64,000 nt of DNA from Candidatus Nomurabacteria bacterium (GCA_943349945.1 CALQZS010000001.1:277953-341952); one strand, 5' to 3'; shown: positions 1 through 64,000, counted from the first letter of the stretch. Translations and numbers: made by a program. The notes: generated from the letters alone by a model not told the origin.

Positions 1-30
1 ACCTTTGCAAACACCGCAATCGCACCCTTA

Positions 31-1512
31 TTGGTACCCATTGGGGTGGTGCTTGGTATTGCGGTGAACGTTTGCATGAGCATTGTGTTGGGAGGCCCTC
101 TTTTGTTTCTTTTGTGGCACTTTAAATTTTTTCATGCGGGATACCTACCAGGTTTTTTGGCAGAAATAACACCCGGTGTAGCAAATATACCCTTTTGGAC
201 TGGGTTGGTTGTTGCTTCAATACTGCGCACCAAAACATCAAAAGTAGTCAACACGGTTGCGGCAAGTACAGGATTGGCAGCGCTTTCTGGCGGGGCAGCA
301 GGGGCTTTGCGCAGTGTGCTGAACATACGGAACATAAATACACAAATTTTTGCTCAAAGTAACCCTGAGTTACTTACTCAGGCACAAAATGCCGCAGATG
401 CCGTACCAAAAGACACCCATCAACGCACCGCAAGCGCCCTTATCCAAAATATAGACGGCATCCGCGCACCAAAAAATAGCGGGAGACTTGGCAAAGCAGT
501 AGGAGCAGCACTTGTCCTGTGTTTGCTTTGGATCACGCCAGCACACGCGCAAGGTATTGTGCAGCAGCCAGACCCTGTGCAATACACGGTCATACCGGAA
601 ACACCCGGCCCAAATGAGCCTGTGCGCATTGTGGTAGACGGTATAGGAACATTTTTGGGCAACTCAATGGTAACTTGGCAGAAAAATGGTATCACCGTTG
701 CAAGCGGCGCAGGACTACGCTCGTATTCCTTTACAACCGGAGGAGTCGGGGAAGTAACGCGCATACGCGTGTCTGTTGCATCAACCGTGCACGGTACCAT
801 AACCCGCGAGTTTGTATTTTCTCCCTCGGTCGTACATTTGGTGTGGGAGGCAGACACAACCGTACCACCCTTTTATCAAGGCAAAGCGCTGTATACAGCC
901 GGGTCGCGCATCAAAGTAGCAGCCTTCCCAACAGTGCTGCTACAGGGCGCACGCGTACCAAGCAGCCAGATATCATTCCAGTGGCGACACAACGACGCAC
1001 TAGTGCCCGAGCAGTCGGGATTAGGCAAGAATACTTTTACCGTCTATGGCGACCAGCTACAAACTGGCGAAAATATAGTGGTGGATTTGTATATAAATAG
1101 CACCCTTGTAGGGCAAGGGCGTATTTTTATCCCCGCAGTTGAGCCGCAGGTGTTGGTATATAGCCGTGACCCATTACGTGGCCTCTTGCTCGACCAAGCA
1201 TTGTTTGGGAATGTGAATTTGAGCGGTAAAGAAGTAACGCTACAAGCTGAGCCATTCTTTTTTGCAAACATTAGCAAAATACGCGAGACTTTGAACTTTG
1301 CGTGGACATTGAATGACTTGGAGGCTACGGGGCCAGATAGTGCACGAGGGCTACTTACATTGCGTCAAACAGGCTCGGGGGCTGGGTTTGCGTCCGTTGG
1401 AGTATCGCTCCAAAATACCGACCTTGACCGTCTTATACAGTCTGCGGATACAGCGCTCGGCATCGCTTTTGGCCAAAATAATTCTCTTATTTCTAATCTA
1501 TTTGGGATATGA
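31..1512 (+). CDS. hypothetical membrane/secreted protein, possibly 5'-partial (no in-frame stop between window start and 31). N-terminal hydrophobic helices, an internal signal-peptide-like segment (..ALVLCLLWITPAHAQG) and a large C-terminal extracellular region.
   Basis: Long ORF, hydrophobic N-terminus, no recognisable catalytic motifs; 4-bp overlap with the downstream pilin-like gene. Confidence 0.45.
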   Translation: MVPIGVVLGIAVNVCMSIVLGGPLLFLLWHFKFFHAGYLPGFLAEITPGVANIPFWTGLVVASILRTKTSKVVNTVAASTGLAALSGGAAGALRSVLNIRNINTQIFAQSNPELLTQAQNAADAVPKDTHQRTASALIQNIDGIRAPKNSGRLGKAVGAALVLCLLWITPAHAQGIVQQPDPVQYTVIPETPGPNEPVRIVVDGIGTFLGNSMVTWQKNGITVASGAGLRSYSFTTGGVGEVTRIRVSVASTVHGTITREFVFSPSVVHLVWEADTTVPPFYQGKALYTAGSRIKVAAFPTVLLQGARVPSSQISFQWRHNDALVPEQSGLGKNTFTVYGDQLQTGENIVVDLYINSTLVGQGRIFIPAVEPQVLVYSRDPLRGLLLDQALFGNVNLSGKEVTLQAEPFFFANISKIRETLNFAWTLNDLEATGPDSARGLLTLRQTGSGAGFASVGVSLQNTDLDRLIQSADTALGIAFGQNNSLISNLFGI

Positions 1513-2540
1513 GAAAAAACTTTTTAAGAATTTTATTCTATACAGCGTGTCTATTTTTTCTGCTACCACAAACGCACATATTGGCACAAAACGAAAGTGC
1601 GTGCGCCTCTGTGTCTGAAACCGTACCTGAGTTAACTGCCAACTGTGGTGCTTTTTATGACGCTTGTAATGCAAGTAACAGTGACCCCCAACAATGTTCT
1701 ATAAAATCAAGCTTGTATGTGCTTTTGCGGCACACCTATGATGTTTGTACAGGCTCTATACCCGCAGACTCAAGGATTAGTTGTGACAACTTTGATGAGG
1801 TGGCCGTACGTGCAGAGCTGAGAGAGTTATTTGGTTATCTAGAACCAAATAATACCGTGATAGACGTTGGCGCCCCCCCAAAAACTCCTACCCAACAAGG
1901 AGGCGCAGGAACCAATCAACCTTCAACAGGTACAGGGAATACTTCCGATTCAGGTACTGTGAACCAGGGAACTTTTGGTGGAGGCGCTGGTGCAGGAACG
2001 GGAGCGGTTAGAAAACAAGCAACGAGTGGAGGTGTCTTAAATTACACTCCTCTGGAGCCTTTGCCAGGGCTCGAAAATGTACAGTCTGGAAGACTCAACT
2101 TTGCAAATCTGCTTGAGAGCTTCTTTACTATTCTTATATCCATCGGCGGCCTGTTGGCCGTACTGATGCTGATTATTGGCGGTATCACCTACATGGTGTC
2201 GGACGTGGTGCACAAAAAAACAGCCGCGCTCAAGCGTATACAAGCCGCCATTTGGGGTATTTTGCTCTTGGTGGCATCATGGCTCATTTTAAATACCATC
2301 AACCCACAACTGCTAACCTTTAGCGCTTTGATACGACCTGCGCCGCCTCCATCAGCAAGCGGATTAAACACTGTAACTTCTGGTACTGTGGGAGAACTTA
2401 CCGTAGCTGACAATGACCCAAACAGAGACACGAAGCTACAGAGTTGGTGTCCAGGGGGACAAGCTCAACCTATAGGCGCACAGGACGATGAATTTGGTAA
2501 CCGGTTTTCGAATTATACCTGTACTCCGGCTGATAATTAA
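1509..2540 (+). CDS. secreted CPR-type VirB2/TrbC-like (T4SS) pilin family protein with Cys-rich N-terminal and Gly/Thr-rich linker extensions
   Basis: Signal peptide MRKNFLRILFYTACLFFLLPQTHILA. Core '..YTPLEPLPG..' followed by two hydrophobic helices '..ILISIGGLLAVLMLIIGGITYMVSD..AIWGILLLVASWLILNTINPQLL', which I recall as the CPR T4SS-pilin signature. Confidence 0.5.
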   Translation: MRKNFLRILFYTACLFFLLPQTHILAQNESACASVSETVPELTANCGAFYDACNASNSDPQQCSIKSSLYVLLRHTYDVCTGSIPADSRISCDNFDEVAVRAELRELFGYLEPNNTVIDVGAPPKTPTQQGGAGTNQPSTGTGNTSDSGTVNQGTFGGGAGAGTGAVRKQATSGGVLNYTPLEPLPGLENVQSGRLNFANLLESFFTILISIGGLLAVLMLIIGGITYMVSDVVHKKTAALKRIQAAIWGILLLVASWLILNTINPQLLTFSALIRPAPPPSASGLNTVTSGTVGELTVADNDPNRDTKLQSWCPGGQAQPIGAQDDEFGNRFSNYTCTPADN

Positions 2541-2549
2541 TACAAACAT

Positions 2550-3788
2550 ATGCAACTACCTTGGAAATCACTCGTAGCGGCCGCTGGCGTACTCATCTTA
2601 TTTGGTGTGGCGGTTTGGTTTTTCTTTTTGCGTGACACTCAGTCGGTCGTGCCAGTTGCCACTCCCCAAAGCAGCAACTTTACATCGGGCGCGGTAGTTA
2701 CCACTTCCACAACGCTGCCAGATGAAAACACCAGCAGCACCGAGGGTTCTTTTGGATATACCGGGACACAAAAAGTGTTTAAAATCGCAGACGGCCCCGT
2801 GGCAGCGGCTACGTTTATACAAACATTTAACCCCACCACGACCGTTGCCCGCTATGTGCAACAAAGCAACGGCCATGTGTTTGATATGCCCGTTGAAGTG
2901 CCAGGCAGTATGCCACGTGCAATATCAAACACCACCATCCCAGGCATCGCAAATGCACTCTGGGGCGAAGGCGGAAACTCGCTCATCCTCCAGTACCAAG
3001 AGGAGCGCCTAGTAAAAACACTCTATTTGGGGCTCCCACCACGAGCAACCAGCACACCAGGGTCATTGATAGCACCAAAAATACGCTTTTTGCCTGACAA
3101 CATTACCTCTGTCGCTCTGTCTCCCGACACCAAGCAAGTGGCCTATCTTTTGACCACCGCAAACGGGTCGAGTGGGTACGTTGCCAACATAGACGGCACC
3201 GCCAGTCGCTTGTTGTTTTCTCTACCTTTGGCCCAAGTGCGCCTTACGTGGCCAGCACAGGGGACACTGCTTGCACAAACTAAAGCAGCGACGGGCGTAC
3301 CGGGTATTGCCTTCTCTATTGCAGCACAAAGCGGTACAGTAACCCCGCTACTGCATGCACCGGGCTTGTCTGCTATTGCGGACGCTGCATTTGCAAAAAT
3401 TGTCTACCAAAACGCTACGCTTGCCGGAAAGAAAACATACGCACACGACGTGGTGAGTGGAGGGGACATACAGCTGTCATTCAACCCAATACCCGAAAAA
3501 TGTATCTGGGGCACGAGCGCAGCGTCACTCTTGTACTGCGCACTACCGCTGTCTTATACCGAGCCAAACTACCTTGATGCGTGGTATCGGGGCCTCGCGA
3601 GCGCGGCCGATAGCCTTTTGGCCATAAACATTGCTACTGGGGCGCGAATTATTATTGCCACACCTGGACTCAACGGCGGTGGCAAGCAGTCCGACATCAT
3701 AAGCCTATCTGTCGCACCAAAAGATGACTACCTTTCTTTTGTAGTAAAAGGGGACCGGTCGCTGTGGGGGGCACGACTCGTGCAGTAG
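2550..3788 (+). CDS. hypothetical membrane-anchored protein (single N-terminal TM, Thr/Ser-rich linker, large extracytoplasmic domain)
   Basis: ORF with N-terminal TM helix LVAAAGVLILFGVAVWFFFL; no identifiable motifs. Confidence 0.45.
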   Translation: MQLPWKSLVAAAGVLILFGVAVWFFFLRDTQSVVPVATPQSSNFTSGAVVTTSTTLPDENTSSTEGSFGYTGTQKVFKIADGPVAAATFIQTFNPTTTVARYVQQSNGHVFDMPVEVPGSMPRAISNTTIPGIANALWGEGGNSLILQYQEERLVKTLYLGLPPRATSTPGSLIAPKIRFLPDNITSVALSPDTKQVAYLLTTANGSSGYVANIDGTASRLLFSLPLAQVRLTWPAQGTLLAQTKAATGVPGIAFSIAAQSGTVTPLLHAPGLSAIADAAFAKIVYQNATLAGKKTYAHDVVSGGDIQLSFNPIPEKCIWGTSAASLLYCALPLSYTEPNYLDAWYRGLASAADSLLAINIATGARIIIATPGLNGGGKQSDIISLSVAPKDDYLSFVVKGDRSLWGARLVQ

Positions 3789-3797
3789 TATAAAAAA

Positions 3798-4265
3798 CTA
3801 ACGCGGCGCAAGCACCACGTGGCGAAACTTGCCCTCGCCCTCGGAGCGCGTCTCTATGTCTGGATCGTTCGCAAAAAGTTCGTGTACCACCAACCGCTCG
3901 TAGGGATTCATAGGCTCCATCTCTACTTCTCGTTTAAACAGCCGGGCACGTTGAGCAAACATGCGTGCCGTGGCGCGCACCGACTCCATTTGGGCTTCGT
4001 GATAGCCATTTACATCGATCAAAAAGTTAGCAGCCTCTTCTCCGTGTTTTTGCTCTACCATGCGGCGCAGTAGGGTGTTAAGCGCGCGCAAATGGTCGCC
4101 GTTTGGGCCTATAAAAAGCTCAGCGTCGCTCGAGCGTATAGAAATAGTGGTGCGGCCGGGACGTGTTGTAGATGCCGGTCCCACAGACACCTCTGTGCTG
4201 TCTACCGCTAGGTCGAGTAGCCCCACCGCATGCGTAACCCACTCTTTCAGTGCATCGGGACTCAT
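3798..4265 (-). CDS. jag: Jag/KhpB-like R3H-domain RNA-binding protein
   Basis: C-terminal R3H-like motif '..YERLVVHELF..', small size, immediately downstream of yidC as in the conserved rpmH-rnpA-yidC-jag origin cluster. Confidence 0.7.
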   Translation of the reverse strand: MSPDALKEWVTHAVGLLDLAVDSTEVSVGPASTTRPGRTTISIRSSDAELFIGPNGDHLRALNTLLRRMVEQKHGEEAANFLIDVNGYHEAQMESVRATARMFAQRARLFKREVEMEPMNPYERLVVHELFANDPDIETRSEGEGKFRHVVLAPR

Positions 4266-4300
4266 AGAGCCACAATACTCTAGCTGGGGGGCAGTAGCAA

Positions 4301-5017
4301 CTATTTAGTTGGTTGTCGGCGAATTATCCACTCTTGACCCAAAGAAAGGAGGTTGGTGGTCGCAAAATAGAGCCCCGCAGCAGCTGGAAGAGAGTAGGAC
4401 ACCACAGCCATAAGTGCCGGCAAGAAGTACAACATGAGGTACTTTTGCATCTTTTGCGCCATTTCTTTTTCAGGTGCAAGTGGTTTTTTGCCCGCCTGCT
4501 GCATCCGCCCCAGAGAGAGCATAACCACCCCATACTGCAGCCCTCCAACCAAAAGCGAGAGTATGATGTTGTGTGGTGTCAGCAAGTTTACAAACCCCAA
4601 AAACATAGTGTCTACAAGTGCTGGAGCCTGTACAAACGAGTACAAAAGGTCGGTTGCGATGTTTGGCAAACCTTCTTTAAAGAAGGCAAAGTATAGGGCG
4701 ATAAAGACGGGGATTTGTACCAAAAGTGCCAAAAAACCACTAAAAGGGCGTATTTTGTGCTCTTTAAATAGAGCCATGGTGCGGCGCGCGCGTTCTTCTG
4801 GCTTGTCTTTGTATGTGGTGTTTATCTCATCCACCTCGCCTTGTATGGCCTGCATGCCCATCTGAGTGCGGATAGAGGCGGTAAATGCAGGATAAAACAG
4901 GATGCGCATAATAAGCGTCATCAAAATAATTGCGAACCCAACATCACCGCCCGGCATAATACTGATTAGGTATATAAATCCGTTGTATATGGGCTGTGTC
5001 AAAAATGTTTCAAACAT
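4301..5017 (-). CDS. yidC: membrane protein insertase YidC (short form)
   Basis: Five-TM 238-aa protein; conserved position between rnpA and jag. Confidence 0.85.
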   Translation of the reverse strand: MFETFLTQPIYNGFIYLISIMPGGDVGFAIILMTLIMRILFYPAFTASIRTQMGMQAIQGEVDEINTTYKDKPEERARRTMALFKEHKIRPFSGFLALLVQIPVFIALYFAFFKEGLPNIATDLLYSFVQAPALVDTMFLGFVNLLTPHNIILSLLVGGLQYGVVMLSLGRMQQAGKKPLAPEKEMAQKMQKYLMLYFLPALMAVVSYSLPAAAGLYFATTNLLSLGQEWIIRRQPTK

Positions 5018-5020
5018 ATA

Positions 5021-5335
5021 TTAGGTGCTTTTTTTGAGTAATGTTGCCAAGTCGGCAGCAAATGCCTCGGTAAGTGGCGGGGAAGGGATTTTTTGCACAA
5101 AAACGACTATTTCTCCGGTTCCGGCAACTGGCATGAGCGCCCGATAGACTGCACGGCGCAGCCGATTACGAACTACTGCCTTCTTTGCTACCGCCTTGGA
5201 TACCACGACCGCAGCACGCAGGCTCGTGGTGCCTGGGAGGTGTTTGAGTGATATATACATGGCCCGGCTTGAGCGGCCTCGAGCCAGCACATGCCGAACC
5301 TCTGCTGCGGCAAGGCGCCGCTGTTTGGCAAGCAT
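5021..5335 (-). CDS. rnpA: ribonuclease P protein component
   Basis: Basic 104-aa protein with '..VVRNRLRRAVYRAL..' RnpA signature, directly downstream of rpmH. Confidence 0.8.
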   Translation of the reverse strand: MLAKQRRLAAAEVRHVLARGRSSRAMYISLKHLPGTTSLRAAVVVSKAVAKKAVVRNRLRRAVYRALMPVAGTGEIVVFVQKIPSPPLTEAFAADLATLLKKST

Positions 5336-5344
5336 ACGTAACTA

Positions 5345-5479
5345 TTAGACGGACAGCTTTGCCCGGCCCTTGCGCCGTCGGCGCAGAATGGTCTTTTTGC
5401 CTCCCGCAGTGCTGGTACGCTTCAAAAACCCGTGTGCACGGGCGCGTTTGCGCTTTTTTGGCTGGTACGTCTGTGACAT
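5345..5479 (-). CDS. rpmH: 50S ribosomal protein L34
   Basis: Manual translation of the minus strand: [44 protein letters not shown] (44 aa), a clear bL34 match. Not in the ORF track because it is under 60 aa. Confidence 0.85.
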
Positions 5480-5583
5480 GGGTCAAATATACCGTATCCC
5501 TACCTTGTGCACAACTTGTGTACAAAGGCGACACTTTTGACGCATGGGTCTCACTCGCGTATCCTTACCTGTACCTACTTCCC

Positions 5584-6921
5584 ATGACTACTACAAAAGA
5601 ACTTTGGGAAAACGCGCTTGTTGAGCTTGAGCTCACCATTTCTAAACCAAATTTCAACACTTGGTTTAAAGATACGCACGTAGTGCGTGTTGAAGATGGG
5701 GTGGTGTACCTGGGGGTGCCGAGTCAGTTTGCTAGAGACTGGCTTTCGACCAAATTTCATAAGGATATATTGCGGTCGCTGCGTGGACTCTCCGACAGTG
5801 TGCGCTCGGTCGAGTACGTTATATCGCGCGGGGTCAAAAAAACGGACGAACCAAAAACTGTCCCCTCGGCACCGTCGGAGTTGCCGCTCGAGAACGTACA
5901 CGCAAAAACCAACCTAAACCCACGGTTTACCCTACAAACGTTCATCGTAGGACCCTTTAACGAGCTTGCGCATGCGGCAGCCCAAGCGGTTATCCGCAAA
6001 CCCGGCATCGCCTACAACCCACTCCTTATCTACGGCCCAACGGGCCTTGGCAAAACACACCTTATACAGTCGATAGGGAACCACTTCCGCATCAATGCAC
6101 CCGACCGTAAAGTGCAGTATGTAACGTCGGAGAAGTTTTCGATGGACTATGTTTCGTCTATACAGTCGGGCAAAATACAGAGTTTTAAAGAAAAATATCG
6201 CCAATACGACCTCCTTATCATGGATGACGTGCAATTTTTGGCGAAAATGGAAAAAACAAAAGAAGAGTTCTTTCATTTGTTTAATTACCTCCACGACGGC
6301 AACAAACAGCTGGTTTTTTCATCCGACCAACACCCAAACGTTATACAAAACCTAGAAGACAGGCTTAAATCGCGCTTTAGCGCCGGAATGATTGTTTCGG
6401 TGACCCCACCAGACCACGAGTCGCGTCTTGCTATAGTGCGCTCTAAAGCATCTGCCCATGGCGTGGTGTTGCCTGACGAAGTATTAGAGTACCTTGCGAC
6501 CGCGGTCGAGGGGAACGTTCGCGAACTTGAGGGAGCACTCAATCTTCTGCTTATTCAATTAGAAATCCGCACAGAACCTCTGACTATAAACGATGCTAAA
6601 ACACTGCTTCGCGGTGCAAGCAATATGACCAGGAAAAGCGTGTCTGTGCAGGAAGTGGTCAAAACCATTGCCGGTTTTTATGGCGTAGAGGAGGGGAGTA
6701 TCTATGAAAAAACCCGCCGAAAAGAGGTAGTGCGTCCACGGCAAGTGATTATGTTTTTATTGCGCGAAGACTTTAAAATATCGTTCCCCACTATTGGGGA
6801 AAAACTAGGAGGGCGCGACCACACCACTGTTATCCATTCTTGCGAAAAAATCCGCACCAACATACAAACCGACAGTGTTTTGTCCCAAGAATTACAGCAA
6901 ATCCGACTCATGTTGAAATGA
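5584..6921 (+). CDS. dnaA: chromosomal replication initiator DnaA (true start MTTTKELWEN..., not the upstream start in the ORF track)
   Basis: N-terminal DnaA domain, Walker A 'GPTGLGKTHL', AAA+ sensor motifs, C-terminal DNA-binding helix; divergent from rpmH. Confidence 0.9.
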   Translation: MTTTKELWENALVELELTISKPNFNTWFKDTHVVRVEDGVVYLGVPSQFARDWLSTKFHKDILRSLRGLSDSVRSVEYVISRGVKKTDEPKTVPSAPSELPLENVHAKTNLNPRFTLQTFIVGPFNELAHAAAQAVIRKPGIAYNPLLIYGPTGLGKTHLIQSIGNHFRINAPDRKVQYVTSEKFSMDYVSSIQSGKIQSFKEKYRQYDLLIMDDVQFLAKMEKTKEEFFHLFNYLHDGNKQLVFSSDQHPNVIQNLEDRLKSRFSAGMIVSVTPPDHESRLAIVRSKASAHGVVLPDEVLEYLATAVEGNVRELEGALNLLLIQLEIRTEPLTINDAKTLLRGASNMTRKSVSVQEVVKTIAGFYGVEEGSIYEKTRRKEVVRPRQVIMFLLREDFKISFPTIGEKLGGRDHTTVIHSCEKIRTNIQTDSVLSQELQQIRLMLK

Positions 6922-7123
6922 TGTGGATAAGTGGCAGAATAACCTATGGAGATATGTTGAAAACAAATGCACAGAATTGTTATCCCCAGAGGAAGTTGTT
7001 AGTTACACACAGGTATTCCGGGCAAAAAAATCCTTAAAAACAGCTTCACAGCAACAAACTAACGACTTATCCGAGTAATCCACAGCCTTAGTAGTAGTAA
7101 AAAGCTTTTATAAACAGAGACTT
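6922..7123. other. candidate oriC: dnaA-dnaN intergenic region with a perfect DnaA box and several near-consensus boxes plus an AT-rich stretch
   Basis: 'tgtggataa' (the reverse complement of TTATCCACA) at ~6925-6933; 'ttatcccca', 'taatccaca' and 'ttatccgag' variants; AT-rich 'tagtagtagtaaaaagcttttataaac' just upstream of dnaN. Confidence 0.5.
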
Positions 7124-8221
7124 ATGAAATTTGAAACAAGTACAGAACAACTTTTTACAGCAACGACTATAGCGAGTCGCTTTGCTGAAAAGCGTGCAAA
7201 CCTGCCAGTGCTGCAGAGTGTGCTTTTAGTTGCTGAAGGTGGGCGCTTGTCTCTGCGCGCCACAAACCTTGAGTGCGGTGTCGAGATTATTGTTCCTGCA
7301 AAAGTTACGACGGAGGGTGTAGTGGCTATACCCGCGGGCGTGCTCAGTGGTTTTTTAAGCAATGCGCGTGGCAAGGTTGTTTCGGGAGTGCTTGAGGGTG
7401 AGGTGTTTAAAATAGAAGCTGAGCGCGCTGCAGCGTCGATGAAAACCATTCCGCACGAGGATTTCCCCTTGTTGCCACGAGTATCTGCAGAAAAAGCCTT
7501 TACGGTTAAAAGCAGCGACCTGTCTCGCGCGATACGCAATGTTGCATACTGTGCATCGACCTCGGCGGTTAAGCCAGAGCTACAGAGCGTGCTGCTGCAA
7601 GGAGAGGGTGGAAAGTTGCTTGTTGCCGCTACCGACTCATTTCGGTTGGCAGAAAAATCTATATCACTGCGCTCTGGTGGGTCGGTGCCACAACTCCTGC
7701 TCCCTGCACGCAATGCGGCAGAGCTTATGCGCATTTTGGACACTACAAACGGCGATGTAGAGGTGTATTACAACGAAAATCAGATATCTACCCACGTCGA
7801 CAATACCTACTACACCAGCCGGCTTATAGATGGCACGTTCCCCAACTATCACCAAATAATCCCCAAAACATTTTTGACCGAGGCTGTGGTGCTCAGAGAA
7901 GATCTGTCCGCGTCGCTTAAATCGTTGTCGGTGTTTGCTGATAAATTTTCGCAAGTATCGCTGGCAATAGATCCGGTAAAGAAAACCATACTCCTGTCTT
8001 CTAGAAATCCTGATGTGGGCGAGCAAACCAGCTCTTTGCGCGCAACTATAGTGGGAGAAGAAACAACCATGTCGTTTAATGGTCGTTATTTGGCAGACAG
8101 TCTGCAGGCTATAACAGGGGAGAGTGTTCGACTGCACGCCAACGGCGCGGGCAAGCCCATGCTTATTAAAGACGCAGTAGACGAATCGTTCTTCTACTTG
8201 GCGATGCCGATGAATCGCTAA
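7124..8221 (+). CDS. dnaN: DNA polymerase III beta sliding clamp
   Basis: 365-aa three-domain clamp immediately downstream of dnaA. Confidence 0.9.
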   Translation: MKFETSTEQLFTATTIASRFAEKRANLPVLQSVLLVAEGGRLSLRATNLECGVEIIVPAKVTTEGVVAIPAGVLSGFLSNARGKVVSGVLEGEVFKIEAERAAASMKTIPHEDFPLLPRVSAEKAFTVKSSDLSRAIRNVAYCASTSAVKPELQSVLLQGEGGKLLVAATDSFRLAEKSISLRSGGSVPQLLLPARNAAELMRILDTTNGDVEVYYNENQISTHVDNTYYTSRLIDGTFPNYHQIIPKTFLTEAVVLREDLSASLKSLSVFADKFSQVSLAIDPVKKTILLSSRNPDVGEQTSSLRATIVGEETTMSFNGRYLADSLQAITGESVRLHANGAGKPMLIKDAVDESFFYLAMPMNR

Positions 8222-10402
8222 CTACTGTCCAGTTTGTGGACCGCCCGGTGGGTAGGGTGAGGTTGGCACTACACCACCGCGTGATTGCATCCAGGATTGC
8301 ACAGGAGCATCCCAAAAAACAAATTGTGGGTCTTGTGCCGGATTGGATGGTACAGCTCCTAGCGGGTCATTTTTGTCGACCCAGTAGAGTATTTCGTGCA
8401 CCTTGCCGTCATCTCCTTGTGTTTGCCACATGCCACGTATTGCAGGTTTACCGCTTTGGTTTGGATCTTCGCTGCGCGTAAACGCACTTGCAGGCTGTTT
8501 GCCTAGTGCGTACTGCATCACATCGTGCCACATAGGGCCCACAATAAGGCCCGAAACTTTTTTAACCATAGAGGAATTGTCGTTGTTGCCTGCCCAGATG
8601 CCCAAAACAAAGTTGGGGGTATACCCAATGGTCCATGCGTCGCGGTAGTCGTTGGTGGTACCGGTTTTGACCGCTACGTCATAGCCAGGGAACTGCAAAG
8701 CGGAGTTTGCCCCAAGTGGTGCGCGGGCAACAGAGTCTGACAACACATCATTTATCTTTTCTGCTACTGAAGGTGTGAGTATCTGTGTGCCTATAGGTTG
8801 AGTATTGTCTTCGATAATAGTGCCCGCACGGTCTTTAACCTGCAGCACGGGGGTTGGTTGGTAGCGAGTGCCTCCATTGGCAAACACGCCGTATGCGCTG
8901 GTCATATCGAGCAAGGTTACCTCACCACCTCCAAGTACTAGGGTAAGGCCATAGCGGTCGGCGCTACCAAGTGTGGAGATGCCCATAGATTTTGCCAAGC
9001 GAAGAGTGTCGTTTATGCCTGCAAGATAGAGCACTTTGACTGCAGGGATGTTTATGGACTGTGCAAGCGCGTCGCGTAGCGTCATCGGCCCGCGGAAGAT
9101 ATTATCGTAGTTTACCGGAGAGTAACACCCCTCGGTGTCGCCATAGTCGTATGGAGAACAGTTGGTAGAAAATTGCGTCTCTAGGTCAAACAAAACAGTA
9201 TCGGGTTGGTAGCCTTTTTCAAACGCTTTTGCATAGGCAAAGGGCTTAAATGCAGACCCAGGTTGGCGTGTGGCGAGCGCGATGTTGAAGTTGCCATCTA
9301 TTTCGGTGTCAAAATAGTCGCGCGACCCAACCATCATAAGTATCTGGCCGTTGTTTGGGTCTATTGCCACCATGCCCGTGTTCGAAGCGTTGAAGCTTGT
9401 TTGGTTGCTCTGTGCTTTTGCCTGTACCACTCCTTCTGCGTGTACCTGTAGGTCGGCGTCGAGTGTGGTGATGACACTCCAGCCGCCACGCTCAAGCGCA
9501 TCTTCGCCGTACTTGTCCTCCAAATACTGCTGCACATAGAACACAAAGTGAGGGGCTTGGATGGATGATGCACGCGGCACCACAAAGTGCACCCCTGTAG
9601 CCTTCGCTGTTTCCATTTGTTCTTTGGTGATGTAGCCGTGCTCGTGCATTTTGTCGAGCACTAGGTTTTTGCGCTTATCCAAAGCATCTTTGTGGTTGCC
9701 GTACGGCGAGTAATAGGTCGGTGCGGGCATAACTGCGGCTAGGTAGGCTGCCTCGGGCAGGGTAACCTCGCTTGCATGTTTGCCAAAGAAAGTCTCGCTT
9801 GCTTGCTCGGCGCCGTACACGCTGCCTCCGTAGGGGATTTGATTTAAATACAGACCCAAAATCTGCTCCTTGCTGAGCACACGCTCTAGCTTTATAGACA
9901 ATACCCATTCTTTAAGTTTGCGGGATATGGTTTTTTCGGTAGTCAGAATGGACCCTTTAACCACCTGCTGCGTTATGGTGGAGCCGCCTTGGGTTAGACC
10001 TGTGCCGGTCAAAATAACCTGTATGTCTGCCAATATAGCGCGCACAATAGCCGTTGGTTGGATACCTTTGTGCTGGTAAAACCCTGGGTCTTCTATGGCC
10101 AAAGTTGCCTGTTTTATGTAAGGAGATATTTCGTCGAGCGACACAATGGTGCGACGCTCGTTTTTGTTGAGGTCATACAAAAGTGTGGTGCCGGTGCGGT
10201 CGTATATTTTGACCGACTGCTCTATCCGGCGCGTCTCTATAGACGACAAGTCGGGGACTTGCAGGGTTGCTGCCCACAGAAAGAATCCGCCAACCGCCAA
10301 AAGAGAAAAACTGACGCCCCACACCAAAAGCCCAAACCAGTGACGACGGATAAAACGACCAACACTGCGGGCGACCGTAAGGAGTTTTGCCATAAAGGCC
10401 AT
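8222..10402 (-). CDS. class A penicillin-binding protein (bifunctional glycosyltransferase/transpeptidase, PBP1A-like)
   Basis: N-terminal TM; GT51 motif '..AIEDPGFYQHKGI..'; transpeptidase SxxK 'SAFKPF' and 'KTGTT'. Confidence 0.8.
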   Translation of the reverse strand: MAFMAKLLTVARSVGRFIRRHWFGLLVWGVSFSLLAVGGFFLWAATLQVPDLSSIETRRIEQSVKIYDRTGTTLLYDLNKNERRTIVSLDEISPYIKQATLAIEDPGFYQHKGIQPTAIVRAILADIQVILTGTGLTQGGSTITQQVVKGSILTTEKTISRKLKEWVLSIKLERVLSKEQILGLYLNQIPYGGSVYGAEQASETFFGKHASEVTLPEAAYLAAVMPAPTYYSPYGNHKDALDKRKNLVLDKMHEHGYITKEQMETAKATGVHFVVPRASSIQAPHFVFYVQQYLEDKYGEDALERGGWSVITTLDADLQVHAEGVVQAKAQSNQTSFNASNTGMVAIDPNNGQILMMVGSRDYFDTEIDGNFNIALATRQPGSAFKPFAYAKAFEKGYQPDTVLFDLETQFSTNCSPYDYGDTEGCYSPVNYDNIFRGPMTLRDALAQSINIPAVKVLYLAGINDTLRLAKSMGISTLGSADRYGLTLVLGGGEVTLLDMTSAYGVFANGGTRYQPTPVLQVKDRAGTIIEDNTQPIGTQILTPSVAEKINDVLSDSVARAPLGANSALQFPGYDVAVKTGTTNDYRDAWTIGYTPNFVLGIWAGNNDNSSMVKKVSGLIVGPMWHDVMQYALGKQPASAFTRSEDPNQSGKPAIRGMWQTQGDDGKVHEILYWVDKNDPLGAVPSNPAQDPQFVFWDAPVQSWMQSRGGVVPTSPYPPGGPQTGQ

Positions 10403-10461
10403 TTTACCACACCGCCACAACATTTCTACTGCCATGGCTAGTGTGGTAGAGTGTTGCGTAT

Positions 10462-11664
10462 ATGGGGATTTTTTCTCGCGCAGTAAAACAAAAAGTTTCT
10501 ACAGACAAAGAAACTGTCGAGGCGCTTATGGGGCAGGGCGTCGAGAATGTTATTCCAAAAGACCTAGCACTTAAAAAGCTGGGTAGTGGGGAGCGGCTGC
10601 GCATTTACTGGGGCATAGACCCAACCGGCGCGCGTATCCACCTGGGTCATGCAGTGCCGCTGCGCAAACTTAAACGTTTTACCGAAGCGGGGCACCAGGT
10701 AATTTTTTTGGTGGGGAGTTTTACCGCAATGATAGGCGACCCAACGGACCGCGACGCCGCACGAGCGCCGCTTACCAAGCGCGAGGTGGAGGAAAACTTT
10801 CAAACCTACAAAAAACAGGCAGAAAAAATACTCGACTTTTCTAAAGTAGAGGTGCGTTACAACCACGAGTGGCTCGAGCCTCTCGACTTTTCAAAAATTG
10901 TAGAGCTGGCAAGTAAATTTACCGTGCAGCAGATGCTCCAACGCGACATGTTCCAAAAGCGCATGAACGAGGGTAAGCCTATATCGCTGCACGAGTTTTT
11001 GTACCCATTAATGGTCGGCTACGATTCTGTGGTGCTTGATGTGGACTGCGAGCTGGGCGGCTCAGACCAGGAGTTTAATATGCTCGCCGGCCGACACTTG
11101 CAACAAGTGTTTGGTAAGCGCGAAAAGTTTGTGATGACTACGAAGCTCATCGAAGGTCTCGACGGCCGAAAAATGAGTAAGTCGTACGGCAACTGCGTAT
11201 ACCTAGACGATGCGGCGGGGGATATGTACGGCAAGGTTATGTCGCTTAAAGACGAATTGGTGCGCACCTATTTTGAAATAGCGACGGATGTGTCGGCAAA
11301 AGAAATAGAGCAAGTGCTCGCCGGCCACCCCAAAGAGGCTAAGATGCGCTTGGCGCGAGAAATTGTTTCTATGTACCACTCCAAAGAAGCTGCAGAGGCG
11401 GCAGAAAAAAGCTTTACCGCAACCTTTAGCGAGGGGGGAGTGCCTGATGATGTTCCGGAAGTTACGGTTGTAAGAGAAACAACCTACCTAGAGGCGCTCG
11501 AGAGTCTGGGTGAGTCTAAAAGTGAACTGCGCCGCTTAGCTGAAGCGGGTGCCATACGCATTGTGGGCGGCGAAGTGGTTAAAGACATTACAAAACCTGT
11601 AGCTGCTACCCAGACTCTGCGTATAGGCAAACACCGCTTCCTTAAAGTAACTGTCAAAGAATAA
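10462..11664 (+). CDS. tyrS: tyrosyl-tRNA synthetase
   Basis: Class I 'HLGH' ('RIHLGHAVPL') and 'KMSKS' motifs, 'GIDPTG' TyrRS signature, C-terminal S4-like domain. Confidence 0.85.
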   Translation: MGIFSRAVKQKVSTDKETVEALMGQGVENVIPKDLALKKLGSGERLRIYWGIDPTGARIHLGHAVPLRKLKRFTEAGHQVIFLVGSFTAMIGDPTDRDAARAPLTKREVEENFQTYKKQAEKILDFSKVEVRYNHEWLEPLDFSKIVELASKFTVQQMLQRDMFQKRMNEGKPISLHEFLYPLMVGYDSVVLDVDCELGGSDQEFNMLAGRHLQQVFGKREKFVMTTKLIEGLDGRKMSKSYGNCVYLDDAAGDMYGKVMSLKDELVRTYFEIATDVSAKEIEQVLAGHPKEAKMRLAREIVSMYHSKEAAEAAEKSFTATFSEGGVPDDVPEVTVVRETTYLEALESLGESKSELRRLAEAGAIRIVGGEVVKDITKPVAATQTLRIGKHRFLKVTVKE

Positions 11665-11701
11665 AAAACACCCTGGCTACAAATGCCAGGGTGTTTTTTA
11701 T
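11664..11701. terminator. bidirectional rho-independent terminator between tyrS (+) and the acidic ORF (-)
   Basis: Hairpin 'acaccctggc-tacaaat-gccagggtgt' flanked by A-run and T-run. Confidence 0.6.
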
Positions 11702-11707
11702 GATGCG

Positions 11708-11977
11708 CTAGAGATCCGCGTCATCATCATCCTCTTCGTCCTCCGCGTCGTCCTTCTCTTCTTCGGCGTCGTCGCCGAGTTCGGTGTCCTCTACTTCCTC
11801 ATCGAGCATAAACTCATCGGGTGCAAACTCGTCGTGCATATAACGTACGTTTCTATCCTGATAATTTTTTAATACCTCGTAACTTAAGTGTTGTACCAAA
11901 CCACAAATTCTTTGCAAGTATTTTGCAAGAATCCTGTGGATAAGAGCTATTTTATCGGCCAGGGCGTACCGACGCAA
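11708..11977 (-). CDS. hypothetical small protein with an extremely acidic C-terminal tail
   Basis: 89-aa ORF ending '..DEEVEDTELGDDAEEEKDDAEDEEDDDDADL'; overlaps the 3' end of ruvC by ~26 nt; no recognised motif. Confidence 0.35.
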   Translation of the reverse strand: MRRYALADKIALIHRILAKYLQRICGLVQHLSYEVLKNYQDRNVRYMHDEFAPDEFMLDEEVEDTELGDDAEEEKDDAEDEEDDDDADL

Positions 11978-12503
11978 GGCAGGTAAGACCCACGGCTATT
12001 GCGTCCATTTCGTCATCCAACGCTCGTTTACCCGAGGGGAGCGTCTGTAACCCTAGGAGCCGCAGCACCATCATAGAAACAGCGGATTTGTTGCTCTGTC
12101 CGTAGCCCGTAATGGCCACTTTTACTTGCAGCGGTGTGTATTCGTAGACAGGTAGATTGTTTTTTGAGGCAAGATACAGCAGTACGCCACGCACCGCGGC
12201 AACATTCATAGCTGTTTTTGCATTTTTTTCGAAATAGAGACTCTCTGTGGCTGCCATGGTTGGCTGCCACTGCGCAAGAAGTGCTTCGACGGCGCTACCA
12301 AGCTGGTGCAGGCGCTCTGCAAACTCCAACTTTGCGCTGGTTTGTATGCAGGTTGAGTGCAATAAAACTTCTTTACCGCCCTGTTTTTCTACGACCGCTA
12401 CCCCTAGGCGCTCAAACCCCGGATCAAAAGCCAACACCCGCAGAGTAGATAACGAAGGACAGTCCTTCGCGAAGGACTGTCCTTCGTTTGGTTTATTCTG
12501 CAT
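11952..12503 (-). CDS. ruvC: crossover junction endodeoxyribonuclease RuvC (start uncertain; the ORF-track start at 12551 would make the intergenic palindrome coding)
   Basis: '..LRVLAFDPGFERLGVAVVE..' RuvC N-terminal catalytic motif (Asp); RNase H fold size. Confidence 0.75.
   Translation of the reverse strand: MQNKPNEGQSFAKDCPSLSTLRVLAFDPGFERLGVAVVEKQGGKEVLLHSTCIQTSAKLEFAERLHQLGSAVEALLAQWQPTMAATESLYFEKNAKTAMNVAAVRGVLLYLASKNNLPVYEYTPLQVKVAITGYGQSNKSAVSMMVLRLLGLQTLPSGKRALDDEMDAIAVGLTCLASVRPGR
12451..12488. repeat. 38-bp perfect palindrome, copy 1 of 2; core CGAAGGACAGTCCTTCGCGAAGGACTGTCCTTCG
   Basis: Checked base by base: the sequence equals its own reverse complement. Lies between the yebC stop (12493) and the likely ruvC start. 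The second copy is at 51403-51442. Confidence 0.85.
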
Positions 12504-13020
12504 TGGTGTATACCTCGTTGACGTCGTCGTGGTCTTCGAGCTGGTCAACAACCTCAGAAAGTTTTTCCAAATCTTCGTCGGACAAGTCGACGGTGGTGGT
12601 GGCGACTAGGCCTTGTTCGCCTTTGGTAAATGCCCATAGTGCCGCCCCTTGGGTAGCAAGCTCGATATCGTTTTTGCTGAGGAGATGTTTAATTTCTTGT
12701 ACAGTGCGGTTACGGTTGTCTGTGTAGGCTTCGATGATAATAGCCACACCTCCAGGGCCATAGGCTTCGTACGTTACGGGCTCAAGCTCGGCTGCGCTAG
12801 ACGAGGCTTTGTCTATGGCGCGGTCGATATTGTCGGCGGGCATGTTTTCTGCTCGAGCTTTGTCTATCGCAAGACGCAGTCCTGGCGAATTTCTATCACC
12901 TTTGGCTTTTTTAGCCTCGACGGTGATGTAGCGCACCATTTTAGAAAAGACCTTACTCTTTTTGGCATCCGTCGCCGCCTTTTTGTGTTTAATTTTGCTC
13001 CACTTGCTGTGTCCTGACAT
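12493..13020 (-). CDS. yebC: YebC/PmpR-family probable transcriptional regulator (short, 175 aa)
   Basis: N-terminal 'MSGHSKWSKIKHKKA..' YebC signature; sits between ruvC and ruvB as in many bacteria. Confidence 0.8.
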   Translation of the reverse strand: MSGHSKWSKIKHKKAATDAKKSKVFSKMVRYITVEAKKAKGDRNSPGLRLAIDKARAENMPADNIDRAIDKASSSAAELEPVTYEAYGPGGVAIIIEAYTDNRNRTVQEIKHLLSKNDIELATQGAALWAFTKGEQGLVATTTVDLSDEDLEKLSEVVDQLEDHDDVNEVYTNAE

Positions 13021-13058
13021 ACCAACAATATACCTGGCCTTAAGAAAAAATAAAAAGT

Positions 13059-14102
13059 CTACAAAAGCCGCTCGTGTAGGTCGGCCGGGGCATTTTTGCC
13101 CACGTGTTCATATGCGGCTTTTGTGGCCACGCGGCCGCGCGGGGTGCGCTCGATAAGGCCCAACTGTAAAAGAAAAGGTTCATGCACTTCCGACAGTGTG
13201 TTTGGTTCCTCTGCCAGGGCAGCAGCCAAGGCACCCACGCCTGCGGGGCCGCCCCCAAACCGCTCTATAAGCACGGTAAGGAGTTTGCGGTCGAGCGGGG
13301 TGAGGCCCAGTGCATCTACTTCGAGCATACCAAGCGACTCGTCGACTATTTGTTTAGACAGGGGAGCGCGTTTGAGTTGTGCGTAGTCTCGAGCGCGTTT
13401 GAGTAGATAGTTGGCGGTGCGTGGTGTCGAGCGGCTGCGCTTAGCAATCTCTCGTACACCACCTTCCTCTACTTCGACGCCCAATATTTTTGCCGACCGG
13501 CTGACTATGTTTGCAATATCATCTTCAGAATAAAACTCCAAGCGGTACACGCCGCCAGAAAACCGCGACCGCAGCGGCGCAGAGAGGTCGGCTACGCGCG
13601 TTGTTGCTGCGATGAGTGTAAAAGGGGGTAGGGGCAGCTCGAGTGTGCGCGCCGAAGGACCTTTACCTATGATGATATTGAGCGCACCCGACTCCATAGC
13701 AGGGTAGAGTACCTCTTCAATAGAGCGAGAGAGACGGTGTATCTCGTCGATAAATAAAATGTCACCGGGCTGCAGGTTGGTCAGCAAGGCTGCCAAGTCT
13801 CCCACGCGCTCTATGGCCGGGCCAGAAGTGGAGCGGAGTGCCCCGCCAAGTTCGCGGGCTATTAAGTGGGCGAGGGTGGTTTTGCCGAGGCCTGGCGGCC
13901 CGTAGAAAAGGATATGCTCGGGCGGGTTTTGTCGCTCGCGCGCGGCCGCAAGCAAAATATGCAAATTGTTTTTTATGGCCTCTTGGCCAACATACTCGTC
14001 CCATGATGCCGGGCGTAGTGTTTGGTCGAGTGCGGCAGCGACGCCAGAGTGTGCTGGGGGAGTGGTATCTTCCTCTTCTTTTTTAGACAATATGCTTGAC
14101 AT
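13059..14102 (-). CDS. ruvB: Holliday junction branch-migration ATPase RuvB
   Basis: Walker A '[15 protein letters not shown]', AAA+ RuvB architecture. Confidence 0.9.
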
Positions 14103-14170
14103 AAAATCAATAGTATGCTAACCTTAACTTTAGGTCTTTTTGTATACACCTATAGCTCGAGCGTGCGTAT

Positions 14171-14310
14171 CTCTAAGTAATATGACCTTCCGGGGTTTTG
14201 GAGCCATCACAAGGACACTTTGGTAACAATCTTTATGATTGTTGCGAGGGTTATCCTCAGAGACGGTTATCCGCTTTTTGACTGGTTCAAAAAGAATATT
14301 ACTTAGAGGT
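14171..14310. repeat. ~140-bp element bounded by 13-bp perfect inverted repeats (tctaagtaatat...atattacttaga); candidate MITE or structured RNA/regulatory region upstream of ruvB
   Basis: 'ctctaagtaatat' at 14170-14182 and its exact reverse complement 'atattacttagag' at 14297-14309. The interior contains two DnaA-box-like 'ggttatcc' motifs and a local hairpin 'aacaatc..gattgtt'. Confidence 0.4.
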
Positions 14311-14413
14311 ACGCGCTCTCGATTTTTCTGCTCTAACCCCCTTTACTGTACCCTTGCCCGAGCCCCTCAGCAACGTTGACCGGGCTTATTTTTGTGTCTG
14401 GGTGCCAAGTGCT

Positions 14414-16111
14414 TTAGTTTGCGGTTAGGTCGACCACGCGCTGTAGTTCCTCGAGCGAGGTGATGCCGCGCAATATTTTAATAATGCCGTCCTCTTGCAT
14501 GTTTGGGGTGCCTTGTTCGCGCGCAACGAGGGCGATTTCTCGCTCGCTGGGTTTGCTACGCAACACTTCTTCTATTTTGCGATCCATAAATATTGCCTCG
14601 AAGATGCCCACACGCCCCTTGTATCCGCGGCCATGACACTTTTCGCACCCTTGTGGCGCGGGATCGTACACGGTGTTTGTTTGTGGCGGCACCAATGAGC
14701 GGTCGACGATGCTGGCTACGTAGCGGTCAATAAGAGTCTGCTCTTCTGGAGTTGCGGGGCGCTGTTTGCGGCAGCTGATGCAGAGTTTGCGCACCAAGCG
14801 TTGTGCCATAGCCACGTTTATAGCGGAGCTGAGCACTTTTTCACTAACGCCCAGGTCTATAAGACGGGGGAAAGACCCCGCGGCGTCGTTGGTGTGCAGG
14901 GTAGAGAACACCAAGTGTCCGGTAAGTGCCGCGTTAATAGCCACCTCGGCCACCTCGGCGTCACGGATTTCTCCCACCATGATGATGTCTGGGTCTTGTC
15001 GCAAGGCAGAGCGCAGGCCTGCAGCAAACGTATAGTTCTTTTTATCTACCTGGGTCTGCACCAGCCCTTTGAGGTGGTATTCGATAGGGTCTTCTATGGT
15101 TATTATTTTGCTGCCCGGGCTGTTTATGGTGCGCATAAAAGCGTACAGGGTGGTGGTTTTGCCTGAGCCGGTAGGGCCGGTGGTCAAGATCATCCCTGTG
15201 GGCTTGAGTATCTCTTTTTCTATCCGGGCGCGGAGCGTAGGCTCAAGACCCAATTCTTCTAGTGCCACAGCTATAGCCTTTGGGTTGAGGATACGCAGCA
15301 CCAGCGTTTCGGCATAGTTGCCGGGCAACACCGAGGTACGCAGCTCTATCTCTTCTCCTTTTATTTTGATACTAAAGCGGCCATCTTGTGCATCGTCGGT
15401 TATGTTGAGCTTGAGTCCCGAGAGGAGTTTGAGACGCGACAGGGTAAGGCGATATGTTTCGTGGTCAAAGGTCAGCACGTCGACCAACACACCGTCGAGC
15501 CGGTAGCGCAGGCGCACCGCCGCTTCCTCTGGTTCGAAGTGGATGTCAGATGCTCCGGTGGAAAGGCCGCCGGCTAAAATAACTTCCAAAATGCGGGTGA
15601 TGCGGTACGTGCGCTTCATCTGTATTGCATCATGGATGAGTGCGCCTATGTCGGAGAGTCCTTTTACTTGCCCCAGCAGCTCTTCAAGCTCTGTGTCGGA
15701 GAGTTCAAACACACCGGCCTTGGTCTCTGTGGCATACGACAGGTCGGCATAGCGGTCGTAGGCGCGCTTGAGGCTTTCTTGCGACGCCATAAAAATAGTG
15801 ACCGCGAACCCACGGTCGGTAAGCTTGGCCACTATTGTTTTGACTTTAGGGTTTTCTGGTGCGCGTGCAGCAAGGCTGAGCCGTTTGCCTACTTGGCCAA
15901 ACACCGCAACCTCTGCCTCGCGAGCCTCGGCCTCAGTGAGGAGCCGCAGCGCGTCGGTGTTTATGGCCACCAGCGACAAGTCGACGTACTCGACGCCATA
16001 CTTGTAAGAAAGCATTTGCGCCAACTCTTCTTCCTCGCGTTTTTTTAAAAAGTCGATGCGCTTATTTTGTTCTGCATCTGCAAAAACTACCATGTATATA
16101 TTGTAACGCAC
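14414..16111 (-). CDS. pilB: type IV pilus assembly ATPase PilB (GspE family, full-length with N-terminal domains)
   Basis: Walker A 'GPTGSGKTTTLYA', Asp/His boxes, tetracysteine motif 'CISCRK..CEKCHGRGYKGRVGIFE'. Confidence 0.8.
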   Translation of the reverse strand: MRYNIYMVVFADAEQNKRIDFLKKREEEELAQMLSYKYGVEYVDLSLVAINTDALRLLTEAEAREAEVAVFGQVGKRLSLAARAPENPKVKTIVAKLTDRGFAVTIFMASQESLKRAYDRYADLSYATETKAGVFELSDTELEELLGQVKGLSDIGALIHDAIQMKRTYRITRILEVILAGGLSTGASDIHFEPEEAAVRLRYRLDGVLVDVLTFDHETYRLTLSRLKLLSGLKLNITDDAQDGRFSIKIKGEEIELRTSVLPGNYAETLVLRILNPKAIAVALEELGLEPTLRARIEKEILKPTGMILTTGPTGSGKTTTLYAFMRTINSPGSKIITIEDPIEYHLKGLVQTQVDKKNYTFAAGLRSALRQDPDIIMVGEIRDAEVAEVAINAALTGHLVFSTLHTNDAAGSFPRLIDLGVSEKVLSSAINVAMAQRLVRKLCISCRKQRPATPEEQTLIDRYVASIVDRSLVPPQTNTVYDPAPQGCEKCHGRGYKGRVGIFEAIFMDRKIEEVLRSKPSEREIALVAREQGTPNMQEDGIIKILRGITSLEELQRVVDLTAN

Positions 16112-16128
16112 TCTGGTACACTAGCGGT

Positions 16129-16584
16129 ATGCAAAAAGTGCGACTAGAGGACATGCAGGGGTTTGCGCGGCAGGTGCTTGAGCGTGTGGACTCAGCGCAA
16201 GGTGCTGCGTATGTCTTGGCACTACAAGGCGACTTGGGCGCCGGTAAAACTACCTTTACGCAAGCGCTCGCGAAAGAGCTCGGGGTGGAGGGTGCGGTAC
16301 AAAGCCCCACCTACGTTTTGATGAAATCATACTCAATAGCGTTTAAAGAGTTTACAAAGTTGGTGCACATCGACGCCTATCGGCTTGAAAAGCCAGAGGA
16401 GTTTGCGGCACTTAAACCTGCAAGCTTTCTGCAAGACCAAGAGGCGCTTGTGGTGGTGGAGTGGCCCGAGCGTGTGCAAGGGGAGCTCCCTAAACCAAAT
16501 TTGACCATACAATTTTCTGCCAACGACCCAGCGGACGTGGCAAGTGCTGCCAACGAGGAAGAGCGGTATATTGAGATAGTATGA
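16129..16584 (+). CDS. tsaE: tRNA threonylcarbamoyladenosine biosynthesis ATPase TsaE
   Basis: 'LQGDLGAGKTTFTQALAKELGV' P-loop typical of YjeE/TsaE, ~150 aa. Confidence 0.8.
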   Translation: MQKVRLEDMQGFARQVLERVDSAQGAAYVLALQGDLGAGKTTFTQALAKELGVEGAVQSPTYVLMKSYSIAFKEFTKLVHIDAYRLEKPEEFAALKPASFLQDQEALVVVEWPERVQGELPKPNLTIQFSANDPADVASAANEEERYIEIV

Positions 16585-18941
16585 AAAAGCGCCTCGTTAT
16601 CCTAGACACGCATGCTATTTTGCACCGCGCGTACCACGCGCTGCCGGACTTTACCTCGGGCAAGGGCGAACCTACAGGAGCCTTGTATGGGTTGGTGTCT
16701 ATGTTGGTCAAAATAATTGCTGACTTTAAGCCCGACTACATCGTGGCGGCTTTCGACTTGCCGGGCGATACGCACCGCCACACTGTATACCAAGACTATA
16801 AGGCGCACCGCGCGCCCACGGACGACGCACTTGTCTCGCAGCTTAAGCGCTCTCGCGAGGTGCTAGACGCGTTGGGTGTGGTGCGCTATGAGTGCGAGGG
16901 ATTTGAGGCCGACGACGTTATAGGCACTATTGCGCAGGAGATGAAGCAGCATGGAGACGTGGATGTGATTATTGCCTCGGGCGATATGGACATGCTGCAG
17001 CTAGTCGACGACGACCGTGTGCGCGTGTTTACGTTTAGAAAAGGCCTCGCCGACACAGTGTTGTATAACGAGGCGGCTATTATCGAGCGATTTGGATTTG
17101 GTCCACTTTCTATACCAGATCTCAAGGGCATCATGGGCGACACGTCAGATAATATTAAAGGGGTGAAGGGTGTGGGTGAGGGAAGCGCATTGAAGCTTAT
17201 AAAAACCTACGGCTCTATAGAGCAGGTGTATGTAGCGCTCAAAACAAAAGGGGTTGAGGCTGTGGCAGAGGAATCTGGGATACAAAAACGGTTTGCGCAG
17301 CTGATGTTTGATAATGAAAAAGATGCGCTGTTTTCCAAAATGCTGGCCGAAATTCGCCGTGATGCACCTATAGCCTTTGCGCTACCGACAGAGGAGTGGG
17401 CACAAACCGTATCGCCACAAAAAGTGTTAGCCATGATGGCGGAGTTTGATTTTAAATCGCTGTTGCCGCGTATTAAAAAACTGCTTGAACCAGAGCTGTT
17501 TGACCAATACGTGCAAGACGAGCCGGCTCAGGAGACCCCAGCGGTACCACAAGAAGACGTAGAGCCGCTGGCTTTGGCGGTGTGGGTGCTCGACTCTAAT
17601 GCAACAGAGCCAACGCTCGACGACATATACCGGGTGGGGAAGAGTACAGAGTTTAGTGAAGCAAGAAAAAATATTTTGGCCGATATTGCCGCAAAGGAGT
17701 TGTCGTTTGTATATGAACACATCGAGCTACCACTTGCGCCCGTGTTGCGTAGTATGGAGAAAGTAGGTATCGCGGTTGATAGTGGGTTTTTGCGCACATT
17801 GGCGACACAGTACAACAGCGAGCTAGAGAAAATTGCCGCACGCATTTTTGCAGCAGCTGGGCAAGAATTCAATATTAATTCGCCAAAACAGTTGGGCGAC
17901 GTGCTGTTCGACAAGTTGGGGCTTGCGGTCAAAAATCAAAAAAAGACAGCCGGCGGACAACGCTCCACCCGCGAGTCTGAGCTGGAGAAGATGCGCGCGC
18001 TGCACCCTATAGTGGGAGATATTTTGGCGCATCGCGAATTGCAAAAACTTCTCTCGACCTACATTAATACACTGCCGACTTTGCTCGACCAAGAGGGACG
18101 TCTGCATACGTCGTATGTGCAAACGGGTACCACCACGGGCCGCTTGTCATCACAAAACCCAAACTTGCAAAATATCCCAATCAAAACCGAACTAGGGCGG
18201 GCAATACGACACGCGTTTGTAGCAGGCGAGGGGATGCAACTGTTGTCTTTTGACTACTCACAAATCGAACTGCGTATAGCGGCGTTTCTCTCGGGGGACG
18301 AAACGCTGATAGATATATTTAAAAACGGCCGAGACGTGCACACGGAGGTGGCTATGCGCGTCTTCCACATTGAGGCAGCAGAGGTAACCTACGAGCAACG
18401 TCGCCGGGCAAAGGTGATTAACTTCGGCATTTTGTATGGCATGGGGGTGAATGCGCTTAAAGATTCGCTGGGAACAGAGCGCAAAGAAGCACAGGTTTTT
18501 TATGATCAATATTTCGCTGCCTTCCCTCGGTTGGCTGCGTATTTGGAAGAGACAAAGGCGGACGCAGCACGTCTTGGGTATACACAAACGTACTTTGGCC
18601 GTCGCCGCTATTTTGACGGTATCAAGTCACCCATACCGTATGTGCGGGCAGCTGCAGAGCGCATGGCGATTAATGCACCGGTGCAAGGAACAGCAGCCGA
18701 CATTATTAAGCTTGCGATGGTGGAGATTGGCGCGTGGGTACAGGCTCAGCAAGATGACGTGCGGCTTCTGCTCCAAGTACACGACGAATTGGTGTTTGAG
18801 GTGGCAAAGGACAAGATAGGAGCTTCGAGCGAACATATTAAAACCATGATGGAAAACGTGCTCCCAAAAGAAAAATGCCCCGTGCCACTTACGGTGGAGG
18901 GTAAGGTAGGGGAGAATTGGGGCGATATGAAGCCGCTATGA
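16581..18941 (+). CDS. polA: DNA polymerase I (5'-3' exonuclease + polymerase domains)
   Basis: N-terminal FEN-like domain; polymerase motifs '..RLSSQNPNLQNIPI..' and '..VHDELVFE..'. Confidence 0.9.
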   Translation: MKKRLVILDTHAILHRAYHALPDFTSGKGEPTGALYGLVSMLVKIIADFKPDYIVAAFDLPGDTHRHTVYQDYKAHRAPTDDALVSQLKRSREVLDALGVVRYECEGFEADDVIGTIAQEMKQHGDVDVIIASGDMDMLQLVDDDRVRVFTFRKGLADTVLYNEAAIIERFGFGPLSIPDLKGIMGDTSDNIKGVKGVGEGSALKLIKTYGSIEQVYVALKTKGVEAVAEESGIQKRFAQLMFDNEKDALFSKMLAEIRRDAPIAFALPTEEWAQTVSPQKVLAMMAEFDFKSLLPRIKKLLEPELFDQYVQDEPAQETPAVPQEDVEPLALAVWVLDSNATEPTLDDIYRVGKSTEFSEARKNILADIAAKELSFVYEHIELPLAPVLRSMEKVGIAVDSGFLRTLATQYNSELEKIAARIFAAAGQEFNINSPKQLGDVLFDKLGLAVKNQKKTAGGQRSTRESELEKMRALHPIVGDILAHRELQKLLSTYINTLPTLLDQEGRLHTSYVQTGTTTGRLSSQNPNLQNIPIKTELGRAIRHAFVAGEGMQLLSFDYSQIELRIAAFLSGDETLIDIFKNGRDVHTEVAMRVFHIEAAEVTYEQRRRAKVINFGILYGMGVNALKDSLGTERKEAQVFYDQYFAAFPRLAAYLEETKADAARLGYTQTYFGRRRYFDGIKSPIPYVRAAAERMAINAPVQGTAADIIKLAMVEIGAWVQAQQDDVRLLLQVHDELVFEVAKDKIGASSEHIKTMMENVLPKEKCPVPLTVEGKVGENWGDMKPL

Positions 18942-19522
18942 TACGAGTTGTCGTAGGTGCACAGGTACAAGGCGAAGAGTTGCGCTGGGAAACAACACCT
19001 GTTGAGGAGGTGGCTACACTGGCGTCTACAGCTTCTTTGCTTGGCGACACAAGGGTGTTTGTGCTCTCGGGCGCGCTCTCTGGCGAGCAGGCGGATGAGT
19101 TTTTTGACTTGGTGCCGGGACTAGTGCAGTCGCCACACACGTTCATATTTGTCGAAGAATCTTTACTTAAAAAACAAATCGACCGGCTGGCAAAGCAAGG
19201 GGTGGTGGCGGAAGTGTCGCCCAAACAAGCTCCAGCAGAAGAGCCTTTTTCTATTTTTGCCTTAGCAAATACGTTTGCTGTGCGCGATCGCAAAAAGCTT
19301 TGGCTGCTTTTTGCTGAAGCGCAGCGCAAAGAGGTGGCGCCCGAGGCTGTGGCCGGCATGCTGCACTGGAAGGTGCGTGACTTGCTTGCAAAAGGTGGCG
19401 GCAAGTACCAAAAGAATGAATTAGTGCAGCTGTCTCGGCAACTTGTGACTATGTATCACGATGCACACCGCGGTTTGGGTGCGCTCGACCTCTTGCTTGA
19501 GCGATTTATATTGCGGTTATAA
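18917..19522 (+). CDS. holA: probable DNA polymerase III delta subunit (short HolA-like)
   Basis: Weak similarity of '..FALANTFAVRDRKKLWLLF..' to HolA; position immediately after polA; low certainty. Confidence 0.35.
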   Translation: MGRYEAAMIRVVVGAQVQGEELRWETTPVEEVATLASTASLLGDTRVFVLSGALSGEQADEFFDLVPGLVQSPHTFIFVEESLLKKQIDRLAKQGVVAEVSPKQAPAEEPFSIFALANTFAVRDRKKLWLLFAEAQRKEVAPEAVAGMLHWKVRDLLAKGGGKYQKNELVQLSRQLVTMYHDAHRGLGALDLLLERFILRL

Positions 19523-19532
19523 TAAAAACACT

Positions 19533-20231
19533 ATGCATCATATAAAAGCTTTTCTTATAACAGTAGTTATTCTTTGTTTTGCGGCTGTGGGCGGCGCCAT
19601 GCTTGCAGGGTTGGGGCTCATCCCGCAACCTATATATTCTTTTTTGTATGAAATAGAAAAAAGTTTGGGGCTCGGCGGCGAGTCGGACATTCCAGCGTTG
19701 CAAAAATTTGAAGGCTACTGGTATGTGGCATTTGTACCCACGATAGAGGAGTCAGAGTTGGGTTCGTGTACGAGCGTTGCGGGCAACCTGCGGGTGCATA
19801 ACGGCATGTTTTCTGGATCCATCGGGCCGTTCGGTTCGTCTGTTGGGGTGCGGGCCAGTACTACAGAAAACGGCACGGTGTCGGGCGTTTTTTCTGCTGC
19901 GGGGATACATCGCGCCACCATCAGTGGGAGAATTCGCGACCAGTTTGGGACGGGTACGTGGGTTGATAACTACGAGTGTCGCGGCACCATTGCGTTTACC
20001 AAACTCGAGCCAGTGGTGGACCCAGTGCAGGGCCACATAACGCAGTTTAGTGGGGAGGTGACGTTGTTCCGCGGCGGTGTGCCGCGTTGGGCTATTGCGG
20101 GGCAACCGCTGTATGTAGGGGACAGAGTAGAGGTGGGAACCAACAGCGAGGCCTTGGTTACCATGGTGCAGAGTGGCAAAACCACCGTCCCAGCAGGTAC
20201 CGGCTTTACCGTCCCCGAGCCCATTAAATAG
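19533..20231 (+). CDS. membrane-anchored protein with FecR-like beta domain
   Basis: N-terminal TM (MHHIKAFLITVVILCFAAVGGAML); C-terminal '..GEVTLFRGGV..LYVGDRVEVGTNSEALVTMVQSG..' resembling FecR/anti-sigma sensor domains. Confidence 0.4.
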   Translation: MHHIKAFLITVVILCFAAVGGAMLAGLGLIPQPIYSFLYEIEKSLGLGGESDIPALQKFEGYWYVAFVPTIEESELGSCTSVAGNLRVHNGMFSGSIGPFGSSVGVRASTTENGTVSGVFSAAGIHRATISGRIRDQFGTGTWVDNYECRGTIAFTKLEPVVDPVQGHITQFSGEVTLFRGGVPRWAIAGQPLYVGDRVEVGTNSEALVTMVQSGKTTVPAGTGFTVPEPIK

Positions 20232-20349
20232 GTTTACGAAGGTTTGTTTTTTTTGTCATCACAACTCTCACCCTCGCCGACGCTCGGGTTCGGTCGCGAT
20301 CCCGCCTCGCGGTCTCGTCTGCTGACTCGACATCGCTCCGGCTCGGACA

Positions 20350-20390
20350 AAAGCAGAAAACCTGCCGCAGGGCAGGTGTTTCTGACTTTT
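20350..20390. terminator. hairpin terminator downstream of tRNA-Lys (bidirectional with the FecR-like gene)
   Basis: 'cctgccgcagggcagg' stem-loop flanked by T-rich runs on both strands. Confidence 0.5.
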
Positions 20391-20391
20391 G

Positions 20392-20464
20392 TCCGCCCAC
20401 CAGGATTCGAACCTGGGACCATCTCCTTAAAAGGGAGCTGCTCTACCAACTGAGCTATGGGCGG
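20392..20464 (-). tRNA. tRNA-Lys (anticodon UUU)
   Basis: Manual fold: acceptor CCGCCCA/TGGGCGG, D-arm GCTC-AGTTGGTA-GAGC, anticodon loop CTTTTAA, T-arm CCAGG-TTCGAAT-CCTGG, discriminator A, no encoded CCA. Confidence 0.85.
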
Positions 20465-20597
20465 GAAGTGAGGAAGGAAAGAAAATCTATATTCTTTCTG
20501 CCCCGAACGACCGGCCATATCCTTCGATATGGGCGGATATGCTGCACTATAGCAAAAGAAAGGGTTTTTGCGAATGCTTTATTTTTTAGCGACTAGG

Positions 20598-21083
20598 CTA
20601 TGTACGTGGATGGGTGAGTACGAACAACGCCACGCCTGTGGCGACGCTCACGTTGAGTGACTCTTTTTTGCCACGCATGGGGATTTCTACAATCACTTCT
20701 GCTTGTGCAAGTAGGGCAGGGGACACGCCGTCTACCTCGTTGCCTACAAGCAGGGCTACTGGTTTGTGTGTGGGGTTGTGTGTAGATGTTTGGAAATCAA
20801 ATATGTTTACGGAGTTTGGCGCTTGCTCGAGTGCTGCGATGCAGTACCCGGCCTTTTGCAAACTTTTCAGCATTGCCTCCGGAGTTTCTACATATTCCCA
20901 TGGCACACTGTCCTCGGCACCAAGCGATACCTTTGCAAAGTCGGTGCGCTTGCGGCCAAAACGATCTAGTGGAGTTGGCGTATAGCCAGACAGGATAATT
21001 TTTTCGACTCCGGCTGCGTCGGCAGTACGGAACATCGACCCTGTGTTGTGGACGCTGCGTATGTTGTGGAGTATGAGGATCAC
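20598..21083 (-). CDS. SpoU/TrmH-family RNA 2'-O-methyltransferase
   Basis: SPOUT motifs '..RSVHNTGSMFRTADAAGV..' and C-terminal '..EIPMRGKKESLNVSVATGVALF'. Confidence 0.75.
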   Translation of the reverse strand: MILILHNIRSVHNTGSMFRTADAAGVEKIILSGYTPTPLDRFGRKRTDFAKVSLGAEDSVPWEYVETPEAMLKSLQKAGYCIAALEQAPNSVNIFDFQTSTHNPTHKPVALLVGNEVDGVSPALLAQAEVIVEIPMRGKKESLNVSVATGVALFVLTHPRT

Positions 21084-21095
21084 CCCACTGTTGTA

Positions 21096-21497
21096 CTACA
21101 AAGGCAAATCAAACGCGAGTGCACCTGCCCCTGTGAGTAGTAGTGCCAAACATATAGCGCCAAGCAACACATAGGTGCTGCGTGCGAGTGGTGCGATGTG
21201 TTGTAAGCTGCGGCGGATGAGCGACGTTTTGATGGCAATGGCTGCGCCCACAAGCGCGGCTACTTGTGTGTATATCCCAAAGAAAAGCCCCACAGCGACG
21301 AGCATTTCAAAAATGACATAAAAAGACGCGGCCACTGCGGCAATAGCTGGGGTGAGTATAGACATCTCTGACGCAACTTCGCTCCGATTGCGGAAGTGGT
21401 GTACCCCCAAGTAGGCAAACAAAAAAGCGGCAGCAATGCGCAGCAGGGTGGGGGCCAAAATAGCGTAGTCGAGCAGTGCAGGTAGTGGGGTAAGCAT
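21096..21497 (-). CDS. DoxX-like small membrane protein
   Basis: Four hydrophobic helices, ~134 aa from the 'MLTPLPALL' start. Confidence 0.45.
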   Translation of the reverse strand: MLTPLPALLDYAILAPTLLRIAAAFLFAYLGVHHFRNRSEVASEMSILTPAIAAVAASFYVIFEMLVAVGLFFGIYTQVAALVGAAIAIKTSLIRRSLQHIAPLARSTYVLLGAICLALLLTGAGALAFDLPL

Positions 21498-21499
21498 AA

Positions 21500-21703
21500 T
21501 TATTGTGTTTGTTCTGTGTTTAGTGGCTCGGGGTTGTAGGGCTGCCCGTCGCCCAGAGGTGGTGGAGGTGCAACTAGTAGGCCGCCTTCGCCGTTGTATG
21601 ATGCGCCCCGCATCCACCACAGTACACCAAGGACAAAGAGTATGCCGAGTATAAAAAATACTGGCTCGTATGGGCTGCCTGCGGGTGCTTTGTCGTCTGC
21701 CAT
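21500..21703 (-). CDS. hypothetical small single-TM protein with proline-rich tail
   Basis: 67-aa ORF, TM 'VFFILGILFVLGVLWW', 'PPPPLGDGQPYNPEP' tail; weak. Confidence 0.3.
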   Translation of the reverse strand: MADDKAPAGSPYEPVFFILGILFVLGVLWWMRGASYNGEGGLLVAPPPPLGDGQPYNPEPLNTEQTQ

Positions 21704-21712
21704 ACCTTTATC

Positions 21713-22975
21713 CTACCGTACCGCAGGTTTTTTGTGCAGGAGTTTATCCAGCTCTTCTTCGGCGACTACTTTGTCGCTCCATTGCTGCTTGCTGCCGCCG
21801 GGCCCCATGATGTATGGGTCGGTGCCTTTGCCTGTAATAAGCACCACGTCACCCTCTGTTGCCTCGCGCAGTGCCTCGTGTATGGCAGTACGGCGGTCGA
21901 GGATAATAAATGGTTTGTGTTTGGTTATACCTGCGGCAATTGCGTCAACGATGTCTTTGGGGTCTTCGTCGTACGGGTCTTCATTGGCCAGGATGATGAC
22001 GTCGCACAACTCGTCGGCTATTTTACCCATCTCTGGACGCTTCCACTGGTCGCGGCCGCCACCAGTTGAACCCATGATGCAAATAAGGCGGCGGCCAGCG
22101 TTTGGCAGGCGGTACGTCTCGAACAATGCGCGAAGCGAGTCTGGGGTGTGCGCATAGTCCACAATGACCGCAAACTTTTGCCCGCGCGAGACACGCTCGG
22201 CACGGCCGGCAATAGGGCGCACATGTTCGAGCGCACGCTGCATGGTCTGGCGGGGTATACGCAGTGCGTCGCCTAGTGCAAGTGCCGCGAGGATATTTTT
22301 GAGGCTAAAGAGCCCAGGTAGTGGTGCGGTAAAGAGCTCTCCTTTTTTGAATAAAAAGCGCACGCTGGTGTCGTCTACGGTGTATGGATCGGCATCTGCC
22401 AAACTAAAAGGTGCGTGCACCTCGACCTCTGCGTCTAAAAACGCCTGGCCGTAGGCATCATCCAAGTTGGCCACAACATAGCGGGGGCGTTTGGGTGACT
22501 CTTCAAGGTGTGTGGCGAGCGACAATTTAGCTGCAGCGTACGCCTCTAGGCTACCGTGCGACTCCAAGTGTTCGGGCTGCAGGTTGGTAAATATAAGCGC
22601 GTCTAAGTCTATGGCTTTGTGGCGGAACTGCCGCGCGCCTTCGGAGGTCATCTCGATTACGGCGTGGGTGCAGCCAGCGTCGAGTGCTTTGCGCAAAAAG
22701 CGCTGCAAGTATGCCCGGCCGGGCATGGTCATTTTAAACTTGTTTGGCTCGCTCTCGTCGCCTATAGCAAAGCGTATGGTCGAGGCGAGTGCCACTTTGT
22801 GGCCGGCTTCTGTAAGGATGGCGCGCACCAACTCGCTGGTGGTCGATTTGCCCTTGGTACCGGTAATAGCAACCACAAACAAGTGCCGGGACGGAAAGCG
22901 GTAGAGCGCCGCACCTGCATATGCAAAGAGTAGGTGGTAGAGGTCGAGTAGTTTTTTGGGTAATAGTTTTTTCAT
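21713..22975 (-). CDS. Mur-ligase-family protein, MurE-like central and C-terminal domains but essentially no N-terminal UDP-binding domain
   Basis: P-loop 'AITGTKGKSTT' at residue ~47; MurE-like 'VDYAHTPDSL' motif; 'GKGTDPY'. The MurE 'DNPR' DAP-recognition motif is replaced by 'NEDPY'. Confidence 0.6.
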   Translation of the reverse strand: MKKLLPKKLLDLYHLLFAYAGAALYRFPSRHLFVVAITGTKGKSTTSELVRAILTEAGHKVALASTIRFAIGDESEPNKFKMTMPGRAYLQRFLRKALDAGCTHAVIEMTSEGARQFRHKAIDLDALIFTNLQPEHLESHGSLEAYAAAKLSLATHLEESPKRPRYVVANLDDAYGQAFLDAEVEVHAPFSLADADPYTVDDTSVRFLFKKGELFTAPLPGLFSLKNILAALALGDALRIPRQTMQRALEHVRPIAGRAERVSRGQKFAVIVDYAHTPDSLRALFETYRLPNAGRRLICIMGSTGGGRDQWKRPEMGKIADELCDVIILANEDPYDEDPKDIVDAIAAGITKHKPFIILDRRTAIHEALREATEGDVVLITGKGTDPYIMGPGGSKQQWSDKVVAEEELDKLLHKKPAVR

Positions 22976-23547
22976 CGGGTGGGGGTGCCTAAATAGCGCA
23001 GCGCGCTTGCCAAGCGCTCGCGCGTTTCGAGTGCTGGGTCAACTTCTTTGAGTGCGCGGCGAGCCTCGTCGGCTTTGTAGCCCAATGCCATCAATGCCTC
23101 GGCGGCATCGTCGTGCACAGCAGAAGTTGGGTCGGCTGCAACCTCGGTGCCAAGCTTGTCGCGCAGCTCGACAACCATTCGTTCGGCATTTTTCTTGCCT
23201 ATACCAAAGACTTTGGTGAGCGCCGACGCATCGCCCTTTGCTATGGCGCGCTTGAGTGTCTGTGTATCGGCCACGCTCATGATGCCGAGCGCTGTTTTGG
23301 GGCCAATGCCCGAGACGCTCATCAGTTGTTTAAAGAAACGCAGCTCTTCTTGGGTCAAAAAACCGTACAGGTCTATCGCATCATCGCGTACGGCTGTGTG
23401 GATAAAAAGAGATATGTCGCTGCCTGCCTGCCAAGGGGCTTGCCCTGGCTGTGCCGGCAAGCGCACAGTGTAGCCTACGCCGCCCACCTCTATCAAGGTC
23501 ATGCCATCGGAGAGTCCTCCAAAAGTGCCACTGAGCTTGCCTATCAT
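22972..23547 (-). CDS. ruvA: Holliday junction DNA helicase RuvA
   Basis: N-terminal OB-fold 'MIGKLSG..LIEVGGVGYTV', HhH motifs '..SVSGIGPKTALGIMS..'; start trimmed to MIGK (the ORF-track start lies further upstream). Confidence 0.8.
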   Translation of the reverse strand: MIGKLSGTFGGLSDGMTLIEVGGVGYTVRLPAQPGQAPWQAGSDISLFIHTAVRDDAIDLYGFLTQEELRFFKQLMSVSGIGPKTALGIMSVADTQTLKRAIAKGDASALTKVFGIGKKNAERMVVELRDKLGTEVAADPTSAVHDDAAEALMALGYKADEARRALKEVDPALETRERLASALRYLGTPTR

Positions 23548-23641
23548 ATGTCCATCATACTCTAGGCGCACCCCACCCACCAACGGTTTGGTGGGGGAGG
23601 ACTTGTGTTTTTTGGCCGTATTGCGTACTATGCGGCTACAT

Positions 23642-23890
23642 ATGGCAATAACCAAAGGAGCTAAAAAGGCGCATCGCCAGTCTTTGCGCAAAAACGCAAT
23701 GAATAATAAGCGCAAAGACGCTATCCGTGGCGCACTTAAAGGTGCCCGTTTGGCACCAAAAGGCGACAAAGCAGCGCTCGCTGCAGCCTACAAAGCAATC
23801 GACAAAGCCTTGAAGTCGAAGTTGATAAAAAAGAACACTGCTGCACGCCGCAAGGCAAAGGTGGCAAAACTCCTTAAGCCAACAAAATAA
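23642..23890 (+). CDS. rpsT: 30S ribosomal protein S20
   Basis: 'MAITKGAKKAHRQSLRKNAMNNKRK..' basic alpha-helical protein; start refined from the ORF track. Confidence 0.8.
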   Translation: MAITKGAKKAHRQSLRKNAMNNKRKDAIRGALKGARLAPKGDKAALAAAYKAIDKALKSKLIKKNTAARRKAKVAKLLKPTK

Positions 23891-23896
23891 GCTACA

Positions 23897-23925
23897 CAAA
23901 ACCCCGGCAAAAGCCGGGGTTTTGA
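23897..23925. terminator. rho-independent terminator after rpsT
   Basis: 'aaaaccccggc-aaaa-gccggggtttt'. Confidence 0.6.
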
Positions 23926-24135
23926 TTTGGGGAGAACAGCAACCCTTTGAGTTTGTAGAAGTCAGACTTCTACAGGTTGGTTCGGCCGGATCGCCCGCGG
24001 CTCTCGGCTCGTCGTCACTTGCCTCGGCCTGGGCACCGCCTCGCTCCCGCATCTGCTGATGCGGGGCCCGCTCCGGCGTTCGATTCCTGCACGCACGCAA
24101 AACACTTTGCGTGCTCTCTGCACAAACTTTGTTTG

Positions 24136-24207
24136 TGCTCCCGGCAGGAATCGAACCTGCAGCGCCTCCTTCGGAGGGAGGCATTCTATCCATTAAACTA
24201 CGGGAGC
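24136..24207 (-). tRNA. tRNA-Arg (anticodon CCG)
   Basis: Manual fold: acceptor GCTCCCG/CGGGAGC, D-loop AATGGATA, anticodon loop CTCCGAA, T-arm GCAGG-TTCGATT-CCTGC, discriminator A. Confidence 0.85.
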
Positions 24208-24311
24208 GATTTGAGACTCTTTGAGGATACGTAAAAAAAGGGATGAGAGCAACAAAAAATCATCCCCCACTCGCAGCTTAGTGCGGTGGGGGACTTGAGC
24301 GTGGACGGCTA

Positions 24312-24668
24312 CTATTTGGGTGCAGCCGCCGCCATTGTTTCTGCGACGAACTGCATGATTTTGGGGACTTCTGCGGATACTATCCCGAAGAACAGGAGCT
24401 TTTGGACGCTCGCGAACGTATCGAGAGCGGCGCCCTTCGACCTGAACTTGCCGGGCATGCCTTTGAGTGCGTAGACGCTCTCTCCGTCTACGCACTGCTC
24501 GCCGATCACTCGGAGAGGCAAGTCAGGTAGGGGCTGCTGTGCGGAGCCTCGTTGGAAGTCCAATTCGACGGCCACTCCCTGCGCGGGAGAGCAGTCCAGC
24601 GCCATCGCCGGGGTGGCGAGGGCGATCGCCACGATGAGGACGATCAGGAAGTTAGGGATGTAGCGCAC
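24312..24668 (-). CDS. hypothetical small secreted protein
   Basis: 118-aa ORF with signal peptide (..LIVLIVAIALATPAMA). Confidence 0.4.
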   Translation of the reverse strand: MRYIPNFLIVLIVAIALATPAMALDCSPAQGVAVELDFQRGSAQQPLPDLPLRVIGEQCVDGESVYALKGMPGKFRSKGAALDTFASVQKLLFFGIVSAEVPKIMQFVAETMAAAAPK

Positions 24669-24776
24669 TAATAAGTCTCCTTAGTTTAGTTTACGCGTTT
24701 TTTGCACGGAACTGTGCTACTTTTAATTATATACCTTTATTTAATACTTGTCAAGTACATGCGGGGTACCAAAAGC

Positions 24777-25501
24777 CTACTGCACAAAGTGGATGCTTGG
24801 GTGCCCCAGGACACTGGAGATAAAAAAGACAATAGGCACAAGGAGTGGGAGCGCGATAAGAAATGTTGCGGGGATGGCAAGGAGATGGTGGTACAAACGC
24901 ACGGGCTTAAGATTTGCTCGTGCGGGCAGGCAGTAGGCGGGTAGGTAGATCATCAGCCCGTACACAAAAATCCACTGCGCAAATCCAAGCACTTGCATGG
25001 GTCCGCCAAACGACACTTCGGCCAAAATGCCGGTGATGCCAAACAAAACGAACATTGCAAAGGGCTTGAAGTTGTATTTTGACAGGAGCACTGCCCAAGC
25101 GATAAAGAGGGGAATAAAAACAATAACACTGTGGAAGAGTACAAGGTCTATGTAGTTGGTGGTGGCGGTGATGTATGCCTCGCCCAAGTTTGCACCAAAC
25201 AGCGGCGCCATATTGGTGAGCGAGACGGTTAGAGCTTCTTCCGCTAACGCAAGCACTGTAGCAAAAAGCACAAACGTTACTTGCCAGGGTAGGGGGACTT
25301 TTTGCACCCAAGTGCGCACACGGTCGCGGTTTTTGTACATGAGCGTGCCACACACCAGCACCCAGGCACTAAGCAGCCCCCAGCTCATTTTAAGTATGGC
25401 GAGACTGCGCGGGTCGCCCACGGCGGCGGTGAGGAGTGCATTCCAGGCCAATAGCCACAGCCCCAAAAAAACCAAAAACGCTTTTGCAAGAGTTTTTTTC
25501 A
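24777..25501 (-). CDS. hypothetical polytopic membrane protein (start trimmed to MKKTLAKAF so it does not overlap the tRNA)
   Basis: ~7 predicted TM helices; no motif recognised. Confidence 0.5.
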
Positions 25502-25520
25502 TACTACGTAGTATAAACGT

Positions 25521-25548
25521 AAAAAATGCACCACGTGGTGCATTTTTT
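25521..25548. terminator. perfect hairpin terminator downstream of tRNA-Arg
   Basis: 'aaaaaatgcaccacgtggtgcatttttt', a symmetrical GC stem flanked by A and T runs. Confidence 0.6.
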
Positions 25549-25559
25549 ACTAGTCTTGG

Positions 25560-25631
25560 TGCTCCCGGCAGGAATCGAACCCACATTGCATCCTCCGCAA
25601 GGATGCGTCCTATCCATTGAACGACGGGAGC
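25560..25631 (-). tRNA. tRNA-Arg, anticodon read as GCG (unusual; bacteria normally use ACG)
   Basis: Manual fold: acceptor GCTCCCG/CGGGAGC, D-loop AATGGATA, anticodon stem CATCC/GGATG with loop TTGCGGA, T-arm GTGGG-TTCGATT-CCTGC, discriminator A. Confidence 0.7.
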
Positions 25632-25657
25632 TTGTTAGTAACTTACAACAGATATGC

Positions 25658-26158
25658 TTATAAACCAAGTATGTCGGCGAGGTGCTCGGCAAAGTGCGGA
25701 TGCTGCTCCTCTTCTTTTACAAACTGCGCAAGATAGTCGCGCACCTGTGCGGCATGCGCCACATCATCCAACGGCACCACCATGTGTGGCGACAATACGC
25801 CGCTGGTGGTCAAAAAAAGCCGCGCCTGGCGTTCGTAGTCTGGGTCTGGCTCGTCCAACTCTTCTTCTACCTCTACCCAAAATGATTTTATCGATTTAAA
25901 AGGGTACCTGGTGCCGTCTATCACGACGCCACGCTTGTCTATGTGTACGGTGTGCTCGCGTGGGCCGCGCGCCACGAGGATGCCGATGGACCCCATGCCA
26001 ATAGCCAAGATGCCCGCGAGCATATAATTTTTAAAAAAAATAGATGCGGCGATGCCTACGACTGCGATAAGTCCAAACGCCCAGTACCAGTCGGTCGACC
26101 GGTCTTTGTGCGTGTGTGTAAGAACGCTCCATGTTATGGTATTTTCCTGACCATCCAT
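25658..26158 (-). CDS. hypothetical membrane protein (two TM helices, acidic C-terminal domain)
   Basis: 166-aa ORF; no motif recognised. Confidence 0.45.
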   Translation of the reverse strand: MDGQENTITWSVLTHTHKDRSTDWYWAFGLIAVVGIAASIFFKNYMLAGILAIGMGSIGILVARGPREHTVHIDKRGVVIDGTRYPFKSIKSFWVEVEEELDEPDPDYERQARLFLTTSGVLSPHMVVPLDDVAHAAQVRDYLAQFVKEEEQHPHFAEHLADILGL

Positions 26159-26182
26159 TACTAATAGTATACACTCACTACC

Positions 26183-27172
26183 ATGAAGCGCAGTTTCGTC
26201 GTCCCCATTATAGAGAAGGTTGCAAAGGACATGGGTGTGGAAGTGTATATCGAGCCGTGGGGATATGCGGGCACTTTGGTGTTGCAGGGTGGGGGCAAGC
26301 GCTATTTTAGAGGAGCGAGTTTTGATTTGAATACACTGGGTGCATCCGAGATAGCAAAAGACAAAGACTACGCGGCGTACTTTTTAAAACGCTTAGGGTA
26401 CCCAGTGCCCGAGGGTAAAACATTTTTTGCACCCAAGTGGGCAGCGGTGTTGGGGAGCGAGCGCACGGCGGATGCGGCGTGTGCGTATGCAGAAAGTTTG
26501 GGTTGGCCAGTGATAGTAAAACCCAATAGTCGCAGCCAAGGCAGGGGGGTGGCAAAAGCGTGGAATGAAAAAGAGCTACGGCAGGCAATAGAAGAAATTG
26601 AAGTGTATGAAAATGTGTACCTGGTGCAGTGCGTGGCGAGGGGGCGCGACTACCGCATCGTGGTGCTCGACGGCGAGGTGATTAGCGCGTACGAGCGTCG
26701 GCCGCTGTGTGTGGTGGGGGATGGAGTTTTGACTGTTGCAGAATTGCTAACAGAAAAACAAAAACAGTTTGTGCAAGGCGGGCGAGACACCATTGTTCCC
26801 ACCGAAGACTTTCGCATCGACAACACACTTGCACAGCAAGGGCTCACGCTAGAGTCGGTACTTGAAAAGGGGAAAGAGGTAGAGCTGCTCCCCAACGCAA
26901 ACCTCTCGTCGGGCGGTGATGCATTTGATGTAACCGACGTGTTGCATCAAGAGTGGCACACGCTTGCGGCGCGCATAGCCCACGATGCAAACCTGCGCTA
27001 CATAGGCATCGACATTATGACCGAAGCGCCTTTGTCGGACGCGCCAAACGAGTACATTATTTTGGAAATAAATTCTGCTCCTGGGCTCGACAACTATGCA
27101 ACGCTAGGGGATGCACAGCGCGGCCGCGTGGAGGCAATGTATAAAAAGGTGGTTGAGGCGATGATGAAGTAA
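26183..27172 (+). CDS. ATP-grasp family protein resembling the N-terminal ATP-grasp domain of cyanophycin synthetase (RimK/GshB-like)
   Basis: '..WPVIVKPNSRSQGRGV..', '..YRIVVLDGEVISAYERRPLCVVGDGVLTVAELL..', '..LEINSAPGL..' ATP-grasp signatures. Confidence 0.55.
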   Translation: MKRSFVVPIIEKVAKDMGVEVYIEPWGYAGTLVLQGGGKRYFRGASFDLNTLGASEIAKDKDYAAYFLKRLGYPVPEGKTFFAPKWAAVLGSERTADAACAYAESLGWPVIVKPNSRSQGRGVAKAWNEKELRQAIEEIEVYENVYLVQCVARGRDYRIVVLDGEVISAYERRPLCVVGDGVLTVAELLTEKQKQFVQGGRDTIVPTEDFRIDNTLAQQGLTLESVLEKGKEVELLPNANLSSGGDAFDVTDVLHQEWHTLAARIAHDANLRYIGIDIMTEAPLSDAPNEYIILEINSAPGLDNYATLGDAQRGRVEAMYKKVVEAMMK

Positions 27173-27247
27173 CCGTACTGTGCGGTACACTCGATATGTA
27201 TATAACTGTAGCGAATTGTGTATAAAAAGTGTATTGTGTTCGCTATT

Positions 27248-27332
27248 GGAGGAGTGGCTGAGAGGTCTAAAGCACCGCACTTGAAATGCGGCGTACCGCA
27301 AGGTACCGTGAGTTCGAATCTCACCTCCTCCG
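27248..27332 (+). tRNA. tRNA-Ser (anticodon UGA)
   Basis: Acceptor GGAGGAG/CTCCTCC, 3-bp D-stem, anticodon loop CTTGAAA, long variable arm CGTACCGCAAGGTACCG, discriminator G. Confidence 0.85.
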
Positions 27333-27344
27333 CTTGAATAGGCT

Positions 27345-27788
27345 ATGAAATACCTCGGCATAGATTATGGGACAAAGCGCATAGGCGTGGCTGTGTCGGA
27401 CGACACGGGGACGCTCGCATTCCCCCTGGGGCTAGTGGCGGCGGGTGCGGGGGCGCTCGAGGAGGTGTTGGAGCTTGCCCGCGAGAATGGTGTCGAGACT
27501 TTTGTGTTGGGCGAGTCGCGCAATTTTAAAGGCGAGGCAAACCCGGTGATGCGCGAAATAGAGAAATTTAAAGTGGCGCTCGAGGCAGCGGGGAAGAAGG
27601 TAATACTCGAGCCCGAGTATATGACCAGCGCTGCTGCCGAGCATCAGCACACCCACACGCACGACGCGCACACGGGCCGGCCTACACGCAAAGAGGCGGT
27701 GTCGAAAGAGTTTTTGGACTCCTCGGCAGCTGCGCTTATTTTGCAATCGTTTTTGGATCGAACAAAACAACAATCTGAGGTAGAATAG
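27345..27788 (+). CDS. ruvX: YqgF/RuvX-family putative pre-16S rRNA nuclease / Holliday-junction resolvase-like protein
   Basis: 'MKYLGIDYGTKRIGVAVSD..' RNase H-fold motif. Confidence 0.8.
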   Translation: MKYLGIDYGTKRIGVAVSDDTGTLAFPLGLVAAGAGALEEVLELARENGVETFVLGESRNFKGEANPVMREIEKFKVALEAAGKKVILEPEYMTSAAAEHQHTHTHDAHTGRPTRKEAVSKEFLDSSAAALILQSFLDRTKQQSEVE

Positions 27789-27911
27789 ACTACAGCAAAT
27801 AGCAGCATCTCCGGAGTCGCATAATTTTTTGCTAAAAATTTGCTCGTTCTCGCGCCGGCGCGCTGCGAAAGACTCCGTCGACGCTCTATTTGCTTCCGAT
27901 ATCATTCATAT

Positions 27912-28241
27912 ATGGAACCTATATCAATTGATGATTTTAAAAAAGTAGAAATTCGCGTGGGCGAAATTTTGTTGGCCGAGCCTGTAGTGGGTTCGGAAAA
28001 ATTGCTGCGTCTGGAAGTAAACTTTGGTACAGAAAAAAGACAAGTGGTGTCGGGTATTGCAAAACACTTTCCCGAGCCTGCTGCGTTGGTGGGCAAAAAG
28101 TGTGCATTCGTAACCAACTTGGCGCCTCGCACGATGATGGGGCTCGAGAGCCAGGCGATGATACTCGCGGCAGGCGGGGATGAAGGCGAGCCGCTGCACC
28201 TATTTGAGTCCACAGCACCACCGGGGTCGCCCGCACGATAA
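27912..28241 (+). CDS. CsaA/Trbp111-like tRNA-binding (OB-fold) protein
   Basis: '..KKVEIRVGEILLAEPVVGSEKLLRLEVNFG..VVSGIAKHF..' matches the MetRS C-terminal / CsaA tRNA-binding domain; start set at MEPIS. Confidence 0.6.
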   Translation: MEPISIDDFKKVEIRVGEILLAEPVVGSEKLLRLEVNFGTEKRQVVSGIAKHFPEPAALVGKKCAFVTNLAPRTMMGLESQAMILAAGGDEGEPLHLFESTAPPGSPAR

Positions 28242-28243
28242 CT

Positions 28244-28852
28244 ATGAAGCTACTCTTTGCTCGCCTTGCAACTCGTCGCAACCAGCTGTGGCAGTGGTTT
28301 GTGCGGCATGCAGAAAGCAGGCATGCCTTGGCGTGGCTTGGGCTTATTGCATTTTTTGACACCATCTTTTTACCTATTGCACCGGAGATTTTTATGGTGG
28401 CGCTTATGCTGGCACACCCCAAGCGGTGGAAGGCCTACTTGGCGGTTGGCCTTTTGGCATCAACTGCGGGGGCGGTGGTTGGCTACTCGATAGCGTTCTT
28501 TTTGTTTACACAGTTGGGTCCGCTGCTGCTGCGTACCGAGGCAGTGCAACATGCCTTTTTGGCGGCGCAGCAGCTGTTTGGTTCGCACGTGTTCGTAACG
28601 ATGCTTACCACCTCTTTTACTCCGATACCAGACAAGCTATTTATATATGCCGCAGGTTTTTTGCAAGTAAGCTTCTGGCTCTTTATTGCGGGGCATGTGG
28701 TGGGGCGGGGTGCGAGGATGGCCGCCTTGGTATATTTGACCGGCAAGTATGGCAAACATGTGGTGGACATAGTTGATAGGTACTTTTTGTGGTTTGGGGT
28801 TGCGGTGGTGGCGCTTGCCGGTGCATACGCTCTGTTGCGGTGGTTATTTTAA
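28244..28852 (+). CDS. DedA/YqaA-family membrane protein
   Basis: 202-aa polytopic membrane protein with a '..FFDTIFLPIAPEIFMVAL..' re-entrant-loop-like motif. Confidence 0.5.
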   Translation: MKLLFARLATRRNQLWQWFVRHAESRHALAWLGLIAFFDTIFLPIAPEIFMVALMLAHPKRWKAYLAVGLLASTAGAVVGYSIAFFLFTQLGPLLLRTEAVQHAFLAAQQLFGSHVFVTMLTTSFTPIPDKLFIYAAGFLQVSFWLFIAGHVVGRGARMAALVYLTGKYGKHVVDIVDRYFLWFGVAVVALAGAYALLRWLF

Positions 28853-28878
28853 AACTCTGAGGGTACAATGCCCACACA

Positions 28879-28950
28879 GCCCCTGTAGTTAAATGGATAT
28901 AACTGCGGACTTCTAAGCCGTTATTCTTGGTTCGATTCCAAGCGGGGGCA
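28879..28950 (+). tRNA. tRNA-Arg (anticodon UCU)
   Basis: Acceptor GCCCCTG/CGGGGGC, D-loop AATGGATA shared with the other Arg tRNAs, anticodon loop CTTCTAA (A31-G39 mismatch), T-arm CTTGG-TTCGATT-CCAAG. Confidence 0.8.
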
Positions 28951-28997
28951 GGAAAGGTACAAATATTCCGCCTGCGCGGAATTTTGTGCTTTCATGC

Positions 28998-29081
28998 CGG
29001 CCGGAGCGATGTCCTGCAATTGCGGGACCGCGAGGCGGGGTCGAGAAAATTCTGAGCGACGGCGAAGAATTATTCGTGACC
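28998..29081 (+). repeat. tRNA-trailer repeat element, most complete copy: CCGGAGCGATGTC ... GACCGCGAGGCGGGGTCG ... a 15-bp imperfect hairpin ending GTGACC
   Basis: Blocks shared with copies at 20265-20345 (reverse strand), 23978-24092 (reverse strand) and 29298-29353. Located after the tRNA-Arg terminator hairpin and before tRNA-Val. Confidence 0.55.
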
Positions 29082-29146
29082 ACAAAAAAAAGAACTGTTG
29101 AAATTCTTTTCCAATAAGGGTACAGTAGGGTTCGGCAACAGGCCGA

Positions 29147-29219
29147 TGCGCGGTTAGCTCAGTTGGTAGAGCAACTCATTTACACTGAGAAGGTCGGGGG
29201 TTCGAGCCCCTCACCGCGC
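29147..29219 (+). tRNA. tRNA-Val (anticodon UAC), CCA encoded (29220-29222)
   Basis: Acceptor GCGCGGT/ACCGCGC, D-arm GCTC-AGTTGGTA-GAGC, anticodon loop TTTACAC, T-arm GGGGG-TTCGAGC-CCCTC, discriminator A followed by CCA. Confidence 0.85.
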
Positions 29220-29222
29220 ACC

Positions 29223-29262
29223 AAAAACAAAATCCCCGACAAAATCGGGGATTTTGTTTTTG
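29223..29262 (+). terminator. rho-independent terminator after tRNA-Val
   Basis: 'aaaatccccga-caaa-atcggggatttt' followed by 'gtttttgg'. Confidence 0.55.
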
Positions 29263-29297
29263 GTATTGGGATGTAGTGAGGGGCTCGAAAGCCACAG

Positions 29298-29353
29298 ACG
29301 CGACGGCGTCGAGGCGGGGTCGCAAAAATTTCCAGCAGGAAATTATTTGTGAC
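29298..29353 (+). repeat. second copy of the 3' part of the tRNA-trailer repeat (GCGACGGCG / GTCGAGGCGGGGTCG / a 16-bp hairpin ending GTGACC), upstream of rluA
   Basis: Hairpin 'ggtcgcaaaaatttcc-agca-ggaaattatttgtgacc', matching the 29039-29081 hairpin with compensatory stem changes. Confidence 0.5.
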
Positions 29354-29402
29354 CGAGTCTCCCTGATAGCCAAGTCTCTATATTTAGTGTTCACTGTAGT
29401 TA

Positions 29403-30118
29403 TGGACCCCACCGTACTCTACGAAGACGATTCTGTTATCGTCGTCAACAAGCCTGCTGGTCTGGCTGTGCATGCCGACGGCAAACACGACCGCGCAACG
29501 CTGGTGGACTGGTTGCTTGCCGAGTACCCAGATATTAAAGGAGTAGGGGAGCCACAAACGCTCGCCGACGGCACCACTATAGAGCGTCCGGGCATAGTGC
29601 ACCGACTCGACCGCGAGACGTCGGGAGTGTTGATTGTGGCGCGCACGCAAGAGAGTTTTGATTTTTTGAAGGAGCAGTTTCATGAACGCGAGGTGCGCAA
29701 GGTGTATCGTGCGTTTGTATATGGAAACATCAAAGACGACCGGGGTATTATCGACAAGCCCATTGGCAGCACTCGCGGCGGCACGGGCCCACGTTCTGCA
29801 AAAAACGCCTACGGGGTTATGCGCGATGCTCTGACCATGTACCGGGTTATTACCCGAACGCCAGAAGTGACCTACGTCGAAGTGTTCCCCAAAACTGGCC
29901 GTACGCACCAAATCCGTGTGCACTTTGCGGCCATACAGCGCCCTATAGTGGGGGACAGGCTCTATGCGTCGCGTCGCGAAGCAAGGCTTGGGTTCAACAG
30001 ATTAGCGCTTCATGCCTTATCGCTTACGGTCAAGATCCCTCGTGGGGGCGAGCGCACGTTTGAAGCGCCCCTACCCCCCGATTTTGTGCAGGCAGAGCAG
30101 GAATTGCGAAGTATTTGA
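29403..30118 (+). CDS. RluA-family 23S rRNA/tRNA pseudouridine synthase
   Basis: '..HRLDRETSGVLIVAR..' catalytic Asp motif; start set at MDPTVLYEDD. Confidence 0.8.
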
Positions 30119-30150
30119 GCCTGTGGTACAGTCCTGTAACCTATAGAGAT

Positions 30151-30645
30151 ATGAAATCAGCAGTCCAAACAACCCCTATAAACATGCAAGAGCGCGCAGC
30201 GCTTGGTATTCGCGCTGGCGACAGTGTGCGTGTATGGCAAAAAATCGAAGAGCTCAAAAAGAGTAAAGGCGCCAACAAAAAAGAGGTGGTGACTAAAAAC
30301 TACCGCAAACAAGCGTTTGAAGGTTTGGTCTTGGCGGTCAAGCACGGCAGCGAGCCTGGCGCGATGTTTACCGTCCGCAAAGTTGCCAGCGGTGTGGGGG
30401 TAGAGAAAATCTTCCCGCTCTACTCGCCTATGATCGACTCTATCGAAGTATTGCGTCGCACCCGTACCCGCCGTGCAAAACTCTACTTTATTCGCGAGAA
30501 GGCAACCCGCGATGTGAAGCGCGCAATGCGCAAGTCTGTCCAGGTTGAAAAAGCCGCTCCAAAAGCTGTAGAAGCAGAAGAGGTAGTAGAAACAGAGGAG
30601 CCAACAGCAGAGGCTCCACAAGAGGAAGTTGTAGTAAAAGAATAA
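30151..30645 (+). CDS. rplS: 50S ribosomal protein L19 with acidic C-terminal extension
   Basis: '..RAGDSVRVWQKIEE..KQAFEGLVLAVKHGS..FTVRKVASGVGVEKIFPLYSPMIDSIEVLRR..RAKLYFIREK' bL19 core; ~45-aa Glu/Val-rich tail. Confidence 0.8.
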   Translation: MKSAVQTTPINMQERAALGIRAGDSVRVWQKIEELKKSKGANKKEVVTKNYRKQAFEGLVLAVKHGSEPGAMFTVRKVASGVGVEKIFPLYSPMIDSIEVLRRTRTRRAKLYFIREKATRDVKRAMRKSVQVEKAAPKAVEAEEVVETEEPTAEAPQEEVVVKE

Positions 30646-30736
30646 TTATTCTCACAGAAGAACCAGAGAGATCTGGCTTTTTCTTTATAAACAATTGGTA
30701 TACGCTATTACCTTGAGGAAATGATACACTTCAAGT

Positions 30737-31408
30737 ATGGGGAAGCGTGGGTTAAAACCAAAAGGGAAAGTAAAAATAGCTTGGTCGCCAAATTTTGCGT
30801 ATGCAATAGGGTTGCTCGTTACTGACGGTTCTCTTTCTAAAGATGGTCGACACATTATTTTTGTGTCAAAAGACCTAGAGCAACTTAAGAATTTTATGAA
30901 AGCTCTTGGATTTAGTGCAAATATCAGCACAACTCGTTCTGGTTATACAGGGGAAATGACCACACGCGTTCAATTTGGAGATGTGTTATTTTACAATTTT
31001 CTTTTAGATATAGGACTTATGCCAAACAAAACGAAAGTTATAGATAGGGTGCATATACCAAACGAGTATTTTTTCGATTTTTTACGGGGATGTTTTGATG
31101 GGGACGGTTCCACGTATTCATATTTTGATCCACGCTGGAAGTCCAGTTTTATGTTCTATACCACTTTTGTTTCAGCAAGTGCGAAGCATATAGAATGGTT
31201 GCAAGAGGAGATCTCGAAACAAGCAGGCCTATATGGACATATTACAGGTCGTGGAAGTTCCAAGAGGGCTGTCCTTCAGCTCAAATATGCAAAAAAAGAA
31301 TCCCTGTTATTGCTTAAAAAAATGTACTACTCAAAAAGTCTTTTATGTCTTTCGCGTAAGCGGTTGAAAATTGAGAAGATGTTGCGTATAATCGGCGAGC
31401 AGCTTTAG
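30737..31408 (+). CDS. LAGLIDADG-family homing endonuclease-like protein (two LAGLIDADG motifs), free-standing
   Basis: '..AYAIGLLVTDGSLSKDG..' and '..FDFLRGCFDGDGSTYS..' motifs ~100 aa apart; gene lies in a markedly AT-rich segment and ends 8 bp before tRNA-Leu. Confidence 0.6.
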   Translation: MGKRGLKPKGKVKIAWSPNFAYAIGLLVTDGSLSKDGRHIIFVSKDLEQLKNFMKALGFSANISTTRSGYTGEMTTRVQFGDVLFYNFLLDIGLMPNKTKVIDRVHIPNEYFFDFLRGCFDGDGSTYSYFDPRWKSSFMFYTTFVSASAKHIEWLQEEISKQAGLYGHITGRGSSKRAVLQLKYAKKESLLLLKKMYYSKSLLCLSRKRLKIEKMLRIIGEQL

Positions 31409-31416
31409 AGACATCT

Positions 31417-31500
31417 GCCCGGGTGTTGAAATTGGTAGACATTTATCCTTGAGGTGGATAAGCCCTCACGGGCGTGGAGGTTCGAGTCCTCTCCCGGGCA
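31417..31500 (+). tRNA. tRNA-Leu (anticodon GAG)
   Basis: Acceptor GCCCGGG/CCCGGGC, D-loop AAATTGGTAGA, anticodon stem TATCC/GGATA with loop TTGAGGT, long variable arm, T-arm GGAGG-TTCGAGT-CCTCT, discriminator A. The D-stem is weak. Confidence 0.75.
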
Positions 31501-31668
31501 CAGACAGAAAACATAGAAAACATAGAAAATAGCAAGACAAATATTCTATTTGTAACCAGAACAACTGACACGAGTGCTTAGTGTATTGGTGAACAAGTTG
31601 TTTCTGGGGTGTGAAGCTTTTTCGGATATAGTATAGTGTAAAAATAGTCAAAGCTATGAGATTTAATT

Positions 31669-31956
31669 TTGTACACTATGGATCAAAATAATGAACCACC
31701 CCGGATAACATTTGAGAACGAAGGGCTTCAGCGGCCTGCTCAGGCTTTTCAAGCATCAACGCCAAAAATCGTACAATGGGTCATTCAGTATTCCGGCGGA
31801 CTTGTCAAAGATGAAAAACAAGCAATTTATGTTCTGGTTGGATTTGTGGCGGTGGCAATTTCTTTCTCTGTTTTTTCAGTTTTTAATGGAGGAACATTTG
31901 AAAGTCCGAAAGACACCGAGGTATTGCCTGCCGGATTATCACCATTGTTGCCATGA
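31669..31956 (+). CDS. hypothetical small membrane protein upstream of the pilin gene
   Basis: 95-aa ORF with one TM (IYVLVGFVAVAISFSVFSVF); AT-rich codon usage like its neighbours. Confidence 0.3.
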   Translation: MYTMDQNNEPPRITFENEGLQRPAQAFQASTPKIVQWVIQYSGGLVKDEKQAIYVLVGFVAVAISFSVFSVFNGGTFESPKDTEVLPAGLSPLLP

Positions 31957-32525
31957 ATAAATCAAGAGGATTTACCCTCATTGAGCTTTTGGTAGTTATC
32001 GCTATCATTGGAATTTTATCCAGTATAGTGTTGACGAATTTAAACACAGCTCGTTCAAAAGCTCGAGATACAAAAAGAGTTGCTGAAATAAGGCAAATAG
32101 AAACAGCTTTGGAAATGTATCATGCCAATAACGGCAGATACCCTAACATAGTGCATGGACTAGGGTTTGATACTAATTGTGGAGGAGGTGTGCCTTTGGT
32201 TGTTGGTTGTGGGCACTGTCAACGTTGGTGTGCTCTTGAAACAGCCCTCGCTCCCCATATGAGCAAATTACCCCGAGATCCTCTAGGAACCGCTCAAAGT
32301 GTTTACTACTATGCGTACTCATCAAACGCAAACGACCAAATGTATGGCCTTATGGCGGTGTTAGAAAACTTGAGTACAATAAACCAAAATGATGGGGGCT
32401 ACTACTCCTCCGCTTTTGAGAGAGGACCACGTCCAGTTTATTGCGTGAATAAATATACAGGAGGCGGCGCAGAATGGTTAAATGTCTCTGGCGCTTGGTC
32501 AAATGTTTGTGCTGGAGGAAATTAA
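31953..32525 (+). CDS. type IV pilin (prepilin with class III signal peptide)
   Basis: 'MNKSRG|FTLIELLVVIAIIGILSSIVL': canonical G-1/F+1/E+5 prepilin cleavage and methylation motif; Cys pair in the C-terminal region. Confidence 0.75.
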   Translation: MNKSRGFTLIELLVVIAIIGILSSIVLTNLNTARSKARDTKRVAEIRQIETALEMYHANNGRYPNIVHGLGFDTNCGGGVPLVVGCGHCQRWCALETALAPHMSKLPRDPLGTAQSVYYYAYSSNANDQMYGLMAVLENLSTINQNDGGYYSSAFERGPRPVYCVNKYTGGGAEWLNVSGAWSNVCAGGN

Positions 32526-32711
32526 CCACGAACGAAATTGAACCCAGTTTGTCCCAGAGTAAAACATCTCGTTAGCTGTCCGCTGGTATTGGTCTTGGGT
32601 TTATTGCACCGTTGTACTATTTGTCACAAAGAGAGCTTAAAAACCAAACACAGTAGCCGTACCCGTTTGGTCAAATATATGCTATAAAACAAGCGTCCTG
32701 TGCGTTTATAT

Positions 32712-32784
32712 GGTGCCTATGGTGTAAAGGTTAACACTCGAGTTTGTGGAACTCGCAATCTGGGTTCGATTCCCAGTAGGCACC
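32712..32784 (+). tRNA. tRNA-His (anticodon GUG) with encoded G-1 and encoded CCA (32785-32787)
   Basis: Extra 5' G pairing with discriminator C73; acceptor GTGCCTA/TAGGCAC; anticodon loop TTGTGGA; T-arm CTGGG-TTCGATT-CCCAG. Confidence 0.85.
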
Positions 32785-32803
32785 CCAGAATAATTATTTA
32801 TAC

Positions 32804-33757
32804 ATGACCTATATACTATTGATCGTTGGTTTGGTGTTTTTGATTAAGGGTGCCGAGTTTTTGGTCGACGGTGCATCGTCCATTGCCAAAAAGTTTCGCG
32901 TATCTAACTTGGTTATTGGGCTCACGATTGTGGCCTTTGGTACCAGCGCGCCAGAGCTGTTTGTAAACCTCTTCGCCTCACTAAACGGCACAACCGACAT
33001 AGCTATAGGCAACATCGTAGGAAGCAATATTGTTAACATGTTGTTTATTTTAGGCATCGCGGCGATTATCTACCCATTGCGGGTTGGTAAGGGGACGGTA
33101 TGGAAAGAAATCCCACTCAGCTTGTTGGCGGCGGGGCTGCTGCTGGTGATGGCAAACGATGTATTTGTGGATGGTGCAGGCATCAATGCGCTCACACGTA
33201 TAGACGGCATAATCTTCGTATCCTTTTTTGTCATATTTTTGTATTACACCTTCGGTATTGCAGGTAACCAAAGCGCCGACGAGCAGCCAGCGCCCCGTGT
33301 GTACTCGGGGCCAGCATCAGCGGGGCTCATTGCACTTGGCTTGGTTGGCTTGGTGCTTGGCGGTCAGTGGATAGTAAATGGCGCAGTGGCTATTGCAGCA
33401 AGTTTGGGGCTGAGTGATGCGCTTATTGGTCTTACGGTGGTGGCTATTGGCACATCGCTCCCCGAGCTCGCTACTTCTGCAGTCGCGGCGTATAAAAAGA
33501 ATGCCGACATTGCAGTGGGGAACGTTGTTGGTTCAAACATCTTTAACATATTTTGGATATTGGGCTTGAGCGCATTTATCTCGCCGTTGCCATTTGCGCC
33601 AGTACTAACGTTTGACCTGTGGGTCACGGTGGGGGCAAGCGCTCTCTTGTTTGTTTGGATGTTTTTGGGCAAGCGGCATATCTTGGAACGTTGGCAAGGC
33701 GTGGTATTTGTCCTGCTCTATGTTGTCTACGTTGCGGCCATAGTGTGGCGGGGCTAA
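32804..33757 (+). CDS. CaCA-family sodium/calcium exchanger (YrbG-like)
   Basis: Two alpha-repeat motifs '..GTSAPELFV..' and '..GTSLPELATS..', ~10 TM helices. Confidence 0.8.
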   Translation: MTYILLIVGLVFLIKGAEFLVDGASSIAKKFRVSNLVIGLTIVAFGTSAPELFVNLFASLNGTTDIAIGNIVGSNIVNMLFILGIAAIIYPLRVGKGTVWKEIPLSLLAAGLLLVMANDVFVDGAGINALTRIDGIIFVSFFVIFLYYTFGIAGNQSADEQPAPRVYSGPASAGLIALGLVGLVLGGQWIVNGAVAIAASLGLSDALIGLTVVAIGTSLPELATSAVAAYKKNADIAVGNVVGSNIFNIFWILGLSAFISPLPFAPVLTFDLWVTVGASALLFVWMFLGKRHILERWQGVVFVLLYVVYVAAIVWRG

Positions 33758-33790
33758 TCGCGTAAAAGTGGGCGGTGGTATACTGCAGAA

Positions 33791-34885
33791 ATGGAGGATA
33801 AGAAGCTTCGGGTGGGGATACTCTTTGGCGGCAAATCTGCCGAGCATGAAGTGTCTTTGCAGTCGGCAAAAAACATTGCTGACGCGATAGATAAAACCAA
33901 GTACGAAGTTTCGCTTATTGCCATAGACAAAGCGGGTAAATGGTTGCTGCCAAACCAAGCAGAGTTTCTACTCAACGCAAGCGATCCAAAAAAAATAGCG
34001 CTCAACACTACTGGTAACGATAGTGTGGCCTTGGTCCCACAAAGTAGTGGGGAAGTGACCAGTCTCTCAAACACCCAAACGCTCCCCAAGGTTGATGTGG
34101 TATTCCCGATACTCCACGGGCCCTTTGGCGAGGATGGCACTGTGCAAGGATTGCTTAAACTTGCGGGTGTGCCGTTTGTGGGTGCGGGGGTGTTGGGCTC
34201 GGCGGTGGGGATGGACAAAGATGTGATGAAGCGTCTGTTGCGCGATTCAGGAGTGCCGATTGCAAAGTTTGTGGTCTTGCATCAAGAAGAGTCTGTTGAT
34301 TTCGCTGCAATTTCTAGTGAGTTAGGACTCCCGTTGTTTATAAAGCCTGCGAACTTAGGCTCGTCGGTTGGGGTCAGTAAAGCAAAAAACAAGCAGGAGT
34401 TTGATGTAGCAGTAGCAGAAGCATTTGAATTTGATACAAAAATTATTGTCGAAGAGTTTATTGAGGGAAGAGAGTTAGAGTGTGGCGTCTTGGGCAACCA
34501 AAACCCCGAGGCTTCGGTGGTGGGGGAGATTGTGCCGCATCACGAGTTTTACTCATACGAAGCGAAATATCTTGATGAGGATGGTGCGGCGTTGGTGGTG
34601 CCCGCAGATATACCAAAAGAGGCAGCAGAGCAGTTGCGCGCCTTGGCGGTATTGGTGTTTAAAGTGCTCTCTTGCGAAGGCTTGGCACGAGTAGACTTTT
34701 TCTATACAAAAGAGGGTAAGGTATTTGTGAATGAGATAAACACGATGCCCGGGTTTACAAAAATAAGCATGTACCCGCGGCTGTGGGGTGTGTCGGGGGT
34801 GTCCTACACAGACCTCATTAGTCGCCTCATCAGCTTGGCGCTCGAGCGGTTTGTGCAGGAGCAAAAACTTAAAACAGCCAGGTAA
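33791..34885 (+). CDS. ddl: D-alanine--D-alanine ligase
   Basis: '..LRVGILFGGKSAEHEVSLQSA..' N-terminal and ATP-grasp motifs '..VNEINTMPGFT..'. Confidence 0.85.
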   Translation: MEDKKLRVGILFGGKSAEHEVSLQSAKNIADAIDKTKYEVSLIAIDKAGKWLLPNQAEFLLNASDPKKIALNTTGNDSVALVPQSSGEVTSLSNTQTLPKVDVVFPILHGPFGEDGTVQGLLKLAGVPFVGAGVLGSAVGMDKDVMKRLLRDSGVPIAKFVVLHQEESVDFAAISSELGLPLFIKPANLGSSVGVSKAKNKQEFDVAVAEAFEFDTKIIVEEFIEGRELECGVLGNQNPEASVVGEIVPHHEFYSYEAKYLDEDGAALVVPADIPKEAAEQLRALAVLVFKVLSCEGLARVDFFYTKEGKVFVNEINTMPGFTKISMYPRLWGVSGVSYTDLISRLISLALERFVQEQKLKTAR

Positions 34886-34912
34886 CTTAGGGGGTGGTAC
34901 AATCGCACTACG

Positions 34913-35419
34913 ATGGCAAAGAAAGCAAAGAAAAAGCAAAAAGAGTATATGGAGCAACTGGCGCTCACGGTTACTCGTGCGGTCGGCTCTTTGGAGTCGG
35001 TAATCATCCACACATTCATTTTTGCGGGGAGTTTTGTATTGGTGCAGCTGGGGCTCGTGCCTTTTGAGCGGATGTTGCTTGTGTTGACCACCATTGTGTC
35101 TTTGGAGGCCATATACCTTTCTATTTTTATACAAATGACTATAAATTATACGACGCGTACTATCGAAAACGTCGAACAAGATATCGAAGAGATCCAAGAA
35201 GACATTGACGAAATCCAAGAGGACGTCGACGAGATTCAAGAAGACGTGGATGAAATTCAAGAAAATGTCGACGAGATTCAAGAGGATGTGGAAGAGATGA
35301 CCGAAGACGAAAAAGCAGAGGAGGCGGCGCAAGTGGGTCAAGAAAAAACACTCGACGAAATCCGCACAGGTCTACAAAAGCTCATGCAGGATGTTGAGAA
35401 GCTGCATAACCGCCCCTAA
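34913..35419 (+). CDS. hypothetical membrane protein (2 TM) with C-terminal tandem acidic heptad repeats (D/E-I/V-D/E-E-I-Q-E x6)
   Basis: '..EQDIEEIQEDIDEIQEDVDEIQEDVDEIQENVDEIQEDVEEM..' encoded by 21-nt tandem repeats at ~35163-35290; N-terminal architecture resembles DUF1003-type proteins. Confidence 0.45.
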   Translation: MAKKAKKKQKEYMEQLALTVTRAVGSLESVIIHTFIFAGSFVLVQLGLVPFERMLLVLTTIVSLEAIYLSIFIQMTINYTTRTIENVEQDIEEIQEDIDEIQEDVDEIQEDVDEIQENVDEIQEDVEEMTEDEKAEEAAQVGQEKTLDEIRTGLQKLMQDVEKLHNRP

Positions 35420-35424
35420 ACACT

Positions 35425-35874
35425 ATGGCAAAAATACAAAGAAAAATAAGCGACAAGGCATTTGGGTTTTGGTCTGAGTTTAAAAATTTTGCTATCAAAG
35501 GCAATGCGTTTGATTTGGCAATTGCGGTGGTCATCGGTAATGCGTTTAGCGCCATTGTGAACTCGCTAGTGGCAGACATAATCACGCCGCTGCTTGGGTT
35601 TGTAACCGGCAGCACTACCGACATAAAAAAACTATCAATAGATTTGGCGGTAGGAGAGAATCAGATTTTGCTTAACTACGGTGCATTTATACAAACGATA
35701 GTAAACTTCTTTGTGATCGCGCTCTCTATTTTTATGGTGTTTAAGCTTATTTCTGTAGCGCGCCAGCGGCTGTTTGTCCAGGGTGAGGCGGCAGTCCCCG
35801 CACATACCAAGCCTGCACAAGAGCTCTTGCTCGAAGAAATAAGGGATTTGCTCAAATCTCGACCGAAGGGGTAG
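35425..35874 (+). CDS. mscL: large-conductance mechanosensitive channel
   Basis: '..FKNFAIKGNAFDLAIAVVIGNAFSAIVNSLVADIITPLLG..' MscL TM1 signature. Confidence 0.85.
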   Translation: MAKIQRKISDKAFGFWSEFKNFAIKGNAFDLAIAVVIGNAFSAIVNSLVADIITPLLGFVTGSTTDIKKLSIDLAVGENQILLNYGAFIQTIVNFFVIALSIFMVFKLISVARQRLFVQGEAAVPAHTKPAQELLLEEIRDLLKSRPKG

Positions 35875-35892
35875 GAATGGTACAATGGGCCC

Positions 35893-36570
35893 ATGTCGGA
35901 ATCAAAAAAATTAGAACTTACCCCGTCGGTGTCCATTATTATCGCAGGCGCTTTGGTGGCGTTGGCAATCATCTTTACTAACAACTCTGCAGCTGGCCCA
36001 ACTCCTCTTGGGGTGCCCACAGCAGAGGCGCAGGTACGCTCTGTTGGTGCGGGTGACCACCTACTTGGTTCGCCGGATGCGCCCATAGTGCTTGTGGAAT
36101 TCTCGGACTTTCAATGTCCATACTGCAACGTCATCCACCCCACGCTTAAGAAAATTGTAGAAGAGTCAAATGGCCAAATTGCGTGGGTATATCGCCACCT
36201 GCCACTTACCAGCATCCACCCAGAGGCAGAGGCTGCTGCGGTGGCGTCTGAGTGTGTGGCGGAGCAGCTAGGGAACACTGGCTTTTGGAAGTTTGCAGAC
36301 ACACTGTTTGCAAACCAAGCACGACTTGGCTCTGCATATTACACAGAGGTTGCGGGGCAGCTAGGTGCAGACACTGGCGCGTTCGCTGCGTGTATGAATT
36401 CGGGCAAGTATGCAGACAAGGTGGCGGCCGACACCGCAGAGGCACAAAGTAATGGCGGCAACGGCACGCCCTTTACTGTAGTGGTCAATACAAAGACCGA
36501 CAAAACAGCAGCTGTATCCGGTGCGCTACCATACGCACAAATCATGTCGGTAATTAAATCGGTGCAGTAA
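35893..36570 (+). CDS. membrane-anchored DsbA-family thiol:disulfide oxidoreductase
   Basis: Thioredoxin-fold CxxC 'FSDFQCPYCN'; N-terminal TM anchor. Confidence 0.7.
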   Translation: MSESKKLELTPSVSIIIAGALVALAIIFTNNSAAGPTPLGVPTAEAQVRSVGAGDHLLGSPDAPIVLVEFSDFQCPYCNVIHPTLKKIVEESNGQIAWVYRHLPLTSIHPEAEAAAVASECVAEQLGNTGFWKFADTLFANQARLGSAYYTEVAGQLGADTGAFAACMNSGKYADKVAADTAEAQSNGGNGTPFTVVVNTKTDKTAAVSGALPYAQIMSVIKSVQ

Positions 36571-36625
36571 CGTCCTCTTTGGGGTTGGTGTCTATTAATG
36601 TAATTAGTAACATAATCATAAACAT

Positions 36626-37447
36626 ATGGGAGGAACACTATTTGAAGGTACAACAGGGGAGCGTTTGCGTAAGGTCGTGTTCGTTGCGGTGGGCGCGCTC
36701 GCGCTGTTTTTGGTCATAGAAGTTTTGAGTGGTTTGATGGGACTGCGCTACATAGGTACAGGTGTTGCAGCAACTAATACCATCACTGTTTCGGGCGAGG
36801 GTGAGGTGGTTGCGGTGCCAGACATTGCGACCTTTACGTTTGCTGTGGTGTCGCTTAAGACTACAGTGGCGGATGCACAGACAGACGCAACAGCCAAAGC
36901 AAATGCGGCAACGGCATACTTAAAGGACGCTGGGGTTGATGAAAAAGATATTCAAACCAGCGACTACTCTATCGTGCCGCAGTATGACTATCAGCAAGGT
37001 GTGTGCCCAGCTATAGGTGCGCCAGAAGGGGTGTCGTACTGTCCTCCGGGCCGGCAGGTGCTACGCGGCTACGAAGTGCGCCAAACGACTACAGTAAAGG
37101 TACGCGACACTGCAAAAGCAGGGGAGCTGTTGGCCGGCGTTGGCTCTAAAGGGGCAACTGAAGTCAGTGGACTCAACTTTACGTTTGATAATCCAACCGA
37201 AGTCGAGCAAGAGTCTCGCCGCAAGGCAATAGACGATGCAAAAGACAAAGCGTCCGTGTTGGCAAAACAGCTTGGTGTCTCGTTGGTGCGCGTCGTGTCC
37301 TTTAGCGAAAACGGCGGCGGCTACCCATCGCCTATGTACTACGGAATGGGCGGGGCAGTGGCTCAGGATGCAAAAGTAGCTCCAGAGATATCTGTTGGGC
37401 AAAACAAGCTCACCACAGTGGTCTCGGTTACTTACGAAATCCGCTAA
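36626..37447 (+). CDS. SIMPL/DUF541-family periplasmic protein
   Basis: '..ITVSGEGEVVAVPDIATFTFAV..' start of a SIMPL domain, N-terminal TM/signal anchor. Confidence 0.55.
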   Translation: MGGTLFEGTTGERLRKVVFVAVGALALFLVIEVLSGLMGLRYIGTGVAATNTITVSGEGEVVAVPDIATFTFAVVSLKTTVADAQTDATAKANAATAYLKDAGVDEKDIQTSDYSIVPQYDYQQGVCPAIGAPEGVSYCPPGRQVLRGYEVRQTTTVKVRDTAKAGELLAGVGSKGATEVSGLNFTFDNPTEVEQESRRKAIDDAKDKASVLAKQLGVSLVRVVSFSENGGGYPSPMYYGMGGAVAQDAKVAPEISVGQNKLTTVVSVTYEIR

Positions 37448-37465
37448 TAACGGTATATACAAAAA

Positions 37466-37497
37466 CCCGCAGCCTACGACAGGTTGCGGGTTTTTGC
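37466..37497 (+). terminator. rho-independent terminator after the SIMPL gene
   Basis: 'aaaaacccgcagcctacgacaggttgcgggttttt'. Confidence 0.55.
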
Positions 37498-37564
37498 TTG
37501 GTTGACAAAAGTATATAAGGAGACTATTATATGGAGCATAAAAAGCCCTCCGGGGCTTTTAAAA

Positions 37565-37750
37565 ATGGCAAAAAATACTATGTTGCAATATTTCAAAGAC
37601 GTACAAAGCGAGATGCGGCACGTGTCCTGGCCCACCAAACAACAAACCACTGTATATACAGCGGTGGTTATTGCAGTATCTTTGACGACTGCGGTGTACC
37701 TTGGGGTGTGGGACTATGTCTTTGCTGCCCTAGTTAAAGCAATAATCTAA
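37565..37750 (+). CDS. secE: preprotein translocase subunit SecE
   Basis: 61-aa protein '..SEMRHVSWPTKQQTTVYTAVVIAVSL..' with single TM; immediately upstream of nusG as in the conserved secE-nusG-rplK operon. Confidence 0.7.
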   Translation: MAKNTMLQYFKDVQSEMRHVSWPTKQQTTVYTAVVIAVSLTTAVYLGVWDYVFAALVKAII

Positions 37751-37754
37751 CTAT

Positions 37755-38306
37755 ATGAGTAAACAAGACTCCAGTGTTGGGCGGGCGTGGTATGCGATAC
37801 ACACCTATGCCGGGTATGAAAACGCGGTGGCGCGTAACTTGCGCCAGCGTATAGAGTCGCTTGGCATCTCGGACAAAATTTTTAACGTAGTGGTTCCTAC
37901 AGAGCGCACCATTAAAATCAAAGGTGGTCGTCGCGTAGAGGAAGAAGAAAAGGTCTACCCAGGCTACGTGTTGGTAGAGATGTCCGTGGACGACCAGTCT
38001 TGGTTTGTGGTGCGCAACACTCCGCGCGTGACGGGGTTCGTAGGCTCGGGCGTAAACCCTGTGCCACTCAAACAATCAGAAGTCGACACACTCCTTGGCC
38101 GCATGCAAGAAAAGGAAGGTGCGGTAAAACATGCTATAGACTTTGCCGCCGGGGACTCGGTGGTCATTGTGGACGGGCCGTTTAAAGACCTGGATGGCAA
38201 GGTGGGCGAGGTAGATGAGGCGCGCGGCAAGGTAAAGGTGCTTGTGTCTATGTTTGGTCGCGAAACACCCGTCGAGTTGGATTTTTTGCAAATTAAGCGC
38301 ATTTAA
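37755..38306 (+). CDS. nusG: transcription termination/antitermination factor NusG
   Basis: NGN domain 'WYAIHTYAGYENAV..', KOW motif '..GDSVVIVDGPFKDLDGKVGEVD..'. Confidence 0.9.
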   Translation: MSKQDSSVGRAWYAIHTYAGYENAVARNLRQRIESLGISDKIFNVVVPTERTIKIKGGRRVEEEEKVYPGYVLVEMSVDDQSWFVVRNTPRVTGFVGSGVNPVPLKQSEVDTLLGRMQEKEGAVKHAIDFAAGDSVVIVDGPFKDLDGKVGEVDEARGKVKVLVSMFGRETPVELDFLQIKRI

Positions 38307-38327
38307 GGTAGTATCCCCAAACACGAT

Positions 38328-38750
38328 ATGGCAAAGAAAATCACCAAAAAAATAAAGATTATCGCCCCAGCAGGTAAGGCTACTCCTGCGCCTCCACTTG
38401 GTACCACTTTGGGCCCAGCCGGCATCAACATTGGCGAGTTCGTTAAGAAGTTTAACGATGCGACGCAGCCGATGATCGGTAACCTCATTCCTTGTGAGAT
38501 AACCATCTACGAGGACCGCTCGTACGACTTTATCCTCAAGACTCCTCCAGCATCAGGTCTTATCATGAAGGCACTGGGCAAGGAGAAGGGCTCGGGCAAA
38601 CCAAATACTGCAAAAATCGGCACCCTGTCTAAAGACCAGCTTCGCGCAATCGCAGAGCAAAAAATGGTAGACCTAAACGCAAACGACGTAGAGGCCGCAA
38701 TGAAAATAATCGCCGGCTCTGCTCGCTCGATGGGGGTGGACGTTAAATAA
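38328..38750 (+). CDS. rplK: 50S ribosomal protein L11
   Basis: '..[35 protein letters not shown]..' uL11 signature. Confidence 0.9.
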
Positions 38751-38769
38751 ACATTTCTCAAGTGCTAAA

Positions 38770-38800
38770 AATAAAACCGCCTCAATGAGGCGGTTTTTGT
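38770..38800 (+). terminator. rho-independent terminator after rplK (rplA does not follow)
   Basis: 'aaaaccgcctcaatgaggcggttttt'. Confidence 0.55.
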
Positions 38801-38832
38801 TGTCTGTACGTAGACGGTCTGGCGCCGTTTCG

Positions 38833-39423
38833 TCAGAATTTGGCGAGCTGCGGTCGCGCCGGAAATAGAGTCAACGCAACAACAACACCCGGCACGAATA
38901 AGTAAATTAGTGGCTGTGCAGCAGACTCAATCGACCATTGCCGGAGAGCCACTAAGATACAGATTGAAGAAACCATCATGAGAATCCATGGTAGCGGCTT
39001 CTCGACCTCTGGGTTGAGCCAGACTTCCTTAAATAGTGGAAATGAGCCTAGAACAACAGCTAGTGAGTTGAAGACGACTCCCCATAAAGGATCTCCAGTA
39101 CTTTGCCATAGTGCGATCGACGTGCCGGCCAAAACAATGCACGCCACGTCAAACGTAGACCATGCCCAGGCCTTGCCATAGCGCAAGGTGAGTACGAGCA
39201 CGACAACATCTGCGCCAGTTGTGCTAAGAATCTGGAGATTCAACGTGCCTGCTTCATACATACTCAATGTGAGCAGGGTTGATAGGACGGTCCAGACCAG
39301 CCACGTTGCCTTGGTGGGCAATATGGTGCCTCGTAGGATGCCCAGTATATAAAAAAGGGTTGCTACAGGCACCAAAACGGCGGACAGTATTTCAAGCAGT
39401 GTTCGAAACTCAGGCACGCACAC
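38833..39423 (-). CDS. hypothetical polytopic membrane protein
   Basis: 196-aa ORF, ~6 TM helices, no motif recognised. Confidence 0.45.
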   Translation of the reverse strand: MCVPEFRTLLEILSAVLVPVATLFYILGILRGTILPTKATWLVWTVLSTLLTLSMYEAGTLNLQILSTTGADVVVLVLTLRYGKAWAWSTFDVACIVLAGTSIALWQSTGDPLWGVVFNSLAVVLGSFPLFKEVWLNPEVEKPLPWILMMVSSICILVALRQWSIESAAQPLIYLFVPGVVVALTLFPARPQLAKF

Positions 39424-39515
39424 CTCCTGTTTATTGAGCGCTCATTAGTAGCGCAAGATCAAGCTTGCTGCATAGTGACAGATATCCTCTTATTGTCAAT
39501 AGATTAGCTAGAGAA

Positions 39516-40013
39516 CTAGCGTTCCAAAGTAGTCCACCTATAGTTGAGGCCGTTGTGTTGATGTTTTTCCTCGAGTATTTTTTTGGTAAAAAGATGTTCG
39601 TAGGCGGGGAAGTATGTATCAGCTGGCTTCTCGTCATCCACTAACGTGAGGTAAAGACGGTCAACAAAAGGCAGTGCTTGTTCGTACAGTTGTGCGCCAC
39701 CGCCAATATGTATTTCCACATCATCTAACGCCCGTGCTTTTTCTAACCCTTCTTCAAGTGAGTGAGCTACCAACACACCTTCGTGGTGCCAGGTTGGGTC
39801 GCGCGTAATTACAATGTTGGTGCGTCCTGGGAGTGGTGTGCCTAGTAGTGCAAGAATAGACTCAAACGTCTTGCGACCCATAATAACGGGGTGTCCCAAG
39901 GTAAGTGCTTTAAAGCGTCTCAAGTCTTCTGGAATATGCCACAATAGTCCTCCCGCATTTCCGATTTCTCGGTTTTTACCTACCGCAACAACAATACTTA
40001 CGCGGGCTGCCAT
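39516..40013 (-). CDS. folA: dihydrofolate reductase
   Basis: 'MAARVSIVVAVGKNREIGNAGGLLWHIPEDLRRFKALTLGHPVIMGRKTFESI..' DHFR signature; start set at MAARV. Confidence 0.8.
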   Translation of the reverse strand: MAARVSIVVAVGKNREIGNAGGLLWHIPEDLRRFKALTLGHPVIMGRKTFESILALLGTPLPGRTNIVITRDPTWHHEGVLVAHSLEEGLEKARALDDVEIHIGGGAQLYEQALPFVDRLYLTLVDDEKPADTYFPAYEHLFTKKILEEKHQHNGLNYRWTTLER

Positions 40014-40015
40014 AT

Positions 40016-40657
40016 TTACGCTTTCTTTTTTACTGCGAACTCTTTCTTTAGTTTTTTGATGTCTCCATTGAACACAAACTTCATTTCTGCTGATTTTTCT
40101 TTTTTGCCTTTGTCGACAACATCTTTTTGATGCCAACGACTCTTACGTGCTTCAACGGGGTGCGCTAGTTCTTCGAACACAATTTGGCAAAAACGCTCGC
40201 CAGGATGGAGTTGGATCACTTGCGAGTTAGTGTTATTGCGGATGGGGAGCGTGAGTGGGCCTTCATATCCCGAGTCGATAATACCAGTAAGGTCTACCGA
40301 GAGACCTTTGCGGTTGACCGATGAGCGAGGGTAGAGGATTGCCATAAGGTCGTTGGGAATTTTAATTGTTTCGAATGTAGAAACTAGGACATACTCCTCG
40401 GGCAGAAGGTCAAAGTGTTGCCCTTGTTCAAGCTCTATAACATCAAAATATTCTGGGCCGTGGTCGCGCAAAGGGTCAATACTGAGCGCCTCGCGTCCTT
40501 GGTCGGTCATGCGCCATGCCTTTGGGATAAGGAAGGTAAACCCAAGCCGGAGGTCGACAGCATGGGCTTGGAGTTGGAAGCTGTCGAGACCTGGGTTAAT
40601 GCCAATGTTGCCACTGTGTACGCGCTCGAGGATTTCTTGTTTGGTAAGTATAGACAT
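40016..40657 (-). CDS. dcd: dCTP deaminase (dUTPase superfamily) with Lys-rich C-terminal tail
   Basis: '..ILYPRSSVNRKGLSVDLTGIIDSGYEGPLTL..' dCTP deaminase/dUTPase motif. Confidence 0.7.
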   Translation of the reverse strand: MSILTKQEILERVHSGNIGINPGLDSFQLQAHAVDLRLGFTFLIPKAWRMTDQGREALSIDPLRDHGPEYFDVIELEQGQHFDLLPEEYVLVSTFETIKIPNDLMAILYPRSSVNRKGLSVDLTGIIDSGYEGPLTLPIRNNTNSQVIQLHPGERFCQIVFEELAHPVEARKSRWHQKDVVDKGKKEKSAEMKFVFNGDIKKLKKEFAVKKKA

Positions 40658-40662
40658 ATGAG

Positions 40663-41499
40663 TTATAAGACAACGTGTAATCCTGAAATGGCAGGCAATG
40701 GGGTGTACTGATTTTCAAAACTGGCGACCAGCTCTGCCGCTAGCTTCCTGTCCTTTTTTTCTGCACGGTCGAACGCATTTTTTGGCATGGCTACCCGGAT
40801 TGGTTTATGAGTAGGCTTGCGCTTCAAGAGTTCTTTTACGGCTGCATACTGGTTGTCATATATATGTGCGTTGGAAATTGAGTGCGAATATACGCCAACT
40901 TTGACGCCAAGTTTTTGTGCCAGTATGCACTGCAACAATGCAAACCCGGCGACGTCAGCAGGGAAGCCAAGTACCATGTCGTTTGAACGCACAATGTTGT
41001 GTAGGTGCAGTCGGCCGCCAATAATATTTACGGTAAAGGAATAGGGGCACGGCACATTTTTCTTTTTAAACAAACTGAGTCCATCGCTTGCTGGATCCCA
41101 GGTGATGATAACGCCATGGCGCGAGCTAGGTTCTTTTTTAAGGAGGTCAACAAGTTTGCCGAGCTGATCGCGACCAAAATGTTTGCGCCACCTGTAGCCG
41201 TAGGCAACGGTTACCACGTCTGCTGGGTTGGTAAAGCTGTCCCAGATTTTTGTGTACTCACGTAAAAAGTCTGCAGGCTTGCGTGTGCCAGCAATAAACC
41301 ATATCTGCTCGGCCACGAACATCTTTATTGGGATTTTGCGGAGTGTTAAAAGAGGGAAGCCATCTTTTTCGATATCTATAGAAAAATGTACGCCGGGGAG
41401 CGCGGCTGTTTCGTGTCCCGTACGCTGTGATTGCTCGCGAATGCCTTTTTTAAAAATTTGGCCAAGCATGTCCTGGTAGATTCGGTCGAAAGTGGCCAT
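40663..41499 (-). CDS. thyA: thymidylate synthase (ThyA family; divergent)
   Basis: N-terminal '..DGFPLLTLRKIPIKMFVAEQIWFIAG..' and catalytic Cys region '..NVPCPYSFTV..'; genomic context with folA/dcd/tmk. Confidence 0.65.
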   Translation of the reverse strand: MATFDRIYQDMLGQIFKKGIREQSQRTGHETAALPGVHFSIDIEKDGFPLLTLRKIPIKMFVAEQIWFIAGTRKPADFLREYTKIWDSFTNPADVVTVAYGYRWRKHFGRDQLGKLVDLLKKEPSSRHGVIITWDPASDGLSLFKKKNVPCPYSFTVNIIGGRLHLHNIVRSNDMVLGFPADVAGFALLQCILAQKLGVKVGVYSHSISNAHIYDNQYAAVKELLKRKPTHKPIRVAMPKNAFDRAEKKDRKLAAELVASFENQYTPLPAISGLHVVL

Positions 41500-41585
41500 G
41501 CGGCAATTATAGGGGTAGGCAGGGGAGGCTACAAGGTAGAGCTTTTTGGCACATATGGTATAAATGCCAAGGAAAGGATGATGCT

Positions 41586-42071
41586 ATGAATATTACATAC
41601 CCGTATCTTCCGCCTAATCGAAGTTTTTTGTACGTCGCTGCTGAGCATCCGCACATGGTTGCTGCAAAAAACCACGCACGGGAGCATTCTTTGGACGCCA
41701 CTGTTCCTACAGGATCGGTTGTAGTGGTGGGGGATATGGTCGTAGGTCGGGGGGCAAACGGCAGTACCTACCACGAAGATCATGGATGTGAGCGTGTGCG
41801 GCAAGGGGTGCCCACAGGACAAAGGTATGACCTGTGCGAAGGGTGCCACCCAAAAAACCACAGCGAGTTACGTGCGATTGCGGATGCGCAGGCACAAGGA
41901 CATCAACTAGCCGGAGCAAGTTTGTACTTGTGGGGTCACTGGTGGGCATGCCAAGATTGTTGGGAAGCGATCATCGCTGCAGGTATTACAGATGTGTTCC
42001 TTGTAGCAGGTAGCGAGAAGCTATTTAACAGAGACCACCCAGACAATAGTATTGGCCGGCAGTTTGCATAA
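41586..42071 (+). CDS. dCMP/cytidine deaminase zinc-binding family protein
   Basis: 'H(S)E..PCxxC' zinc-binding motif ('..HSELRAIADA..' and '..ACQDCWEAIIAAGI..'). Confidence 0.6.
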   Translation: MNITYPYLPPNRSFLYVAAEHPHMVAAKNHAREHSLDATVPTGSVVVVGDMVVGRGANGSTYHEDHGCERVRQGVPTGQRYDLCEGCHPKNHSELRAIADAQAQGHQLAGASLYLWGHWWACQDCWEAIIAAGITDVFLVAGSEKLFNRDHPDNSIGRQFA

Positions 42072-42088
42072 GCTGCCGGTATTTTTTT

Positions 42089-42790
42089 ATGAAACACAAA
42101 GGAAAACTAATTGTTATTGATGGATCCGACGGGGTGGGGAAGGCCACCCAGACAAAACTGCTTGTAGAGCGACTCAAAAAAGAGAAAATCCCCGTAGCGA
42201 CGCTCGACTTCCCACAGTACGAGAGCAATTTTTTTGGCAAACTGGTGGGAGGCTGCTTGGCCGGCAAGTATGGGGACTTTGTTGCGCTCGATCCGCATAT
42301 TGCATCGGTGCTCTATGCGGCCGACAGATTTGAGTCGAAGGCAAAAATAGAAAAGTGGCTGCGCGAGGGCAAGGTGGTGGTCTTGGACCGGTATGTAAGC
42401 GCCAACCAAATGCACCAAGGTGGCAAAATCCGCGATGCGCGTGCGCGGAAAAACTTTCTAACCTGGCTCGACCAGATGGAGCATGGTGTGTTTGGGCTGC
42501 CGCGGCCCGACCTTATTTTGTGTCTCCACTTGCCCTTGGAGATGTCGCTGCAGCTTTTGGCTCAAAAAAGTGCCACAGAAAAAAAGAAATATTTAGGGAA
42601 GGGGGTAGTAAAGGATACGGTAGAAAGCGATGCTCGCTACCTACTTAATGCGCAAGAAGGGGCGCTCAAGTTGGTAAAGGCGCACAATAATTGGCAAAAA
42701 ATAACCTGTGCGGTGCGGGGTGCTATTTTGCCACGCGAGGACATACACGAGCGGCTGTGGGCAATTGTCCGCACACACCTTCCGCGGTAA
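42089..42790 (+). CDS. tmk: thymidylate kinase
   Basis: '..GKLIVIDGSDGVGKATQTKLL..' P-loop, DRY-like motif '..VLDRYVSANQMHQG..'. Confidence 0.85.
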   Translation: MKHKGKLIVIDGSDGVGKATQTKLLVERLKKEKIPVATLDFPQYESNFFGKLVGGCLAGKYGDFVALDPHIASVLYAADRFESKAKIEKWLREGKVVVLDRYVSANQMHQGGKIRDARARKNFLTWLDQMEHGVFGLPRPDLILCLHLPLEMSLQLLAQKSATEKKKYLGKGVVKDTVESDARYLLNAQEGALKLVKAHNNWQKITCAVRGAILPREDIHERLWAIVRTHLPR

Positions 42791-42800
42791 CATACACGAT

Positions 42801-43136
42801 ATGGATTTTAACGAGTATCAACAGACGGCCAACAAGACGGCCACATACTCAAAAAATGACCAAGAGTATAAACTGATGTACTTGTCTTTGGGTTTGGCGG
42901 GCGAGACAGGCGAGGTTATCGAAAAAATAAAGAAAATCATTCGCAACGATGGAGCAGTGGTGAGTGAAGAAAAAAAGCACTTACTTATGCACGAGCTGGG
43001 CGACGTGTTGTGGTACCTTTCGCAAATGGCCAAAGAGCTTGATGTGTCGTTTGACGAAGTTGCGGCGGCAAACCTGCAAAAACTTGCAGACCGCGCAGCG
43101 CGTGGGGCCATCAAGAGCGAAGGGGATACGCGATAA
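42801..43136 (+). CDS. MazG-like nucleotide pyrophosphohydrolase
   Basis: '..LGLAGETGEVIEKIKK..HELGDVLWYLSQMAKEL..' all-alpha NTP-PPase EExxE motifs; start set at MDFNEYQ. Confidence 0.6.
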   Translation: MDFNEYQQTANKTATYSKNDQEYKLMYLSLGLAGETGEVIEKIKKIIRNDGAVVSEEKKHLLMHELGDVLWYLSQMAKELDVSFDEVAAANLQKLADRAARGAIKSEGDTR

Positions 43137-43196
43137 ATTTTTATGATCTAAGTTTTACACAGCACGGCACGTTTAGTTACCTAACCGATTTTTACT

Positions 43197-44465
43197 ATGC
43201 AAGAATACGACGCAATCAAAAAACAAGACGCTGAGGTGTATGGGGCAATTATGGGCGAGGAAAAACGCGAAGCAGAGGGTCTGGAACTTATTCCATCCGA
43301 AAACTATGTATCTCGTGCGGTGCGCGAGGCAAACGGATCTATTTTGACCAACAAGTATTCCGAAGGATACGCAGGACGGCGTTACTATGGCGGGCAGGAG
43401 TTTACTGATGTGGTGGAGACGCTAGCGATAGAGCGTGCAAAAAAACTTTTTAACTGCCAATTTGTAAATGTGCAGCCGCACGCGGGCGCTCCTGCAAACG
43501 TGGCGACGTACTTTGCGCTGCTAGAGCCCGGCGACACCATTATGGGTATGGACCTCTCGCATGGCGGCCACCTAACCCATGGTCACCCCGTTACCTACAT
43601 CACCAAAATATTTAACTTCGTGCGTTACAAGATGAAGAACGTCGAGACAGGCGAGATAGACTACGACGACATGCTCGAAGTGGCCAAGCGCGAGCGACCA
43701 AAGGTAATTATGGCGGGCTTCTCGGCCTATCCGCGCGAGCTCGACTACGCAAAATTTGCCGCAATTGCAAAAGAGGTGGGTGCCTTGGTTATTGCCGACA
43801 TGGCGCATATCTCGGGGCTTATTGCGGGGAAGGCGGTTAAGAATCCTTTTGACTATGGGTTTGATGTTATCCTCACGACCACACACAAGACACTTCGTGG
43901 CCCGCGCGGCGGCATGATCTTGACTCGCGAGAGCGAGGAGATTGCCAAAAAAATAGACAAGTCAGTTTTCCCAGGTTTCCAAGGGGGGCCTTTGATGAAC
44001 ACAATTGCCGCAAAAGCAGTTGCGTTTGAAGAAGCGCTGCATCCCAGTTTCCAGACCTACGCGGCGCAGATACTCAAAAACGCAAAAGCTATGGAAGACG
44101 TGCTTCGTGCCCGCAATGTGCGGATGATAACAGGCGGCACATCCAACCACCTTATATTGGCAGATGTCTTTGGGTCGCTGGGGGTTACGGGGCACGAAGC
44201 TGAGACCGTGCTCGACTCGGTGGGTATTACGCTCAACAAAAATATGATAGCCGACGACCCACGCAAGCCTATGGACCCTTCAGGCATCCGCTTTGGTACA
44301 CCGGCTATTACTACTCGCGGGCTTAAAGAAGTAGAAAGCGCAAAAGTTGCAAGCTTTATGATAGACGCGCTCGAGCAGCGTGCGGACAAAAATAAACTAG
44401 AAGGTATTCACAAAGAGATTAAACAGCTGTGTGCCGCATTCCCCATCCCTGAGTCGTTTGTGTAG
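43197..44465 (+). CDS. glyA: serine hydroxymethyltransferase
   Basis: '..LELIPSENYVSRAV..' and the PLP-lysine region '..TTTHKTLRGPRGG..'. Confidence 0.9.
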   Translation: MQEYDAIKKQDAEVYGAIMGEEKREAEGLELIPSENYVSRAVREANGSILTNKYSEGYAGRRYYGGQEFTDVVETLAIERAKKLFNCQFVNVQPHAGAPANVATYFALLEPGDTIMGMDLSHGGHLTHGHPVTYITKIFNFVRYKMKNVETGEIDYDDMLEVAKRERPKVIMAGFSAYPRELDYAKFAAIAKEVGALVIADMAHISGLIAGKAVKNPFDYGFDVILTTTHKTLRGPRGGMILTRESEEIAKKIDKSVFPGFQGGPLMNTIAAKAVAFEEALHPSFQTYAAQILKNAKAMEDVLRARNVRMITGGTSNHLILADVFGSLGVTGHEAETVLDSVGITLNKNMIADDPRKPMDPSGIRFGTPAITTRGLKEVESAKVASFMIDALEQRADKNKLEGIHKEIKQLCAAFPIPESFV

Positions 44466-44489
44466 GGGAGTGGATGGTACAGTAAAGAG

Positions 44490-45593
44490 GTGAGAGTACT
44501 ACGCAGTGTATCCACCAAAGCGGTGCGCACGTGGCAACGCTATGAGCGCCATATTAGCCTGGGCGCTGTCTTTGGCGGCTTTACCTTTGATCTCTTTTTT
44601 ATCACCGGCCCCGATAATATTATCGACAACCTGTTGCTGTTGGCGTACCTGCTGCTGGCGGCAATAATCATTGTGCTGCTCAATGTGCGTTCGCGTGCGC
44701 AGATGGACAGGGAAAGCCGCACCGAGCCGCTGATACTTTTGTTTGTGTTGCAGTTTTGTTTTGGTGCCTTGGCAAGCAACCTGCTTATTTTGTATGGCAA
44801 AAGCGGCACCTTGGGCAGTAGTGCTCTGTTTATAGGCCTGCTTGTAGCGTTTATTTTTGGTAATGAGTTTTTAAAAAATCGCTACGCGCAGTTGCGGTTA
44901 AATATTGCGGTCTATTATTTTTTGGTGCTGACGTATGTAACTATCGCGCTTCCTACGTTCGTGCTGCATGGCATAGGTGCGCAAGTGTTTATCATCAGCG
45001 GCATTGTGAGCTTGGCCGTTATTGCCGTATTCTTGGCAGCTATTTTTGTGTTCGTATTTAAGCGCAAAGAGCAACGTCGCATGTGGGAAGTTTCGGCGTT
45101 GGTGGGGATTATTTTTATGCTCTTTAACGGACTCTATTTTTTAAACATCATTCCGCCGGTGCCGTTGGCGCTTAAAGACATTGGGATATATCACACCTTG
45201 GTGCGGCAGGGCACTAATTACGACGCAACATACGAAGCGGCCCCGTGGTATGCATTTTGGCGCGACACCAGCGCCACGTACACGGCGGTGCCGGGCAAGT
45301 ATGCGTACTGCTTTAGCGCGGTGTATGCGCCGGGCGAACTATCGGCCTCGGTGGTACATCGTTGGGAGCAGTATGACGCTGCAGCAAAAGAGTGGCAGGC
45401 TCGCTCCGTCGTTTCCTTTCCTATAAATGGCGGGCGCGAGGGTGGCTACCGCGGCTGGAGCAACAAAGCAGGCCTGGAGGCGGGGAAGTGGCGCTGTAAT
45501 GTCGAAACAACTCGCGGGCAACTTATTGGCCGCACCACATTTACGGTAGTAGAGAGTGAGGCTGCTCCCGCACTTTCCACAATCACCCTTTAG
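44490..45593 (+). CDS. hypothetical membrane protein with C-terminal extracytoplasmic beta-rich domain (possibly DUF2914-like)
   Basis: ~6 TM helices then '..YAPGELSASVVHRWEQYDAAAKEWQARSVVSF..WRCNVETTRGQLIGRTTFTVVE'. Confidence 0.4.
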   Translation: MRVLRSVSTKAVRTWQRYERHISLGAVFGGFTFDLFFITGPDNIIDNLLLLAYLLLAAIIIVLLNVRSRAQMDRESRTEPLILLFVLQFCFGALASNLLILYGKSGTLGSSALFIGLLVAFIFGNEFLKNRYAQLRLNIAVYYFLVLTYVTIALPTFVLHGIGAQVFIISGIVSLAVIAVFLAAIFVFVFKRKEQRRMWEVSALVGIIFMLFNGLYFLNIIPPVPLALKDIGIYHTLVRQGTNYDATYEAAPWYAFWRDTSATYTAVPGKYAYCFSAVYAPGELSASVVHRWEQYDAAAKEWQARSVVSFPINGGREGGYRGWSNKAGLEAGKWRCNVETTRGQLIGRTTFTVVESEAAPALSTITL

Positions 45594-45611
45594 CTGGTAC
45601 TGTAGTCTGGT

Positions 45612-47300
45612 ATGGGCAAGGACAATATAGAACAAGCAATCCAAAAAGCACTAGAGGCGCTCGGCGCCTCGGGTGTGGCTTTTGTGGTGGAGCGCCCAGG
45701 GGACTTGGCGCATGGCGACTATGCCACCAACGCAGCGCTCGCTGCGGCAAAACCGCTGGGCAAGAGTCCGCGCGAGGTGGCAGAAGAGCTGAAGGCAAAA
45801 CTTGATGAGGAAATAGAGGGAGTAGAAAAAATCGAAATCGCTGGCCCGGGGTTTATCAACTTCCGTCTTTCGCGCGAAGCTATTTTAGGGGAGGTGCAAA
45901 AAGCTGCTACAGACAAAAGTTGGGGGCAGAATGATTTGTATAAAAACAAAACGGTGATGGTCGAGTATACCGACCCAAACCCGTTTAAAGAATTTCATAT
46001 TGGACACTTGATGAGCAACGCTATTGGCGAGGCTATTGCGCGCACGCTCGAGAATGCGGGGGCAAAAGTAATCCGTGCAAACTACCAAGGCGACGTGGGG
46101 CCGCACGTGGCTAAAGCTATCTTTGGGCTGCTAGAGTTAGGATTTGAAAATCCAACGAGCGAGCAGTTGGGCCAAGCATATGTGCTGGGTGCCTCGCGGT
46201 ATGAAGAAAGTGCAGAGTATAAAAAACGCATCGACGAGATAAACAAAGCCGTATACGAAAAAACAGACCCAGAGGTTAATGCTCTGTATGCAATTGGCCG
46301 CAAGGTATCGCTCGCGCATTTTGAAGAACTCTACAAAATGTTGGGGACCAAGTTCGAACATTACTTTTTTGAAAGCGAGACAAGTGCCAAGGGGCTTGCA
46401 TTGGTGGGGGAAAATACGCCGAGCGTGTTTGAAAAGAGTGACGGCGCTGTGGTCTACAAGGGCGAGAAGGTGGGTTTACACACACGTGTGTTTATAAACT
46501 CGCAAGGCTTGCCAACATACGAGGCAAAAGATTTGGGGTTACTGCAGTCTAAAATAGAGAAGGCTGCGTTTGACCAGTCTGTTACGGTAACCGCCAACGA
46601 GCAGACAGAATACTTTAAGGTGATGCTTGCGGCAGCAAAAGAAATCCCAGCGCTGCAAAATATTGCAGAAAAAACTACCCACGTAGTGCACGGTATGATG
46701 CGCTTTGCAGAGGGTAAGATGTCGTCGCGTAAGGGGAATGTTATAACCGGCGAATCGCTTTTGATGGACATACAAGAGGCGGCAAAAGAAAAAATGCAGA
46801 GTAGGGAATTGGCTGATGCAGAAAAAGTTGCGAGTCAGGTGGCTGTGGGGGCCATTAAATACACCGTGCTCAAACAAGGAAGTGGCAAGGACATTGTCTT
46901 TGATAGAGAAAAATCGCTTTCGCTCGAGGGCGACTCGGGGCCGTACCTGCAGTATGCGCACACACGCGCTGCATCTTTGGTGCAAAAGGCGCGTGCTGCA
47001 GGGGTGAGCGACAAGGTAGAGAGTGTGCAGGATGTGGAGGAATTTTTGGGCGCACTTATGCTCGACCGTTTGCTTATACACTATCCAAGTGTGGGTGCTC
47101 GCGCGGCGCACGAACTTGAGCCGCACCATGTCACCACATACCTTACAGAACTTGCTGCGGCATTTAACTCTTGGTACGCACAGGTGCGGGTTATAGACGG
47201 TGACTATCCTTCGTATGCACTTTTGCTTGCAGAGGCGGTGGAGCAGACGCTTGGCAAAGGGCTAGAACTTCTGGGCATCCCCGCGCCCAAGGAGATGTAA
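45612..47300 (+). CDS. argS: arginyl-tRNA synthetase
   Basis: '..PNPFKEFHIGHLMSNAIGEA..' HIGH motif, class I anticodon-binding DALR domain at the C-terminus. Confidence 0.9.
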   Translation: MGKDNIEQAIQKALEALGASGVAFVVERPGDLAHGDYATNAALAAAKPLGKSPREVAEELKAKLDEEIEGVEKIEIAGPGFINFRLSREAILGEVQKAATDKSWGQNDLYKNKTVMVEYTDPNPFKEFHIGHLMSNAIGEAIARTLENAGAKVIRANYQGDVGPHVAKAIFGLLELGFENPTSEQLGQAYVLGASRYEESAEYKKRIDEINKAVYEKTDPEVNALYAIGRKVSLAHFEELYKMLGTKFEHYFFESETSAKGLALVGENTPSVFEKSDGAVVYKGEKVGLHTRVFINSQGLPTYEAKDLGLLQSKIEKAAFDQSVTVTANEQTEYFKVMLAAAKEIPALQNIAEKTTHVVHGMMRFAEGKMSSRKGNVITGESLLMDIQEAAKEKMQSRELADAEKVASQVAVGAIKYTVLKQGSGKDIVFDREKSLSLEGDSGPYLQYAHTRAASLVQKARAAGVSDKVESVQDVEEFLGALMLDRLLIHYPSVGARAAHELEPHHVTTYLTELAAAFNSWYAQVRVIDGDYPSYALLLAEAVEQTLGKGLELLGIPAPKEM

Positions 47301-47329
47301 AAAGCTCAAAAAGTGGTATATTTTCATAC

Positions 47330-50300
47330 ATGGATTCAAAACCTCAGGGAGGGGAAGAGGCGCATCGTGGCGCCGAAGTAGCAAAAAAAGGCCCGCTGGC
47401 CATGCGCGAGGAGATAGTGCTCGATTTTTGGAACAAAGAAGAGATTTTTAAAAAGACCCTCGAAAAGCCAGCCCCCAAGGGCGAGTATGTATTTTATGAT
47501 GGTCCGCCGTTTGCAAACGGCTTGCCGCACTACGGGCATATTTTAGCGAGCTCGATTAAAGATGTTATCCCGCGCTACCGCACTATGCAGGGCTACCGTG
47601 TGGGGCGACAGTGGGGGTGGGACTGTCACGGACTCCCCGTCGAGAACTTGGTAGAAAAAGAGCTCGGGTTCAAAACCAAACGCGATATAGAAGACTACGG
47701 CATCGCTAAGTTTAATGCTGCTGCGCGCACTAGCATCATGAAGGATGTGTCGGACTGGAAGCGCATCATCCCGCGCATGGGGCGCTGGGCCGACATGGAC
47801 CACGACTACAAGACCATGGATGCTTCCTATACCGAGTCGGTATGGTGGGCGTTTAAAAAACTCTACGACAAAAAGCTTGTCTACGACGGCTTTAAGGCAA
47901 TGCACTTGTGTCCACGATGTGGCACTACACTTTCTAACTTTGAAGTTGCGCAGGGCTACCAAGACATAGATGACATAGCCGTAACGGTGAAGATGCCTTT
48001 GGTTGATGAGCCGGAGACGTCGTTGCTTATTTGGACCACCACACCATGGACACTGCCGGGCAACGTGGCGGTTGCGGTTAATGCGCAAGCTGCCTATGTA
48101 AAAGTCCGCACGGACGACGGTTTTGTGGTGGTCGCCAAAGATCTGGCGGCAAAAGTGCTCGGAGATGATTTAAAAATATACGGAGAAATAGCGGGCAAAG
48201 ACCTGGTGGGCAAATATTACACACCACCGTTTAATTATTTTGTTGATCAAATACACAAACACAAAACGCACGCATGGCGCGTGTACGCGGCGCCCTACGT
48301 TACCCTGACCGACGGCACAGGCATCGTGCACCTAGCGCCCGCCTATGGCGAGGAAGATCTGCAGCTGGCCCAAAAAGAAAAGATACCACTTATTCATCAT
48401 GTAACAGATGAGGGTAAGTTTGTGGCGACGGTCAGTGACTTTGCGGGGCTGCCAGTCAAACCAAAAGGCAGACACATGGAGACTGACACAAAAATAGTCG
48501 AGCACCTGCGCGCAAAAGGGCTTTTGTTTAAAGAAGAAAAAATAAACCATTCCTACCCGCACTGTTGGCGTTGCGACACTCCGCTGCTTAACTGGGCAGC
48601 CAACTCATGGTTTGTAAAAGTCTCTGCTATTAAAAGCAAACTGCTTGCGCAAAACAAAAAGGTGCAATGGGTACCTCCACATGTGGGGGAGGGGCGTTTT
48701 CAAAATGGTCTGGCAAGTGCCCCCGACTGGGCGGTGTCGCGCAGCCGCTACTGGGGTGCGCCCATTCCCGTATGGCGCCACAGCAAAACAAAAGAGATAA
48801 AAGTGCTCGGGTCAGTAGACGAGTTGTTGGCGTTGGTGCGTCGCTCGGGCAATAAGTACTTTATACTTCGCCATGGTGAAGCAAAGAGTAACGTCGAGCG
48901 TATACTCAACTGCGATAACACAGGGGAAAATCATTTGACCGACACAGGGCGCAAACAAGCTGCCGCCGCGGCGCGTGCACTACGCGGTAAAGGTATAGAC
49001 ACCATTGTTGCATCGCCGCTGCTGCGTGCACAAGAAACTGCGCGCATGCTGTGCGACCAGTTGGGCATCCCGCAGTCGGCCATTATGACGGATGTGCGGC
49101 TCAGTGAAGTGGGGTTTGGAGACCATAACAACGGCTCGGTGGATGCATGGGAGTCGCTGTTTCCCACCTTGGCAGACAAGTTTACCAAAGCAGCACCAGG
49201 CGTCGAGACGTACACGCAAGTACGCAGTCGTTTGGGAGAATTTATTTTTGATGTCGACAAACGCTACACAGGCAAACGCATTTTGGTAGTTACGCACGGG
49301 GCGCCTGCATGGCTTTTGTCTGAGTTTGCTGCACACACCGACCAAAAAACACTTGCAACCCGTGCACATGGCGGCAGTATGTTGTCGAATGGACAGTGGC
49401 AAGAGATGACCTTTACACCTTTTCCACACAACGAGACCTACGACCTCGACCTGCACCGCCCCTACATCGACGACGTGGTACTTGGCGACCCGCTGCGCGG
49501 CGAATGGAAGCGCGTCCCTGATGTGTTTGATTGTTGGTTCGAGTCTGGTTCGATGCCTTTTGCATCCAATCACTACCCGTTTAACAAACAAAAGTTTGAT
49601 CCAAAGAAGTTTTTTGGTCTTATGCCAAAGGGCTACCCTGCAGACTTTATAGCCGAAGGTCTCGACCAGACGCGCGGATGGTTTTACTCGCTTATCGTGC
49701 TGGGTACCGCGCTCTTCGGGCAAAGTCCGTACAAGCAGGTGATAGTAAACGGTTTGGTGCTTGCACAAGATGGACAAAAGATGAGCAAGCGGCTCAAAAA
49801 CTATCCCGACCCTATGGAAGTGGTAAACACCTTTGGTGCTGACGCGCTGCGATACTACCTACTTTCGTCGCCGGTTATTCGCGCCGAAGATCTTAACTTT
49901 GCGTTGCGCGGCGTAGAAGAGGTGTCTAAAAAGTTGCTCATGCGGCTCGACAATGTGCGCAGTTTTTATGACTTGTATGCAGCGGGGGAACATGCGCAAA
50001 GTGTGGCGCCAACGCACACTCTTGATGTGTGGGTGGTGTCGCGGCTTGGCGAACTTATTCGCGATACACAAGCAGGGTTCGAGTCGTACGAATTAGATTT
50101 GGCGACACGCCCTCTTGCTAGCTTTATCGACGATGTGTCCACGTGGTATCTGCGTCGCTCTCGCGACAGATTTAAAACCGAAGGCGCAGACAAACAGCAG
50201 GCGCTTGCCGTGTTGCGCTTGGTGCTCAAGACGACTGCTTTGGTGATGGCGCCTGCCATGCCGTTTTTTGCAGAAGACCTCTACCTACGGGTGCGCGACG

Positions 50301-50782
50301 CGGGCGACGCAGAAAGTGTGCACTTGGCTACATGGCCGCTGCCACAAAAAATAGACGAGTCGCTGCTTGCCGACATGGTGCGGGTGCGTGCGCTGTGTTC
50401 TCGTGGGTTGGAGTTGCGCGAAAAGGCGGGTGTCAAAGTACGCCAGCCGCTAAGCAAGCTTGTAGTAAAAGAACTCTCTTTGAGTGACGCGCTGCGTGCG
50501 GTTATTGCAGACGAGCTTAATGTAAAAGCAGTGGTAGAAGATGCGGGCATGCAAGAAGATGTGATGCTCGACACGACGCTCACTCCAGAGCTTAAAGAAG
50601 AAGGCATGCTGCGCGATATCATTCGCCACATACAAGGCTGGCGCAAAGAGCAGGGACTCACCATCACCGACCGCCCGGCTTACACTTTTGTGGGTAGTGC
50701 AGAGGAAGTTGCGGTTGCACAAAAATATACAGACGACATCCTTGCTGCGACGGGTCTCGCAAGTTTGGACGCGCATGCATAA
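47330..50782 (+). CDS. ileS: isoleucyl-tRNA synthetase (1150 aa) carrying an inserted, apparently intact histidine-phosphatase (PGAM/SixA-like) domain at residues ~505-705 (nt ~48842-49444)
   Basis: IleRS signatures: 'PPFANGLPHYGH', 'WDCHGLP', 'VFDCWFESGSMPF', 'KMSKRLKNYPDP'. Inserted domain motifs: 'ILRHGEAKSN' (RHG), 'SPLLRAQETA', 'VVTHGAPA'. Confidence 0.85.
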   Translation: MDSKPQGGEEAHRGAEVAKKGPLAMREEIVLDFWNKEEIFKKTLEKPAPKGEYVFYDGPPFANGLPHYGHILASSIKDVIPRYRTMQGYRVGRQWGWDCHGLPVENLVEKELGFKTKRDIEDYGIAKFNAAARTSIMKDVSDWKRIIPRMGRWADMDHDYKTMDASYTESVWWAFKKLYDKKLVYDGFKAMHLCPRCGTTLSNFEVAQGYQDIDDIAVTVKMPLVDEPETSLLIWTTTPWTLPGNVAVAVNAQAAYVKVRTDDGFVVVAKDLAAKVLGDDLKIYGEIAGKDLVGKYYTPPFNYFVDQIHKHKTHAWRVYAAPYVTLTDGTGIVHLAPAYGEEDLQLAQKEKIPLIHHVTDEGKFVATVSDFAGLPVKPKGRHMETDTKIVEHLRAKGLLFKEEKINHSYPHCWRCDTPLLNWAANSWFVKVSAIKSKLLAQNKKVQWVPPHVGEGRFQNGLASAPDWAVSRSRYWGAPIPVWRHSKTKEIKVLGSVDELLALVRRSGNKYFILRHGEAKSNVERILNCDNTGENHLTDTGRKQAAAAARALRGKGIDTIVASPLLRAQETARMLCDQLGIPQSAIMTDVRLSEVGFGDHNNGSVDAWESLFPTLADKFTKAAPGVETYTQVRSRLGEFIFDVDKRYTGKRILVVTHGAPAWLLSEFAAHTDQKTLATRAHGGSMLSNGQWQEMTFTPFPHNETYDLDLHRPYIDDVVLGDPLRGEWKRVPDVFDCWFESGSMPFASNHYPFNKQKFDPKKFFGLMPKGYPADFIAEGLDQTRGWFYSLIVLGTALFGQSPYKQVIVNGLVLAQDGQKMSKRLKNYPDPMEVVNTFGADALRYYLLSSPVIRAEDLNFALRGVEEVSKKLLMRLDNVRSFYDLYAAGEHAQSVAPTHTLDVWVVSRLGELIRDTQAGFESYELDLATRPLASFIDDVSTWYLRRSRDRFKTEGADKQQALAVLRLVLKTTALVMAPAMPFFAEDLYLRVRDAGDAESVHLATWPLPQKIDESLLADMVRVRALCSRGLELREKAGVKVRQPLSKLVVKELSLSDALRAVIADELNVKAVVEDAGMQEDVMLDTTLTPELKEEGMLRDIIRHIQGWRKEQGLTITDRPAYTFVGSAEEVAVAQKYTDDILAATGLASLDAHA

Positions 50783-51368
50783 GGTTGTGGCGACACAGGG
50801 GCTGGTGTTGACCAAGCGCAGCGCGGGCGAGGCAAACACGCTTGTGGCGATTTTAACTAAAGATCTGGGGCTTGTGCGCGCTGCGGCGCGCAGTGCGCGG
50901 GTAGAGCAGTCCAAATTGCGCTACGGGCTAGAGCCGCTCACACAAGGCAAGTTTTCTATGGTGCGTGGCCGGTATGAATGGAAGCTGGTCGGCACGGAAG
51001 AATTGTCTCGCGCGTATCTTGCGGGGTCGCCGCTGTCTCGTCGTGCGGCTGGGCGGGTAACTCGCTTGCTGCTGCGCCTTATACATGGGGAAGAACCCGT
51101 CGCCGATTTGTATACCACTGTTGTCGAGGGGCTCGACCGCTTGGTTCGGGCCGAGAGCGAGGCAGAGCTAGAGAGCGTTGAGTGTGTGTTGGTGTTGCGA
51201 GTATTGGCGCACCTGGGCTACTTGCCGCACACACCAGCTTTGGCGCCATTTTTGCAAACTGCCCCGGAGGGCGAGTTTATGTCCGAAGACCTGGCTGTGG
51301 CCGTGGCCCGCTCGCGCCCCTCGCTCATCCGCACCATCAACCATTCCCTCAGCGCCACCGGATTGTAA
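50775..51368 (+). CDS. recO: DNA repair protein RecO (short form, no zinc finger)
   Basis: N-terminal OB-fold '..TQGLVLTKRSAGEANTLVAILTKDLGLVRAAARSAR..'; the start overlaps the ileS stop by 8 nt. Confidence 0.55.
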   Translation: MHKVVATQGLVLTKRSAGEANTLVAILTKDLGLVRAAARSARVEQSKLRYGLEPLTQGKFSMVRGRYEWKLVGTEELSRAYLAGSPLSRRAAGRVTRLLLRLIHGEEPVADLYTTVVEGLDRLVRAESEAELESVECVLVLRVLAHLGYLPHTPALAPFLQTAPEGEFMSEDLAVAVARSRPSLIRTINHSLSATGL

Positions 51369-51402
51369 AATAAGGACTTTTGCCACTTATCCACAGAAAA
51401 CC

Positions 51403-51442
51403 TTACGAAGGTCAGTCCTTCGCGAAGGACTGACCTTCGTAA
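51403..51442. repeat. 40-bp perfect palindrome, copy 2 of 2 (TTACGAAGGTCAGTCCTTCGCGAAGGACTGACCTTCGTAA), with a perfect DnaA box 'ttatccaca' 7 bp upstream
   Basis: The sequence equals its own reverse complement. It differs from copy 1 (12451-12488) only by symmetric A<->T swaps that preserve the palindrome. Intergenic, between recO and the GspE-like ATPase. Confidence 0.85.
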
Positions 51443-51484
51443 AGAAAACTGGGGATAACTCAGTGGGGATACAATTAAGCTCTT

Positions 51485-52696
51485 GTGGAACCGCAAGAGG
51501 CGACTGTTGAAGAGGTGCTGTCCCGAGGCGGCTCTGTATCCATTATTGACCTGGTAGAGGCGCTGGTGCGACAAGCATATTTAGTGGGAGCGTCCGATAT
51601 TCATATTGATCCAACGGATGTAGCGCTTCGTGTGCGCATGCGAGTGGATGGAGTGTTGCAAGAAAAGTTTTTTCTAAGTAGGAGTATTCATTCTGAAATA
51701 ATTTCGCGTATCAAAGTGCTTTCGTGGTTGCGCACCGACGAGCATCAGGCCGTCCAAGACGGCCGTTTTCGTTTGCTTAGCGACGGGGCGATGCCAATTG
51801 ATGTGCGCGTGTCCATCGTACCTACATATTATGGAGAAAATGCTGTGCTACGGCTTTTAATCGATACTCCAGAGCAGCACACACTTGCAACGCTTGGATT
51901 TAGCGAGGATGACCAACAGAAGATACTTCGTGCCGTACGACACCCCGACGGTATGGTGCTTGCTACTGGCCCCACTGGTTCGGGCAAAACAACCACGCTC
52001 TATACATTGCTTAAAATGCTCAACACTAGCGAGGTGTCCATTGTTACGATAGAAGATCCTGTGGAGTATGCGATAAGCAACGTAACCCAAATACAAACAC
52101 AGGCAAAAACAGGACTGACTTTTGCAACTGGGTTGCGCTCTATTTTGCGCCAAGATCCAAATATTATTATGGTGGGCGAGATTCGAGACAAAGAAACTGC
52201 TGGGATTGCGGTTAATGCAGCACTCACGGGACACTTGCTGTTGTCGACCTTACATACAAGTAATGCGGCAGCAACTCTACCAAGGCTGCTTGATATGGGA
52301 GTCGATTCCTATTTGGTCGCGTCAACAGTTTCTTTGGTGATAGGGCAGCGTTTGGTTCGTAAAATTTGTACCGAGTGTCGGTCACCGTATGTCTTGTCGT
52401 CAAACGAACGCGAGAGTCTGCAATCTGTCCTGCAGGGCGCGCCAGATGATCCGTTTTTTATAGGGCAAGGGTGTGTGGTGTGCGATGGTAGCGGGTATCG
52501 CGGGCGAGTGGGTGTGGATGAAGTGCTGGTGGTAGATACGTCTGTGCGTGACGCACTTCTTGCAAGAGAGTCCGCGGCGCATATTCATGCACTTGCGGTC
52601 AAAAACGGTATGACTCCTATGTTACAAAATGGCCTACACAAAGCGCGCCTGGGTCTTACGAGTATTGCAGAATTATTGCGAACCATGCATGAATAG
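51485..52696 (+). CDS. short GspE/PilB-family secretion ATPase (no N-terminal N1 domain)
   Basis: Walker A 'GPTGSGKTTTLYTLL', Walker B/Asp box, His box, tetracysteine 'CTECRSP..CVVCDGSGYRGRVG'. Confidence 0.8.
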   Translation: MEPQEATVEEVLSRGGSVSIIDLVEALVRQAYLVGASDIHIDPTDVALRVRMRVDGVLQEKFFLSRSIHSEIISRIKVLSWLRTDEHQAVQDGRFRLLSDGAMPIDVRVSIVPTYYGENAVLRLLIDTPEQHTLATLGFSEDDQQKILRAVRHPDGMVLATGPTGSGKTTTLYTLLKMLNTSEVSIVTIEDPVEYAISNVTQIQTQAKTGLTFATGLRSILRQDPNIIMVGEIRDKETAGIAVNAALTGHLLLSTLHTSNAAATLPRLLDMGVDSYLVASTVSLVIGQRLVRKICTECRSPYVLSSNERESLQSVLQGAPDDPFFIGQGCVVCDGSGYRGRVGVDEVLVVDTSVRDALLARESAAHIHALAVKNGMTPMLQNGLHKARLGLTSIAELLRTMHE

Positions 52697-52730
52697 CCCG
52701 TACGCAATCACCTACATACAAGGGTTATGG

Positions 52731-53780
52731 ATGCGCTCTTCTATTAAAGAGCAGACTTTATTTGCCAAAAAACTCTCCTTTTTGCTGGGAGCACAAATAT
52801 CTATTGTGGAGTGTCTGGATATGCTTCGCGCACAGACGACGTCTAAAGCCAAAGAGCAAGCGTTGGATGATGTAGTGCAGAGTGTTGCGAACGGACAACT
52901 ACTGTCAGCTAGTCTTGGTAAGTATCCTCGTTTGTTTAGTGATTTTTTTATTACCCTTGTGCGCGTTGGAGAACAAAGCGGCACGCTACACACAAGCCTC
53001 GTACATCTTGCGGATGAATTAAAGAAAAAGCACCTGCTGCGCACTAAAGTGCTTGGCGCGCTCGTGTATCCAACCACTATTTTTATAGGGACTATTTTGG
53101 TGACTGTGGTGTTGATGGTGTATATTTTTCCAAAAATCTTACCCATCTTTGCAAGTCTGCAAGTGCAATTACCGCTCTCGACTCGCCTGGTGCTGGCATT
53201 GAGTGATTTTCTTATTGCGTTTGGCCTTTGGTGCGCCTTGGTTGTTGGTGTTGTTGTTATTGCTTTGTATATTGCACGTAACAAATATACAAGAGTCCGC
53301 TGGTATGTTGATGCTGCCACGCTGCATGTGCCACTGGTGCGCCACATGGTGCAGAGCTATAACCGCGCCAATGTCTGTCGTACCCTTGGGCTGCTGCTCA
53401 ACAGTGGTATGTCACTGGGAGATGCATTACTCGTTACTGCGGAGGGGACACGGAATCTGCTTTATAAAAATAGTTTGTTGGACCTGTGTCTTTGTGTGCA
53501 ACAGGGGAGTTCCTTGTCGAGCGGGTTTGTACGGTATCCAAAATTATTTTCTGCGTTAACCATGCAGCTTGTGGCGGTAGGAGAGCGGACAGGCACACTC
53601 GCTGCGTCGCTTGTGTATGTGGGCGACTTGCATGAGGGGGAAGTGGATGAACAAACAAAACACCTTGCTGCATCTATTGAACCGGTGCTTATGATTGTAA
53701 TGGGGCTCACGGTTGGTTTTGTTGCGATAGCAATTATCACGCCCTTGTATGAAATTACCTCACACCTTACTCCGCGATAA
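52731..53780 (+). CDS. pilC: type IV pilus / type II secretion platform protein PilC/GspF
   Basis: Two GspF repeats with '..LVRVGEQSGTLHTSL..' and '..LVAVGERTGTLAASL..'. Confidence 0.8.
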   Translation: MRSSIKEQTLFAKKLSFLLGAQISIVECLDMLRAQTTSKAKEQALDDVVQSVANGQLLSASLGKYPRLFSDFFITLVRVGEQSGTLHTSLVHLADELKKKHLLRTKVLGALVYPTTIFIGTILVTVVLMVYIFPKILPIFASLQVQLPLSTRLVLALSDFLIAFGLWCALVVGVVVIALYIARNKYTRVRWYVDAATLHVPLVRHMVQSYNRANVCRTLGLLLNSGMSLGDALLVTAEGTRNLLYKNSLLDLCLCVQQGSSLSSGFVRYPKLFSALTMQLVAVGERTGTLAASLVYVGDLHEGEVDEQTKHLAASIEPVLMIVMGLTVGFVAIAIITPLYEITSHLTPR

Positions 53781-54240
53781 GTGCGACGACTTATTTTTGT
53801 TGCCACATAAAAGTGGCTTTACGTTGGTGGAAGTACTGGTGGTGTTAGGGTTACTTTTGCTACTTGTGGGTCTTGGAGGGCTGGGGAGTATGGAGGCGTA
53901 CAGGTCGTATGTGTTTACTGCAGAAACACACACATTAGTTAGTGTGTTAGAGCGGGCGCGCAGTCAGGCGCTGGTCAATAAACAGCAACTGCCGCATGGC
54001 GTATGTTACCAAGCGCCGCACTACATCCTTTTTCAGGGGACTGAGTGTGTAGATACACCAAGTAGTGAACGTATTAGGACAGCACGGAGTATTGCGGACG
54101 CTTCTGATTTTGACACCATGTTTCCTGTGGTCATATTTACGCCGCTCACTGCAACTACTGTCTCGGCAACCATACATGTTACAGATGGTTTGCGGACTAC
54201 GGACATTGTAATAAATGATGAAGGCGCAATTTTTTGGTAG
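53749..54240 (+). CDS. pseudopilin / minor pilin (prepilin-type N-terminus)
   Basis: '..HKSG|FTLVEVLVVLGLLLLLVGL..' class III signal peptide with Glu+5. Confidence 0.6.
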   Translation: MKLPHTLLRDKCDDLFLLPHKSGFTLVEVLVVLGLLLLLVGLGGLGSMEAYRSYVFTAETHTLVSVLERARSQALVNKQQLPHGVCYQAPHYILFQGTECVDTPSSERIRTARSIADASDFDTMFPVVIFTPLTATTVSATIHVTDGLRTTDIVINDEGAIFW

Positions 54241-55705
54241 AGCGTATATCCGAGGTTTTAGCACTCTTGAAATGCTTATTGCGGTAAGTGTGCTTTTGCT
54301 CGGGATGACTGCAGCGTTGTTGATGCAGTTTGGTGCACAAGCTGCTGCGGTCGATGCGCAGATACAGATGCAGGCACTTGCACGAGCGGCCTCTGTGTTA
54401 GACCGTGCGCGCGTGGTGGCGGCCCAAGATGTAGTAGGTGTAATTGCAACATCTAGTGTGTGGTCTGTAGGAGGTCAGACCTATGTGCAAACAATATCAG
54501 TGGCGCATAAGACGCAGTGTCGCACACAGGCAACCAGTTCTGTGTTTTGGCAAAACAGCCCTGTGCGACCGCAACGAGTAGAATTGTCCAGGGTATTTAT
54601 AGATATAGAGCGGATGCTTTCTCTGGGGAGAGATTGCATTACCGACGTGTCACCCTGGGAGGGACTACACGCGCGTTCGGTAAACACAATTGATGCGGGT
54701 GTGCCGACAGCGCTTGATGTGCTGAACGGTCTTGTATACGGAGGTGGTACGGCTTCGCCGTATTTTTTTATACTCGACACAACCACCTCTGCCGACAAAA
54801 GCGCCAATGAGTTGGTCAGTTTTGAGAATGGATTTAACGCAGGTGCGGCAATAAACGCGCTTGATGCCACGGCGCTGCGCTCGCATGAAGGAGTGCTTAG
54901 ACACTACGTGTTTGCGGCTATGGAGGCTACTACTAGCCAGATGACGGTGATTGATGTGACCAGTCCAAAAAAACCAACAACAGTGGCGGTACGCACGCTC
55001 AATAATGTGTCGCCCGTGGGCTCTGAACCTGCAGGACATCGACTCTATTATTTTGCCGACAGACTGTACGTGCTTACGCGCTATACTGCCGGGCCAGAAC
55101 TACACACCTTTGATGTCTCGAATCCAGAAGACCCTGTAGAGCTTGGGGGAGGTGTCGAGTTGGGCGTCACCGTGAATGGTATTGCAGTGCAAGAGCGGTT
55201 TATAGAAGGAGTGTCTCGACGATTTGCCTACCTTGCAACTTCTCAAGCTGCGGGAGAGCTGAAGGTGTATGATGTGACCGACCCGCTGCGTGTAGGCGCT
55301 GCGACAGAGGTGTTGGAAGCTCGGCAAGACTTACCTGGTATACAAAATGGACTGAGCGTATACCCGCTAGGCAACAGGCTCTACGTGGGGCGCGCATCGA
55401 CTCCGCCGGGCGCAGATTTGTATGTATATGACACCACAAACCCACCGCAAGGTTTGGCTCTTGTGGGGGGACATGATATCGGCACAGGGGTAGAGACTGT
55501 GTTGGTGGTCGGTGACTTTGCGTTTTTGAGCACACCCAAATCTAAAAAGGAATTACAAGTCTGGGATATCAGGTCAGACCCTATTGCTCTTGTTGCCGAA
55601 TATGCGCTGCCGGGCAGTGTTGCAGGCGGGCTTGAGTATGAGGATGGTTTTTTATTTGTAACCGCACAAAGCGATGCTTCGGTGCACACCTTTGTTGGGT
55701 ATTGA
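54215..55705 (+). CDS. prepilin-type N-terminus fused to an LVIVD-repeat beta-propeller domain (candidate pilus tip/adhesin subunit)
   Basis: '..RG|FSTLEMLIAVSVLLLG..' then repeated '..LYVLTRY..FDVSNPEDP', '..LKVYDVTDPLRV..', '..LYVYDTTNPPQG..', '..LQVWDIRSDP..' blocks typical of LVIVD repeats. Confidence 0.55.
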   Translation: MMKAQFFGRAYIRGFSTLEMLIAVSVLLLGMTAALLMQFGAQAAAVDAQIQMQALARAASVLDRARVVAAQDVVGVIATSSVWSVGGQTYVQTISVAHKTQCRTQATSSVFWQNSPVRPQRVELSRVFIDIERMLSLGRDCITDVSPWEGLHARSVNTIDAGVPTALDVLNGLVYGGGTASPYFFILDTTTSADKSANELVSFENGFNAGAAINALDATALRSHEGVLRHYVFAAMEATTSQMTVIDVTSPKKPTTVAVRTLNNVSPVGSEPAGHRLYYFADRLYVLTRYTAGPELHTFDVSNPEDPVELGGGVELGVTVNGIAVQERFIEGVSRRFAYLATSQAAGELKVYDVTDPLRVGAATEVLEARQDLPGIQNGLSVYPLGNRLYVGRASTPPGADLYVYDTTNPPQGLALVGGHDIGTGVETVLVVGDFAFLSTPKSKKELQVWDIRSDPIALVAEYALPGSVAGGLEYEDGFLFVTAQSDASVHTFVGY

Positions 55706-55706
55706 T

Positions 55707-56186
55707 ATGTCGATCTATACACACACGAGTGCGCGTGGATTCACCCTTGTTGAGGCTGTTATGTATATAGGCCTGTTTTCTTTATTACTATCCAGTTCGC
55801 TTGTAGTGGTGTGGCAGTTGGTTGATGGTATGCAGCGCGACATGCAGCGCCTTACGATACAAGAAGAGGGGAATTTTGTGATGCAAAAAATACACCGCTC
55901 TGTAATAGACTCGGCGAGTGTCGCGGTGTTGAACGAGGATTTCTCGCACCAAATCATTTTACATACGCACGCAGCACAGCGCATTACTGTGCGGTTCAAT
56001 ATGGCAAGTAGTAGTATAGAAATGCAAAGGGGTCAGCTTGCGCCGTTTGTACCACTTACCACTAATGCGGTGCGGGTCAACGATGTAGTTTTTACAGAGA
56101 TGCTGCACGCAGGTGCTCCGGGCATACGCGCCACTATTACCATAGAAGGAGAAGTGTTTGAGGTAGAGGAGTATGTGCGCGACTAA
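55707..56186 (+). CDS. pseudopilin / minor pilin
   Basis: '..SARG|FTLVEAVMYIGLFSLLLSS..' prepilin motif. Confidence 0.55.
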   Translation: MSIYTHTSARGFTLVEAVMYIGLFSLLLSSSLVVVWQLVDGMQRDMQRLTIQEEGNFVMQKIHRSVIDSASVAVLNEDFSHQIILHTHAAQRITVRFNMASSSIEMQRGQLAPFVPLTTNAVRVNDVVFTEMLHAGAPGIRATITIEGEVFEVEEYVRD

Positions 56187-56383
56187 GCGTTGTCTCCCGC
56201 GCCACCCATAAACTCCTCAGGTTTTTTTGGCGGGGGCGGTATGGCGTGATCTCCTGCGGCTACTTCGGCAGCTTCCTCGTTGTCTATCTCTATTGCGTCG
56301 TTGGGTATGTCATTAGCCCACACAGCAATTGCCACTATGGCTAAAAATACTCCCAAGCCAATAAGAAATACAGTAATCATATC
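56183..56383 (-). CDS. hypothetical small membrane protein (antisense to the pilin operon)
   Basis: 66-aa ORF 'MITVFLIGLGVFLAIVAIAVWAND..' in a 240-bp gap between plus-strand pilin genes; weak. Confidence 0.25.
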   Translation of the reverse strand, partial: DMITVFLIGLGVFLAIVAIAVWANDIPNDAIEIDNEEAAEVAAGDHAIPPPPKKPEEFMGGAGDNA

Positions 56384-56428
56384 TACAGTATAGCAAAATG
56401 GGATTTTCCTGCGTGGTAGCCTAAAGAG

Positions 56429-56815
56429 GTGCAAAGAGTACAAAAAGGATTTATGGCACTTGCGCTTGCTGGAGTATTGTCTGCTGGGCTCCTGCTTTTG
56501 GCAGGGGTGGGGAGCTTGCGTGCTTGGTATACACGGTCAAACGTGCTCGATTTTGAAATGAAGCAACAAAGCGAAGTACTCGCTGCTGCATGTATAGAGC
56601 AAGTACGCGTACAGCTTGTGAAAGATCCTTTATATGCAGGTGATGCTGTGTTTGCGTATGGAGAGGGGGTATGCACAGTGGGCGCAGTGCATGGCACAGC
56701 AGAAAAAGCATTTACGATTGTGAGCGAGTATCACGGTTTGCGCACTATCTTGGCTGTCACCCTTGATACGGCAACTATGGAACTACTCTCTGCGACGGAA
56801 CTATCCACACTCTAA
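56429..56815 (+). CDS. pilin-like protein with hydrophobic N-terminus lacking Glu+5
   Basis: '..QKG|FMALALAGVLSAGLLLLAG..'; resembles GspK-type pseudopilins that lack E5. Confidence 0.4.
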   Translation: MQRVQKGFMALALAGVLSAGLLLLAGVGSLRAWYTRSNVLDFEMKQQSEVLAAACIEQVRVQLVKDPLYAGDAVFAYGEGVCTVGAVHGTAEKAFTIVSEYHGLRTILAVTLDTATMELLSATELSTL

Positions 56816-56893
56816 AAGTACTTCGCCCCAGCTTATTTTTTATATGATACGCTTACGGTAGTAGATTTATTGAGTTCCTAAATTTTTAAGGAA

Positions 56894-57418
56894 ATGAGAC
56901 ATCTTCTCGTGCGCGCTAGGGGCGTTGTGCCTGGTAGTCGTGTGGGGTGGGGTCGTGGGTTTACACTTATTGAGCTGCTTATTGTAATTGGGGTTATTGC
57001 CATCTTAGCAACGGTAGTAGTGGTGGCTATTAATCCTGCGCGACAATTTGCGCAGGCACGTAATAGTCAGCGGGTCAGCAACGTGACAACCATTCTAAAC
57101 GCAATAGGGCAAAATATTGCCGAGAACAGAGGTGTCTTTATGTGTGGAGGTGTGTCATTCGATATAGGTGGGGCAAGTAGTACGGCGGGTATTATCGCCA
57201 GCGGTTCTGCCGACCACGACCTAGCACCTTGTTTGGTCCCTATATACCTCACAGCGCTGCCAGTGGACCCAGTGGGTACGTCAACGTGCGCAACTCCTGA
57301 CTATGAAGACACAAATAGCTACAACACTTGTTATGAAGTGTCGCGTGATGCGGCTGGTCGCGTGACGGTGCGCGCACCCTCGGCAGAGTTGGGGGAGCAA
57401 ATAGCTGTTACGAGATAG
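56894..57418 (+). CDS. type IV pilin (candidate major pilin of the locus)
   Basis: '..GRG|FTLIELLIVIGVIAILATVVVVAINP..' canonical prepilin motif; two Cys pairs in the C-terminal half. Confidence 0.7.
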   Translation: MRHLLVRARGVVPGSRVGWGRGFTLIELLIVIGVIAILATVVVVAINPARQFAQARNSQRVSNVTTILNAIGQNIAENRGVFMCGGVSFDIGGASSTAGIIASGSADHDLAPCLVPIYLTALPVDPVGTSTCATPDYEDTNSYNTCYEVSRDAAGRVTVRAPSAELGEQIAVTR

Positions 57419-57475
57419 GCGTGCTTTTACTTCAAACCACTGTGGTGGAAAAAGGGATGATGTATACTGAGGTGC

Positions 57476-59452
57476 ATGGCCGCGGGGAAGAAAAAAGGTT
57501 CTGTTGAGGGGTTGAAAGACCAACTCTATTCACGTGCAGAGGCGCCAGAGGTACATCCAGAAGAACGCACACCGCTGTCTCATTCGGTGGCGCATGCACC
57601 CGTGGCGTGGGAAGATATTCAAAAAAAACCCGCCGCACCCACGCCGCATACGCCCCCGGTGGGCTTCCACGGTGGGGAAGTGAAGGGGCTCGAGCCTATG
57701 AAGCAAAAAAAAGGTTTTTCATTTGCCACTAAATTTCTATTTTTCTCTATTGCGTTTTTTTGCGCAGGGGCGGGGGTTGCTGCGTACATGTTTTTCTTGG
57801 GCGGCAACACTATCTCGTCGCAAAATATCGACATGCAAATTATTGCGCCGTCGCTCATCGACGGAGGCAAAGAGACCTCGTTTCAAATTTTGGTACACAA
57901 CCGCAACCAAGCGCCGCTTGAGCTGGTTGACCTGGTGATAGACTACCCCGACGGTGCCCGCGACCCCAAAGACCAAACAAAGTCGCTGATGCATGACAGA
58001 CAAACGGTCGGGACTATTTTGTCGGGCCAACAGATAAAGCGCACCGCGAGTGCCGTCTTTTATGGCCAAGAGGGGAGTCCGCAAAAAGTGCGTGCGCGCA
58101 TCGAGTACAACATCCCCGGCTCAAGTGCTGTGTTTGAACGGCAGGTAGAAGTCGACTTTACGGTTGGGTCGTCGCCTATTGCGGTGGTGGTTGAGTCTCC
58201 CGACCGGGCTGTAACGGGAGAGGAATTTACCATGGAGCTTTTGGTGCAAAGTAACGCACAGTCTGCGGTTGAAAACGTGGTCATCCAGGCACAGTATCCA
58301 TTTGGCTTTTCGGTAGTGCGCAGTACTCCTGAAGCAGAAGCAGGAGGCACGCTCTGGCGGCTTGGCTCTATGGAGCCCGGGTCGTCTAAAAAAATCACCC
58401 TCGTGGGCAAGATAGAAGGCCAAGACGGCGACGAACGCGTCTTCCGCTTTTTGGCGGGCTCTAATGCCGACCAGACCGACACCCAAGTGCGCGTGCCGTT
58501 TTTGATTGTGCCGCAAACGCTCACGGTGGAGCGGCCGTTCATCACCGCGGTCATTGCGGTGGATGGTAAAACGAGCAACATCTCGGCGCCTGCCGGCCAA
58601 AGTGTGCAGGGTACGGTTACTTGGCAAAATAATCTAAAAGAAGCAGTGTCTAACCTCGAGCTCAAATTATCGTTCAAAGGCGCGGTGTTGGATACAAACT
58701 CTGTCCGCTCGTCAAGTGGATTTTATGAATCGTCTGACGACTCGCTGGTGTGGACCAAAACGCAGGACTCGTCCTTGGGTTCTATACCACCTGGCGGATC
58801 GGGGGTTGTGCACTTTACATTCGAGACACTCAAACCCGGCGACGGCGGACTCTACGCAAACCCCACTATCGACCTAAACCTAACGGTGTCTGCCGTGCGC
58901 CAAGGTCAAGACCGCGTCCCCGAGACGGTTGACTCGGCAGCGACGGCGCGCGTGTCGGTGGCGTCGCTCGTGCAGCTAACCGCACAAGCGCTGTACTTTT
59001 CGGGGCCTTTTACCAACACAGGCCCTATGCCGCCGGTGGCCGAACAAAGCACTACCTACAGTATTGTGTGGACGGTCAACAACTCGTCGAACACGCTTGC
59101 CAACACTGCGGTGTCGTCGGTGTTGCCACCGTATGTACGATTTATCAGCTCGCAGGCAGGGAGTGGAATACAGTACAGCCCAGCCAGCCGAACGGTGACG
59201 TGGTCTCTGGGTGACGTAAAGCCCGGTGCGGGGTATAGTGGCACTGCCCGCACGGCGGCGTTCCAAGTGGCGCTGACCCCAAGTACAAGCCAGGTGGGGC
59301 AAGCGCCCGTGCTGACTGGCGAAGTAACCTTGACGGGCCAAGACAGATTTGCGCAGGTGCCCGTGCAAGCGCGCGCTAATGCACCAACCACACGTCTGAC
59401 CGCAGACAGTGACTTTGTGTCAAACATGGAGCTGGTGCTGCCAAAGCAATAA
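57476..59452 (+). CDS. large membrane-anchored protein with repeated beta-sandwich (CARDB/DUF11-like) extracellular domains
   Basis: ~95-aa cytoplasmic N-terminus, single TM (FLFFSIAFFCAGAGVAAYMFFLGG), ~550-aa extracellular region with recurring '..V.N.(S/G)N..A..V..' beta-rich segments. Confidence 0.4.
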   Translation: MAAGKKKGSVEGLKDQLYSRAEAPEVHPEERTPLSHSVAHAPVAWEDIQKKPAAPTPHTPPVGFHGGEVKGLEPMKQKKGFSFATKFLFFSIAFFCAGAGVAAYMFFLGGNTISSQNIDMQIIAPSLIDGGKETSFQILVHNRNQAPLELVDLVIDYPDGARDPKDQTKSLMHDRQTVGTILSGQQIKRTASAVFYGQEGSPQKVRARIEYNIPGSSAVFERQVEVDFTVGSSPIAVVVESPDRAVTGEEFTMELLVQSNAQSAVENVVIQAQYPFGFSVVRSTPEAEAGGTLWRLGSMEPGSSKKITLVGKIEGQDGDERVFRFLAGSNADQTDTQVRVPFLIVPQTLTVERPFITAVIAVDGKTSNISAPAGQSVQGTVTWQNNLKEAVSNLELKLSFKGAVLDTNSVRSSSGFYESSDDSLVWTKTQDSSLGSIPPGGSGVVHFTFETLKPGDGGLYANPTIDLNLTVSAVRQGQDRVPETVDSAATARVSVASLVQLTAQALYFSGPFTNTGPMPPVAEQSTTYSIVWTVNNSSNTLANTAVSSVLPPYVRFISSQAGSGIQYSPASRTVTWSLGDVKPGAGYSGTARTAAFQVALTPSTSQVGQAPVLTGEVTLTGQDRFAQVPVQARANAPTTRLTADSDFVSNMELVLPKQ

Positions 59453-59477
59453 ACCATATATGAAAGAGGAGAATGTA

Positions 59478-60848
59478 ATGGAGAAGATTGTATCGCTGTG
59501 CAAGCGACGCGGCTTTGTATATCAAGGGTCAGAAATTTATGGCGGCTTGGCGGGTACGTGGGACTATGGGCCTTTGGGCGTGGCATTGAAAAAAAATATA
59601 GAAAATTTGTGGTGGCGCTATTTTGTGGAGTCGCGCGACGATATGTACGGCATCGATTCGGCAATTTTGATGAACCCGAAAGTGTGGGAGGCAAGCGGCC
59701 ACGTGGGCGGGTTTAACGACCCACTGGTGTCTGATGTTAAAACCAAAAAACGCTACCGCGCCGACCACTTGCTTGAAGAGGTGGGTGTAGACCCAACCGG
59801 AATGACGCTCGAGCAGATGGGCGCGGCCATAGTAGAGAAGAAAATAAAAAGTCCCGAAGGCAACGAACTTTCGGTGCCGCAGCAGTTTAATATGATGTTC
59901 AAAACAGCCGTGGGCTCGGTCGACGGTACGGACACCACGGTGTACCTGCGCCCCGAGACGGCGCAGGGGATGTTTGTGAACTTTAAAAATATCGTGGACT
60001 CCTTCCACCCAAAACTCCCATTTGGTATGGCGCAGATTGGGCGCAACTTCCGTAACGAGATAGCGCCGCGCGACTTTGTGTTTCGTGTGCGCGAGCTTGA
60101 GATAATGGAGTTCGAGTACTTTATAGAAGAAAAAACATGGGAGGAGCATTTTGCGTATTGGCAAAAACAAATGCACGGCTGGTTTAGTTTGTTGGGGTTT
60201 GCTCCAGAGGACATCCGCGAGGTAGAGATACCAGACGGCGAGCGTGCGCACTACTCCAAGCGCACCGTAGACTTCCACTTTAACTACCCACACAAGTTTG
60301 ACGAGATAGGGGGCTTGGCCTACCGCACCGACTTTGATCTTAAAAATCATATCGAGCACAGCAAAGCCGACCTGCAATACATGGACCCGCAGACAAACGA
60401 AAAGTTTGTGCCGCATGTGCTTGAACCTACGTTTGGTGTAGGGCGCCACCTGTTGGCGGTGTTGGTCAAAGCGTATACCGAGGACGAGCTGGGAGGGGAG
60501 TCCCGCGTGTACCTAAAATTCCCCCCGCACTTGGCGCCTGTTAAGGCCGCCGTATTTCCATTGCTTAAAAACAAGCCCGAGTTGGTCGCAAAAGCGCGCG
60601 AGGTGTACGCCAGTCTTAAAAAAGAAATTCCACAGATTGTCTGGGACGACAACGGCAACATCGGCAAGCGCTACCGCCGCCAGGACGAAATTGGTACGCC
60701 GTTTTGCATTACGGTCGACTTCGACACTCTGGGCGAAAATGCCGAACTTAAAGACACAGTAACACTGCGCGACCGAGACACAGGCGAGCAAAAGCGCGTA
60801 GCGGTGGCTGACCTTGCAAGCATATTGACAAGTGCTATGAAAGTATAG
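59478..60848 (+). CDS. glyQS: glycyl-tRNA synthetase (alpha2 dimeric type)
   Basis: 'MEKIVSLCKRRGFVYQGSEIYGGLAGTWDYGPLG..' class II motifs and anticodon-binding domain; start refined to MEKIV. Confidence 0.85.
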   Translation: MEKIVSLCKRRGFVYQGSEIYGGLAGTWDYGPLGVALKKNIENLWWRYFVESRDDMYGIDSAILMNPKVWEASGHVGGFNDPLVSDVKTKKRYRADHLLEEVGVDPTGMTLEQMGAAIVEKKIKSPEGNELSVPQQFNMMFKTAVGSVDGTDTTVYLRPETAQGMFVNFKNIVDSFHPKLPFGMAQIGRNFRNEIAPRDFVFRVRELEIMEFEYFIEEKTWEEHFAYWQKQMHGWFSLLGFAPEDIREVEIPDGERAHYSKRTVDFHFNYPHKFDEIGGLAYRTDFDLKNHIEHSKADLQYMDPQTNEKFVPHVLEPTFGVGRHLLAVLVKAYTEDELGGESRVYLKFPPHLAPVKAAVFPLLKNKPELVAKAREVYASLKKEIPQIVWDDNGNIGKRYRRQDEIGTPFCITVDFDTLGENAELKDTVTLRDRDTGEQKRVAVADLASILTSAMKV

Positions 60849-60905
60849 CATTATGCGTGCAGCGTGCGTTTCTAAAGATCCTTAAAAAAAAAGGGGGATA
60901 CTGCG

Positions 60906-61622
60906 GTGCTAAACATTCTCAAGCGAGGCATACGGCTGGTGGCTTTGATTACGCTTGTTGTTGTGGTGCTGTCTTTTGCGGCTAAGGTGGCTGTGTATGG
61001 CCTGTACAACGCGCCAACTCAGTCGCAAAACAAAGGCCCGCTATTCGGCGAGCCAGGCAAGGAGACTCTGTACATCGCCCTGCCGAACAAGGCCGATCAT
61101 GTGGCGGGTGATGAGGCGGCTCGGGTCGTTGTCATCGCATATCTGAGCTTTGGCTGCCCCGAATGCGCCCAATACTATCGGACGTTGCGCAAGTTGGCGC
61201 GGCAAGGGGTGACGGTTATATACCGTCACTACCAGCCATCGTGGGCGTTTGGTTCGCGCGCGTTCATCGTGGCGCATGCGGCCGAATGTGTGGCGGAGCG
61301 CCTGGGGCCAGAGGGATTTTGGGAGGTAGCGGACTATATCTTTGCCAACCAAGACAAAATCTTTGGTGCGGCGTATGACCCACTGCCGCCATTGTTGGCG
61401 CGATTTGATATGCTGGACGCGCCCTTTGAAGAGTGCAAGGACACCGGTAGGCACACCGAGCGTATCGATGTAAACACGAAGGAGGCGCTGACTATCGCAA
61501 GGCAGATGCCTATAACCATAGTCCTTGACCCAAGAAATGCAGAGGCGCATCTGCTCATCGGTGCAGTTGATGAGACAGACGTGCAACAAAGACTGATGCT
61601 CATAACGGCAGTGTCTCAGTAG
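60906..61622 (+). CDS. membrane-anchored DsbA-family thioredoxin-fold protein
   Basis: CxxC 'FGCPECAQY', N-terminal TM anchor. Confidence 0.6.
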   Translation: MLNILKRGIRLVALITLVVVVLSFAAKVAVYGLYNAPTQSQNKGPLFGEPGKETLYIALPNKADHVAGDEAARVVVIAYLSFGCPECAQYYRTLRKLARQGVTVIYRHYQPSWAFGSRAFIVAHAAECVAERLGPEGFWEVADYIFANQDKIFGAAYDPLPPLLARFDMLDAPFEECKDTGRHTERIDVNTKEALTIARQMPITIVLDPRNAEAHLLIGAVDETDVQQRLMLITAVSQ

Positions 61623-61706
61623 CGCGGCCAGACAATCCCCAGCCACACGGCTGGGGATTTTTTTTATACAAAAAAGCCTTGAGGTCGAATATGCTATCAT
61701 GCTCCC

Positions 61707-62777
61707 ATGAGTCGCGATGTTAGTGTCCATATCACCACAGGCACCATTGCCCGGGTATTTTTGTTGTTGGGGCTGGCGGGGCTGTTGTGGTACTTGCGCG
61801 ATATTGTGCTTATTGTGCTTGCTGCAGTGGTTATTGCCTCGGCTATAGAGCCGGGCGTGCGCGCGCTGATGCGCTATCGCGTGGGCCGGCTGTGGTCGGT
61901 GATATTGATATATGTAGGGGTTATAGCCGGGTTTTCAGCTACGCTCTTTTTCTTTATCCCGCCGGTATTAAACGACGCGGCAAGCTTGTTGCAGCAGCTG
62001 CCCGCAACGCTGTCGAGTCTTAACCTAGCCGACTTGACCCACGGGCTCTTGCCCAACGCTATTTCCCAGACGCTTTCGTCGGCTGACTTGTTGCGCGACT
62101 TGTCCCAAACGCTTGCGAGCTCGACGGGGGGCATGTTTACCACCGCGTCGGCGTTTTTTGGCGGCCTCACCTCGCTGGTGCTCATCGGCGTTTTTGCCTT
62201 TTATTTTTCAGTCCAAGAAACAGGGGTAGACGACTTTTTGCGCATCGTAACTCCTGTTCAGCACGAGTCATACGTGCTCGACTTGTGGAAACGCAGTCAA
62301 GAAAAAATAGGCAAGTGGATGCAAGGCCAGCTGATACTAGGACTTATTGTGGGCATGCTTTTGTATTTGGGGTTGGTTATTTTGGGTATCCCGCACCCGC
62401 TCTTGTTGGCAGTGTTGGCCGCCGTGTTCGAGATTATCCCGGTGTTTGGGCAAATCTTGGCGGCCATACCAGCCATCGCGGTGGCCTTTACCTTTGGGGG
62501 TGTAACGGAAGCGCTGTTGGTAACGGGGCTCTATGCGATAGTGCAGCAGTTTGAGGCGCACCTTATTTACCCCGTGGTGGTAAAAAAGATAGTCGGTGTG
62601 CCTCCGCTGTTGGTGATTTTGGCGCTCTTGGTGGGGCTCAAGTTGGTGGGCTTTCTTGGGGTACTACTTTCGGTGCCTATTGCAGGCGCGATACAGGAAT
62701 TTGTAAACGATATCGAAAAAAGGAAGTCGCGGCTGCTGGTGCGGTCTGGCCTTGCGCCCGAGACAGAAGGGCAGTAG
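61707..62777 (+). CDS. AI-2E family transporter (PerM/UPF0118)
   Basis: 8-TM protein with '..IVLIVLAAVVIASAIEPGV..' and C-terminal '..LLSVPIAGAIQEF..' typical of PF01594. Confidence 0.7.
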   Translation: MSRDVSVHITTGTIARVFLLLGLAGLLWYLRDIVLIVLAAVVIASAIEPGVRALMRYRVGRLWSVILIYVGVIAGFSATLFFFIPPVLNDAASLLQQLPATLSSLNLADLTHGLLPNAISQTLSSADLLRDLSQTLASSTGGMFTTASAFFGGLTSLVLIGVFAFYFSVQETGVDDFLRIVTPVQHESYVLDLWKRSQEKIGKWMQGQLILGLIVGMLLYLGLVILGIPHPLLLAVLAAVFEIIPVFGQILAAIPAIAVAFTFGGVTEALLVTGLYAIVQQFEAHLIYPVVVKKIVGVPPLLVILALLVGLKLVGFLGVLLSVPIAGAIQEFVNDIEKRKSRLLVRSGLAPETEGQ

Positions 62778-62790
62778 TTTTGTTGGTATT

Positions 62791-64000
62791 ATGGCGCAGA
62801 AAAAACCTCTCTACATCACCACCACACTGCCGTATGTAAACGCCGACCCGCACATAGGGTTTGCGCTCGAGATTGTGCAGGCAGACATTGTGGCGCGCTA
62901 TCACACGCTGATGCAGCGAGAGGTGTTTTTTACTACCGGCACAGACGAACATGGGCAAAAGATTTTTCAAGTAGCCACCAAAGAGGGGCGGGATGTGCAA
63001 GAGTATGTCGACCACTTTGCCGGACAGTTTGGGAAGTTAAAAGACTCCCTTAACCTTTCGTACAATGCGTTTATCCGCACCACAGAGCCGCGTCATATAG
63101 AGGCGGCGCAAGAGCTGTGGCGCAGGTGCGAACAAGCGGGGGATATATATAAAAAGAAATACAAAGGCTTGTACTGTGTGGGCGACGAAATGTTTTTAAA
63201 AGAGACAGACATCGTGGACGGCAAGTGCCCCAACCACCCCAACATGGACCCGGTTGAGATAGAAGAAGAAAATTACTTCTTTAAGCTCAGTGCATACCAA
63301 GACAAGCTGCTTGCATACTTGGCGCGCGAAGATTCGATACTTCCAGACTGGCGTCGCCAAGAAGCGATAAAATTCGTACGTGACGGGCTCGAGGATTTTA
63401 GTATCTCGCGCGAAAAAGCGCGCATGAGTTGGGGCATCCCCGTGCCTGGCGACGAAACACAGGTGATGTATGTGTGGTTCGACGCGCTCACCAACTACAT
63501 CTCGACTACTGGGTGGCCAGACACAGAGGGGGACTTTAAAAAATACTGGCAAGAGGGCGAGGTGGTACAGACGGCAGGCAAAGACCAAGTCCGCTTCCAG
63601 TCCATTATGTGGCAGGCGATGCTTATGTCGGGGCAGGTCAAAAATACTGACAAGGTGGTGTACCACGGCTTCATCACCAGTGGGGGGCAAAAGATGAGCA
63701 AGTCGCTCGGCAACGTCATAGACCCATTTTCTATTGTTGCAGAATATGGCACCGACGCGCTGCGCTACTTTTTGGCACGGCACGTACACCCGTTTGATGA
63801 CAGCGACGTAACTATGGAGCGCTTCAAAGATGTCTACAATGCCGACTTGGCAAACGGGTTGGGTAACTTGGCTTCGCGGATTATGACCCTGGCAGAGACG
63901 CATCTTGCCGGGCCCATGGAGATTGCGTTCGTGCCGTACCCACAGGAGTACATCGAGGCGCTAGAAAAATTTGAGATCCACCGCGCAGCGGAGTATGTGT
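62791..64000 (+). CDS. metG: methionyl-tRNA synthetase (3'-partial, runs off the window)
   Basis: 'MAQKKPLYITTTLPYVNADPHIGFALE..' HIGH-class motif, 'KMSKSLGNVI'; not in the ORF track because no stop codon falls within the window. Confidence 0.85.
   Translation, partial: MAQKKPLYITTTLPYVNADPHIGFALEIVQADIVARYHTLMQREVFFTTGTDEHGQKIFQVATKEGRDVQEYVDHFAGQFGKLKDSLNLSYNAFIRTTEPRHIEAAQELWRRCEQAGDIYKKKYKGLYCVGDEMFLKETDIVDGKCPNHPNMDPVEIEEENYFFKLSAYQDKLLAYLAREDSILPDWRRQEAIKFVRDGLEDFSISREKARMSWGIPVPGDETQVMYVWFDALTNYISTTGWPDTEGDFKKYWQEGEVVQTAGKDQVRFQSIMWQAMLMSGQVKNTDKVVYHGFITSGGQKMSKSLGNVIDPFSIVAEYGTDALRYFLARHVHPFDDSDVTMERFKDVYNADLANGLGNLASRIMTLAETHLAGPMEIAFVPYPQEYIEALEKFEIHRAAEYV

Follow-up and report, generated by a model that had tools for sequence, protein, structure and literature searches.

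The window analysed here, a 64,000-nucleotide stretch from Candidatus Nomurabacteria bacterium, carries an argS-ileS-recO block in which the ileS reading frame contains a nested histidine phosphatase module. The features of the block, all on the plus strand, are the following (coordinates of the IleRS motifs were checked by translation):

45612..47300, +, argS (ArgRS), 29 bp upstream of ileS (Pfam tRNA-synt_1d, Arg_tRNA_synt_N, DALR_1)
47330..50782, +, ileS including the nested domain, 1150 aa, a type-2 (eukaryote/archaea-like) IleRS (ORF listing, TIGR00392, Pfam, AF2 model)
47330..48835, +, N-terminal part of IleRS, aa 1-502: first Rossmann half, CP core, CP1 editing domain, CP2 and first CP3 half (aligns to yeast IleRS 13-491)
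47528-47539, +, HYGH, aa 67-70, first Rossmann half
48035-48052, +, TTTPWT, CP1 editing domain
48314-48331, +, GTGIVH, CP1 editing domain
48836..49444, +, nested histidine phosphatase module with two linkers, aa 503-705 (no yeast IleRS counterpart; Pfam, AF2, Foldseek)
48860-49369, +, Pfam His_Phos_1 (PF00300) match, aa 511-680
48869..48877, +, RHG motif, aa 514-516, with H515 as the predicted phospho-accepting histidine (conservation)
49025..49027, +, R566, predicted second phosphate-binding Arg, in SPLLRAQETA (185/185 CP3 copies)
49106..49108, +, E593, predicted proton donor, in RLSE (conservation; alignment to PhoE)
49109..49228, +, cap/flap region of the phosphatase, aa 594-633, dispensable in relatives (deletions in homologues)
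49295..49297, +, H656, predicted second catalytic His, in THG (182/183 aligned CP3 copies)
49412..49432, +, F-T-P-F-P-H-N, aa 695-701, motif of the C-terminal linker that only nested copies have (conservation)
49445..50782, +, C-terminal part of IleRS, aa 706-1150: second CP3 half, second Rossmann half, anticodon-binding domain and C-terminal DUF5915 (aligns to yeast IleRS 498-883; Pfam)
49526-49558, +, FDCWFESGSMP, second Rossmann half
49778-49792, +, KMSKR, aa 817-821, second Rossmann half
50775..51368, +, recO, with an 8-nt overlap between its start (ATG) and the 3' end of ileS; conserved downstream neighbour (Pfam RecO_N, RecO_C; synteny)

The window has no separate copy of the phosphatase.

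Judged from its sequence and model, the 1150-aa protein is a fully equipped type-2 IleRS, with predicted sites for synthesis and for CP1 editing as well as anticodon-binding domains. It scored 871 bits against the equivalog profile TIGR00392 (ileS; cut-off 621.4), the insert dividing the match into two stretches, and its IleRS portion matched tRNA-synt_1, Anticodon_1 and DUF5915 in Pfam. The class-I and IleRS signatures reported in a preliminary description of this DNA were recovered by translation, WDCHGLP included, and the CP1 editing site also has D343. HYGH, KMSKR and the editing-site motifs were invariant in 120 homologues. The AF2 model of the full-length protein (pLDDT 84.5) was confident across both insert junctions, and its best Foldseek matches were Priestia megaterium IleRS2 (8c8v), yeast IleRS (8wnd) and 1ile, with target-normalised TM-scores of 0.80-0.88. 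The mupirocin-resistance enzymes MupA and MupB (NF000257 and NF000258) were rejected as identities, with 667 and 703 bits against 1900; the window protein is kin to type-2 IleRS without being one of these plasmid enzymes. The GNAT-bearing IleRS (NF040702) was likewise discarded, with 320 bits against 1999 and no acetyltransferase family among the Pfam matches.

In a phmmer alignment to yeast IleRS, residues 26-502 of the query corresponded to 13-491 of the yeast chain and residues 706-1070 to 498-883. Thus, ~197 extra residues replace a 6-residue yeast loop, in agreement with the ~200 first reported, and the canonical and solved IleRS structures, as had been supposed, carry no such insert (phmmer against yeast IleRS, Foldseek). 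The 3' end of the interval originally proposed (48842-49444, aa 505-705) agrees with ours, whereas we place the start at 48836 (aa 503). Only this replaced loop is short, and not, as the 12-15 residues formerly given would suggest, the connecting segment: the entire CP3 has ~60-68 aa, while the loop measures 5-6 aa in close relatives lacking the insert and 13 aa in one more distant type.

The first CP3 half ends in the helix GSVDELLAL, and the second carries DLHRPYID. The CP3 connective-peptide subdomain (ScIleRS 459-526) is peripheral and structurally variable among IleRS proteins. The domain is indeed nested inside IleRS, but in this subdomain and not in the catalytic core proper, where it had been placed. 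Four Cys (Zn knuckle) flank the insert in relatives, and many nested forms elsewhere retain the knuckle; the small Zn ribbon named earlier for this segment thus applies to relatives, whereas none of the four Cys survives in the clade of the window. The pocket for A76 is lined by the linker between CP2 and CP3. Human CP3 serves as a platform for interactions with other proteins, and the outer CP3/catalytic-domain face of IARS1 docks a domain of another protein with no clash with the tRNA (LARS1:IARS1 model). The CP3 location argues mildly against a direct hand-over of the tRNA 3' end.

The insert is a complete branch-1 histidine phosphatase domain with an apparently intact catalytic site, and it resembles phosphomonoesterases such as PhoE and CobC. 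The His_Phos_1 profile matched with an E-value of 2.3e-31 (109.4 bits, gathering threshold 21.7; profile positions 2-171 of 194). The AF2 model of the module alone (pLDDT 90.8, pTM 0.89) had PhoE, GpgP, CobC and TIGAR as its nearest Foldseek neighbours (E about 1e-13 to 1e-12), and the best 50 of the 294 PDB matches at E <= 0.001 were all histidine phosphatases or mutases. The motifs LRHGEAKSN, SPLLRAQETA and VVTHGAPA, on which the domain was first recognised, are all present. R514 and H515 were found in 120/120 close homologues and in 181/181 aligned CP3 copies; position 593, which aligns with the Glu of RLREIHLG in PhoE, is Glu in 181 and Asp in 4 of the 185 CP3 copies. Taken together, the catalytic Arg-His, Arg, Glu and His are near-invariant across 185 nested copies, while the insert averages ~47% identity among homologues, versus 69-76% for the IleRS halves. 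Catalytic residues that are kept while the rest drifts are the signature of a retained active site, and the domain thus looks competent and not decayed, as the preliminary description proposed.

Two other properties of the insert emerged from the homologues. The linkers rank among its most conserved positions, with RRSGN...Y on the N side and F..PHN on the C side (F695 and P699 invariant, H700 and N701 in at least 98%; n=120). Moreover, ~30 residues of the cap are deleted in 34/120 close homologues (28%), which retain the catalytic residues; the insert measures 168-173 aa in these short forms and 198-207 aa otherwise.

No characterised subfamily claimed the insert. Its best NCBIfam match was dPGM_arch (87-90 bits, cut-off 225); the mutase models pgm_1 (23 against 81.7) and PRK14115 (23 against 305) scored lower. 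A cofactor-dependent phosphoglycerate mutase (NF038349, TIGR01258, PRK14115) was rejected, as the insert scored below all cut-offs and the mutase features are missing: there is VGFG after the Glu, the second motif is THGA (not HGN), and the cap, whose arginines bind substrate in mutases, is lost in 28% of the homologues. A Parcubacteria genome paper gave no information on PGM or pyrophosphatase. CobC (TIGR03162; 62-67 bits against 162.9), SixA (TIGR00249; 38-42 against 74.5) and PspA (NF045917; 40-45 against 350) also fell short of their cut-offs.

The nested protein is real and conserved, the phosphatase insert is lineage-wide, and the organism is Patescibacteria-like, as the preliminary description assumed. 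All 120 best homologues of the 1150-aa protein carry PF00300, the nearest being only ~75% identical. Relatives of the query are encoded in at least 135 stretches from species-representative genomes of GTDB; 80 loci were kept from these, and in 80/80 the N-terminal IleRS part, the insert and the C-terminal part are colinear. This survey of orthologues, which had been suggested earlier, also speaks to the possibility of a frameshift, mis-assembly or chimeric junction: 7 contigs taken from three sources (NCBI, Logan and ENA) encode the identical protein, which together with the colinear loci refutes it, and with a reading frame continuous over the whole ORF, a GC content of 0.54-0.55 across the insert without compositional break and the model confident over both junctions, we give an artefact practically no weight. 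Seen from the insert, IleRS proteins or their fragments with the nested domain make up ~96 of the 149 cluster representatives at 50% identity, and among its 150 best relatives the host is IleRS in all but a handful, the exceptions being a ValRS-like fragment and a fusion with TsaC. Conservation points to purifying selection on the IleRS and on the phosphatase.

The preliminary description had missed this breadth, the nesting at several IleRS loops (see below) and the fact that the domain is a nested version of a gene that elsewhere stands between argS and ileS. In related lineages, the closest free-standing relatives (~188 aa; P0164, P0433, P0441, P0455 and P0412, Patescibacteria proteins of the 'histidine phosphatase family / PhoE') are encoded between argS and an insert-less ileS in 5/5 cases examined. 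They start 0-54 nt after argS (5/5) and precede ileS by 0-3 genes, with a 1-nt gap in locus L081 and a 7-nt overlap in L087, and recO lies downstream in these split-gene lineages too. They belong to the same subfamily as the insert (35-45% identity, E 1e-29 to below 1e-19 in a 1.8-billion-protein library) and share its catalytic residues and the argS...ileS...recO block, but are separate polypeptides that end before the F..PHN linker and are often strongly basic. Their IleRS partners, unlike the window IleRS, have a CP3 loop of 5-13 residues and an intact Zn knuckle. Note that the adjacency is seen with two IleRS types that share only 34% identity, that the free-standing gene is packed as closely to argS as to ileS, and that the gap between these genes can also hold CYTH, HD_3 and a toxin-antitoxin pair. 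The net charge of the free-standing family has a median of +15 and reaches +26 in 188 aa, whereas nested copies are acidic, a contrast that is suggestive of RNA binding but confounded by the AT-rich genomes, whose proteins, the neighbours included, are generally basic. In a rough NJ tree of the highly diverged IleRS cores, the IleRS proteins that lack the insert in split genomes fell among those that carry it, a placement that fits either fission or multiple fusions.

The same domain was also found at other positions of IleRS: in the second CP3 loop (P0178, P0182), after HYPF (P0196, P0178) and before the anticodon-binding domain (P0196, P0180). Hence, the phosphatase is nested at four or more IleRS loops, sometimes with two copies per protein, and the copies at the other loops all retain the catalytic residues. 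The P0196 architecture recurs on 6 contigs of up to 1.06 Mb, and the two-copy CP3 lineage (P0182, P0166, P0242) forms a stable clade, the only clear one. Nearest-neighbour identities among all domain copies were 27-49%, low for telling duplication from independent capture. The gene content of the alternative-site lineages hints at something other than typical Patescibacteria.

Outside IleRS, TsaC is fused in Patescibacteria to MGMT, TruB, NUDIX, 2H-phosphoesterase and GNAT, and to this phosphatase in four clusters. One such Sua5/YrdC (TsaC)-His_Phos fusion, P0214, was considered as a link to adenylate-forming tRNA enzymes and downgraded, given the many unrelated fusion partners of TsaC. Housekeeping-gene fusion is promiscuous in Patescibacteria, and fusion alone is therefore weak evidence for a shared function.

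We propose, as the somewhat probable explanation, that the protein is a bifunctional enzyme, an IleRS with a nested histidine phosphatase, and that an operon partner of IleRS has been repeatedly captured as a nested domain. The phosphatase would be the covalently captured form of the separate, tightly packed ORF that lies between argS and ileS in related lineages, and the protein has two complete, separately conserved active sites. The domain would lie on the outer CP3 face, off the tRNA path, so that isoleucylation and editing would proceed normally. H515 would attack a phosphomonoester whose phosphate is bound by R514, R566 and H656, and E593 would act as the acid. Since some lineages have the domain as a separate protein and others have it at different loops of IleRS, the fusion would serve obligatory 1:1 co-expression and co-localisation with IleRS and not precise channelling; the existence of free-standing, operon-encoded versions implies that a precise intramolecular geometry is unnecessary. 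IleRS and the phosphatase thus look functionally linked, although gene order in reduced genomes can reflect descent and not function. To our knowledge, no histidine phosphatase acts in aminoacylation.

As to the substrate, a small soluble phosphate ester of the IleRS cycle or of nucleotide turnover (AMP or another nucleoside monophosphate) is weakly favoured over a macromolecule. The cap usually shapes small-molecule specificity; its deletion in 28% of the homologues and the very basic character of many free-standing relatives count against this choice, and a macromolecular substrate would fit them better.

The domain could instead be an unrelated housekeeping or metabolic phosphatase (for sugar phosphates, phosphoserine or nucleotides) that happened to lie next to ileS, became fused by deletion or rearrangement in compact genomes and has no functional link to IleRS. 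The fusion-prone genomes, the permissive and variable surface that CP3 offers, the accessory genes that suggest a permissive argS-ileS gap and the broad-specificity or metabolic nature of the best profile and structure matches (PhoE, GpgP, CobC, PspA, TIGAR) would all suit such an origin. However, a simple deletion joins neighbours end to end and does not nest one of them in a loop, let alone in four or more different loops, sometimes twice per protein, and nesting is also seen in lineages with gene content unlike Patescibacteria. The near-exclusive use of IleRS as host, an adjacency that survives across two very different IleRS types and the conservation of the linkers are also at odds with a chance passenger, and we think this origin unlikely.

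A direct role of the phosphatase in the mechanism of tRNA(Ile) charging or quality control, acting on the tRNA (2'/3'-phosphate or pyrophosphate block) or on an IleRS-bound nucleotide product, also seems unlikely to us. Its most explicit form, the removal, before charging, of a 2'-/3'-phosphate or pyrophosphate from tRNA(Ile) 3' ends that have been damaged or modified by a toxin, we regard as distinctly doubtful. IleRS does bind the tRNA 3' end, with the A76 pocket lined by the linker described above, and cap loss in 34/120 homologues would open a SixA-like site. Moreover, basic free-standing and acidic nested forms are as expected if IleRS supplies the RNA affinity, and TsaC of the same phylum is fused to RNA-end enzymes of the 2H/CPDase type as well as to this phosphatase. 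Against this, the human LARS1:IARS1 model keeps the tRNA away from the outer face of CP3, no acceptor-end geometry is fixed when the domain can sit at loops as distant in sequence as those after HYPF and before the anticodon-binding domain, or in a separate protein, the basic charge may only reflect AT-rich genomes, and healing offers no reason for specificity towards tRNA(Ile). We know of no histidine phosphatase that acts on RNA ends.

Self-protection, in which the domain would destroy a phosphorylated inhibitor of IleRS or a pro-toxin (e.g. an aminoacyl-adenylate mimic) by hydrolysis at the target enzyme, is very improbable. This would have a precedent in logic, the GNAT enzymes that detoxify the aminoacyl-adenylate-mimicking warheads of microcin C and tiarins, as well as the curated IleRS family with GNAT, and an episymbiotic lifestyle may expose these cells to antibiotics of hosts and competitors; but the known adenylate mimics are phosphodiesters, phosphoramidates or sulfamoyl compounds, not typical His_Phos substrates, and the trait is clade-wide and ancient, unlike patchy resistance determinants. 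No phosphomonoester inhibitor of IleRS is known to us. Even less credible is a phosphatase fold that serves only as a structural, tRNA-binding or docking module replacing the lost CP3 Zn knuckle, which the absence of all four Cys in the window's clade and the docking role of human CP3 might suggest, since the near-invariant catalytic set contrasts with ~47% identity elsewhere in the domain and the knuckle is also kept in many nested forms.

A whole, apparently active phosphatase forms part of IleRS throughout a large radiation of uncultivated bacteria. A fusion combined with a conserved neighbourhood and recurrent capture is the strongest type of genomic evidence for a functional partnership, here one between a histidine phosphatase and a synthetase for which we found no published account. 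Every extra catalytic domain of aminoacyl-tRNA synthetases, such as those for editing, has brought to light a further layer of quality control in translation or of signalling. The substrate could likewise reveal a new step linked to isoleucylation, be it product clearance, tRNA-end repair or regulation. If the phosphatase were part of charging, these lineages would have an IleRS with a third catalytic step, a phosphohydrolytic one, and independent nesting at four or more loops and operon adjacency would reflect an undescribed, obligatory physical partnership of the two enzymes. Alternatively, this would be a clean case of compact genomes hard-wiring the stoichiometry of two enzymes. The system is tractable, with a soluble-enzyme size, clear point mutants (H515A; KMSKR) and natural 'split' controls. 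In line with the novelty originally claimed for a synthetase with an embedded phosphatase, a literature search, Patescibacteria/CPR included, found no published account of a histidine phosphatase with IleRS or another aminoacyl-tRNA synthetase.

Compared with known systems, the window protein shares its whole IleRS scaffold with P. megaterium IleRS2 (8c8v) and the enzymes of S. cerevisiae (8wnd, 7d5c) and T. thermophilus (1ile): HxGH, KMSKR, CP core, CP1 editing site, CP2, CP3, and the anticodon-binding and DUF5915-type domains (31-34% identity, with the TM-scores given above; phmmer E about 1e-216 to 1e-201). These solved enzymes have no domain in the CP3 loop, where the window protein has a 203-residue enzyme domain, and T. 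thermophilus IleRS and many relatives keep the Zn-binding Cys of CP3, which the window protein lacks. The insert, in turn, has the fold of PhoE (YhfR, Geobacillus stearothermophilus), Rv2419c GpgP, CobC, TIGAR and PspA, with the RHG, the second Arg, the Glu and the His-Gly; the PhoE structures 1ebb/1h2e matched with a phmmer E of 2e-10 over 151 residues and a Foldseek E of about 1e-13 (TM about 0.68). Identity to these small branch-1 phosphatases is only 23-28%, no subfamily cut-off is reached and, unlike them, the insert is nested via conserved linkers and can dispense with its cap.

Other multidomain enzymes provide partial parallels. The NF040702 family, ileS_w_GNAT ('isoleucine--tRNA ligase, N-acetyltransferase domain-containing'), is a curated precedent for an IleRS with an extra, unrelated catalytic domain, although there the domain is a GNAT and, from the profile coordinates only, lies within the CP1 region. 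In the bifunctional RNase H / acid phosphatase of the Rv2228c type (NF005567), an enzyme acting on nucleic acid is coupled to a histidine phosphatase resembling CobC and PhoE; the insert scored 80-84 bits against its phosphatase half, short of the 326-bit cut-off, and Rv2228c is an end-to-end fusion with RNase H, whereas the window domain is nested. Finally, the CP1 editing domain is the classic nested hydrolytic domain and illustrates that class Ia synthetases can host one inside the Rossmann fold; CP1, however, acts on aminoacyl esters and belongs to every IleRS, ValRS and LeuRS, while the domain described here is a predicted phosphatase restricted to particular lineages.

The host protein is an isoleucyl-tRNA synthetase (IleRS) of the type-2 kind. 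It scored 871 bits against TIGR00392, the NCBIfam ileS equivalog (cut-off 621), and Pfam matched it with tRNA-synt_1 (two stretches), Anticodon_1 and DUF5915. The class I motifs HYGH (aa 67-70) and KMSKR (aa 817-821) and the editing-site motifs TTTPWT, GTGIVH and D343 are all present, and neither set of motifs varied among 120 homologues. The gene and its surroundings are laid out as follows:

45612-47300: argS, upstream of ileS by 29 bp (47301-47329)
47330-50782, + strand: ileS ORF, 1150 aa in an uninterrupted frame
48836-49444, + strand: nested phosphatase module, aa 503-705
49109-49228: cap region of the phosphatase, aa 594-633; about 30 residues after the catalytic Glu are missing in short forms
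50775-50782: 8-nt overlap of the recO ATG with the ileS stop, recO lying downstream
51485-52696: PilB-like gene (type IV pilus), after recO
52629-53780: PilC-like gene (type IV pilus), after recO
53749-54240: pilin-like gene (type IV pilus), after recO

The window argS, ileS and recO genes are probably co-transcribed. Over 12 kb (20391-32787) lie eight tRNA genes (Lys, three Arg, Ser, Val, Leu and His); neither rRNA nor tRNA-Ile occurs anywhere in the window.

The preliminary description had read the insert as an intact histidine phosphatase, and this was borne out. The peptides LRHGEAKSN, SPLLRAQETA and VVTHGAPA, on which that reading relied, were all found in the translated ORF, and Pfam His_Phos_1 (PF00300) matched aa 511-680 significantly (E 2.3e-31; 109 bits, gathering score 21.7). 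The AF2 model of the module alone reached a pLDDT of 90.8 and a pTM of 0.89; in the full-length model (pLDDT 84.5, pTM 0.74) no part was predicted better than the insert, most of whose 10-residue blocks scored 86-97. Foldseek matched the module to the mycobacterial hydrolase 6s2q, PhoE (1h2e), GpgP Rv2419c, TIGAR, CobC and PspA (E ~1e-13 to 1e-11, TM ~0.68), and the nearest solved protein by sequence was PhoE (E 2e-10). Note that the insert missed all the NCBIfam subfamily cut-offs: dPGM_arch (87-90 vs 225), CobC (62-67 vs 163), SixA (38-42 vs 74.5) and PspA (40-45 vs 350). The guest can be filed only as a branch-1 histidine phosphatase of the PhoE-like type, in no curated subfamily. We rejected a phosphoglycerate mutase identity, given the missed dPGM_arch cut-off and the absence of mutase-specific residues.

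Among 185 nested copies, all sequences aligned at R514 and H515 have both residues. R566 was found in 185/185, E593 in 181 (Asp in the other 4), and H656 in 182 of 183. Mean identity among homologues was about 47% for the insert vs 69-76% for the IleRS halves, a combination that fits a domain whose active site is retained as its scaffold drifts. The window protein joins a complete IleRS to a complete, conserved phosphatase active site. Moreover, 34 of the 120 close homologues (28%; among P0002-P0120 of the collected proteins) carry a short form of the insert (168-173 aa), which lacks the cap and retains the catalytic residues; these forms should have a more open active site.

A phmmer search against solved structures aligned aa 26-502 of the window protein with residues 13-491 of yeast IleRS, and aa 706-1070 with residues 498-883; therefore, 203 window residues occupy a position of six residues in the yeast enzyme. 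Yeast residues 459-526 form the CP3 connective-peptide subdomain, which in Candida IleRS is a small beta-beta-alpha-alpha module. CP3 topology varies between IleRS types, and in T. thermophilus CP3 holds a Zn site. Mapped onto the yeast and Candida CP3, the phosphatase therefore has the first CP3 helix (GSVDELLAL) on its N side and the DLHRPYID helix on its C side. The insertion reported in the preliminary description stands, but not its placement in the catalytic core, since the yeast alignment puts it in a peripheral, variable module.

The phosphatase was inserted at a permissive loop on the protein surface. In the human LARS1:IARS1 complex, the catalytic domain and CP3 together make a surface on which a further protein domain sits with no clash with tRNA(Ile). 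Because this same surface accepts a protein in that way, a 23-kDa domain can be tolerated at CP3, and the analogy suggests that the nested domain would sit off the tRNA path. In relatives without the insert, the CP3 loop has 5-6 residues and is flanked by CxxC...CxC; the four Zn-knuckle cysteines are kept in these and in many nested relatives. All four are lost from the window's clade (WRHSKTKE ... LGDPLRGEWKR; window 48770-48835 and 49472-49525). Both linkers of the insert are conserved: the N-terminal one reads RRSGN.Y, and the conserved positions of the C-terminal one are F695, P699, H700 and N701.

The nested phosphatase is neither an artefact nor rare. GC content shows no break across the insert region, and the identical protein occurs on 7 contigs (NCBI, Logan, ENA). 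IleRS orthologues of related Patescibacteria carry the same insertion: PF00300 was present in 120/120 best homologues (61-100% identity), which bear the names Candidatus Paceibacterota, Adler-, Kaiser-, Nomurabacteria and Minisyncoccia. When GTDB species were scanned, each represented by one genome, at least 135 stretches encoded a relative of the query, and in 80/80 kept loci IleRS-N, insert and IleRS-C were colinear on one strand, usually with argS upstream and recO downstream. The insert alone, searched against 1.8 billion cluster representatives, gave 755 matches at E <= 1e-10; about 96 of the 149 best classified representatives were IleRS, or IleRS fragments, with the nested domain. In public annotation the entries read 'class I tRNA ligase family protein' or 'isoleucyl-tRNA synthetase', and the insert goes unmentioned. 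Submitter labels on several records look unreliable: one nested IleRS locus (L019, an 8.5-kb contig) is titled 'Spirochaetia bacterium' and is probably mis-binned, and dozens of loci among L003-L079 are titled 'uncultured Candidatus Saccharibacteria', with Paceibacteria-type nearest named relatives.

The cluster search with the insert also gave members of the same subfamily that are separate proteins, about 185-205 aa long. One of these free-standing relatives, used as query, returned 322 clusters from Patescibacteria, including Staskawiczbacteria, annotated as 'histidine phosphatase family protein' or 'broad specificity phosphatase PhoE'. In 5/5 loci examined, the free-standing gene starts 0-54 nt after argS (<=3 nt in four) and is followed by 0-3 more genes, then by an ileS without the insert (818-982 aa), with recO further on. 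In one locus (L081) a single nucleotide separates the phosphatase stop from the ileS start, and in another (L087) the two genes overlap by 7 nt. Two IleRS types sharing only 34% identity both show this adjacency. No separate phosphatase copy was found in the 64-kb window, nor any phosphatase gene in the argS-ileS gaps of more than 350 bp in nested genomes (0/34). The gene block is the same whether the phosphatase is separate or nested; this is therefore one gene, which some lineages keep beside ileS and others carry as part of IleRS itself.

The free-standing family (P0390-P0508) contains many very basic proteins (median net charge +15); the L087 phosphatase (6001-6567) reaches +26 in 188 aa beside a neutral IleRS. 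Nested copies are acidic, with a median of -5. The basic charge could reflect nucleic-acid affinity or merely AT-rich composition. The genes between phosphatase and ileS comprise a CYTH triphosphatase-family gene in L083 (10570-11160) and, in L085 (6652-7819) and L086 (6814-7806), either an RHH-ParE toxin-antitoxin pair accompanied by an HD_3 phosphohydrolase or an unknown 330-aa ORF. Phosphohydrolases are thereby present in two of these three sets too. A bAvd-like gene beside a reverse transcriptase lies between ileS and recO in L087 (10716-12078), likely a diversity-generating retroelement, and L083 has a further reverse transcriptase (6890-7663) on the upstream side of argS.

Other IleRS loops also host the domain, in proteins from loci L088, L089 and L090. 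In P0182, P0166 and P0242 the usual CP3 loop holds one copy, and the CP3 hairpin, about 20 residues on, holds a second. P0178 combines a copy at this second CP3 point with one after the HYPF motif (query aa ~762-770), and P0180 a CP3 copy with one before the anticodon-binding domain. P0196 (1419 aa) has no CP3 copy; one follows HYPF and the other directly precedes the anticodon-binding domain (aa ~886-896). The complete proteins of this group scored 761-830 bits with TIGR00392, and RHG, R, E and H are kept in every alternative-site or second copy. Judged from these alignments, nesting in IleRS has happened repeatedly and has involved at least four loops.

Six contigs, the longest of 1.06 Mb, carry the P0196 architecture with the same protein length. 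It lies near pyruvate:ferredoxin oxidoreductase, PurA, DAHP synthase and an SLH protein; UvrA and a long RelA/SpoT are among the genes around the two-copy form. Both neighbourhoods look unlike a typical Patescibacteria genome. In L090 the two-phosphatase IleRS is split into a 329-aa N-terminal ORF (6708-7697) and a 979-aa ORF (8001-10940) about 300 bp apart; a frameshift, misassembly or an intervening element could account for the split. P0125, on a contig of <=3.9 kb whose end cuts the protein, has a ValRS-like N-terminal part (ValRS 411 bits vs ileS 199) followed by four tandem His_Phos domains; if real, it is a lead to ValRS as another host.

We propose that IleRS and phosphatase cooperate closely, and that selection has repeatedly joined both in one polypeptide. 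The selected trait would probably be 1:1 co-expression and proximity rather than a fixed channel between sites, since the domain also exists as a separate protein and at loops distant in sequence. By the chemistry of the family, H515 would accept the phosphoryl group from a phosphomonoester and E593 would protonate the leaving group. We weakly favour as substrate a small soluble phosphate ester associated with either nucleotide turnover or the IleRS cycle.

The main sober alternative is a passenger fusion with no functional tie to IleRS, because TsaC (Sua5/YrdC, t6A synthesis) is joined in Patescibacteria to many unrelated partners (P0214, P0271-P0387). MGMT-type DNA_binding_1 is the commonest, others being TruB, CPDase/2H phosphoesterase, NUDIX, GNAT and methylpurine glycosylase, and in four clusters TsaC is fused to the His_Phos subfamily of the window. 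However, a passenger does not easily explain nesting, rather than end-to-end joining, at four or more loops of one host. As to the substrate, a macromolecule, either a tRNA end or a phosphoprotein, is a live alternative to the small ester, favoured by the cap loss in close homologues and by the strongly basic free-standing forms.

The observation of a phosphatase-bearing IleRS is confirmed and its first interpretation partly supported; beyond what had been claimed, the nested enzyme is lineage-wide, probably began as an operon partner and was captured recurrently, at several loops. We found no paper on a phosphatase-bearing aminoacyl-tRNA synthetase, and this IleRS is an unstudied multi-domain synthetase. 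The NCBIfam family 'IleRS with GNAT domain' is likewise an IleRS with a foreign catalytic domain, but the domain is another one and apparently sits at another site. GNATs detoxify synthetase-directed warheads, and this detoxification is the only precedent for a self-protection (immunity) role of the phosphatase.
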